The notes beneath the pieces are model-generated. The model searched no databases and was not told where the DNA came from. It saw only the letters and a list, made by a program, of their open reading frames with translations. 40,334 nucleotides of DNA from positions 1 through 40,334 of the IMG/VR virus record IMGVR_UViG_3300032218_000672; one strand, written 5' to 3'. The DNA comes from a virus. Taxonomy: Duplodnaviria; Caudoviricetes. This document shows, in pieces, positions 1 through 40,334 of the stretch. The translations under genes were made by a program, and so were the position numbers. Every line of letters begins with the position of its first letter. Position 1 is the first letter of the stretch.

Positions 1-1
1 A

Positions 2-121
2 ACAGCAGTACATTCAACTGGTGAGGTTATGCCGGGCTACATAGATGAATTAAGAATTACAAAATATGGGCGCTATACGGCTAACTTCACAGCGCCCACT
101 GCGGCATTCCCTAACGGATAA
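2..121 (+). CDS. C-terminal fragment of LamG/concanavalin-A-like tail fibre protein (5' truncated)
   Basis: Frame 2 reads ...PGYIDELRITKYGRYTANFTAPTAAFPNG*, the typical end of phage LamG-domain fibre proteins. Confidence 0.75.
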   Translation, partial: TAVHSTGEVMPGYIDELRITKYGRYTANFTAPTAAFPNG

Positions 122-123
122 AC

Positions 124-318
124 ATGGACTCAGTAGAAACAAAACTAGCCGTGCATGAAGCCATATGCACGGAACGATACAACAGCATTGATCGCTCTTT
201 GCGTGATGGGGACAAACGCATGACGAAGATTGAGTACCTCTTGTATGGGGTGATTGTGTGCGTCCTGTTCGGCCCCGGCGTCGCAGGAGAGCTTGTCAAA
301 AAGGTTTTGGGGCTATAG
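124..318 (+). CDS. Small membrane protein (coiled coil plus C-terminal TM; XhlA/holin-like)
   Basis: 64 aa; hydrophobic LLYGVIVCVLFGPG segment; lies at the head of the lysis region. Confidence 0.6.
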   Translation: MDSVETKLAVHEAICTERYNSIDRSLRDGDKRMTKIEYLLYGVIVCVLFGPGVAGELVKKVLGL

Positions 319-319
319 C

Positions 320-415
320 ATGTGGGATTGGATGGAAGCTATCGTAGCCGCCATCTCAATTCTTTTCTTTGTGGCGTTTTGCACTTACATGATTGCATGG
401 GCTGGGATATGGTAA
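320..415 (+). CDS. 31-aa single-TM peptide (absent from the ORF track)
   Basis: ATG at 320; MWDWMEAIVAAISILFFVAFCTYMIAWAGIW*; fills the gap between 318 and the next ATG at 416. Confidence 0.6.
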   Translation: MWDWMEAIVAAISILFFVAFCTYMIAWAGIW

Positions 416-703
416 ATGCGCTGGTTCTTGCTGTTACTGCTGTTGGGGCTAGTTGGAGCCGTAGCCAAGAGTGGCTGTCATGTGCGCGAGTTCTATGGGA
501 TAGGCTACACAATCCACGATCCGACCGAGCGGCACAAACAGATGATGGCGTGGCTAGATCAGAATGCCCAGCACTGCAAGGCTTCAGACTATTTGGTTAT
601 CTGGAACAACCTGTCCGAGTGGGCGGGGTCAGCAGATTCCACATGGCTTAGAGCCAAGGTTGTACATGGATACAAAGATGCGGAGCAACGTGAAAAGAAA
701 TGA
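416..703 (+). CDS. Exported 95-aa protein with signal peptide (candidate RI-like antiholin)
   Basis: MRW followed by a Leu-rich h-region and AVA cleavage motif; two Cys in the mature part; ATGA overlap with the next gene. Confidence 0.6.
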   Translation: MRWFLLLLLLGLVGAVAKSGCHVREFYGIGYTIHDPTERHKQMMAWLDQNAQHCKASDYLVIWNNLSEWAGSADSTWLRAKVVHGYKDAEQREKK

Positions 704-939
704 TCCCACCCCTGTACAAATGGTATCCAATGGTTCAGCCAGAGGGATACCCAACCAAGACAGACACGCTTGAGCGCAGGGCTGAGAAGTTGACTGAAGA
801 CTACAAGCAAGCGTTGAAGATGAAGAAGATGGATGACAAAATTGATGATCTTGAGTTTCAGTTGTATGTAAAGAAGGCAGAACGAAATCAACTGAGCCTT
901 GAGATTTTTACCAACCGCAAATTGGACATATTGGTTTGA
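700..939 (+). CDS. Soluble helical 79-aa hypothetical protein in the lysis region
   Basis: Coupled by 4-nt overlap to the upstream gene; charged, coiled-coil-like. Confidence 0.6.
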   Translation: MIPPLYKWYPMVQPEGYPTKTDTLERRAEKLTEDYKQALKMKKMDDKIDDLEFQLYVKKAERNQLSLEIFTNRKLDILV

Positions 940-1646
940 ACATGGTCACAAAAAAAGCCCCAGCTAAGGTAGCTCCTGTAAAGCGCAGGATTGCCAAACC
1001 CAAGGTAGAGGTAATTGCCGCTCCTTCTCCAAAACCTGAAGTCAAAAAGGACGACAGCACCATTGGCAAGGTCATAGGTCTGATCGAGTGGGTGGACAAT
1101 CCCTTCAAGCTGTTCACCGTCATCTTGTTGTCGTTCCTGTTCTTCGCTGGCTACTTTGCTTGGGACTCTCGCACAGTCATTTTGAACGCTATTACAAACT
1201 CAAGCCATCAGCCTCAGCTTAAAGAGATCAAGGTGCTGGAGCACGTTGCAGAGCGTTTGAAGAAAGACTTGGAAGCCGAAACTGTCTTGGTTCACAAGGT
1301 GGTGCTGACTGTTAACAGCAGGACTACGCTTTTTGCGTATGGCTCTAAAGGACGTGAAACTTCTCTTGATGGTTATGTCTCTACCTTGTTTGGCAAAGAT
1401 GTGGCTCGAAATTCCGCAGTCATTGCCATGATGAATGGTGAAGTCTATTGCGACAAGCTGGTAGCCTCTGGAAAAACCTCAGAGTGGGAAGAGAAACAGG
1501 GCGTGGGCTTTATCTGTCGTGGCTCTGTGCCACCTGAAATGGGTGCATTTGAGGGGTATATCTCTGTTGGGTTTACCAAAGAACCACAAGACCTTGGCGC
1601 TGTTAAAACTCGTATCAACCTAGCTTCAACTGAAATGGCTAAATAA
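936..1646 (+). CDS. Single-TM protein with C-terminal GAF-like domain; T4 holin T-like (likely start ATG 942)
   Basis: Basic N-terminus, amphipathic helix, one TM, then LEAETVLVH / LFAYG / MMNGEVY / FEGYISVGF in the same order as motifs recalled from T4 T; directly upstream of the endolysin. Confidence 0.55.
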   Translation: MNMVTKKAPAKVAPVKRRIAKPKVEVIAAPSPKPEVKKDDSTIGKVIGLIEWVDNPFKLFTVILLSFLFFAGYFAWDSRTVILNAITNSSHQPQLKEIKVLEHVAERLKKDLEAETVLVHKVVLTVNSRTTLFAYGSKGRETSLDGYVSTLFGKDVARNSAVIAMMNGEVYCDKLVASGKTSEWEEKQGVGFICRGSVPPEMGAFEGYISVGFTKEPQDLGAVKTRINLASTEMAK

Positions 1647-1647
1647 C

Positions 1648-2163
1648 ATGGCACAGTTTGAACCTGCTTTTGAGCAAATGATTACAGACGAGGGCGGCTA
1701 CGTCCTCCACGAAGTCCCCGGCGACACGGGCGGCATGACCTATGCAGGTATTGCTAGAAACAAGAACCCGCAATGGAATGGCTGGGCGCTTGTCGATAAG
1801 AAAGAGTTTGGCGGCTCCTTGACGCCTATGGTGCGTGAGTTTTACCGTACAGAGTTCTGGGACAAGATGCGTGGTAATGAGATTACAAACCAAGAAATTG
1901 CAAACACCATCTTCAATTTTGGTGTCAATTCAGGCATGGGCATGGCTATTAAGCTGGCTCAACTAACCGTTGGAGCCACCCCTGACGGCGGGATTGGTGC
2001 CAAAACCATCGAAAAGCTCAACGCAGTTACTGACGGACAGCAGTTCAAACAGGCATACGCTTTGGCAAAGATGGCGCGTTATGCTGAAATTTGCAACAAA
2101 AACAGGGCGCAGTCCAAGTTCTTACTGGGCTGGCTTAACCGTACATTGAAAGGTCTAGCATGA
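1648..2163 (+). CDS. Endolysin, glycoside hydrolase family 108 with C-terminal peptidoglycan-binding region
   Basis: EGGY, DTGGMTYAGI, FNFGVNSG, DGGIGAKT and KFLLGWLNR motifs. Confidence 0.92.
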   Translation: MAQFEPAFEQMITDEGGYVLHEVPGDTGGMTYAGIARNKNPQWNGWALVDKKEFGGSLTPMVREFYRTEFWDKMRGNEITNQEIANTIFNFGVNSGMGMAIKLAQLTVGATPDGGIGAKTIEKLNAVTDGQQFKQAYALAKMARYAEICNKNRAQSKFLLGWLNRTLKGLA

Positions 2164-2579
2164 GTTTACTAGGCGTTAGCTCCATCATTGAGGCCGTGGG
2201 TAAGGTTGCAGGCGACCTGATCACCACCGACAAAGAGCGCATGGAGATGGAGATCGAGCAACGAAAGCTTGATCTTGAAGAGAAGAAGCTGGATATGGCT
2301 GGTGACATGGCTCAGATCGAGGTCAACAAAGAGGAAGCCAAGAGCGCAAGCTTTTTCGTCTCTGGGTGGCGTCCATTCATCGGGTGGGGCTGTGGCATTG
2401 CTTTCATTTATTCGGCGCTCATAGAGCCGATTTGCCGCTTTGTAGCCACCACGATTTTCATGTACAACGGTTCATTCCCAGTCATTGACAGCAACTTGAC
2501 CATGCAGGTCATGCTTGGGATGCTCGGTTTGGGCGCCATGAGGTCATACGAGAAGTCCAACGGGGTTGCTCGCAAGTAA
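2160..2579 (+). CDS. Holin, 3TM (GTA_holin_3TM-like)
   Basis: QIEVNKEEA..S.FVSGWRPFIGW and MLGMLGLGAMRSYEK signature; overlaps the endolysin stop. Confidence 0.88.
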   Translation: MSLLGVSSIIEAVGKVAGDLITTDKERMEMEIEQRKLDLEEKKLDMAGDMAQIEVNKEEAKSASFFVSGWRPFIGWGCGIAFIYSALIEPICRFVATTIFMYNGSFPVIDSNLTMQVMLGMLGLGAMRSYEKSNGVARK

Positions 2580-2581
2580 CC

Positions 2582-2610
2582 TTGTCACAAGTTAAAAGGC
2601 ATACTAAAAT
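2582..2610 (+). promoter_or_regulatory. Sigma70-like promoter upstream of the tail/internal protein operon
   Basis: TTGTCA (2582-2587), 17 nt, TAAAAT (2605-2610); RBS GAGGTG before ATG 2638. Confidence 0.55.
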
Positions 2611-2637
2611 GTCCCAACGAATCTACGAGGTGAACGC

Positions 2638-3273
2638 ATGACGACCGCAAGTGTTATGACCTATGACAGTTTGGTCGAAAACATCCAATCTTATTTGGAG
2701 CGTACAGACGCCGCCACGCTGGACAAGATCCCCCTTTTTATCATGCTTGCTGAGCAGGTTATTGCCTCTCAGATCAAGTTTTTGGGCAATTTGACGGTCA
2801 ACACCAGCACAATGACTGCTGATCAAAACGTCATTGATAAGCCAGCCCGATGGCACAAAACAGTCTCTATGAACATCACCGTAGCTGGTGAGCGCTTTCC
2901 TGTTTTTAATCGCAGGTATGAGTACCTTCGTGAATACTGGCCAGATCCAGCGGCAACGGACGTCCCTAAGTTTTACTGCGACTACGACTACACCCATTGG
3001 ATGGTGGCGCCTACCCCTGCCGCGGCTTACAATTTTGAGGTTTTGTACTACGAGCGCGTTCAACCTTTGGACAGCTCTAATCAGACCAATTGGTTTACCA
3101 CCTACGCCCCTCAAGCACTGCTGTACGGGTCTTTGCTTCAAGCCATGCCGTTCCTCAAGAACGATGATCGCGTGCCTATGTGGCAGGCTCAGTACAAGCT
3201 GATCATGGACATCTTGACCGCTGAGGACAAGTTGCGTATTGGAGATCGTCAAGCAATCGCTAACGACAGTTAA
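2638..3273 (+). CDS. Head-tail adaptor / tail tubular protein A-like
   Basis: 211 aa; IPLFIMLAE, PKFY, VAPTP...Y, NWFTTYAPQALLYGSL pattern of podophage adaptors; RBS and position agree. Confidence 0.7.
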   Translation: MTTASVMTYDSLVENIQSYLERTDAATLDKIPLFIMLAEQVIASQIKFLGNLTVNTSTMTADQNVIDKPARWHKTVSMNITVAGERFPVFNRRYEYLREYWPDPAATDVPKFYCDYDYTHWMVAPTPAAAYNFEVLYYERVQPLDSSNQTNWFTTYAPQALLYGSLLQAMPFLKNDDRVPMWQAQYKLIMDILTAEDKLRIGDRQAIANDS

Positions 3274-3281
3274 GGACAAAC

Positions 3282-4526
3282 ATGAGCTACAACTCACCAT
3301 TCACAGGCAACGTCGTTCAACCGACGGACGTTTCTTATCGTGCCGTTACGCTGACAGCAAACACTCAATTGCAGTGGCCAATCAACGGCAACGCTACTGA
3401 CGACTTTGCCGCTCGCATTATGCAGGTTACGGCCACGACTGCTGGCCTTAGCCTGTACATGCCCCCTGCCAACCAAAGCTCCGTAGGTAATGACGCTTTG
3501 ATTCGCAACGTCGGATCTAACACGTTTACGGTCAAAGACTACGCAGGCGCCAACACAATCATCTCTGTTGCCGCTGGTGAGTCCAAGTACGTCTACATCA
3601 CAGCCAACCCTACGGTTACAGGCACATGGGGCAACATTGCTTTTGGCACTGGAACATCCTCTGCTGATGCCGCTACCTTGGCTGGTTATGGCTTAGTTGC
3701 CAGTGGCTCAACGCTGAACCAAAGCCACCCAGCCTTGACCTTGGTTAATGCTGGAACCTTTGGCGTTACCAATCGCGCTCAGACCTCTGTGTGGGACGGC
3801 GGAGCTGGTACTTACACACTCCCATCCGCTTCTTCTTTGGGGAACAATTGGTTTACGTTGTTTAAGAACAGCGGAACTGGCTCAATGGTGATCTCCGCCT
3901 CTGACAACATTGACGGATCGTCTACAAAGACCTTTGCACCTAACGAGTCTGCTTTCATTGTCAGCACTGGTACAACCTACCTGACCGTAGGTTACGGTGT
4001 GAGCAACCAGTTCTTTTACACCTCTTTGGTTAAGGCGGTGACCACAGGGTCATACACTTTAACTTCAAGTGAAGCCACAAACACCATTCAAACCTATACA
4101 GGAACTTTGACTGGTAACGTGACAATCGTTTACCCTCCTGTGGTGAACTTGTACGTGATCAAGAACTCCACGACTGCTGGAAGCTACACGTTTACCGTAG
4201 GAACAGGTGTCGGGACATCTGTAACCATTCCTTCTGGTCAGCAGGTAACTTTGGCTTGCGACGGAACTAACTTTTTCAATGCCAACACATCTCAAGCTGG
4301 TTCTGTCACCACTGTCTCTTTGAATGACGGAACGGTGGGTGCTCCTGCGCTGAGTTACGCCGCTGAGTCAACTACGGGTTTGTATCGTGCTGGTGCTGGT
4401 CAATTTAACACCGCCATTTTGGGTGTTGTAAGGTCTACATTAACGGCAACTGGTTTGACGATTGCTGGGACTGTTACAGGGACTACTGGAACCTTTACCA
4501 CTGGTATTACTGGGGGCTCCTTCTAA
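3282..4526 (+). CDS. Virion structural / tail fibre-base protein
   Basis: 414 aa, Thr/Gly/Ser beta-rich; repeated TLP...KN...TI-type modules; lies between adaptor and nozzle. Confidence 0.65.
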   Translation: MSYNSPFTGNVVQPTDVSYRAVTLTANTQLQWPINGNATDDFAARIMQVTATTAGLSLYMPPANQSSVGNDALIRNVGSNTFTVKDYAGANTIISVAAGESKYVYITANPTVTGTWGNIAFGTGTSSADAATLAGYGLVASGSTLNQSHPALTLVNAGTFGVTNRAQTSVWDGGAGTYTLPSASSLGNNWFTLFKNSGTGSMVISASDNIDGSSTKTFAPNESAFIVSTGTTYLTVGYGVSNQFFYTSLVKAVTTGSYTLTSSEATNTIQTYTGTLTGNVTIVYPPVVNLYVIKNSTTAGSYTFTVGTGVGTSVTIPSGQQVTLACDGTNFFNANTSQAGSVTTVSLNDGTVGAPALSYAAESTTGLYRAGAGQFNTAILGVVRSTLTATGLTIAGTVTGTTGTFTTGITGGSF

Positions 4527-6769
4527 TGACCAAGAAGGTCTTTGCGCTCGACACGAAGCCGGGCATCCAGCGGGATGGCACCGTCTTTGACATGGACTTC
4601 TACACCGACGGTCGTTGGGTAAGGTTCCAGCGCGGACGCCCTCGTAAGGTTGGTGGCTATACACAGATAACGGCAGGTCTGTCAGGCCCGTCCCGAGGCG
4701 TATACGTCAACCCTCAACAAGGATTCAACAACGTATTTAGTGGTCATTCTCAGGGCTTGCAGGTTGTTCCTATCGACAACAATGGAGTGGGTGCAGGCGT
4801 TACAGATCTGACACTGTCAAACTTCACCTCGTCTGACAATAATCTGTGGCAGTTTGATACGTTCTATGACGTAAGTGGATCTGGCAACAATTTGCTGTTA
4901 GCGCACGCTGGTCAAAATCTCTCCCTTATAGACAACAACATCAACACCCCTGTCTTGGGTGGCGACATCACTGGCACAAGCCTGTCCGCTATTGGCGTAT
5001 TTACAGCCTCTATGTACTTGAACAGTACCACGACAGCTTACTTGTCAACACAAAATACTCAAATCGGTGCTGGTCAATCTATCTCTGGTACTGGTATTCC
5101 CTCTGGCGCTACGATTGTCTCAACTAACCTAAGAGTGCCTGTTTTAAATGCTGTAGCTGTGACTGGTACTGCTGGTCAGTGCTCCTGCACCTCAACATCT
5201 GGCTTGTACATTGGTCAAACAGTCGCTGTATCTGGTACTTTGAGTGGATCTGCTACAGGTATTACCTCTGGCGTGACGTACTACATCATTGCTACGAACT
5301 ACGCTACAACTTTTACTCTGTCCGCCTCTTCTGGCGGTGCGGCGATCACCACTACGGCTGGAACCACAACTGGTTTGGTCTTTACTGCTGGTCAGATCCA
5401 AGATGTGGTAATTTCTGCCGCCGCAACAACTTCTGGTGCGTCTACGATTACTTTTAACAACAACATTTCCGTCTCTGGTGGTGTTGTTTCCCTCCATCCG
5501 TACGTGTTTGTGTACGGAAATAACGGTCTGATCAAGAACTGTTCAGCAGGGAACTTAAATGATTGGGTCTCAGCAGACGCAAATGAGGTCTCTGTAGCCA
5601 CTGGAAAGATTGTCCAAGGGCTACCAGTCCGAGGTGGCTCAAACGCGCCTTCTGGGCTGTTTTGGAGCCTTGACAGCCTTATCCGCGTGTCATTTATCGG
5701 TGGTACAGGAACTCCTCCTCAGTACTGGCGCTATGACTTGATCTCTTCTCAGTCGTCTATTCTGTCTTCTCAGTCTGTGATTGAGTATGACGGCATTTAT
5801 TATTGGTGTGGTGTTGACCGATTCCTGCTCTACAACGGTGTTGTAAAGGAAATTCCTAACACCATGAACCAGAACTACTTTTTTGACAACCTGAACTATG
5901 CTCAAAGAGAGAAGGTTTGGGTGTCTAAGGTTCCTCGTTTTGGTGAGATCTGGTGGTTCTACCCTCGTGGTAACGCTACAGAGTGCACTGACGCGATCAT
6001 TTTTAACGTGCGTGAGAATGTTTGGTACGACGCTGGTGAGGCTCTAGGAGCTCGTCGCTCTGCTGGTTACTTCTCTCAGGTCTTCCACTATCCAGTTGCT
6101 TCATCTTGGGAAACCAATGCTGTGGGCGGTGTGAACAATATCACCAAGACTGCTGGCGGATCTTCCTACACCAACGGAACTTACACAAACAAAGCTCTGA
6201 CTGGTGGAAGTGGATCAGGTGCTACAGCTACGATTGTGGTTGCTGGCGGAACTGTTACCTCCGTCACAATCTACAACAAGGGTGTGAACTACGTTGTTGG
6301 TAACACCTTGTCTGCGACGATTGCTGGTGGGTCTGGTTTGATCATTACCGTCAATCAGGTTGTTAATTTTGTGTCCTTGTGGCAACATGAGGTTGGTACA
6401 GACGAAGTGCAGAACACTACCGTGTTGGCTATTGAATCGTTCTTTGAGACCAATGATCTTGGTTGGGTCTCGGGCGGCCCTGCTCAGGGAACGCCAGTAG
6501 CTGACAATCGATGGTTACACATTGAGCGCCTAGAGCCTGACTTTATTCAGTCTGGCACGATGGAGCTGTATGTGACTGGTAGACCATTTGCGCAGTCCGA
6601 GGACAAGACGACTGGGCCGTACCCCTTTGAGCCAAACACCAACAAAATTGACTTGCGTGAACAACGTCGAGAGCTTCGGTTAAGATTTGTCTCTAACGTG
6701 GCAGGTGGAAACTACCAACTTGGTAAGCTCTTGCTTGACGCGGACATGGGAGACGTACGTGGCTACTAA
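4526..6769 (+). CDS. Tail nozzle / tubular protein B (P22 gp10-like) with two inserted beta-rich domains
   Basis: N-terminal WVRFQRGRPRKVGG, FGEIWWFYP and C-terminal RELRLRF..GKL.LD...G; TAATG coupling to the upstream gene. Confidence 0.7.
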   Translation: MTKKVFALDTKPGIQRDGTVFDMDFYTDGRWVRFQRGRPRKVGGYTQITAGLSGPSRGVYVNPQQGFNNVFSGHSQGLQVVPIDNNGVGAGVTDLTLSNFTSSDNNLWQFDTFYDVSGSGNNLLLAHAGQNLSLIDNNINTPVLGGDITGTSLSAIGVFTASMYLNSTTTAYLSTQNTQIGAGQSISGTGIPSGATIVSTNLRVPVLNAVAVTGTAGQCSCTSTSGLYIGQTVAVSGTLSGSATGITSGVTYYIIATNYATTFTLSASSGGAAITTTAGTTTGLVFTAGQIQDVVISAAATTSGASTITFNNNISVSGGVVSLHPYVFVYGNNGLIKNCSAGNLNDWVSADANEVSVATGKIVQGLPVRGGSNAPSGLFWSLDSLIRVSFIGGTGTPPQYWRYDLISSQSSILSSQSVIEYDGIYYWCGVDRFLLYNGVVKEIPNTMNQNYFFDNLNYAQREKVWVSKVPRFGEIWWFYPRGNATECTDAIIFNVRENVWYDAGEALGARRSAGYFSQVFHYPVASSWETNAVGGVNNITKTAGGSSYTNGTYTNKALTGGSGSGATATIVVAGGTVTSVTIYNKGVNYVVGNTLSATIAGGSGLIITVNQVVNFVSLWQHEVGTDEVQNTTVLAIESFFETNDLGWVSGGPAQGTPVADNRWLHIERLEPDFIQSGTMELYVTGRPFAQSEDKTTGPYPFEPNTNKIDLREQRRELRLRFVSNVAGGNYQLGKLLLDADMGDVRGY

Positions 6770-7022
6770 TCCACTGAACGTCGGACTAGTTTATGACCCA
6801 CGGTATCATACGTTTGAGTCGTGGGCGAGCCTCATGGTGGAGCTATATGGTGCCCAGAATCTACAGATCCCAACTGCAACGACAGAGTGGCAGGAGTGGG
6901 CGTCTGGACTGAAGGCGATAGATGTGTTTACAAATGAGGGCATACCCGGCCCCTTCATCTACGAAGACTGGCAAGAATGGGCTGAAGCTCTTGTCAACGC
7001 AGTTAACCCATCGGTAAACTGA
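6759..7022 (+). CDS. Small Trp-rich virion-associated protein
   Basis: GTG start at 6759 with GGAG RBS; repeated WQEWA motif. Confidence 0.65.
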
Positions 7023-7024
7023 AC

Positions 7025-10000
7025 ATGGCATTATCTGACGCTTACAAGTACGCGACCGCTGAGGGCGGAATTGGTCTTGATGCTTACTATGGAAACATTA
7101 ACAGCTTTTTGGCCAACAACCCAGACCAACAAGCTATTGCTGATGCAATGGCTCAGTATGGTGTTAGTCAAGAAGACGTTGCCGCCGCTAGGGCGCTTAC
7201 CGCTACACCAGCATCTGGGTTATCTGCTGTAACTTCAGGAAAAAACACAGTCCTTGATGACAAGACCACGTTTAACAACGGTTCAACGGGCGCTCTAACG
7301 CAAGTTACAGGTAACACAGGTTCAACAACGGGAGCTTTAACTCAGGCCACAGATGGAGCTAGTTCTACCACAGGTTTAACCACTGGCGCTACTACAGGCT
7401 CAACTACTGGATCTACTACTGGCGCCCTAGAAACCGCTACCACTGGAACTGCTGACACATCTGGCTCAACATCGGCTACAACTGGAGCAACTACTGGCAC
7501 AGCTTTTGATCTAATTACCAATGCATGGCTCAATGGAGATTTTGCTGGCACAGCAAACATCATTAAAGTTGCAGGTTTAACTCCAGCTCAAGTTCAGGCT
7601 TACTACAGTTTAGATGATGCAACGATGGATTACGTGTTTGGTACGGGTGTGTTTGGAACTCAAACCCCTACTCCCACACCAACACCAACGCCTACATCGA
7701 TTGTTACAACACCTACACCAACACCAACTGTAGTTGATACATTGGTTACTCCAACACCTACGCCTGTTGTTACTCCTGTTGTTACACCAACTCCCACCCC
7801 AACCCCAACACTATTACCGACACCGACACCTACTCCGACACCCACCCCAACGCCAACTCCAACTCCTACACCAACGTCTAAACCAGAGGATTTGGTTAAC
7901 TATGCCAACCTGAACATAAAGCTTGACAAGAATGTTTTGTCAAGCCTGACAAGTCAAATTCAAACCATTACAAATTTGACTGGTGCAAATAAATATTGGT
8001 CTGGTGGTGCTTTTAATGCGGGTCAAGGCGCAAATATTGGTTTTGATGCAAATGTAGGCGCAAGTATTCTTGGTTTAGATAGCATCAACAATCAACAGCA
8101 AGTTGCATTGGACATGGCGGCCTTCTTGGCCTCCAAGGGTATTACTAACCTAAACCAAATTGGATATGGCGACATCATTGGTGACATTCCAGTCAGACTT
8201 CAACCAACTTACGATGAAAATAACAATGTAACTGGGTATATAAAATATGACCCAACTACAGACAGTTATGTGCCAGTTTCTAAAGATGAAATGGCTAAAT
8301 ATCATTTAGCTGATTTTGGAGATGGCAATACTGGTTATGCAATGACTGGCGTGGTAGGTCAAGGCGTCATCAACAAAGCTACTGGTGAACGTATTGACGA
8401 CGGATCTGGTAAGTTTGGTGCAACCTACACAGGTAAAGGCGGCACAGAATACAGGGTTCAAGTTGATCCATCAACTGGCCTTCCAATCTTCTACACAAAC
8501 GGTGTAAGCAGTAACACGCTGGCCAACATCTTGACAGACCTTGGTCCGATTGGCCAAATTGGTATTGCTATTGCCACCAGTGGCATGTCTATCCCTGCTC
8601 AGATTGGCACACAGTTTGCCATTCAGGTGTTGAGCGGTCAGGACATCAATGCATCTATCAAGAACGCACTTGCCTCATACCTTGGTAATGAGATCCTAAC
8701 CACTGCCGGCATAGCTGATATTTCAAAACAGCTCAACGCAATTGACTCCACAGGTATGCTTGCAAAGGCATTCCAAGGCTCTGTCGTTGGCGCTACAAAA
8801 GGCGTTGTAACTGGCCAAGACGTATTTGACTCAGCCAAGATTGGTTTTATTCAAGGCGGAACAAGCGGCGCCGCTGATGCCATCATGGCCAACTTTGGTG
8901 ATCAGTTGAGTGGCTTGTCAAAGACACAGCAAGCCGCACTCAAGACATTGATCACTGGCACGCTCAGCAACAAGCCTTTAGATCAGGCTCTGATTGACAG
9001 CATCATCAGTGGTGTTAGTACAGAGATTAAATCTAACAAGGCCGCAAACACCGCTACGGCCACAAAGTTGACTGATGCTGGCATCGGCTCAGCAGAATCT
9101 ACAGCGCTTGCTTTGTCTGGTTTTGATGAAAGCGACATGTCGTACCTGAAGAACGGTACAAAGCCTGACGCGGATACAGCGCGTGCGCTGATTGCTATTG
9201 GCATCAACCCAGAGACGGGTAAATTCTTGACCGGTGACTACACCGCTGGCGGTGGTGAGCTGGTTGCAGGCCCGGGCGGCATCAACAACAAAACAACGCA
9301 AGTTCAATACGACTCAACTGGAAAGCCATCAACAATCTCGTTTGTTGACATCAATGGTGTAACTCAAAACCTGCCTGTGTCTTTGGACAAACAGGGCAAT
9401 ATGACGTATCAAGAGAACGGTAAGACCGTGTCTCTGGTTACTGATGCAAGTGGCAAGCCAATCACCATGCCGTTTATTGACGACAATGGTAAGCTCACAC
9501 AGCTGAACGTCAAGCAGGACGCCGCCACTGGAAAAATCTATTTTGATCTGAACGGAACGCCAACAATTGTTCCCCCAGATCAAATGATTAGTGTGCTGGC
9601 ACGTAAATATCCAGATCAATTCTTAAAAGCTTCTGATGAGTTTTATGGTGGTATTGGCAAAGAAGCTACTGATCTGAATGCCAAGCTCACAGAGGTGTTG
9701 CAACGCGAAGGATTATTGCCCGGCGCAACCTCAATAGATACGGTTGACACAACAACTAAAACCAAGCCTTCAACCTTTGACAACTTCTGGAGCAAAGTAG
9801 ACCTCAAAGCCGCAACCATGGGCGAGGTCGGTGATATTGCTGGTGCAATTGATAACCCTGTTGTGCAAAACATTTTGCGTTCTGGCCAAGCTCAGGGCTT
9901 TATCAACAACATCAAAGAATACTTTGACAAGGCCGATTTGGGTACTGATGATAAAAAATACTATCAGGATTTGATGAAGGAAATCATCACCCAGTTCCCT

Positions 10001-11647
10001 AATTTGGCCGACAACAAAACGGTGCAGGATGTTCTTAATGCGGAGACTATGCAAACAGTCACCATTATTGGCCAGCGTCCAACTCCCACACCGACGCCGA
10101 CACCAACTGTAACTCCAACACCGACAGTAACTTTTATTGACCCTAACATAATCAAAGTTACCCCAACACCTACGCCAACACCCACTCCAAGTGTTACACC
10201 GACCCCTACACCGACCCCAACACCTACTCCTACGCCTGATGTAACACCTACACCAGTCGTTACCCCAACACCAAGCGTTACACCTACTCCAACTCCAACA
10301 CCGAGTGTTACGCCTACCCCAACACCGACTCCAACACCGACAGTAACGCCTACGCCTACTGTTACACCTACACCTACACCTACACCCACACCCACACCCA
10401 CACCCACACCCACGCCTACGCCTACGCCTACGCCTACGCCAAGTGTCACTCCTACACCCACGCCTACGCCCACCCCAAGCGTCACACCAACGCCGACCCC
10501 AACTCCAACTCCAACTCCAACTCCAACTCCAAGCGTAACGCCCACACCCACGCCTACCCCAACTCCAAGCGTTACGCCTACACCTACACCGACGCCTACG
10601 CCAAGCGTTACTCCGACTCCGACTCCGACTCCGACTCCGACTCCTACGCCTACGCCGACTCCTACTCCTACTCCTACTCCTACGCCAACACCTAGCCCCA
10701 GTCCGTCGCCTAGCCCTAGCCCATCGCCAAGTCCTAGCCCAACACCGACTCCCACGCCGACGCCTACTCCGACGCCGCCTGTTACGCCTACGCCTACGCC
10801 GCCAGTAACACCGACGCCTACGCCGACTCCTACGCCTACACCGACCCCGTCGGTTACGCCCACGCCAACTCCGACGCCAAGCGTTACACCGACTCCTACT
10901 CCCACGCCAACTCCAACATCGACGCCGACTCCTAAGCCAACGTCTAAGTCATCGGCTGGGGTACAGGCGGCGATGACATCTCCCGGCGTATCTGGGACAA
11001 TTGAGCCATTGAAAGCTGTAATGCTTCAGGCGTTCATGACCAGAGACAAATTTAAAGACCCTCTGGAAAAATTGCATTTAATACAGGAAGCCTCTGGTAG
11101 GGCTGAGCAAAATATGATCAATCAAGGAATTAACCCTCGATTAGCCCAAATCATGGCTGATCGCATGACGGACGACGTATCCGACCAAGCTGGTGTTGAA
11201 TCCCCCTCAGATTCCTCATGGCGCTATGGCCAAACCCCAGAAAACCTTGACGACTTGTTTGGTCAAAAACAAGAGCTGGCATTTAAATCTGGTGGTTTTG
11301 TAGCTCCCTTGCAAATGGCCTCTGGTGGTGCAATGCCTTTGCCTTTGTTGGTCAAGTCAGGTGGGGCTTTACCTAGAGGCGATGGCAGATTAGACTTCAG
11401 GCATGGCGCTCACGTTGCTGGTGAGGGTGACGGGCAGTCTGATGACATTAAGGCAATGCTGGCTGATGGTGAGTTTGTGTTCCCTGCGGACGTAGTTTCT
11501 GCGCTAGGAAATGGCTCAACTAAGGCTGGATCAGATAAACTATACGAAATGATGCATTCAATACGATCACGCGCACGATCCAAGGGGCCCAAGGATCTAC
11601 CGCCACCTGCATTGAAGTCACCACTTGATTACCTGAAAAAACGGTAA
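7025..11647 (+). CDS. Giant internal virion / ejection protein with Pro-Thr repeats and tape-measure-like C-terminal domain
   Basis: 1540 aa; PT tracts; hydrophobic Gly/Ala middle region; C-terminal [24 protein letters not shown] motif; lies after the nozzle gene. Confidence 0.7.
7666..7876 (+). repeat. Pro-Thr coding repeat tract 1
   Basis: (CCN ACN)n with Val interruptions, about 70 codons. Confidence 0.95.
10079..10940 (+). repeat. Pro-Thr/Pro-Ser coding repeat tract 2
   Basis: About 285 codons; higher-order SVT(PT)n units and perfect hexamer runs (ACACCC)x5, (CCAACT)x5, (CCGACT)x5. Confidence 0.97.
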
Positions 11648-11658
11648 GGAGCTAGAAA

Positions 11659-12636
11659 ATGGGATTATTCCAAGGCGAAGCGCCACCAAATGTAGAGACG
11701 TTCAAGTCAACGGGCGTCACGGCTCCCCAGTACCTGACCGACTATCTGACCCAGCTTGCTAAGCAGGGCCAACAGTCTTTGGGCACAACAGACCCAACAA
11801 CAGGCGCGTACACGGCGCCGACGTACGACACAATGAAGGCGGCTGGTGAGCCGTACGTTGCCCCGCTAAGTACGCTACAGACGGGTGCGGCCACGGCCGC
11901 CCCTACAGACCTGTATCGCTATCAAGATCCAATGAATCTGGCCTACTCGACAGGTCAAGAAGCTACAGGCATAAGTCAAGCGGACATCTCTAAGTTTTAC
12001 AACCCGTACGAGAACGCCGTTGTTGGCGGTATGGGCGCCCAAAGCGCTACAAATGTCCAACGTAACCTTATGCCTCAGCTTAAGGCTGGTTTTGTGGGTT
12101 CTGGTGGTTTGGGTAGCTCACGCTATGCCAACGCTATGGGCCAAACAATGGGCGACGTAAACACCTCTCTTTTGCAAGAGCAAAATAAAGCTCGCATGTC
12201 TGGTTATCAATCAGCCCTAGATGCCGCCATGCGCGAGATGAGCGGACAGACACAAGCTACGCAGGCACTGGGCACATTGGGCGCTCAGGAACAGCAAGCC
12301 GCAACGACAGGTCTAAAGTCACAAGCTGACATTGGCGCTATAGAGCAGGCTCAGAACCAAGCATTGATCAACGCGCCCACCACAATGGCTGGTAACGTCG
12401 CTCAGATCCTACGTGGTTATACATACCCAACGACAACAGAAGAGACGTACAAGGGCCCTGCGTCTTCTTACGGCCCATCTATCCTGTCTCAGATTGGGGG
12501 TCTTGGTTCGTTCTTGGGTAGCGGTACAAATGCGACCAACAGTGGCTGGCTTGATAAGGCTGGTGCTTGGGCAAGCAACTTGTTTTCTAGCCCAACAGTT
12601 GCGCCAGCCGACCTCACAGACTGGAACCCTCCCTGA
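11659..12636 (+). CDS. Putative DNA-transfer/pilot internal virion protein
   Basis: 325 aa Gln/Ala/Gly-rich; NPY, GGLGSSR motifs; C-terminal Gly-rich hydrophobic segment; AGGAG RBS. Confidence 0.6.
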   Translation: MGLFQGEAPPNVETFKSTGVTAPQYLTDYLTQLAKQGQQSLGTTDPTTGAYTAPTYDTMKAAGEPYVAPLSTLQTGAATAAPTDLYRYQDPMNLAYSTGQEATGISQADISKFYNPYENAVVGGMGAQSATNVQRNLMPQLKAGFVGSGGLGSSRYANAMGQTMGDVNTSLLQEQNKARMSGYQSALDAAMREMSGQTQATQALGTLGAQEQQAATTGLKSQADIGAIEQAQNQALINAPTTMAGNVAQILRGYTYPTTTEETYKGPASSYGPSILSQIGGLGSFLGSGTNATNSGWLDKAGAWASNLFSSPTVAPADLTDWNPP

Positions 12637-12645
12637 AAGTAAGAC

Positions 12646-14394
12646 ATGGCAACAGCACCAAATTTGGCATTGGGTTATGGCTCGGACGCCTATACCAAAT
12701 ATGAAGACGCTCAGAAGCGCCTTGACGACATCTTGTCTCAGCGTGAGAATAGGTTGTTCGATCCTGTTATGTTGGCAATGTCGCAAGGTTTTCTTGCGCC
12801 CACAAAAACGGGATCTTTTGGTGAATCTCTTGGTAACGTAGCCGCCGCAGTTGGCCCAGCTCAGGCCAATGAAGACAAGCGTGCAATGGACATGGCCAAG
12901 ATGCGCCTAGACGTGGCTCAGCAAGGCTTGACTACTGACATCGGTCTTCAGCAACAAAAGAACATTGCCGCTGATATTGCAAAAAACACTACTGGCTACG
13001 TGCCACCCACTACAGCCCCAGCCGCTCCCTCTGCCGCTCAAGGGTCGCAGGCCGCTGGCGCTAGTGTGATGCCTTCTAATGTTGGCGCTCCTCCCGTTGC
13101 TTTGCCTTCTGCTGGTGGCGCTCTGCCTTCTGGCCCAGCTATGCCTGCGGCTCCCGCGGCTCCTCCACAAGGCCCCTTGTCTACGGTTGCTCAGGCACCC
13201 CAAGCACAGCAACCACCTACTGGCATTTTGGGTGGTATTCCGCTTGGTATTCCAGTGACAAGCGGTGGCATGAACATGTCGCCTGATGAGGCAAATATCG
13301 TCAAAATTGGCATGGCTCAGGGTAAGACTTTGCCTGACATGTACAAGTACGTTAGTGATCGAAGGAACGACGACACGGTGTGGAAGGAAGGGTTTGGTGT
13401 TCATCGCCCAACCAATACGTTTATTCCTGCGCCGTCTGCTGAGCAGGTGGAGATCCAGTTGCCCGGCGACAAAGCGCCACGCAAAGTCTTCAAGAGCGAT
13501 TCAATGGCTCTACAGCACTATGCTCAGACCAACGATCCTCGCTACAACGAAGTTCTTGATCGCATGAAGAACGGCCCACAGGTTGCGCGCCAGCCAGTTG
13601 TGCAAACTGGTTCACCGCCCGGCACCGCTCCCGCTCCACAAGTTGGCTTGCCAACAACAAGCGACGTTGCCGCCGAAAAAGCTCGCTTAGAGGCTGAAGC
13701 TTCAGAGGCAGGAAAAGGTGCAGGCAAGCGCACCAGCGCGGCCTTGGATAAGTACGAACAGGCCCTAGAGTCTAAGAACGCGGCCATCTCTGTGAAGGAG
13801 CTGATTGCACAGCCCGGCGCAGATCTGACCATGGGCGTCTTTGAAAAGCCCACAATTAAAGCCGCCATTGCAGGCATGGTTAGCAACAAGGCGTTTGATG
13901 AAGATAAGTTCCGAGAGGCTTATACCAAGCTGAATATCAAATTCAACGTACCTAAAAAATTAAACGAGTCTGAGCAAGACTACACTCAGCGCAAGCAGGA
14001 AATGTTTGATCGCTCACGCGAGGTTGCATCACAAGCCGCGATGTTGCAGTTCCAAGTTAGCTTGTTGGCCAAAGGTCAAGGCCAAATTTCTAACAATGAG
14101 CGTCAGTTATTTGCCAACACAACTCTTGGCATCAAAGATTCTGTCAGCACCATGAACAGAAAAGCTGACATGATCATTGAGCGAGGTAACTTTGCTCAAA
14201 ATGTTGCCAATGCTTTGAACAAGGACAAAATATCCCTTGATCAATTTAAGCTCACGCCTGAGTACAAAGCTATGGAAAAAGCTTACGAGAACAAGTTGCG
14301 TAGTATCTGGAATCCCAACGCTACCCAATCTGGTGGAGCGCAGGGTTCACCTGACCTTGAGGCCGCACGCAAAAGACTTGCGGAGAAACTCTGA
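12646..14394 (+). CDS. Putative ejection (internal virion) protein
   Basis: 582 aa; GFLAPTKTGSFGESLG N-terminal motif, Pro/Ala linker, helical C-terminus with GQISNNE. Confidence 0.6.
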   Translation: MATAPNLALGYGSDAYTKYEDAQKRLDDILSQRENRLFDPVMLAMSQGFLAPTKTGSFGESLGNVAAAVGPAQANEDKRAMDMAKMRLDVAQQGLTTDIGLQQQKNIAADIAKNTTGYVPPTTAPAAPSAAQGSQAAGASVMPSNVGAPPVALPSAGGALPSGPAMPAAPAAPPQGPLSTVAQAPQAQQPPTGILGGIPLGIPVTSGGMNMSPDEANIVKIGMAQGKTLPDMYKYVSDRRNDDTVWKEGFGVHRPTNTFIPAPSAEQVEIQLPGDKAPRKVFKSDSMALQHYAQTNDPRYNEVLDRMKNGPQVARQPVVQTGSPPGTAPAPQVGLPTTSDVAAEKARLEAEASEAGKGAGKRTSAALDKYEQALESKNAAISVKELIAQPGADLTMGVFEKPTIKAAIAGMVSNKAFDEDKFREAYTKLNIKFNVPKKLNESEQDYTQRKQEMFDRSREVASQAAMLQFQVSLLAKGQGQISNNERQLFANTTLGIKDSVSTMNRKADMIIERGNFAQNVANALNKDKISLDQFKLTPEYKAMEKAYENKLRSIWNPNATQSGGAQGSPDLEAARKRLAEKL

Positions 14395-15986
14395 TGGCAA
14401 AAGAACTAACCTTTATCAAGAACCTCGACGCAGAGCAAATTGAATATGCCATGAAGGTTCGCCAAGCGGCTGATGCTCTTGGCGTGAATCCTACTTTGGC
14501 TTTAGCAATTGCCTACCATGAGAGCCGGTTTAGACCTAATGTCAAAAGAGGTGAGGACGGTGAAGTTGGTCTAATGCAAATCAAGCCCTCGACAGCGGCG
14601 GGTTTGGGCTACACCATGCAGGACATCTTAAAGCCAGAGAAGAACATCGAGGCTGGCGTCAAGTACATCAAAGAAGCCTTGGACGTTACTGGTAACGACA
14701 TGCGTTTAGCCCCAATCTACTACAACGGTGGCCCGACAACATTTGGCAAGTTTGCCAGTGGTCAGGATTATGACCCAAAGGTTGACGGCTATTTGAAAGC
14801 TCTCAAGAGCTACAACACGTTTGAAGCCTTTGATCCTTCTCAGTTAACAGAACCCAAAGCTCCCAGCTCTACACCTATCCCCAAGGTCGAGGTTAAAGAC
14901 CCCACCAAGGCTGAGATGCAGTTTGAAGAGCAAGGCCAAAAAGAGCTGACTCGTGACGAGTTTGGCTTGTATGGTGGTGCGGCTGGTGCCGCCGCCGCCG
15001 CGTCTGCCGCTGGCGCTCCTTTGGCCACCAACATGGCCACCAAGACCATTGGCAACATCTTGGCTCAAGTTCAGCAGGCCAAGGCTCAGAATATGCCTCC
15101 AGCGGCCCCACAGGCCCCTACAGGCGGTTTTCCTGCTGGTGGTGCACCTGCGACCCCACAAATGCCTACAGGCGCTCCTATGGGCGGTTTGCCAAGTACC
15201 CAACGTGGAGCTCCCATGGGGCCAGCCGATGCGGGTCGAATGGCTCAGGGCCAAACGGGCGTCATTCCTTACAACACAAGCAAGGCGCTTGGCTTGACGG
15301 ACATCGAAGCTGGGCAGGCTCTAAGCAACACCAAGCAACAGGGTGGCGCTTGGGATCTTGCAGAGAAGCGCCGTGAGGCAATGACCAGAATTCAAGGCAT
15401 GGGCGGCAACAACTTTGTTGAGAACCCACGGTTTGGCGGAATCATGACCCAAGCCCCCAGCGTTGGTGGGGGCCCACGCGAGTCCTTTGTGATGCGGCCA
15501 GAGGTTCCCCCCAGCCCAGAGCTTCCCGGTGGCCAGCCGTCACAGCTTGCACAATTACCCAAGGCGCCGGCGATCCCCACCGTGGCCCCGCCACCTTCTG
15601 GCTTGGAGCAGGCTAAAAACATGTTCACAAGCATGATGCGCCAAACAGCTAAAGTCTTGCCTTACGTGGCCGCTCCTGTTGCTGGCTATAGCTTAGGTCG
15701 TGACGTTGCAGACCTGTACATGGGCTATGAGCAACCCAAAGAAGAGCGGGATTACTTAGACCTTGGCCTGACGGGCTTGGGCGCTCTGGCCACTATGGGC
15801 TCGTACACCCCGCTGGCTCCCGTGGCCATCCCGGCATCTATTGCCGCGCCGGCAGTTAGGAACCTGCGTCGCACATTGATCGAGAAGGCCCAATCCCCAG
15901 AGGAGCAGGCGTTTATCAACAGAGAGCCAACCGAAGAAGAATTATTGATGGCGCGACAGCCAGCTTTTAGGTATGCTAGGCCTTGA
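14394..15986 (+). CDS. Internal virion protein with N-terminal lytic transglycosylase (SLT) domain
   Basis: AYHESRF (catalytic E), GLMQIKPSTA, NIEAGVKY, YYNGGP; hydrophobic segments near the C-terminus. Confidence 0.85.
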   Translation: MAKELTFIKNLDAEQIEYAMKVRQAADALGVNPTLALAIAYHESRFRPNVKRGEDGEVGLMQIKPSTAAGLGYTMQDILKPEKNIEAGVKYIKEALDVTGNDMRLAPIYYNGGPTTFGKFASGQDYDPKVDGYLKALKSYNTFEAFDPSQLTEPKAPSSTPIPKVEVKDPTKAEMQFEEQGQKELTRDEFGLYGGAAGAAAAASAAGAPLATNMATKTIGNILAQVQQAKAQNMPPAAPQAPTGGFPAGGAPATPQMPTGAPMGGLPSTQRGAPMGPADAGRMAQGQTGVIPYNTSKALGLTDIEAGQALSNTKQQGGAWDLAEKRREAMTRIQGMGGNNFVENPRFGGIMTQAPSVGGGPRESFVMRPEVPPSPELPGGQPSQLAQLPKAPAIPTVAPPPSGLEQAKNMFTSMMRQTAKVLPYVAAPVAGYSLGRDVADLYMGYEQPKEERDYLDLGLTGLGALATMGSYTPLAPVAIPASIAAPAVRNLRRTLIEKAQSPEEQAFINREPTEEELLMARQPAFRYARP

Positions 15987-16033
15987 GTTCATTTGACTCT
16001 CCTCCAAGTGACTACATGCAGTTGCCACTTGTT

Positions 16034-16060
16034 AGCCCCCCTCATACGGGGGCTTTTTTT
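16034..16060 (+). terminator. Rho-independent terminator at the convergence of late and early transcription
   Basis: AGCCCCC-ctcatac-GGGGGCT followed by a T run. Confidence 0.9.
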
Positions 16061-16274
16061 ATGCGTTTCCAACAGGCGCGCAGAGCATGAACAGGACTTG
16101 CTTGCGTTCGTGCTCTACGTCGTCCATGGCAACGTCATAACCATGCTCTAAAACCAACGAAAACAGCTTGGCTTTGTAAGCCTCTTCAGACTTACAGCCT
16201 TTGTCAAAGCACTTGGTTAATCGCTCTATGGCATCCCAATCTGCTTCTAATTCGCCTTTTGCGTCAATTTTCAT
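16059..16274 (-). CDS. Hypothetical protein
   Basis: Probable start MKIDAKG at 16274; last gene of the leftward operon. Confidence 0.55.
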   Translation of the reverse strand: MKIDAKGELEADWDAIERLTKCFDKGCKSEEAYKAKLFSLVLEHGYDVAMDDVEHERKQVLFMLCAPVGNA

Positions 16275-16500
16275 CAAGATCATGTTCAAACCGCTTGGCA
16301 TCCACGAGGTCGTCAAACTCGTGGCATTCCCTGCGATCTCGTGGGTCGGTATCCCATTCTAACTTTTTAGCAAAGTCTCGTACAGCATAGTACCTTTGGG
16401 AGTCCTCAGACCAGCCCTTGATGGCGTCTAGGAAGGATGGGAGCTGTGACGGCTTCCAACCCTCCCCAAACAGCTCAGTGACGAAGTCCTTGGGCGTCAT
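16264..16500 (-). CDS. Hypothetical protein
   Basis: 78 aa; ATGA overlap with the upstream gene. Confidence 0.6.
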   Translation of the reverse strand: MTPKDFVTELFGEGWKPSQLPSFLDAIKGWSEDSQRYYAVRDFAKKLEWDTDPRDRRECHEFDDLVDAKRFEHDLDEN

Positions 16501-16724
16501 AGGTTCTCACGATACTCGCCAAGGGCACGGGCCACATTGGTGTTCAGCGTGTTAACGAACTTGATGCACATGTCTCGCTCTGTGCGAATGATCATTGGCA
16601 GAGCGGCCATGATGAAGCCGTCGGCCAGCTTTACAAGGTCTTCCTCGAGGAAGTTGTAGTTTTCCTCAAGGTAGATGTTGCGAAAGGCTTCTTTGATTTG
16701 TTCTTTGTCGAGGTATGGATTCAT
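16497..16724 (-). CDS. Hypothetical protein
   Basis: 75 aa; ATGA-coupled on both sides; ER..C motif common in small phage proteins. Confidence 0.65.
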   Translation of the reverse strand: MNPYLDKEQIKEAFRNIYLEENYNFLEEDLVKLADGFIMAALPMIIRTERDMCIKFVNTLNTNVARALGEYRENL

Positions 16725-16945
16725 GGCGCCGCCTTTGCCAGTTGTGCTTTTTTCTCAGCTCTTTTACGTGCTGTGTACTTGCGCATGTACTCTGCCTGCT
16801 TTTTCTTTTGCAGAGCTGTTTTTTGGGCTGGTTTATGCAGTTTTGCCTCTATAAACCTCAAAGATGTGTAGAGACCTTCTACAGACAGCTCAAGACTTGC
16901 AATCTTGTGCAACATGCGATTCTTTTCTTTTGTTGAAATAAACAT
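16721..16945 (-). CDS. Basic hypothetical protein
   Basis: 74 aa; AAGGA RBS; Lys/Arg-rich EYMRKY tail. Confidence 0.65.
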   Translation of the reverse strand: MFISTKEKNRMLHKIASLELSVEGLYTSLRFIEAKLHKPAQKTALQKKKQAEYMRKYTARKRAEKKAQLAKAAP

Positions 16946-16954
16946 AATTTTTCC

Positions 16955-17122
16955 TTAAACAATACCAAACCAAATGGCAGTTCCATGGATCCAAGCGATG
17001 GGAAACAAGATCGCGCCAGCAATCAAGAAGCCCCACGAGGCGGTTTTGAGACAGACCACGATGTGTGTGATCCAAGATGCGATGACCCAAACGATCAAGA
17101 TAAAGGGTAGCAGTTCGTCCAT
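16955..17122 (-). CDS. Small two-TM membrane protein
   Basis: Start MDELLPF at 17122 after GAGG RBS; almost entirely hydrophobic 55 aa. Confidence 0.65.
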   Translation of the reverse strand: MDELLPFILIVWVIASWITHIVVCLKTASWGFLIAGAILFPIAWIHGTAIWFGIV

Positions 17123-17129
17123 GATTTCC

Positions 17130-17891
17130 TCACTTATGTTTGTTTTTAGCTTGCCAGTACTTGAGCAGGTGGTAGAACATTTCCTCCCCGCGCTCGAGTT
17201 CCTCTTCTGACCATTCTTTGACGACCACAAGGCCCGGCTCCGTAACCGACACAAAGACATTTGCACAGCGCGCTTTGGACAGGTTCAGCCCCAACCTGTA
17301 AGCGGCCAGTTGCATGACGTGCTCGTCAAAGGCCTCGACCTTCTCTGGATCTGTGAATTCCTTTGTTTTAAAGTCAATCACAATCCCGTCGCCGTCGTCG
17401 GTGTGTAGGTCAAGCTTCCCGCCGTAGCCCAGATCGCAGGCAAATGACTTCTCAGAGACCCAGTTAGGTTCGCCAAAGACCTTCTTAACCTCTTCCCCTA
17501 CGCCCATTTGGTACTCAATCATGGGGGAGATCATCACCCCTTCGTACCAATTCTCAAGCGCCGTGTGGATCTCGGTACCCCTTTGGGCGGCGGCACGGGC
17601 GTGTTCTTTTGAGTCTTTGATGACTCGCTGAACGTACGACTCTTCAGGCTCGTCTGGCGCCCTTGGGAGGGTCATGGAGGCCAGCATCATTTGGTTAAGC
17701 TTCCAAGCCTCTAGGCCCGGCTTGGCGGCGCATCCAATGATGGTCGTCACCGACGGTACAAGGTTCATCTTGCGCGCATCGGCTAACGTGGTGTTGCGCG
17801 GGTTCCCGTTCTTAGCCTCCACGGTGTACTTCGGCGCCCCCTCGCGGGTGTACCAGTGGCTACTTTCACTGGCGCGTACGGTAATGCTCAT
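17130..17891 (-). CDS. PD-(D/E)XK exonuclease (Cas4-like / phage recombination nuclease)
   Basis: PSVTTI, RGTEIH, SE, GKLDL, IDFKT, QLAAY motifs. Confidence 0.88.
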   Translation of the reverse strand: MSITVRASESSHWYTREGAPKYTVEAKNGNPRNTTLADARKMNLVPSVTTIIGCAAKPGLEAWKLNQMMLASMTLPRAPDEPEESYVQRVIKDSKEHARAAAQRGTEIHTALENWYEGVMISPMIEYQMGVGEEVKKVFGEPNWVSEKSFACDLGYGGKLDLHTDDGDGIVIDFKTKEFTDPEKVEAFDEHVMQLAAYRLGLNLSKARCANVFVSVTEPGLVVVKEWSEEELERGEEMFYHLLKYWQAKNKHK

Positions 17892-18199
17892 TGAGTCCCC
17901 TTTAATTTATAAATTCCAACAACCCTTGCATGAGCGGACGGGTTTGCAGATTGCTTGTAACCAATCTTTTCCCAAACATTCTCACGAAAGATTGAACCTG
18001 TTGCGTTTGGATGCACAGCCTCTGGGCGACTGCACATTGACAGAACCTCATCGATTGATACCGAACCGTGCAAGGCGGCAAGCGCCTTGGCTGTACTACG
18101 GGCCTTGTCAACCCAAGTTTTGTTATGGTCGTACACCTTCTGGACTCCAACATCCCGAAGGCGTACACCCGCCAGCAAATCAAGCGTGTAGTTGTCCAT
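17888..18199 (-). CDS. Hypothetical protein (possible winged-helix DNA binder)
   Basis: 103 aa; HPNATGSIF...SAHAR; coupled to the nuclease gene. Confidence 0.6.
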   Translation of the reverse strand: MDNYTLDLLAGVRLRDVGVQKVYDHNKTWVDKARSTAKALAALHGSVSIDEVLSMCSRPEAVHPNATGSIFRENVWEKIGYKQSANPSAHARVVGIYKLKGTQ

Positions 18200-18201
18200 G
18201 A

Positions 18202-18858
18202 TCAGAAGGGAAGATCATCTTCCATGTCGTCAAAGCCGCTAGAAGGGGCCTTAGAGGCCTTTGGAGCAGGTTTCTTGCCTTGGAGAGCCTGCCACTCAGG
18301 CGAGGACTCAATAACCGCCTTGAGGCCCTTTCCGAAGGTTTCAAACAGTTCGTAGTCAGGATCGGCCAAGCGGAACTCTTGGGTAGGGTTCACGCCTTGG
18401 GGCAGGCCTGTTTGTTTGATAACCGACGGGACAGGCGCTACGCCCTTGATGTTGGAGAACATCTTGCCGTTCTTGCCGGGCCTTTGAATCACCGTCACCA
18501 TGCACCACGCACCAAGAATGGTGGAGATGTCAAAGCGGCGCAACTCTACGTCCGTGAAGGGCTTGTTTCTCCAGTTCTGGAGGTCAAGGCGCAGGCTGGC
18601 CTTCTCGTGCCAGCTCAGCGTGTAGTTCTTAAAGATGGCCATGGGCCTGCCGTCATCCGTGACAAGCTTGTTGCCGTCGTCGTCCTCGCCGTGGAGCTCC
18701 CAAAACAGGGAGATCTTGCGCTGTTTTTTCTCTACGCCGTCGTACTCAGAGCGTTGTGTACCAATGTCAATGATGCGGTAGCAACGCGCTAGGTGTAGGC
18801 CTGCTGGGACTTGCTTAAAGTCGCTGGTTGGGCCCGTGTCTTCTACGATAAAGCTCAT
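18202..18858 (-). CDS. Single-stranded DNA-binding-like protein
   Basis: PAGLHLARCYRIIDIGTQ, YTLSWHEKASLR; acidic tail DDMEDDLPF; adjacent to the exonuclease. Confidence 0.75.
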   Translation of the reverse strand: MSFIVEDTGPTSDFKQVPAGLHLARCYRIIDIGTQRSEYDGVEKKQRKISLFWELHGEDDDGNKLVTDDGRPMAIFKNYTLSWHEKASLRLDLQNWRNKPFTDVELRRFDISTILGAWCMVTVIQRPGKNGKMFSNIKGVAPVPSVIKQTGLPQGVNPTQEFRLADPDYELFETFGKGLKAVIESSPEWQALQGKKPAPKASKAPSSGFDDMEDDLPF

Positions 18859-19019
18859 AATTTTTCCTTAAAGATTTGATCAAATTGTCGAGTAAATTGG
18901 TTAATGAATTCGTCTAGGTTGGGTGCTGTTTTGGTTGCCTCCTCAAGTAAATATTTAGTGTATTCCTGCTGTGCAACAGGGTCGTTTTTCCATTCTTCGT
19001 ATTCTTTGTGCGTTGACAT
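18855..19019 (-). CDS. 54-aa hypothetical protein (absent from the ORF track)
   Basis: MSTHKEYEEWKNDPVAQQEY...IFKEKL*; ATGA overlap with the SSB-like gene. Confidence 0.6.
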   Translation of the reverse strand: MSTHKEYEEWKNDPVAQQEYTKYLLEEATKTAPNLDEFINQFTRQFDQIFKEKL

Positions 19020-19027
19020 GGTGATTC

Positions 19028-19237
19028 TCACTCCCAGTCCCCGAAGAACAACGCCGCTCCCACGTAGTCAGGAAGGTAGGCGCCGCCGCTGTAGATGTGG
19101 TTGATGTCCACGTTGTCGTTCATGCCAGTAGCTACACCCATGATGTAGTACAGCGTCTCTGTGTGCCAATCAAGCACCATCAAGATGCCTATACGACCTT
19201 TGCTGGTGTCGTACCAAAGTACGTCTTGTAAGTTCAT
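19028..19237 (-). CDS. Hypothetical protein
   Basis: 69 aa from ATG 19237; TGATG coupling to the upstream peptide. Confidence 0.6.
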   Translation of the reverse strand: MNLQDVLWYDTSKGRIGILMVLDWHTETLYYIMGVATGMNDNVDINHIYSGGAYLPDYVGAALFFGDWE

Positions 19238-19335
19238 CAAGGTCTCCAGATAAAAATGTCAAGGGCCAAGATCACTGCGCCTATGGCAAACAGGATCACG
19301 TTAATTTGCATGGTGCGGAATTCTTTGTCGTTCAT
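19237..19335 (-). CDS. 32-aa TM peptide (absent from the ORF track)
   Basis: MNDKEFRTMQINVILFAIGAVILALDIFIWRP*; GGAG RBS; fills the gap. Confidence 0.6.
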   Translation of the reverse strand: MNDKEFRTMQINVILFAIGAVILALDIFIWRP

Positions 19336-19336
19336 G

Positions 19337-19555
19337 TCAAAACTCCCACACAACTAACGCGGTGTACAGCGCAAGAAGGAACAGAACGTAGGCAACCCAG
19401 CCAGCAATCCGGCGCTGAGAAAACTCAGGCTCAATGCCAAGCAGTGCCATTTGCAGAAGCTCTGCGTCATGGCTCATATGATTTTCTGGAGGAGGGCTGT
19501 ACATACAGCCAATGCGAAGACCAGACTTGGTCGTGAAGGGTAAATGTTTTTCCAA
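19337..19555 (-). CDS. First leftward gene; small protein with C-terminal TM
   Basis: TTG start after AAGGAG; TTKSGLRIGCMY motif; C-terminal hydrophobic helix. Confidence 0.6.
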   Translation of the reverse strand: MEKHLPFTTKSGLRIGCMYSPPPENHMSHDAELLQMALLGIEPEFSQRRIAGWVAYVLFLLALYTALVVWEF

Positions 19556-19593
19556 TTGATTCTCCTTAACCGCCGTATCGGCGTGCACGAATC

Positions 19594-19665
19594 TTAACAC
19601 GTAGTTAAAAACAAATACAATACATTCCCGAGTGAAACGTGGGGTTTCTTTTAATTCCAAGTTAA
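19594..19665. promoter_or_regulatory. Divergent control region with three AAC-N5-GTT operator-like palindromes
   Basis: TTAAC-acgta-GTTAA (19594), GAAAC-gtggg-GTTTC (19634), TTAAT-tccaa-GTTAA (19651, one mismatch); TATACT at 19668-19673. Confidence 0.65.
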
Positions 19666-19691
19666 TGTATACTTGCCGCTAAGGAATAACA

Positions 19692-19898
19692 ATGATGACA
19701 TTGCAAGAGTATTTTTCGACGGAGCCGTTGGGCGCACGGGGTGAGATGGCAGAGTATCTGGGCATCAGCCTGACGTGGTTGTCTCTGCTCATTCACGAGC
19801 GTAGAACAGCATCTGCCGCACTGGCCGTCAAGATTGAAAAAGCAACGCAAGGGTTAGTCACTAGAAAAGACTTGCGTCCTGATTTGTTTTTCGTGTAA
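19692..19898 (+). CDS. Cro/YdaS-like HTH transcriptional regulator
   Basis: MAEYLGISLTWLS HTH; IEKATQGLVTRKDLRPDLF signature; lies upstream of the initiator. Confidence 0.85.
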   Translation: MMTLQEYFSTEPLGARGEMAEYLGISLTWLSLLIHERRTASAALAVKIEKATQGLVTRKDLRPDLFFV

Positions 19899-19906
19899 CA
19901 TATTTT

Positions 19907-19982
19907 GAAACCCGGCTAGGTAGGGCTTGATCACCCTACCGAAAAGCGAACACCCCCCGCCTGCCGCAGTTTCTTTAGGGGG
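19907..19982 (+). ncRNA. Candidate structured cis-regulatory RNA upstream of the replication initiator
   Basis: Nested pairings GAAAC/GTTTC, CGGC/GCCG, GTAGGG/CCCTAC, GCG/CGC; the C-rich loop is complementary to downstream GGGGG. Confidence 0.45.
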
Positions 19983-19999
19983 AAAATTTGGGGCGTGCA

Positions 20000-20782
20000 A
20001 TGCACTACTATCAGTTCAGCATCGGCGACTATCGCGCCGCGACAGCTCATCTGTCAAACGACGAGGATCTTGCTTATCGCAGGCTTCTTGACATGTACTA
20101 CGACACAGAAAAAAAAATCCCATTGGATACCCAGTGGGTTGCCAGACGCTTGCGTGTCGATACCAAGGTGGTTAACTCTGTGTTGGCAGATATGTTTGAA
20201 AAACAAGAGGACGGCTGGTTCCATGCCCGTTGCCAAGAAGTGATTGGGCACTATCACGCTATGGCCGATAAAAACAGGGCTAACGGTAAATTAGGTGGTC
20301 GTAGAAAGAACCCAGTGGGTAACCCAGTGGGATCCGACTCGCAACCCATCGCTAAGGCAACTAATAACCAAGAACTATTAACCAGTATTACAGTATCTAA
20401 AGATACTGTTCGTCCGCCAACAGGCGAACCTGATGAAAAACAGAATTTGAAAATACTTGGTTGTGACCACAAGGGTGTTCTGTCTCTGTATCACACCACC
20501 TTGCCAAACCTGCCTCACATCGAGATCTGGAACGACACTCGTGCTGGCTACCTGAGACAAAGGTGGAGAGAGGTTGCGATTGACCTGTCAAAGAACGGGC
20601 CAGTCAGCCACGCTGACATGCTGGAATGGTGGAAGAACTTCTTCGAGCACATTCGCAGTTCTAAGTTCTTGACTGGCAAAACCCAATCAAAGGACAAACC
20701 ACCTTTCTTGGCTGATCTTGAATGGATCATCAAACCAACAAACTTCGCAAAAATCATTGAAGGCAAATACCATAGGGACTGA
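20000..20782 (+). CDS. Replication initiator, YdaU/DUF1376 family (lambda O-like position)
   Basis: MHYYQFSIGDY...LAYRRLLDMYY, NGKLGGR, and C-terminal ADLEWIIKPTNFAKIIEGKY. Confidence 0.85.
   Translation: MHYYQFSIGDYRAATAHLSNDEDLAYRRLLDMYYDTEKKIPLDTQWVARRLRVDTKVVNSVLADMFEKQEDGWFHARCQEVIGHYHAMADKNRANGKLGGRRKNPVGNPVGSDSQPIAKATNNQELLTSITVSKDTVRPPTGEPDEKQNLKILGCDHKGVLSLYHTTLPNLPHIEIWNDTRAGYLRQRWREVAIDLSKNGPVSHADMLEWWKNFFEHIRSSKFLTGKTQSKDKPPFLADLEWIIKPTNFAKIIEGKYHRD
20117..20409. repeat. Putative replication origin: ACCCAGTGGG iterons plus AT-rich tract inside the initiator gene
   Basis: ACCCAGTGGG at 20129, 20310 and 20322; degenerate copy at 20117; ACAGTATCT-aa-AGATACTGT inverted repeat at 20390-20409. 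Confidence 0.6.
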
Positions 20783-20784
20783 TC

Positions 20785-21201
20785 ATGGCACTTAACAACT
20801 TTTCAAAATTCAACAAAATTGAAGCTGTCGACGACGGCCCAAACAACCACGACTGCTTTGCCAATGGTTGCCCCATGGCCGGCGGCATCTCAACTGGTGG
20901 CCGCTGGGTCTGCGCCTACCACCACCAAGCCACCCCGGATCTGTGGCCCCGCGTGACTGAGGCTTTACGTGACAGCGAAGACATCCGAGTTGCCATCAAT
21001 GAAGTCATGAAAATTGACATGATCTCTTGGGGGTCAGCGGTCAACGGCTATCCAGCTAAGTGGCAAGAGTTTGCCGCTCTGTTTGACCACAAGCCTGACC
21101 TACAGCCTACAGAGCACGAGAGAATCCGCAAAACAAAGTACGAGTACCGCCTACGCAATGAGCTGGCAATCAATGCAGGATTGGCAAGGAGAAAAGCATG
21201 A
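20785..21201 (+). CDS. Hypothetical protein with C-x4-C...C-xx-H cluster
   Basis: CFANGCP...WVCAYHH; immediately downstream of the initiator. Confidence 0.65.
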   Translation: MALNNFSKFNKIEAVDDGPNNHDCFANGCPMAGGISTGGRWVCAYHHQATPDLWPRVTEALRDSEDIRVAINEVMKIDMISWGSAVNGYPAKWQEFAALFDHKPDLQPTEHERIRKTKYEYRLRNELAINAGLARRKA

Positions 21202-21530
21202 ATAAAAATTTAATTGAAACAGTTGAAAGTTTAGGCGGTACTGCCTTAATGGGCGGCATCCTTATTCAATTTTCTGACACGGCTTTTGAGCAAGCCTTAA
21301 AAAAAATGTACGAAGCTGGCGTTGAGGCTGAGCGTGAGGTGTCAGAGCGTAAATTCATGCGGTTGCAAAGCCTGATAGACATACGAGAGACACAACCAAA
21401 CAAGCCTTGCTGTCTTGCCGAGCGTGAAGCGTGTGCAAAGGTGTGTGAGGAACAGATGCAAGGCAAATCAATTTGGATAGAGGGCGCAAGAGCGTGTTCA
21501 TTAGCCATCCGAGCAAGGGGACAGGAGTGA
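21198..21530 (+). CDS. Hypothetical nin-region protein
   Basis: AEREACAKVCE...AIRARG motif; ATGA coupling and AGGAG RBS. Confidence 0.65.
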   Translation: MNKNLIETVESLGGTALMGGILIQFSDTAFEQALKKMYEAGVEAEREVSERKFMRLQSLIDIRETQPNKPCCLAEREACAKVCEEQMQGKSIWIEGARACSLAIRARGQE

Positions 21531-21745
21531 CCAAAAGTGAAGCCCAAAAAATCCTCGACGAAATCCGTAGTGGGTTTGGTCATGACTACACCGAGGCTTG
21601 CACCCTCGAATGTCTCAATCTCACAGGAGACCTTGGAACACATGAAACAATGCGAAGCCCGGGAATGGATGAGCCGATACGAGAAGAAGGCTATCGAGCG
21701 CGGCTCAGGCAACGCGCAATTATGGTGGCAAGGAGTAAAGAGTGA
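21527..21745 (+). CDS. Hypothetical protein
   Basis: GTG start overlapping the upstream TGA; MTKSEAQKILDEIRSG...LTGDL. Confidence 0.5.
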   Translation: MTKSEAQKILDEIRSGFGHDYTEACTLECLNLTGDLGTHETMRSPGMDEPIREEGYRARLRQRAIMVARSKE

Positions 21746-21836
21746 CATTGAGAAGCGACGCGGCCACGAAGCAATGAATGACCTAGTAAACCGAATGAAA
21801 AAGGAGCGAGAAAATGGCAAAAGTAGAACTCAGTGA
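21642..21836 (+). CDS. Hypothetical protein
   Basis: AGGAG RBS at about 21625; MKQCEAREW...IEKRRG; alternative TTG start at 21633. Confidence 0.55.
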   Translation: MKQCEAREWMSRYEKKAIERGSGNAQLWWQGVKSDIEKRRGHEAMNDLVNRMKKERENGKSRTQ

Positions 21837-22062
21837 TTTTCAACGAAAGTTTTTTGCGAGAGGCACTGGACAGGAGTTGTTTACAGCAAAAGAATTTGAA
21901 GAGGGTTTGGCACAAGCTAAGGCCGAGATCATGGCCGTGGCCATACAAACGACCAAGCAGGCTATTGGCATCGAACGTGAAGCATGCGCGCAGATCGCTG
22001 ATCACTTTGAGTTGCCAGATTTGGCGCACGCCATACGAACAAGGATGCACCGTGCGGATTGA
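21814..22062 (+). CDS. Hypothetical nin-region protein
   Basis: AAGGAG RBS; EREACA...AIR motif. Confidence 0.65.
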   Translation: MAKVELSDFQRKFFARGTGQELFTAKEFEEGLAQAKAEIMAVAIQTTKQAIGIEREACAQIADHFELPDLAHAIRTRMHRAD

Positions 22063-22405
22063 GTTGGACTTTCCGCCGGCGGAACTCTTTCCCAACCGGG
22101 CCAAGGGCACACACTGGGGCAGGCTCTACCAACTGCGCTCGGACTACCGTGAGGGCAGTACATGGTTAGCCAAACACCAGCTTAAAGGTTGGAAGCATGC
22201 TGGCGGCGACATAAGGCTCACCATTACGTTTGAGATGCCTGATAAGCGCAAAAGGGACGCGGACAACTGCCTTGCCGCGGCCAAGGGAGCGCTTGACGGT
22301 TTAGCTGATGCAATGCTTGTCAACGATCAGTTTTTTCAACCAATTTTGATTTACAGAACAGCCGGCGCCAAGCCCGGCAAACTTATTGTGGAGGTCGAGC
22401 AATGA
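22052..22405 (+). CDS. rusA: RusA-like Holliday junction resolvase
   Basis: GTG start after AAGGA; PDKRKRDADNCLAAAKGALDGLADAMLVND catalytic Asp/Lys pattern. Confidence 0.8.
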   Translation: MRIELDFPPAELFPNRAKGTHWGRLYQLRSDYREGSTWLAKHQLKGWKHAGGDIRLTITFEMPDKRKRDADNCLAAAKGALDGLADAMLVNDQFFQPILIYRTAGAKPGKLIVEVEQ

Positions 22406-23148
22406 ACCCTATGCTTTCCGTCATGATGATCAGCTACAACAGCGTGCAATTCATCAAGGCCGCAATCGACAGCGTAAAGGCGCAAACATACGAAAATTGG
22501 GAGCTGGTCATTAACGATGACTGCTCGAGCGATGGCACGTACGAGCTGGCCCAGAAGCTGGCTGAGAGCGATTCACGCATCAAGGTGTATCAAAACGAGA
22601 CAAACCTTATGACGCCCCGCAACAGGGCCGCGGCGTCTAAGCACCTGACGGGCGATCTGATTGGCCACTTAGACGCTGACGACATGCTCTACCCGCATGC
22701 CATCGAGTACGCCGTAAAAGCCTTGAATGACAACCCGGACGTGGTGCTGGTCTACTCCGACACCGCCGGCATCAACTCGAAGGGCAAGATCACGGGCTAC
22801 AACTTGCACACAGACGCAGACTCAAACTTGGCCTACTTTGGCTGGCGCCCGTTTGGCGTGTTCCGCATGTCGGTGTTCAAAGAAACGCAGGGCTACAACA
22901 CCAAGCTCACAGGCGGGTGCGAGGACGGCGACTTGTTTATGCAGATTGTTGATGGTCGCAAGTTTATGCGCGTCCCTCACGTCCTGTACTACCACCGTTC
23001 GCACGAGACCAACACCAGCCCCAAAAACCATTCATGCGGGACGTGCCCCGACCGCCCCATATGCAACTACATCAAGGTATGGAGCAAGCACGCAAATTTT
23101 GATTACTTGACGTTTACCCCGTTAGAAAAACCAGAGGAGAAGAAATGA
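22402..23148 (+). CDS. Glycosyltransferase family 2
   Basis: SVMMISYN, SV.AQTY.NWELVINDDCSSD, LDADD (DxD), EDGDL motifs. Confidence 0.9.
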   Translation: MNPMLSVMMISYNSVQFIKAAIDSVKAQTYENWELVINDDCSSDGTYELAQKLAESDSRIKVYQNETNLMTPRNRAAASKHLTGDLIGHLDADDMLYPHAIEYAVKALNDNPDVVLVYSDTAGINSKGKITGYNLHTDADSNLAYFGWRPFGVFRMSVFKETQGYNTKLTGGCEDGDLFMQIVDGRKFMRVPHVLYYHRSHETNTSPKNHSCGTCPDRPICNYIKVWSKHANFDYLTFTPLEKPEEKK

Positions 23149-23498
23149 GCGAAAAACTTATTGATCCACAAGCCGCAGTCGATTTCATGATTGCCAAGTC
23201 CGCCGAGTACGCCCACGCTGAGGCGACTAAGGTGTACATGGAAGAGCTGAGGAAGACCATTAAGGCCGAGGAGATGAAGAACGCCGAGATCTATGGCAAT
23301 GGTGAGTACAAGACCGCCGCCATGCAAGAGCGCGAAGCATACGCATCCCCGCGCTACAGAGAGCACCTAGAAGCCCTCAGACAGGCCGTAGAGGAGCGCG
23401 AGCGCCTTCGGTGGATGCTGATAGCCGCGCAGGAAAGAATCGCCGTATGGCGCTCTCAAGAGGCTTCTAATCGCAACATCGACAGGGCCACCCTGTGA
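23145..23498 (+). CDS. Helical hypothetical protein
   Basis: 117 aa coiled coil; GAGGAG RBS; ATGA coupling. Confidence 0.65.
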   Translation: MSEKLIDPQAAVDFMIAKSAEYAHAEATKVYMEELRKTIKAEEMKNAEIYGNGEYKTAAMQEREAYASPRYREHLEALRQAVEERERLRWMLIAAQERIAVWRSQEASNRNIDRATL

Positions 23499-23767
23499 AC
23501 AACACCCTTACGGCAAAAGAGAAGGCCTACATCGGGCTGGTGAAGGAGCTCCCCTGCTCTGTGTGCGACCAAGAGGGGCCCAGCGACGCGCACCACGTCA
23601 AACAGCATAGGCAGTACACCGTCATAGCCCTGTGCAAGTCCTGCCACCAAGGGAGCAAGATGGGCTGGCACGGGGAGAGGCGCGCATGGGCCATAGCCAA
23701 GATGGGGGAGATCGACGCCTTGAACATCACCGTGAAGCGGGTTATGGAGCTGTTATTTCACAAATAA
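23495..23767 (+). CDS. Ref-like / HNH Zn-binding nuclease
   Basis: PCSVC...DAHH...IALCKSCHQG..G.HG. Confidence 0.7.
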   Translation: MNNTLTAKEKAYIGLVKELPCSVCDQEGPSDAHHVKQHRQYTVIALCKSCHQGSKMGWHGERRAWAIAKMGEIDALNITVKRVMELLFHK

Positions 23768-23802
23768 TGTTGTATTTTTGCAAAAACATGCAAAATAAAT
23801 GC

Positions 23803-23847
23803 AAAACCTAGGGTTTGTCCTGATAGATGGCTTTAACTTTAAGTTAA
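23803..23847. promoter_or_regulatory. Operator pair in an AT-rich intergenic region
   Basis: AAAAC-ctagg-GTTTG (23803) and TTAAC-tttaa-GTTAA (23833). Confidence 0.6.
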
Positions 23848-23891
23848 GATAGAGGCACTGCAATAAGCAGGTTACTTGAAAGACAAACATC

Positions 23892-24257
23892 ATGACAACA
23901 GCTACACAGATCCAAGCAGTCGCCGCCGTAGAGTCACTGCTCAACCCCATCGACCAGCTCTTCGTTCTGGATCGCCAACAAAAGACTTTGGCCGCTCAGG
24001 TCAAGACTCTCAAAGACACTATCGCTAACACGTACGACGTGTCCGCCAAAGACGCCGCCGGCAAGATCATTCCACACCGTGGTGAGAAGTACGGCGTGAA
24101 GGTCACCATCGAGAACCGCATCGGTTCTTTGGACGCAGAAGCTGTGCTCAATGCATTGCGCTCTACCAAAGAGTTTGCCGGGCTGACCGAAGAGCAGTTC
24201 AATGCCCAGTTCCGCGGCGAGTCAAGCGCCGTTATCAAAGTTTCAACTACAGCTTAA
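23892..24257 (+). CDS. Hypothetical protein
   Basis: 121 aa; first gene after the intergenic control region. Confidence 0.65.
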   Translation: MTTATQIQAVAAVESLLNPIDQLFVLDRQQKTLAAQVKTLKDTIANTYDVSAKDAAGKIIPHRGEKYGVKVTIENRIGSLDAEAVLNALRSTKEFAGLTEEQFNAQFRGESSAVIKVSTTA

Positions 24258-24267
24258 GGAGCCGGCC

Positions 24268-24429
24268 ATGACCACTTTGTTTAAATTAGAAGAGCATCTC
24301 ATGATGCTATTGGTCGAAGACAAGATCTGCTTTGAAGAGGGCGATTGGGATCGTTTAGAAAGCATTCGTTTGGCAATAGACGACACACGCGATCAGATTG
24401 AATTTTTTAACAAAAAGGTGCCAGCATGA
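24268..24429 (+). CDS. Hypothetical protein
   Basis: AAGGAG RBS; ATG 24268. Confidence 0.55.
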   Translation: MTTLFKLEEHLMMLLVEDKICFEEGDWDRLESIRLAIDDTRDQIEFFNKKVPA

Positions 24430-24617
24430 GCAACGAAATTGAAACATCATTCAACACCGAGGCGGAAGTTCGCGTCAGTGTCGACCAGTACGACGGCGGC
24501 GTGTGGCTGTCCCTGCAAGGGCGCCGCGCAATGATGAGCGCCGTAATGACTCGCACCGAAGCCGAGCAACTGCTGGCCAACCTGCAACTTGTCCTCGCAA
24601 AAGAGGTGGCGGCATGA
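24426..24617 (+). CDS. Hypothetical protein
   Basis: 63 aa; ATGA-coupled. Confidence 0.6.
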   Translation: MSNEIETSFNTEAEVRVSVDQYDGGVWLSLQGRRAMMSAVMTRTEAEQLLANLQLVLAKEVAA

Positions 24618-24769
24618 TCTACACCGTAATCCTAAAAGGCACCAAGAACCACACCTCCGAGCACAAGGTGGTGGCCGAAAGCCCTGACGACGCTATTGAC
24701 TTGGTGCTGGGCAGGGTGCCCTTCGACGTGAGCGAAGTGTGGTGCGAAGACATCCACGAAATTTTATGA
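24614..24769 (+). CDS. Hypothetical protein
   Basis: GAGG RBS; ATGA-coupled on both sides. Confidence 0.55.
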   Translation: MIYTVILKGTKNHTSEHKVVAESPDDAIDLVLGRVPFDVSEVWCEDIHEIL

Positions 24770-24945
24770 GCGAGACTAAAATGAGCGACTACATCAAAGG
24801 GTTCAACGCAGGGGTTGACTGCGTTTTGACCGAAATCGAGCGCCTCGAGAAAATAGCGCCTATAAACCTCGAACAGCTTCTCAAGCACCTTGACCCTCAG
24901 CGCGACCAGAAAACGGCCCAAAAGCCCAATAAAGGGGCTCCATGA
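24766..24945 (+). CDS. Hypothetical protein
   Basis: ATGA-coupled; YIKGFNAG motif. Confidence 0.55.
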   Translation: MSETKMSDYIKGFNAGVDCVLTEIERLEKIAPINLEQLLKHLDPQRDQKTAQKPNKGAP

Positions 24946-25184
24946 GCATGGCTGTGATCAAGAGCGTACGTGTTGCGCTCCGCGGAATACCTGATGGCAT
25001 GACCTTGGAGGAGCTGTCTGAATTGTTAAACCGACCAAGGTGTAACGTCAGGAAGGTTTTAAAGAACATGCCAGACGTGTACATCGACAGGTGGGAAGTG
25101 GCGCCAAGAGGCCAGTACAAGGCCGTTTGGTGCGTGGTTGTACCGCCGAACGATTGCCCAAGGCCCGACGGAAAAAGCGCATGA
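24942..25184 (+). CDS. Small winged-HTH protein
   Basis: DGMTLEELSELLNRPRCNVRKVL HTH; MPDVYIDRW. Confidence 0.65.
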   Translation: MSMAVIKSVRVALRGIPDGMTLEELSELLNRPRCNVRKVLKNMPDVYIDRWEVAPRGQYKAVWCVVVPPNDCPRPDGKSA

Positions 25185-25699
25185 ACTTCAAGACGCCAGA
25201 GGAGCGAAGCGCCATAGCCAAGAGGGCGCACGCCACGCGCAAAGCCAACAAGGAACTGCTTGAAAAGAAAAGGCAGGAAGCGTTGGTCTACCCTGACTGG
25301 CTGAAAATTCAAATTGTGGCACTGGAAACAAGGCTGGCTGAACTGAGCAAGTTTGAGAAGATGAGCGTCGTCTCTGTTGCTTTAACCAACAAAACCTTGC
25401 TTGACGGTGAGCAGATAGCCAAGCTTGCATTACCATGGGAAAAGTCAAGTGGAGTTTATTTTCTGGTGCAAGATCAAGAGGTGGTGTATGTTGGCCAGTC
25501 GGTGAATGTCTATTCTCGGATAGCCCAGCACGTTGACAAAAAGTTTGATAAGTATGCCTTTGTGCCGTGCGAGGCGGAGCTGTTGGATAGGCTAGAGTCG
25601 CTGTACATTCACACTCTAAAGCCCCGTCTCAATGGCAATTTTAACAAGCAGGAAAAGAGCGCGCCAATACGTTTGGACAAGCTTTTAACTTTAATTTAA
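25181..25699 (+). CDS. GIY-YIG nuclease-domain protein with N-terminal coiled coil
   Basis: SGVYFL...VVYVGQS.N...RI..H...LE..YI...KPRLN. Confidence 0.8.
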   Translation: MNFKTPEERSAIAKRAHATRKANKELLEKKRQEALVYPDWLKIQIVALETRLAELSKFEKMSVVSVALTNKTLLDGEQIAKLALPWEKSSGVYFLVQDQEVVYVGQSVNVYSRIAQHVDKKFDKYAFVPCEAELLDRLESLYIHTLKPRLNGNFNKQEKSAPIRLDKLLTLI

Positions 25700-25711
25700 A
25701 GAGAACAACGA

Positions 25712-26578
25712 ATGAGCGATCCCTACAAAATCATTGAGCCAACCTGCATCAGTTTTTCTGGCGGCAGGACGAGCGCTTACATGCTCTATCGGGTTTTGGA
25801 GGCTAACGACATGCGCCTGCCAGAGGGGGCAATCGTTTGTTTTGCCAATACGGGCAAAGAGGACGAGGCAACACTTAAGTTTGTGCAAGACTGTTCCGTA
25901 AACTGGAACGTCGAAATTCACTGGCTAGAGTGGCGCAACAACGATTTGGGTTACGAGCGCGTCACATTTGAAACAGCCAGCCGAAATGGTGAGCCGTTTA
26001 TGGACATGTGCATTAAACGTAAAGCCTTGCCAAACGGGTTTATGCGGTTTTGCACAAAGGAATTAAAAATTGATGTTGTTCACAAGTACATCAAAGATGT
26101 CGGAATTGGAACTATTGATAACCCATGCGCTCAAATGGTGGGCATTCGTTCTGACGAGCAAAGGCGTGTTGCCAAAATGAGGGGTAAAAGTGGAGCTGAC
26201 CATAAAAAAGATTGGATTGGTGATTTTTTAGTACCACTAGCCGATGCCGGCGTTGTTTCGACACATGTTGGCGAGTTCTGGGAAAAACAGCCGTTCAATC
26301 TGCAAACCCCGATGTACAACGGAAAAAGCTTTCATTCAAATTGTGATTTGTGTTTTCATAAGCCCGTTGCCCAGTTGGTTTCCCTTGTACGTGAGAAGCC
26401 AGAGAGGGCCGTTTGGTGGGTGGAGATGGAAAAGTACGCTAAAGACAACTTCGCCAAGAGCGTCGTTCACTTTTCAAGAGACCATCCTCCGTACGAGCAG
26501 ATTGCCAAATATGCATTTGATCAACGAGATATGTTTGACCAAGACGAAGAGGCCATCGCCTGCTTCTGTGGGGAATAA
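25712..26578 (+). CDS. PAPS reductase-family (PP-loop) protein
   Basis: SFSGGRTS, FANTGKE, RFCTKELK, GIRSDE..R, NCDLCFHK, terminal CFCG. Confidence 0.85.
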   Translation: MSDPYKIIEPTCISFSGGRTSAYMLYRVLEANDMRLPEGAIVCFANTGKEDEATLKFVQDCSVNWNVEIHWLEWRNNDLGYERVTFETASRNGEPFMDMCIKRKALPNGFMRFCTKELKIDVVHKYIKDVGIGTIDNPCAQMVGIRSDEQRRVAKMRGKSGADHKKDWIGDFLVPLADAGVVSTHVGEFWEKQPFNLQTPMYNGKSFHSNCDLCFHKPVAQLVSLVREKPERAVWWVEMEKYAKDNFAKSVVHFSRDHPPYEQIAKYAFDQRDMFDQDEEAIACFCGE

Positions 26579-26590
26579 AAGGAGAAAATT

Positions 26591-26740
26591 ATGGATGACG
26601 ACGACATTCAGGATTATGTGCGCCCTTGGATAGGGCTGACGGATGATGAGGTTTACAAAATAGCTTTTGCTTTAGAGGGTGAGCATTGGAGAAAAATTGC
26701 AGACGCCATTGAAGCCAAACTCAAGGAGAAAAACACATGA
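26591..26740 (+). CDS. 49-aa hypothetical protein (absent from the ORF track)
   Basis: AAGGAG RBS; WIGLTDDE...AIEAKLKEKNT; ATGA overlap with the next gene. Confidence 0.7.
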   Translation: MDDDDIQDYVRPWIGLTDDEVYKIAFALEGEHWRKIADAIEAKLKEKNT

Positions 26741-26940
26741 GCGAAGCAGAATTAAATATCTGGGAAAAGGCGCTGGGCTGGCGCAAAAGGCAGATGATCC
26801 AACGCCAGCTCGATCCCATCTCAAACAAGATCCGCAACGACGCTTTGGAAGAGGTGGCAAGAGAATTTGAGAAGATGCATGCCTTTGAGAAGGACACCGT
26901 GGCAAGCTTTGCCGCCTACGTACGAGGGCTCAAGCGATGA
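26737..26940 (+). CDS. Hypothetical protein
   Basis: AAGGAG RBS; RNDALEEVA motif. Confidence 0.65.
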   Translation: MSEAELNIWEKALGWRKRQMIQRQLDPISNKIRNDALEEVAREFEKMHAFEKDTVASFAAYVRGLKR

Positions 26941-27110
26941 CGGAAACCGTAGAGAAGACCGTTAAAGAGCTGGAAGAGCGCATACAGGAGCTGGAGTCCA
27001 AGCTCAAGCACGCCACGGTAAAGGCCGCAAAGCTGGAAATCCAAAACAAAGAATATAAGCTCACCATCAAGGACATGGATCGAAGGATCATGAGGGGATT
27101 GAAAGACTGA
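26937..27110 (+). CDS. 57-aa coiled-coil protein (absent from the ORF track)
   Basis: MTETVEKTVKELEERIQELESKL...GLKD*; ATGA-coupled. Confidence 0.6.
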   Translation: MTETVEKTVKELEERIQELESKLKHATVKAAKLEIQNKEYKLTIKDMDRRIMRGLKD

Positions 27111-27112
27111 CG

Positions 27113-27151
27113 TTGCACATAGAACGAAAGATCCGTTAAACTTTGGGTTAA
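27113..27151 (+). promoter_or_regulatory. Candidate promoter for packaging genes with overlapping operator
   Basis: TTGCAC-N18-TAAACT; TAAAC-tttgg-GTTAA at 27137-27151 abuts the AAGGAG RBS. Confidence 0.45.
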
Positions 27152-27163
27152 AGGAGTTCAGCA

Positions 27164-27721
27164 ATGGCCAAGAAACAAAAAAGTCTTTCCAGCGACCCTG
27201 TCGCCGACGTGACAGTTGAGCCGCAAACAAAGAAAGAGACAAAGATGGGCAGACCTTCCATATACACGGAAGAGCTTGCTCATGAGATATGCGTAAGGCT
27301 AGGATCAGGTGAGAGCTTACGTAAGATCTGCTTGGATGAGCGTATACCGCACATAGCGACAGTGATGAGTTGGTTGACCAAGAAGCCTGATTTTCTCGAA
27401 CAATACACACGCGCACGCGAAATTCAAGCTGAGACTCAGTTTGATGAACTGATCGACATTGTTGACCAGCCGCCTGAGCTGAGCCACATAACCAACAAGG
27501 ACGGTGAGCTGATCGAGGTCAAGTTCGACTCCTCCTACGTACAGTGGATGAAGCTTCGGGTCGACACGCGCAAGTGGACAGCCGCACGTATGGCGCCTAA
27601 GAAGTATGCTGAGTACAGAGCGCCAGACGAGAAGGTTGACTCCATGGTCATCGACGGAGAGATCAAGACGGTCATGGACGTGGCCATCAAGCGCCTTGAG
27701 CTGATCAGGATCGCTGAATGA
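27164..27721 (+). CDS. terS: Terminase small subunit (Sf6 gp1-like)
   Basis: GRPSIYTEE...GESLRKIC...TVMSW...Y.RARE...KLRVDTRKW...PKKY; precedes terL. Confidence 0.88.
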   Translation: MAKKQKSLSSDPVADVTVEPQTKKETKMGRPSIYTEELAHEICVRLGSGESLRKICLDERIPHIATVMSWLTKKPDFLEQYTRAREIQAETQFDELIDIVDQPPELSHITNKDGELIEVKFDSSYVQWMKLRVDTRKWTAARMAPKKYAEYRAPDEKVDSMVIDGEIKTVMDVAIKRLELIRIAE

Positions 27722-29151
27722 GCGAGGTCATAGACCAAGACGTTCTGGACATCCTCGGTGACCCGAACATCAGGAAGAGTCTAGGCCCCTACCACTCTAT
27801 GGCATACGCCAGACGGGCTAAATGGCTCTCAGGCGCGTTCAATCACCAGAAGCTACCCCAAGGTACGTATTGGTCAATCTGGCTTATGCTGGCTGGCCGT
27901 GGCGCAGGGAAAACGAGAACAGCCGCTGAACAGCTCTGGTGGTGGGCGTGGGAAAACCCGAACACCCGCTGGCTAGTGTCCGCCCCCACATCAATGGACG
28001 TGCGCGGCACATGCTTTGAGGGTGAGTCAGGGCTGATCGCCGTGATCCCCGAGATCCTGATCAAGGACTACAACAAAGCCCTGCATGAGATCACGCTGAT
28101 CAATGGGAGCCTGATCAAGGGCATATCAGCAAACGAGCCTGATCGTTTCCGTGGTGGCCAGTACCATGGTGCATGGCTGGACGAGCTGGCCGCTTGGGAC
28201 TTCCTCGACGAGGCTTGGTACAACATCCAGTTTGCTGTCCGCCTCAAGAAGGCTGACGGTCGCACCCAGATCATTGCCACCACCACGCCGCGGCCAAAGG
28301 ACTTGATCGTAGAGCTGGTAGGCAGGGAAGGCGACGACGTAGCGCTGACCACCGCCTCGACCTACGTCAACCTAGCCAACCTTGCGCCAAGCTTCCAGAA
28401 GCAGATCCTCAGCTATGAAGGAACCACCATAGGAAGGCAGGAAATCCACGCAGAGCTCATAGACCCAGAGGAGTCAGGCATCGTCAAGCGCGACATGTTC
28501 AAGCTGTGGGCGCCGAACAAGCCGTTCCCCAAGTTCGAGTACATCCTACAAAGCTACGACTGCGCCAGCTCAGAGAAGACGGTCAACGATCCTACGGCGT
28601 CTATCACGTTCGGCGTGTTCAAGCCGCTAGACGGCCCAATGTCGGCCATGGTGATCGACTGCTGGCAAGACCGCCTGCAATACCCAGACCTGCGCCCCAA
28701 GGTGATCGAGGAGTACGACGTGGTCTACGGTGAGGGCAAGGACAAGAAGCGGGTTGACCTGATCCTAGTGGAGGACAAGTCCGCAGGTATCGCGCTGATC
28801 CAAGACTTACAGCGTGGCCACCTACCCGTTCGGGCCTACAACCCCGGCAGGGCTGACAAGATCCAGCGCCTGAACATTGTGTCCAACATCATTGCCGCTG
28901 GCCGTGTGTGGATCCCTGAGAGCAGTGTCAGGAAGGGTTACGTCAAGGACTGGGCCGAAGGGTTTGTCTCCCAGATCTGTAGCTTCCCTGATTCGACACA
29001 CGACGACTTTGTGGACGCCTGCACCCAAGGCCTGCGGTTCCTACGCGACGCTGGCTGGTTGGACATCGACGGCGCGCCAAGGGACGACTACGACATGGAC
29101 GACTACATCGATAGCGGACGTCGCAAGCTTGAGAACCCGTACGCCGCATGA
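27718..29151 (+). CDS. terL: Terminase large subunit
   Basis: Walker A AGRGAGKT, Walker B AWLDE, TTTP, nuclease QSYD and HDDFVDA. Confidence 0.95.
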   Translation: MSEVIDQDVLDILGDPNIRKSLGPYHSMAYARRAKWLSGAFNHQKLPQGTYWSIWLMLAGRGAGKTRTAAEQLWWWAWENPNTRWLVSAPTSMDVRGTCFEGESGLIAVIPEILIKDYNKALHEITLINGSLIKGISANEPDRFRGGQYHGAWLDELAAWDFLDEAWYNIQFAVRLKKADGRTQIIATTTPRPKDLIVELVGREGDDVALTTASTYVNLANLAPSFQKQILSYEGTTIGRQEIHAELIDPEESGIVKRDMFKLWAPNKPFPKFEYILQSYDCASSEKTVNDPTASITFGVFKPLDGPMSAMVIDCWQDRLQYPDLRPKVIEEYDVVYGEGKDKKRVDLILVEDKSAGIALIQDLQRGHLPVRAYNPGRADKIQRLNIVSNIIAAGRVWIPESSVRKGYVKDWAEGFVSQICSFPDSTHDDFVDACTQGLRFLRDAGWLDIDGAPRDDYDMDDYIDSGRRKLENPYAA

Positions 29152-29180
29152 TGGACTTGGGCCTTCACCCAAGGTATCAT
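29152..29180 (+). promoter_or_regulatory. Candidate sigma70-like promoter for the polyvalent-protein genes
   Basis: TGGACT-N17-TATCAT; CTTGGG/CCCAAG inverted repeat largely within the spacer. Confidence 0.4.
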
Positions 29181-29210
29181 TGGGGCAACACAAACTCAGC
29201 AGGATAAGCC

Positions 29211-31853
29211 ATGGCTGAACGCAAACCCTCCGACGACCGAGCCGCCTTTGGCGTGTTCCCACAGCTACAGCGCAACAGGTCTAGGCAAGATCGTGAGGCG
29301 GCAAAGAACGTCCCTGTGGATCTGGCCCGTGGGTTTGTCTCTGGCGTTCTGGGCGCTCCCGGCGACATCGAGTCCCTGATCCGCATGTTGCCCTACCTCG
29401 ATGAGAAGACCATCCTGCCAACGAGCGAGGACATCGAGAAGCGTTTGCCTTTGAGATCAGAGACACCCGTGAGCAAGGCCGCCACTGGCTTGGGCATCTT
29501 GGGCGGTGGCTTCTATACGGGCCCCGGCTCCCCTCTGCGTGTGGTCGGTGCACTGCCCAGCGCTATCAAGCACGGCGCCCAAGAGTTCGCCAAAGCAACT
29601 GTGGCTGGCGCTCCTCATGTGATCAAGCCATCAGGTAAGGGAGCCAACTGGTTAGGTGGCCAGCGTGGAAGCGTGGAAGCCCAGCTTGGCAAAATGAAGA
29701 TGGCTGACTACACAACTCCCGAACAAATGACTGAGTTGCAAAAGTCAATTGATACAGCCAAAAGAATCATGGGTGATGACCCTGAAGTTCAACGTGCCGT
29801 CGGTCAAATGGAAAATGAGTTGTCAACTGCCAAGCGCAACAACGCGGTCAACTCATGGATTGATAGTAATCTGCGCAACTACGTCAAGAACCAAATGGCC
29901 ACGCCTAACGACCCTGTTCGCAAGCTTGCTGAAGAAGGCATCTTGCATATGGCGCCTTATGGAGAACAAGGAGTTGTGTCGTCCCGCTTGATGAACAAGC
30001 GTATGGGCTTAGGACAAGATCCGTTAGGCATGGGGCGCAGTGATCCCGCTAGATTCTGGGAGCGCTTGAGCGACATCTCTGTTGACGCCTATCCTGCTGG
30101 CTCATACAAGCACGGTTCGTTAGATGAGTCCCTGCTTAAAGACAACCCATGGCTTCAAAAGATTCCCGATGAGACCATGATCTACAGCGGCAAAGGGTTG
30201 GGTGGCGATCTTGGCTTTGACCATATCATCGATGTACTGCGCCAAGATGTACGTGAAGGCCGTATTCGCCCTGAGCAACTGAATAAAGTCAGCATGGAGC
30301 AAGCCGTGCGTCGTGTCCATGAATACGACCAAGAGATGGCACGTAAGATGGCTGAGACGCAAGCCAAGGTCACCGAAGGTATGCCCATCCATAAAGAATA
30401 CCCAGAGGGCTATAAATGGATTGAGTTGACCAATCCAAAATCAGTGCCTAAAGACTATGCTCTGCCAGAAGGCATGAAGCTGGATACGATTGACCACCCA
30501 AGATATGGTCTTTTGCATACAGTATCTGATCCCAAAGGCATTACACAAATAGAAGCCACAAATTCTCCAGAAGATGCCCTTTTGCGGTTCTACAACAGAA
30601 AAGGCGGAGAAGGGTATAAAGCTCTTGAAGACGCACTGAAGTACGAGGGCAACACCATGGGCCATTGCGTCGGTGGCTACTGCCCAGACGTGGCATCTAG
30701 CCGCTCACGGATCTACAGCTTGCGAGACAGCAAGGGTGAGCCGCACGTCACGGTTGAAGTTCAGCCTGTAGATAAACACCCAATAGGCTATGGAATGTCG
30801 GGCGGGAAGAGCTTTCCTGACGATTTCCGTTACGAAAGCGGAAGCATTGCACCTGAACAACATCAACAAATTTATCAGCGAGCTAAGCAGTTGTTTAACC
30901 CTGAGTTAGCCAGCGACCTTAGTAGTCACCGAATGGATGTCTTCCAACAGGCGGCAAATGAAATCATTGGCAAGCCAGCAGATCAAATTATTCAGATCAA
31001 AGGCAAGCAGAACCTTCGACCTATTGAAAAATACGATCCTTATACACAAGACTTTGTGAAGAGCGGTAATTGGTCTGAAATTGGCGACCTGAAAAACACT
31101 GGGCTGTTTACACCCCAGCAAATCATAGGCGAGACGACTCAAAAAGTTTTGGCGCAGGAAGGCGTACAGCTTCCCAAGCTCATGACTAAAGCAGAAGCTG
31201 ACGATTACATACTTCAAGCTTATAAAACCGTTGCAAAACAAACAAACACAAATATTACGCCACCCGAAGGCATGAAGGCAGGCGGTAAGGTCTCCATATC
31301 CAACAACCGTGACACAATGATGCTTGAGCTAAATAATCGCAAGATGGCAAAGGGCGGCAAAGTTGTCAAAGAATTGCTGGGTGCTTTAAAAAAACCTGAA
31401 ATACCGCCTATGGGAATCAATGTCAGAACAGACAGCAAACTTGACTTGCCTTATGCGGATTTAATTGTGGACGGTCAAAAGCTCTATGAGTCACGTAAAA
31501 CTGATTCGCTTAGACCGTACGTCAACCAGTCAATGTCAATCGTTCGAACTGGAAATGCGCCAGCAAAAGCTATTGGCTCTGTTGATATAGGCGAGCCATT
31601 GATCGTTGACGCAAAAACATTCAGAGAAATGCAAGACAAGCATTTAGTTCCAGAGGGTTCCATGTTTGACATTGAGGCCGAGGGCCAAAAGTATTTGTAC
31701 CCGTTAACCAACCCACGGCGCTTCGAGCAAGAGCTTGACGTTGGTCGCGGCATCAAGGCGCGTAAAGTTATTGTCCCAACGCCAGAAATAAACAAAGCCG
31801 CCGGTGGGGCAATCAATGCTGACGACTTGATCCTAGAGGAGAGACCACTATGA
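29211..31853 (+). CDS. Polyvalent protein: PcfJ-like domain plus C-terminal ASCH domain
   Basis: L.YEG..MGHCVGGY...IYSLRD..GEPHVTVEV...QIKGKQN; PYADLIVDGQKLYESR...AIGSVDI. Confidence 0.7.
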   Translation: MAERKPSDDRAAFGVFPQLQRNRSRQDREAAKNVPVDLARGFVSGVLGAPGDIESLIRMLPYLDEKTILPTSEDIEKRLPLRSETPVSKAATGLGILGGGFYTGPGSPLRVVGALPSAIKHGAQEFAKATVAGAPHVIKPSGKGANWLGGQRGSVEAQLGKMKMADYTTPEQMTELQKSIDTAKRIMGDDPEVQRAVGQMENELSTAKRNNAVNSWIDSNLRNYVKNQMATPNDPVRKLAEEGILHMAPYGEQGVVSSRLMNKRMGLGQDPLGMGRSDPARFWERLSDISVDAYPAGSYKHGSLDESLLKDNPWLQKIPDETMIYSGKGLGGDLGFDHIIDVLRQDVREGRIRPEQLNKVSMEQAVRRVHEYDQEMARKMAETQAKVTEGMPIHKEYPEGYKWIELTNPKSVPKDYALPEGMKLDTIDHPRYGLLHTVSDPKGITQIEATNSPEDALLRFYNRKGGEGYKALEDALKYEGNTMGHCVGGYCPDVASSRSRIYSLRDSKGEPHVTVEVQPVDKHPIGYGMSGGKSFPDDFRYESGSIAPEQHQQIYQRAKQLFNPELASDLSSHRMDVFQQAANEIIGKPADQIIQIKGKQNLRPIEKYDPYTQDFVKSGNWSEIGDLKNTGLFTPQQIIGETTQKVLAQEGVQLPKLMTKAEADDYILQAYKTVAKQTNTNITPPEGMKAGGKVSISNNRDTMMLELNNRKMAKGGKVVKELLGALKKPEIPPMGINVRTDSKLDLPYADLIVDGQKLYESRKTDSLRPYVNQSMSIVRTGNAPAKAIGSVDIGEPLIVDAKTFREMQDKHLVPEGSMFDIEAEGQKYLYPLTNPRRFEQELDVGRGIKARKVIVPTPEINKAAGGAINADDLILEERPL

Positions 31854-34800
31854 GCCTGATCGGAGCATTGACCAAAGCGCTGAAGGCTGGTGAGACAGCC
31901 AAGAAGACTGCACCTTTCTACTCCACCGTCGATGAGGCGCTGGCCAACATTGCCAGACCTAAAGGTACAGGCGCCGAGTTCTACACCGAGCTGACCAAAC
32001 AGCCCGGCGTGAAGAAGGCTGAGCTGGCCGACCGCAAGCTTGAGCAGGCATTCAAGGCCAAGGGCAAGATGACCAAGGAGGAGGCTCAGCAAGTCCTAGC
32101 TGACAACCCACCGCCTAAGCTCAAAGAGAAGGTGTACGACGAGTCAACTGCTATAGACGAGGCAGACCTTCGAGAGATGGTGGCTCAAGAGATGTTTGGT
32201 AAACCATATAGCAGAGTCACAAACGGTGGCCAGCGTGCGCGTATATCTGATGAAGTTTATAGACGCATGGACATGGACAACGGAACTCAGTATGGACAGT
32301 ACAAAACTGCTGGTGGTGAAAATTACCGCGAGATGTTGTTAAAGTTGCCATCAGAGAGGCCGTATGCTGGCAACTACTCAGACCCAGCCAAGTACGATGC
32401 TGACCTAAAAGCGTACAACGCCAGCGGCAAAAAAGACTACGTAACGCAACATTGGAAGGATGATGCCAACGTCCTAGCCCATATGCGCGTTCAAGACCGT
32501 GCTGGCCCCAATGGTGAGAAGATCCTGCATGTCGAAGAGATCCAATCCGACTGGCATCAGAAGGGCCGTAAAGGCGGCTATGCCAATGAACCCGCGTATC
32601 AAGAAGCTCGCAAAAAGGCTGACGAGGTAGCAAGGGCCGCAGGCTATAACGATGCTTTCCATGCCGCTGAAGGTTGGAAGGGTCACGGTATGCAAAGCGC
32701 AAAAGAAGCCAGCGATATGCTTGACGAGGCCTCCAAGTTCAGCTCAGTCAATTCAGTACCTGACGCCCCGTTCAAAAAGAACTGGCACGAGCTGGCCATG
32801 AAGCGCCTGCTGAACTACGCCGCTGATAACGGGTATGACAGCATTGCTATTACTCCCGGTGCAGAGCAAGCAAACAGGTACAAGTTAAGCAACGTCGCCA
32901 ATCAAATTTCATATCACCCCGACGACAAAGGCCGTGGCATGTTTCTGAACGTGTTTGGCAAAAACAATGAAGTCATCTACAGCAAGCTGACGCCCGAGAC
33001 CGAACTTCCTAATGTTATTGGCAAAGAAACGACAGATAGGCTATTGGCGCAGGCGCCAGACGACGGTAACCGTGTCCTAACAGGACTTGACCTTGAGGTC
33101 GGCGGCGAAGGCATGAAGGGCTTCTACGACAAGATGCTTCCCGACTACCTGAACACCTTTGGCAAACAGTACGGCGCTCAGGTTCAGCCGTTAACATTTG
33201 ACGTGCCTGTACCATCTATTGATCCAAGAACAAAAATGACGACAACGCATTCGGTTCACAATTTCCCCATCACGCCAGAGATGCGCCAGCAGATCCAGCA
33301 AAAGGGTTTGCCGCTATACCAACAGGTTGCTATCCCAACCGCTGGCGCGGCTTCACAGCTACCAGAATTTGAATTTGAAGAACCAAAAGCTAAAGGCGGA
33401 GCTATACATATGCCAAAGAACGCAAGCAGAGATACCATGTGGCTGGCCACTCAAGATCAGAAGTTTTCCAAGGGTGGCGTCACCAAGGTAATCACAGAAG
33501 GCTTGGAGGCGCTTGGCATCACCAAGAAAGGCATGGAAGGCGTCAAACAGCTATCCGCTGAAGAGAAGGCCGTGCTTGAGAAGTGGGGCCAAAAGCAAGC
33601 TCAGGAAGCCGAGCGCGCTAAGAAGGTTGAGAAGATGGCCAAGGACAGCGCCAACAAGTCCCCTGAAGATTCCGTCAAGCCAGCCAAGGCCAGCACAGGC
33701 AAGCGTACAGCAACGCCCCCAGACTTCTACCGCAAGATGGCTGAGACACAAGGCGACGAGGCAGTTCTGAGAGCCGCTCGGGCTGGTAAGCATTTAAAGC
33801 CAGATACCTCTGGTGGCTACATTGGCGCTCCCCGTACGGTGGACAGCCCCCAAGCTTTGGGCAAGATGCGCCGCGACCTTGACCAAGACTTCATCGACTC
33901 GGTTGATGCTGTAAGGCTGGCCGATCCTGTTCGTTTAGGTACGTGGTACGACCGCGCCAAATCAGGCATGGCCCAGATGACCGAGCCTTACCAACTGCCC
34001 AGAACCCTAGAGCAACACGGCGTCTATAGCGCTGGCGTAGCGCCTGAGTCCGAGCTGACCTTTGCCCTCAAGCACTTAAACAGCCGCAACTACGGTGAGC
34101 CTAAGATGGCCTACCGTGGTGCTGGTATGCGAACCCTTGACAGATCCGTGGCCGCTGACGAGCCAGCAGAGATGGGTTTTAAAATTGGTGAGTACGCCGA
34201 TAAGAACGATCCACGCCTGCCAAACACTGGATTGTTCGGTGTGAACGACTTCCGCCGCGCTCAAGGTATGGGTTACACAGATCCACAAGGTAACCCGTGG
34301 AAAGCTGGCGTGTCCGACACAATGCACCCCTTCATGGATCTGGAAACCGCCTTGCAGGTGGATCGGGCCAACAAAGGTGTAACAGGTGGCCGCTCAGATT
34401 GGTACGGCCCACACATTCAAGAACTGCCTTGGGTGTACGGTAAAGCGCAGGATCTGTACTCCCGCGGCGCCAGCAAGACTGGCCGCTACGGTGGAGATCC
34501 CCTAGAAGGCATCAAGATGGCCCTACAGGACGCGAACAAGACCGCCATCGACTATGCCTACAAGCATGCTGGTTCTGCGACTCATGAGGCGATCCCCGGG
34601 GCTTCTACTGGCCACGTACCCGGCATGATCGACGCCCCCTTAAGCGAGCGCATTGCATACGGCAACGAAGGTCGTTGGGATCGTCCATCCCCTGAAGCCG
34701 CATTGAGCGAGTTCCCAAAGGTGGGCGCCGGCAACCGAGACGCAATCTATTCCGCTTTGGGCTACCGCCAACTGCCAACGATTGAGGCGTCAGGCGCCTA

Positions 34801-35623
34801 TCTGCCAGAAGGTGCGTCAGCTTACGAGATGCAACCTGTCAAGATTGCACGTCCTTTGCTCGACTTCCCCACTGGTGGTGAGGGCTTGATTGCCCCAGAG
34901 ACCAAGCAACTGATGGACTTCTCTGAGCGCTTTCGTGCCTTGAACGACGCACAAGAGGCATTCGGCTATAACCTGCCAAACACCATGGGCGACGTTGGCG
35001 GTAAGACTTCCGCGGTGCTCGACACCCGTAGGATCAACCCTGACAGGAACCTTGATCCTGCTACTGGCGTCCCGCCTTCAGCCGACCAGATGGGCGCATT
35101 GACAGCCGCTCTGGGTGACAGTGGTTATGGCGTGGCCCCAACAAGCCGCGGTGCAACCATCTTCCCGTTTGATCCAAGCGCCAGCCCCAAGGATATGGCT
35201 AAGTTGTTGAAGAGCAAGCGCGAAGAGCTACAGAGCATCTACCCATCTGAGATGGAAGCTTCGCTTAACAGCTCGGGCTACGGCCCCGGCGTTGGTAAGT
35301 ACACCCCCGAAGGCTTCACCGCCTCCGAGCCGTTCAGTGGCCAAGCAACCAAAGGCTTGCTCAAGGAAGCCTCGTACCTACCTCAGTCTGCTGTGCAGAA
35401 CCTGAGCGAGTCAGAGTTCGTGCGTCAAGCCATCAAAGAGAAGATGCGCCGTGATGCCGCCCTGCCAAATGCTCGTGAGGACATCCAGAACACACGCAAG
35501 TTCTTTGCTGAGGCTGATTGGGCTAAAGCGGTGGAGCTGATTCGCAAGGGCATGAGCCCCACAGCCGCACTGGCCGCGTTGGGTTACTCAGCGTCGTCGA
35601 TGGCTGGCGAAGCTGATCGATAA
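31850..35623 (+). CDS. Large polyvalent protein: EEIQSD (GNAT-like) module plus HhH-glycosylase-like module
   Basis: NYRE.LL, LHVEEIQSDWHQKG, PFKKNW...KRLLNYAADNGYD, GMKGFYD; second half has WY...S...K...GVNDF.R...Q..W. Confidence 0.6.
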   Translation: MSLIGALTKALKAGETAKKTAPFYSTVDEALANIARPKGTGAEFYTELTKQPGVKKAELADRKLEQAFKAKGKMTKEEAQQVLADNPPPKLKEKVYDESTAIDEADLREMVAQEMFGKPYSRVTNGGQRARISDEVYRRMDMDNGTQYGQYKTAGGENYREMLLKLPSERPYAGNYSDPAKYDADLKAYNASGKKDYVTQHWKDDANVLAHMRVQDRAGPNGEKILHVEEIQSDWHQKGRKGGYANEPAYQEARKKADEVARAAGYNDAFHAAEGWKGHGMQSAKEASDMLDEASKFSSVNSVPDAPFKKNWHELAMKRLLNYAADNGYDSIAITPGAEQANRYKLSNVANQISYHPDDKGRGMFLNVFGKNNEVIYSKLTPETELPNVIGKETTDRLLAQAPDDGNRVLTGLDLEVGGEGMKGFYDKMLPDYLNTFGKQYGAQVQPLTFDVPVPSIDPRTKMTTTHSVHNFPITPEMRQQIQQKGLPLYQQVAIPTAGAASQLPEFEFEEPKAKGGAIHMPKNASRDTMWLATQDQKFSKGGVTKVITEGLEALGITKKGMEGVKQLSAEEKAVLEKWGQKQAQEAERAKKVEKMAKDSANKSPEDSVKPAKASTGKRTATPPDFYRKMAETQGDEAVLRAARAGKHLKPDTSGGYIGAPRTVDSPQALGKMRRDLDQDFIDSVDAVRLADPVRLGTWYDRAKSGMAQMTEPYQLPRTLEQHGVYSAGVAPESELTFALKHLNSRNYGEPKMAYRGAGMRTLDRSVAADEPAEMGFKIGEYADKNDPRLPNTGLFGVNDFRRAQGMGYTDPQGNPWKAGVSDTMHPFMDLETALQVDRANKGVTGGRSDWYGPHIQELPWVYGKAQDLYSRGASKTGRYGGDPLEGIKMALQDANKTAIDYAYKHAGSATHEAIPGASTGHVPGMIDAPLSERIAYGNEGRWDRPSPEAALSEFPKVGAGNRDAIYSALGYRQLPTIEASGAYLPEGASAYEMQPVKIARPLLDFPTGGEGLIAPETKQLMDFSERFRALNDAQEAFGYNLPNTMGDVGGKTSAVLDTRRINPDRNLDPATGVPPSADQMGALTAALGDSGYGVAPTSRGATIFPFDPSASPKDMAKLLKSKREELQSIYPSEMEASLNSSGYGPGVGKYTPEGFTASEPFSGQATKGLLKEASYLPQSAVQNLSESEFVRQAIKEKMRRDAALPNAREDIQNTRKFFAEADWAKAVELIRKGMSPTAALAALGYSASSMAGEADR

Positions 35624-35835
35624 CGATTGCGCTTGTACCATGTCTCAGCGCCAAACGACATACCTCTACGATACGCCGATTGCTTTGGCGCCTCGAGGTC
35701 TTCGATACGCTCTTCCAGCTCTTTCTGCTTTCCGAGAAGGCACTCAATTACGTGCGCGCATTCCTCAAACATCGAGTTTGAGTTACCATCCTGTGATCTC
35801 AGGAATTGGATTGCTTCGTATGTTCGGTCTTCCAC
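35584..35835 (-). CDS. Lone antisense-oriented 83-aa hypothetical protein
   Basis: GTG start after AAAGGGGA; coiled-coil segment; occupies an otherwise empty 270-nt gap. Confidence 0.5.
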   Translation of the reverse strand: MEDRTYEAIQFLRSQDGNSNSMFEECAHVIECLLGKQKELEERIEDLEAPKQSAYRRGMSFGAETWYKRNRYRSASPAIDDAE

Positions 35836-35851
35836 TCTTTTCCCCTTTATT

Positions 35852-35893
35852 AAAACGCAATGTTTGCGTTCGGGTATTTTAACACAAGGTTAA
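35852..35893. promoter_or_regulatory. Operator pair between divergent genes, upstream of the portal
   Basis: AAAAC-gcaat-GTTTG (35852) and TTAAC-acaag-GTTAA (35879). Confidence 0.6.
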
Positions 35894-35897
35894 AGCT

Positions 35898-38447
35898 ATG
35901 GCAACACAGTTCCCCCAAGATCCCAATGCAGGTCGTTTTATAGACGGCTTGAACAACAGTCAGGTTGAAGCTGACGAGGGCGTTGAATATGAGATGCCAC
36001 CAGAGGACGCAGAGATTGAAGAGCTCCCTGATGGATCGGCCATTGTGCACATGGAGAGCAAGGGCCCCATGGAGGACGAAGACTTCTACGCCAACTTGGC
36101 TGAGGAAATTTCACCCTTTGACCTGAACAAGATCGCTTTGCGGTACATGGACTTGGTCGAGAACGACAAGAAGTCTCGTGAGGAGCGCGACAAAAAGTAC
36201 GAAGAGGGACTTAAACGTACGGGTATGGGGAATGATGCGCCGGGCGGTGCCACCTTCATGGGCGCCAGCAAGGTCGTTCACCCTGTCATGGCCGAAGCCT
36301 GCGTGGACTTTGCCTCCCGTGCCATCAAGGAGATGTTCCCACCTGACGGCCCCACCCGCACCAAGATCTTAGGCGACGTGGACGAGCAGAAGATTCAAAA
36401 GGCTGAGCGCAAGCGCGACTACATGAATTGGCAGTTGACCGAGCAGATCGAAGAGTTCCGCGACGAGCAGGAACAGATGCTGACTCAGCTCCCTTTGGGC
36501 GGCTCACAGTACATGAAGCTGTGGTACGACGAGAAGAAGAAGCGTCCCTGCGCTGAGTTCATGCCAATCGACAACATCCTACTGCCCTTTGCCGCGGCCA
36601 ACTTTTATACAGCCCAGCGTGTTACTGAGATGCAGACCATCACCGAGTGGGAGTTCAAGAACCGCATTCGCTCAGGTCTGTACCGTGACATCGACTTGGT
36701 TCGCGTAAGCGCTGAGCCAGAGGAAACCCACTCCGAGAAGGCCAACAATAAGATTGAAGGCCGCAAGTGGGACGACAACGAGGATGGCCTGCGCAAGGTC
36801 TATCACATCTACACATGGCTGGAGCTGGAGGACGACCCACTGACCAACGGTGAGTCCGCCCCCTACATCCTGATGGTTGACGAGCACGAGAACGAGTGCG
36901 TTGGCTTGTATCGTAACTGGGAAGAGGGCGACGAGACACAGACTAAGCTTGATTGGTTAGTCGAGTTCAAGTTCATCCCATGGCGTGGTGCGTACGCTAT
37001 TGGTCTGCCACAGCTCATAGGAGGCCTCTCCGCGGCCCTTACAGGGTCGCTACGCGCTTTGCTGGACTCTGCCCATATCAACAACGCCGCAACCATGCTC
37101 AAGCTCAAGGGAGCAAAGATCTCGGGCCAGTCCCAACAGGTCGATGTGACTCAGGTGTGTGAGATCGAAGGGGCTCCCGGCGTCGATGACATCCGCAAGA
37201 TCGCCATGCCCATGCCTTTCAACCCACCTTCCGCGGTCTTATTTCAGCTTCTGGGCTGGCTAGACGGTGCGGCCAAGGGGGTAGTGACCACCGCAGAGGA
37301 AAAGATCGCTGACGTTAACTCCAACACCCCAGTTGGAACCACCCAAGCTTTGATCGAGCAGGGCGCCGCGGTGTTCTCTGCCATTCACTCACGCCTGCAT
37401 GACAGCCAAGGCCGCGTTCTGAAGATCCTTGGACGCCTGAATCGTTGGTACTTGGAAGAGCAACGCAAGGGTGAAGTGGTCGCAGATCTGGATATTCGCA
37501 AGGAAGACTTTGCATCCAACACCGATGTGATCCCTGTCTCTGACCCACACATCTTCTCTGAGACCCAACGTATGGCTCAGAGTCAGGCTGTGATGCAGAT
37601 CATGAAGGAAAACCCTGATCTGTTCAATCGCAAGGTGGTGGTTGAGCGGTTCCTGAAGCAGATCAAGGTTCCCGGCATTAACGAGATCATGATTGACGTG
37701 CCAGCCCCAGAGAAGCGCGACGCGCCGAACGAGAATGTGGCCATGATGCTGGGCCAAGCCGCCTTTTCCTACATGGAACAAGATCATTTGGCCCACATCC
37801 AAACGCACTTGGAGTTTTTCAAAGACCCAATTTTTGGCTCAAACCCTATGGTCACGCCAATTATCTTGCCTCGCATGATGGAGCATATCAAGCAACACCT
37901 GTCCATGTGGTACCTGATACGCATGAACGGCTATGCAACCAAAGCTTTGGGACGTGCCACGGACGACTACGACAACCCACAGGTTACTGCACAGGCCGAC
38001 AAGCTTATGGCATTGGCCTCACAGAACGTCACCTTGGACACTCAGAAGGTTTTTGCGCAGGTTGTGCCAGAGTTGCAGAAGATGATGCAGATGATGCAAC
38101 AGTTCAAGCAGACTCAGACCCCTCCAATGACCCCAGAGGCTCAAGTTTTGCTCCAAACAAGCATGGCCGAGACCCAACGCCTGACAGCAAAAGACCAAGC
38201 GGACAATCAACTGAACGTCCAAAAGCTTCAAAACCAACAACAACTGGACGTTGCCAAGCTCACGCAGAGCAAAGAGCAGTTCAGCGCCGAACAACAGCTC
38301 GAAGTGGCGATGCAAACAGAGAAAAACCTCACCCAAGAGCGCATAGAGTCTGCAAGATTGACGCGAGACGCGGCAAAACTGCAACAAGAGCAGGTAAAAA
38401 CTGCAACCCAGCTTCAAAACGAAGCACAAACCTACTTAGGAGGCTGA
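35898..38447 (+). CDS. Portal protein (podovirus type, long C-terminal Gln-rich barrel)
   Basis: 849 aa; HPVMAEACVDF, FPPDGP, PVGTTQALIEQG, IPVSDP; position after terL and before the scaffold-like gene. Confidence 0.85.
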   Translation: MATQFPQDPNAGRFIDGLNNSQVEADEGVEYEMPPEDAEIEELPDGSAIVHMESKGPMEDEDFYANLAEEISPFDLNKIALRYMDLVENDKKSREERDKKYEEGLKRTGMGNDAPGGATFMGASKVVHPVMAEACVDFASRAIKEMFPPDGPTRTKILGDVDEQKIQKAERKRDYMNWQLTEQIEEFRDEQEQMLTQLPLGGSQYMKLWYDEKKKRPCAEFMPIDNILLPFAAANFYTAQRVTEMQTITEWEFKNRIRSGLYRDIDLVRVSAEPEETHSEKANNKIEGRKWDDNEDGLRKVYHIYTWLELEDDPLTNGESAPYILMVDEHENECVGLYRNWEEGDETQTKLDWLVEFKFIPWRGAYAIGLPQLIGGLSAALTGSLRALLDSAHINNAATMLKLKGAKISGQSQQVDVTQVCEIEGAPGVDDIRKIAMPMPFNPPSAVLFQLLGWLDGAAKGVVTTAEEKIADVNSNTPVGTTQALIEQGAAVFSAIHSRLHDSQGRVLKILGRLNRWYLEEQRKGEVVADLDIRKEDFASNTDVIPVSDPHIFSETQRMAQSQAVMQIMKENPDLFNRKVVVERFLKQIKVPGINEIMIDVPAPEKRDAPNENVAMMLGQAAFSYMEQDHLAHIQTHLEFFKDPIFGSNPMVTPIILPRMMEHIKQHLSMWYLIRMNGYATKALGRATDDYDNPQVTAQADKLMALASQNVTLDTQKVFAQVVPELQKMMQMMQQFKQTQTPPMTPEAQVLLQTSMAETQRLTAKDQADNQLNVQKLQNQQQLDVAKLTQSKEQFSAEQQLEVAMQTEKNLTQERIESARLTRDAAKLQQEQVKTATQLQNEAQTYLGG

Positions 38448-38448
38448 A

Positions 38449-38604
38449 ATGGCTACATCTAACCCTTATCACAACGAAGCAGTGCCCATGCACAAGCGTA
38501 TCGCCGCCGGCGAGAAGCTCGATGGCTCTTCTTTGAAGTCCTCTGGCAACTCCCAGCCAGCCAAAAAACAAGGAGGCGCCTTATCGCAAGCTAAGAAAAA
38601 ATAA
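38449..38604 (+). CDS. 51-aa basic peptide (absent from the ORF track)
   Basis: GGAGG RBS; MATSNPYHNEAVPMHKRIAAG...KKQGGALSQAKKK*; TAATG coupling. Confidence 0.65.
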   Translation: MATSNPYHNEAVPMHKRIAAGEKLDGSSLKSSGNSQPAKKQGGALSQAKKK

Positions 38605-38795
38605 TGTTATTCAATTTGGGTGATCTGATCGGCGCAATCAAGGCGCGTCAAGCTGAAATAGCTTCTTCCTTAGCGGCTGGAAACGTCGCGTCATGGGAGA
38701 CGTACCAACGCACGGTCGGCACAAACCTAGGGTTACAAGAAACCCTAGACTTAATTAACAAAATGTTAAAGGAAGATGAAGAAGATGAGCGATAA
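38604..38795 (+). CDS. Small head-module protein
   Basis: 63 aa; LAAG....WETYQRTVG...GL; acidic end. Confidence 0.7.
   Translation: MLFNLGDLIGAIKARQAEIASSLAAGNVASWETYQRTVGTNLGLQETLDLINKMLKEDEEDER
38722..38769. promoter_or_regulatory. Operator pair upstream of groES (inside the 63-aa ORF)
   Basis: CAAAC-ctagg-GTTAC (38722), TTAAC-aaaat-GTTAA (38755); also CTAGGGTT-N6-AACCCTAG inverted repeat. Confidence 0.45.
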
Positions 38796-39219
38796 CCCCG
38801 AAGTGTTGGAAAACGCTGAAGTTAAGTGGGCATTCCCCGCTGTGAATCCGGGTGCTAAGCCATTAGGTGGTCGAATTTTGGTGCAACTACGTCGCACACG
38901 ACAGAAAACGACAGGCGCAGGGATTATTTTGGTGGAAGAGACCAAAGAGACCGAGAAGTGGCAAAACATGGTGGCAAAAGTCATCGACGTTGGCCCTCTC
39001 GCATTCAAAAACCGCGACACGATGCAAGGTTGGCCCGAGGGGTCATGGTGCGAAGTCGGCGATTACATCCGAGTCCCTAAATGGGGCGGAGATAGGTGGG
39101 AAGTTAAGGTAGATGGCGAGGATGATCGTGAAGATCCAGCCCTGTTCATGATCCTGAACGACCACGAAATCATTGCCAAAGTCATTGGTGATCCCCTAGC
39201 TATGAAAGCATTCTTATGA
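38776..39219 (+). CDS. groES: GroES/Cpn10-like co-chaperonin (start may be 38785)
   Basis: KPLGGRILV, GAGIIL mobile loop, VIDVGP, EVGD, ILNDHEIIAKV. Confidence 0.88.
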   Translation: MKKMSDNPEVLENAEVKWAFPAVNPGAKPLGGRILVQLRRTRQKTTGAGIILVEETKETEKWQNMVAKVIDVGPLAFKNRDTMQGWPEGSWCEVGDYIRVPKWGGDRWEVKVDGEDDREDPALFMILNDHEIIAKVIGDPLAMKAFL

Positions 39220-40163
39220 CCACAGAAAACGAACTTGACAAGATCAATGTGACGGAAGAGGCGGACGGTTCAGCCGTTATTGACCTACCTGACAGCATTG
39301 AATCCCCAGACGAGCAGGAAGACGAGCGTGAAATGGCGTCTGGTGGCTCTACAGACGACGATGTAGCCCCTGAAGACGAGACGGAGTACCAACGTGCCCG
39401 TCGTGAGAAACGCCGCGCTAAGCGGGATCTGGCCAAAAAGACAGGCGTCGAGAAGGACATGAAACTCCAGCATTTGGAACGCAAGAACCAAGAACTGATG
39501 GAGCGTTTGTCCGTGGTGGAGCGCAAAACCCACTCTGCCGACCTAGCTCGCATTGATAAGGCCATTGAAGACCAAGAGTTGCGCCTTCAGTACGCCAAAA
39601 TGAAGATTTCAGAGGCGGCAAGCGCGGCTGACGGCCACGCCATGACGGAAGCGCAAGAGATTATGTATGACGCACGTCGTCAAATGGAAGCTCTGACTAA
39701 CTTCAAAAAGGCGGCTATTGAGCCTCGCCAGACCCAAGGAAACGTCCCAGATCCACGCCTGCAACGCCTAGCGTCGAACTGGATGGAACGAAATAATTGG
39801 TATGACCCGAACGGTCGGGACACCGATTCTAAGATTGCAAAGCAGATTGACGAGGGCCTAGTGGCGGAAGGTTGGAACCCAACCGAACCCGATTATTGGG
39901 ATGAACTTGACAATCGCTTGCATAAGTACTTGCCTCACAAGTACAATGACAGCACGGACGTACGTTCGTCTACTAAGAGACCAAGGAGTGTTGTTACAAG
40001 TTCTGGTCGCGAAAGCGTCAATGGAAGCACCAACAGGAATACATTTGTTTTGAAACCAGAACAAGTGCGTGCCATGAAAGATGCAGGCTTTTGGGATGAT
40101 CCCAACAAGCGCGCCAAGATGATTAAGCGATATGCGCAAGAAGCTCGAAACAACTCTTACTAA
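39216..40163 (+). CDS. Capsid scaffolding-like protein
   Basis: Acidic N-terminus, long coiled coil, W...N.W, YWDELD.R, C-terminal helix; position in the head module. Confidence 0.65.
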   Translation: MTTENELDKINVTEEADGSAVIDLPDSIESPDEQEDEREMASGGSTDDDVAPEDETEYQRARREKRRAKRDLAKKTGVEKDMKLQHLERKNQELMERLSVVERKTHSADLARIDKAIEDQELRLQYAKMKISEAASAADGHAMTEAQEIMYDARRQMEALTNFKKAAIEPRQTQGNVPDPRLQRLASNWMERNNWYDPNGRDTDSKIAKQIDEGLVAEGWNPTEPDYWDELDNRLHKYLPHKYNDSTDVRSSTKRPRSVVTSSGRESVNGSTNRNTFVLKPEQVRAMKDAGFWDDPNKRAKMIKRYAQEARNNSY

Positions 40164-40173
40164 GGAAACAAGT

Positions 40174-40334
40174 ATGACCGAATCACGTTTGAAAAAATCT
40201 CTGAATGCAGGTGGACGCAATGATCGCGCAAGCGAGGACGCAAGTCGCGCCGCTCCAGAAACAAAGTTCGTAAGCTCACAGGAACGTCGAAAGATGTGGA
40301 GTGATGAATGGAACCAATCAGCACTGCCAAAAGT
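40174..40334 (+). CDS. Head-module protein, 3' truncated
   Basis: AAGGA RBS; MTESRLKKSLNAGGR...WNQSALPK remains open to the window end. Confidence 0.6.
   Translation, partial: MTESRLKKSLNAGGRNDRASEDASRAAPETKFVSSQERRKMWSDEWNQSALPK

Follow-up and report, generated by a model that had tools for sequence, protein, structure and literature searches.

What is the short peptide that two large, otherwise dissimilar phage proteins carry at their domain boundaries, and what does it do? The two proteins, here called A and B, are encoded between the terminase and portal genes of a 40,334-nucleotide sequence of a tailed phage (the window), and the original prediction read them as polyproteins of swappable effectors, with a repeated linker acting as a cleavage, packaging or ejection signal and possibly as a recombination handle. 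To our knowledge, the choice of proteins that enter the head and leave via the tail of podophages is largely unknown outside T4, P22 and T7.

Layout of the locus and identity of its modules

The features of the locus are as follows.

27718..29151, +, terminase large subunit, left anchor (Pfam Terminase_6N/6C, PHROG terL)
29211-31853, +, protein A ORF, 880 aa
29211..31271, +, hypervariable backbone M1 of protein A (aa 1-687), 44-50% identical to M1 of three relatives
30633-30767, +, PcfJ-like segment in M1 (Pfam PcfJ, E 2.5e-6, aa 475-519)
31272..31364, +, cassette 1: tag MKAGGKV (31272-31292), DTM helix with RDTM (31308-31319), tag MAKGGKV (31344-31364)
31359..31793, +, swappable ASCH module M14, basic amphipathic helix at its start (Pfam ASCH, E 1.5e-5, aa 747-820)
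31794..31850, +, closing tag KAAGGAI (31794-31814), then the conserved 12-residue tail that ends protein A
31850-35623, +, protein B ORF, 1257 aa
31850..33385, +, backbone M2 of protein B (aa 1-512), N-terminal amphipathic helix and predicted GNAT fold with insertions
about 32111-33313, +, predicted GNAT core in M2 (AlphaFold2 model)
33386..33481, +, cassette 2: tag KAKGGAI (33386-33406), DTM helix with RDTM (33428-33439), tag FSKGGV (33464-33481)
33479..35623, +, swappable 712-aa module M8, the first half giving a DUF7178-like lead (Atlas 0.89)
35898..38447, +, portal, right anchor (phrog_1216, E 3.2e-19)

All cassette, tag and RDTM positions first assigned to A and B proved correct, and Pfam and PHROG anchors on both sides placed the two genes between terL and portal, as proposed. 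The cassette was the sole significant BLASTP segment shared by A and B (18/40 identical, E = 0.001 for the pair). The PcfJ-like and ASCH calls in A were both recovered by Pfam at the E values listed, the PcfJ match spanning just 45 residues of the 687-aa M1 segment. M2 had been labelled an EEIQSD module, and comparisons of its AlphaFold2 model (pLDDT 75.7) led us to replace that label with a predicted GNAT acetyltransferase fold: GNAT-fold proteins dominated the VIA-align rows (top Z 10.9, rmsd 3.6, 143 aligned), while Foldseek returned nothing at E ≤ 0.001 (best E 5.6e-3). The last module, M8, earlier described as HhH-like, is a lead only, with an Atlas score of 0.89 (below the 0.9 mark) for DUF7178, which we take to be HhH-like, and no Pfam match; an automatic alignment of M8 with distant proteins was poor and was set aside. 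Among the modules of related loci, M5 gave a weak Phage_L5_gp82 match (E 0.002) and M3, M4, M6, M22 and M23 had no family match. Pfam, PHROGs and NCBIfam gave no MuF family match for either protein, so that neither fits the MuF-fused toxins, and an NCBIfam search with 11 proteins named none of them. The window's own two proteins had no Pfam match to ART-PolyVal or LPD families; orthologous proteins of relatives carry ART-PolyVal at E values of about 1e-13 to 3e-15.

The combination of ASCH, ART-PolyVal (in relatives), PcfJ-like and predicted GNAT modules identifies these as phage polyvalent proteins. Disparate domains share one chain (PcfJ-like and ASCH in A, predicted GNAT and the DUF7178-like lead in B), the genes lie among the virion and late genes of a portal-terminase phage, in the terL-portal interval, and catalogued domains such as the relatives' ART-PolyVal occur in variable architecture. 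Judged by this gene context, A and B would be virion-packaged cargo delivered to the host. The polyvalent proteins described by Iyer 2017 (PMC5512222) are likewise large, multi-domain and encoded near virion genes, include ART-PolyVal (here in relatives) and GNAT beside ART, and are predicted to be co-injected with DNA. The main text of that paper mentions no repeated tag at junctions and has 0 occurrences of "glycine", "PcfJ" and "ASCH"; it proposes processing by zincin metallopeptidase domains, whereas no metallopeptidase family was found here (PMC5512222). The proteins thus belong to an already described class, and the tag is the new part; we found no description of it in the literature, where coverage of subscription journals was thin.

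A short tag at the joints of exchanged modules

The cassette of about 30 residues recurs as originally described, but it is not a single linker unit: it consists of a short tag, a DTM helix and the tag of the next module. What is conserved as a unit is the tag alone, [FMYKL]-[AK]-x-G-G-x-[VI], which is also present on non-modular proteins. The DTM helix, normally the end of the upstream protein, closes 115 of 120 M2 homologues, so that a cassette joins the tail of one protein to the head of the next, as left by gene fusion or exchange. Across 26 cassettes, chosen by a pattern already demanding GG, D and M, the invariant residues were GG, N, D, M, K and GG. The RDTM string itself was rejected as the key signal, since P, K or L can replace its R and the helix mostly lies at a terminus.

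A and B together hold five tags against a mean of 0.9 and a maximum of 3 in 30 shuffles, a partly circular comparison because the pattern was derived from these loci; the independent test is the tag excess in distant phages given below. Tags lie internally or near the C-terminus and are not a single N-terminal signal. Of 165 tag spacings, 35 are ≤12 aa, and in 7/7 proteins, hand-picked and including five poly-tag orthologues, the last tag sits 3-4 residues from the C-terminus. The idea that modules open with similar amphipathic helices held in part: 22 of 54 post-tag 12-mers were amphipathic and basic compared with a 7.1% background, but the window's VTKVITEGLEAL is amphipathic and acidic. These helices resemble the natural N-termini of M2 and those of unfused cargo genes in tag-poor CRP-901-type phages.

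Comparison of 80 related loci, 31 of them complete from terL to portal, showed that modules are exchanged at these joints. With terminases 88-96% identical to that of the window, the 31 complete loci displayed 22 architectures, a count somewhat inflated by module splitting and inserted glycosyltransferase genes. The ASCH module M14 occurs in the window, L040 and L041 only, and is 97% identical between the window and L041, whose backbones share 48%. M8 follows the M2 backbone in the window, L041 and L050 and the M1 backbone in L060, L072 and L077; the L077 copy is 86% identical to the window's on unrelated backbones (19%). Swap junctions fell ≤30 aa from a tag in 104 of 383 cases, compared with 37 expected and a maximum of 56 in 2000 draws. 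The proposal of swappable modules strung together at tags is thereby supported, and the relatives displayed neither a fixed architecture nor a cassette confined within a folded domain. The tag is not the sole swap point, however, as 250 of the 383 junctions lie >45 aa from any tag, within the M1 and M2 backbones. A first breakpoint test put 188 of 927 near a tag (20% vs 10% expected), but largely counted variable loops and gave way to the junction test; its "downstream" figure (188/241), skewed because the count began at the first tag, was discarded.

The junction enrichment, together with three loci (L050, L055, L074) that have no module between cassette and closing tag, would suit a tag that serves chiefly as an evolutionary joint: a linker, flexible and basic, that is kept because phage genomes exchange modules by recombination in the orthologous cassette and that has no specific protein partner. 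We consider this decidedly improbable, because the two window cassettes match at 55 of 101 aligned DNA columns with a longest exact match of 7 nt, which indicates conservation at the protein level and also fails to support the DNA-level recombination handle that had been suggested for this pair, and because tags occur on proteins without any swapped module and in phages with capsid proteins just 33-41% identical.

Tags beyond the locus and a mini-domain that accompanies them

The stricter tag pattern matched, on the coding strand of the window, only A, B and an ejection-locus protein whose tags the earlier work had missed. Three further features are relevant.

11282..11365, +, two tags (at 11282 and 11315) and a third degenerate tag, all close to the C-terminal end of the first protein of the ejection locus (1540 aa, 7025-11647)
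11405..11587, +, "GEFV" mini-domain, predicted beta-hairpin and two helices; small, tag-flanked, also in tape-measure proteins
39333..39353, +, weak tag-like MASGGS in a scaffold-like protein (39216-40163), kept in relatives, lacking the final V/I

The gene after the 1540-aa protein matches a DNA ejection protein family (phrog_4287). In relatives, tagged basic proteins are encoded beside the capsid and portal genes, including a protein of 338-449 aa two genes behind the capsid gene with 11-12 tags and a net charge of +35 to +44. Distant cultured phages carry the tag too, among them DSL-LC04, on the product of a PcfJ-like gene between terL and portal, and HTVC027P, on gp41, gp47 and gp82. Tag counts exceeded the shuffled maximum in ctpbd312 (15 vs 6), ct7L0027 (11 vs 5) and HTVC027P (6 vs 3). 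Neither the capsid protein, the poly-tag protein, the M2 profile nor the stand-alone GEFV profile matched any PDB sequence. The strong basicity of the poly-tag proteins and the K or R in many tags could mean that the tag, with its basic residues and GG, is a small motif that binds nucleic acid and holds cargo and basic proteins on the packaged DNA; this is highly improbable in our judgement, as acidic or neutral versions are common at the variable position (E 17, D 7 and A 10 of 77) and the conserved residues are hydrophobic and glycine.

The GEFV domain, about 55 residues long, was found in 11,907 clusters at E ≤ 0.001 and forms a stand-alone protein in MW202675. A DSL-LC04 homologue matches the tape-measure structures 8zdo_S (E 8.1e-5) and 8rk3_A (E 0.0042) in the PDB; the window's own domain matches 8zdo at E 0.3 only. 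The arrangement resembles that of tape-measure proteins, where a tag precedes a GEFV domain with the same predicted hairpin and two helices (Douge gp16, PDB 8zdo), and comparable siphophage distal modules are the predicted "hook" of JBD30 gp46 (residues 1022-1066; PMC11445458) and that of lambda gpH/gpHC (PMC12617516). Unlike in tape-measure proteins, the domain here lies at the end of an ejection-locus protein of a podophage or forms a protein by itself, and many other proteins carry the tag. In a model of the stand-alone homologue, the tags of that protein lie in regions of low confidence (pLDDT <50 at 43-46 and 101-135); the fold search matched only the helical hairpin at its N-terminus (Z ≤ 5.9) and listed no known fold for the GEFV domain, and BFVD returned uncharacterised phage proteins only.

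By co-occurrence, the GEFV domain is a candidate binding partner of the tag. None of five GEFV-negative phages had a tag excess, four of the five being uninformative since only CRP-901 has a portal-side cargo cluster; CRP-901-type loci encode similar cargo as separate genes, with 0.33 loose tag hits per 1000 aa vs 1.24. Tags stayed within the shuffled range in four phages that carry the domain (RW, HTVC023P, MinM2, DSL-LC04). A complex prediction of two copies of the window's GEFV domain with cassette 1 scored 0.01 against a mark of 0.32 and is uninformative either way.

Docking or cutting

Our preferred reading, which we put at somewhat short of an even chance, is that the tag is an uncut docking label that loads cargo into the phage head. 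The Gly-Gly peptide found where swappable modules join or end would bring proteins into the head for injection, A- and B-type proteins probably being such cargo in view of their gene position and polyvalent-protein domains. Several tags per chain may increase avidity for a site that recurs inside the prohead or on the ejection core, and the basic amphipathic helix after many tags may be a second, ejection-related signal. After injection, the predicted GNAT acetyltransferase, the ADP-ribosyltransferase (in relatives) and the RNA-binding ASCH module could modify or shield host or phage targets. Tandem tags, last tags 3-4 residues from the C-terminus and the lack of a recognised protease family in the complete relative G001 favour docking over cutting. 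One tag per chain would be enough for loading, yet nearly each joint is tagged, which fits cutting equally; the many junctions far from tags, the incomplete GEFV co-occurrence and the low model confidence at the tags of the stand-alone GEFV protein likewise sit uneasily with docking.

GG-directed viral polyprotein proteases exist, namely adenain and ASFV pS273R. We regard it as possible, though unlikely, that the tag is a di-glycine protease site and that A and B are true polyproteins cut in head maturation. Cutting would free modules with an amphipathic helix as new N-terminus, in line with the resemblance of post-tag helices to natural N-termini, and would remove the DTM tail like a used packaging signal; a conserved GG motif does lie at almost all module joints. 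The enzyme would have to be a host protein, an unrecognised phage gene or the GEFV domain. The last is small, a predicted hairpin and two helices, and no protease family was found among the G001 ORFs scanned against Pfam or PHROGs, although many of these have no family and an unrecognised or host protease is therefore possible. A 182-aa conserved gene behind the scaffold gene was dropped as protease candidate, only M1, G81 and G105 being invariant in nine distant members. Little would be gained by cutting tandem or near-terminal tags. In lambda gpH, a tag at residue 733 precedes a GEFV-like stretch, and a cut there would give 79.8 and 12.5 kDa, close to the reported products of about 78 and about 14 kDa, for which site and enzyme are given as unknown (PMC12617516). 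The same paper puts the gpH* end at around residue 710 (PMC12617516), some 20 residues ahead of the tag, three other GG pairs lie at 709-720, and the lambda link is weak (hhalign probability 46.7%). A bolder reading, which we hold to be quite unlikely, is that one widespread Gly-Gly tag read (bound or cut) by GEFV is common to the ejection proteins of podophages, plug-in effector modules and the tape-measure proteins of siphophages, and that lambda gpH is cleaved at it.

Several known cargo systems are comparable. In T4, a single N-terminal capsid-targeting sequence on the internal proteins and Alt is removed by the prohead protease gp21. There too, one short peptide marks unrelated head-cargo proteins, but the tag here is internal or C-terminal and present in 2-12 copies, and a search of G001 gave no protease gene. 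Encapsulin cargo-loading peptides, usually one terminal copy on cargo that is not ejected, are short linear motifs that dock unrelated enzymes in an HK97-fold shell, as the tag may do; their sequence is different. Large, partly unfolded cargo stored at the portal crown and ejected is also known as crAss001 C1/C2, for which the accessible part of the review names no tag (PMC10136315).

A seven-residue label common to cargo, ejection and basic core proteins is directly testable in cultured phages such as DSL-LC04 and HTVC027P, and for the site at which lambda gpH is cleaved it yields a prediction that is specific and cheap. The tag may allow a sequence-based listing of injected effectors across thousands of uncultured aquatic phages and could be usable as a peptide for loading proteins into phage particles. 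If the tag-and-reader code were true, any enzyme would be recruitable into the head by fusion behind a tag.

Genome setting and the tagged proteins

The window is a whole virus record of 40,334 bases in which family matches identified terS, terL, portal, a GroES-like protein, a scaffold-like protein and an SU10-type adaptor, together with an ejection locus of three large genes, of which one has a match to a DNA ejection family and another contains an SLT domain; this gene set points to a genome of podophage type. The record lacks the capsid region, which is present in relatives of 50-57 kb and encodes a capsid protein that shares 74% identity with that of Caulobacter phage RW and 35-42% with those of CRP-901, HTVC023P, HTVC027P, DSL-LC04, MinM2 and QDWS535 (19 matching phage records in all). 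The complete relative G001 also has, between its scaffold and decoration-like genes, a conserved 182-aa gene (L087:1247-1837) that is present in 9/9 phages aligned, has 1339 homologues and matches only the family phrog_36003. The proteins discussed here and some of their neighbours lie in the window as follows.

7025-11647: ejection-locus protein of 1540 aa with long tracts of Pro-Thr repeats
25091-25699: GIY-YIG gene, upstream of terS
25712-26578: PAPS-reductase-like gene (weak, E 0.017), upstream of terS
29211-31853: protein A, between terL and portal, with cassette 1
31850-35623: protein B, between terL and portal, with cassette 2
35640-35882: 80-aa ORF between B and portal, without convincing family
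38450-38605: 51-aa basic ORF after portal, conserved in relatives and RW
38776-39219: GroES-like co-chaperonin gene immediately preceding the scaffold-like gene, conserved throughout the capsid family

The tag is a short Gly-Gly peptide ([FMYKL]-[AK]-x-G-G-x-[VI]), and a cassette consists of a tag, a DTM (RDTM) helix and the tag of the next module. The original prediction had placed two cassettes and a closing tag in A and B, at positions that were all correct on re-check. Outside the cassette (18/40 identical, E 0.001), A and B show no significant similarity to each other, and in the DNA of the two cassettes 55 of 101 aligned columns are identical, with a longest run of at most 7 consecutive bases; the conservation is therefore at the level of the peptide, not of the DNA. 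A six-frame scan of the window with a stricter tag pattern gave nine matches, five in A and B, two near the end of the 1540-aa protein, and two antisense to other genes, on the minus strand.

Module exchange and the composite cassette

A terL scan of IMG/VR returned 453 relatives, of which the best 80 (88-96% identity) were analysed. The terL-portal gap measures 3.8-7.8 kb in the window and the 30 relatives reaching portal, and the proteins encoded there contain 256 copies of the tag, in 199 distinct contexts. Cutting at the tags and clustering yielded two backbones (M1 in A, M2 in B) and a set of add-on modules, with tags at the joints. These modules are exchanged: 31 complete loci show 22 combinations, a number that splitting artefacts and inserted glycosyltransferase genes raise somewhat; the ASCH module of the window, which only two other loci have, and its copy in L041 are 97% identical, against 48% for the backbones; and M8, the last module of the window, is carried by M2 there and by M1 in L060, L072 and L077, with 86% of residues identical although the backbones are unrelated. 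In L009, L020, L031, L054 and L067, family 2 glycosyltransferase genes (217-246 aa) are inserted just behind terL, ahead of protein A. In a swap test independent of tag-based splitting, which located the points in 84 proteins where homologous sequence gives way to non-homologous sequence, 104 of 383 such switches fell no more than 30 aa from a tag (random draws: mean 37, maximum 56), yet 250 lay more than 45 aa away, within variable backbones; tags therefore mark add-on joints, not all variation. This quantified test, misses included, is a new contribution of this analysis.

The tag is carried by 112 of 120 M2 homologues taken from the protein database, and 115 of the 120 have the DTM helix as their C-terminal end; the distance from the M2 core end to the next tag is 22-30 residues in all but 11 of the distances listed. 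Across the 80 loci, 62 copies of the helix are internal and 25 are C-terminal. Its terminal position in most M2 homologues shows that the cassette is a composite, cassette 2 being the normal M2 tail with M8 appended and cassette 1 the same tail placed on M1. That the RDTM helix is a C-terminal tail moved out of its usual place is a point new here. A second short conserved spacer between tags, of NYNTAPD type and followed by a tag-like MSDGG, was seen at L026:5813, L032:9327, L075:5069 and others, and a conserved acidic 12-residue tail of protein A was noted at the same loci.

Tags on other late proteins and the GEFV domain

The late proteins that carry the tag form a defined set. Close relatives encode, two genes behind the capsid gene, a basic protein of 338-361 aa with 11-12 tags, whose small basic neighbour has one or two. 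The G001 poly-tag protein (L087:4366-5451) ends in a conserved tag and a terminal cysteine, and belongs to an Atlas cluster of 51 viral proteins without family; a pair of small basic genes, one of them DUF6321, stands apart in G001 (L087:5903-6429) and is fused, as at L094:14833-15348, in G002 and G004, the G004 fusion point holding a tag. Distant phages carry tags on large portal-side proteins, on small basic ones and on the ejection protein. With several genomes scanned in part only, tag counts exceeded every shuffle in ctpbd312, ct7L0027 and HTVC027P, and did not in RW, HTVC023P, MinM2 and DSL-LC04. In 80 CRP-901-type loci, comparable portal-side cargo occurs as separate genes with amphipathic-helix starts and few tags (0.33 loose matches per 1000 aa vs 1.24), a contrast that is also new here. 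A tail-region gene of the tag-poor relative MW202796 (L191:34127-34372) is annotated 'ubiquitin'.

In close relatives the ejection-locus protein is about 1450 to 1900 aa long, and database matches reach about 3000 aa, with the last ~125 residues remaining conserved. Behind the tags of this protein lies the conserved GEFV domain, some 55 residues long and with 11,907 relatives when clustered at 50%. It is modelled as a beta-hairpin and two helices (pLDDT 63), and in MW202675 it forms a stand-alone two-domain gene with 3179 relatives of similar length. Tag and domain co-occur in four lineages; a search for the domain in CRP-901, QDWS535, G006, G007, ct2G2228, ct2os315 and PK1 did not find it, and the five of these counted have 0-2 tags each. 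The DSL-LC04 homologue matches tape-measure proteins of Douge (E 8.1e-5) and JBD30 (E 0.0042), in the latter at the predicted 'hook' (PMC11445458). In lambda gpH, tags at 733 and 778 flank a GEFV-like stretch (hhalign 46.7%) matched by 1089 phage records. The protein is cut into pieces of about 78 and 14 kDa (PMC12617516); a computed cut at 733 gives 79.8 and 12.5 kDa, which is compatible with these sizes and not decisive, because that paper estimates the site at residue 710.

Possible roles of the tag and the protein class

Head packaging and injection of the tagged proteins, and the role of the tag, are what we infer. We tentatively favour a tag that would act as an uncut docking label, because tags also lie 3-4 residues from C-termini, occur in tandem (35/165 spacings of at most 12 aa) and in polymers, and a family scan of G001 found no protease family. 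The match of the capsid protein to 'protease' PHROGs runs through the capsid part of those PHROGs. A cutting site, the main rival and somewhat less likely, finds support in tags at nearly every joint, in the lambda gpH fragment sizes, and in post-tag helices that resemble natural N-termini (22/54 pass against a background of 7.1%; M2 N-termini, 7/19). A docking label need not exclude cutting, because the signal of T4 is both.

Family matches assign a PcfJ-like segment to M1, ASCH to M14 and, in relatives, ART-PolyVal to M9, while M8 gives a lead to DUF7178 (score 0.89). For M2, originally called an EEIQSD module, an AlphaFold2 model (83 sequences, pLDDT 75.7) gave a VIA-align list dominated throughout by GNAT-fold proteins (with a top Z of 10.9, and Z about 9 for tRNA-acetylating TacT/AtaT), with weak agreement from Foldseek (best E 5.6e-3), and M2 is thus newly predicted to have a GNAT fold, a claim at fold level. 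The gene context and domains of these proteins agree with those of the phage polyvalent proteins described by Iyer et al. 2017 (PMC5512222), a paper whose main text does not mention such a tag. Our literature search found no description of the Gly-Gly tag; as far as it shows, the tag is undescribed, whereas the tagged proteins belong to a known class, the phage polyvalent proteins.
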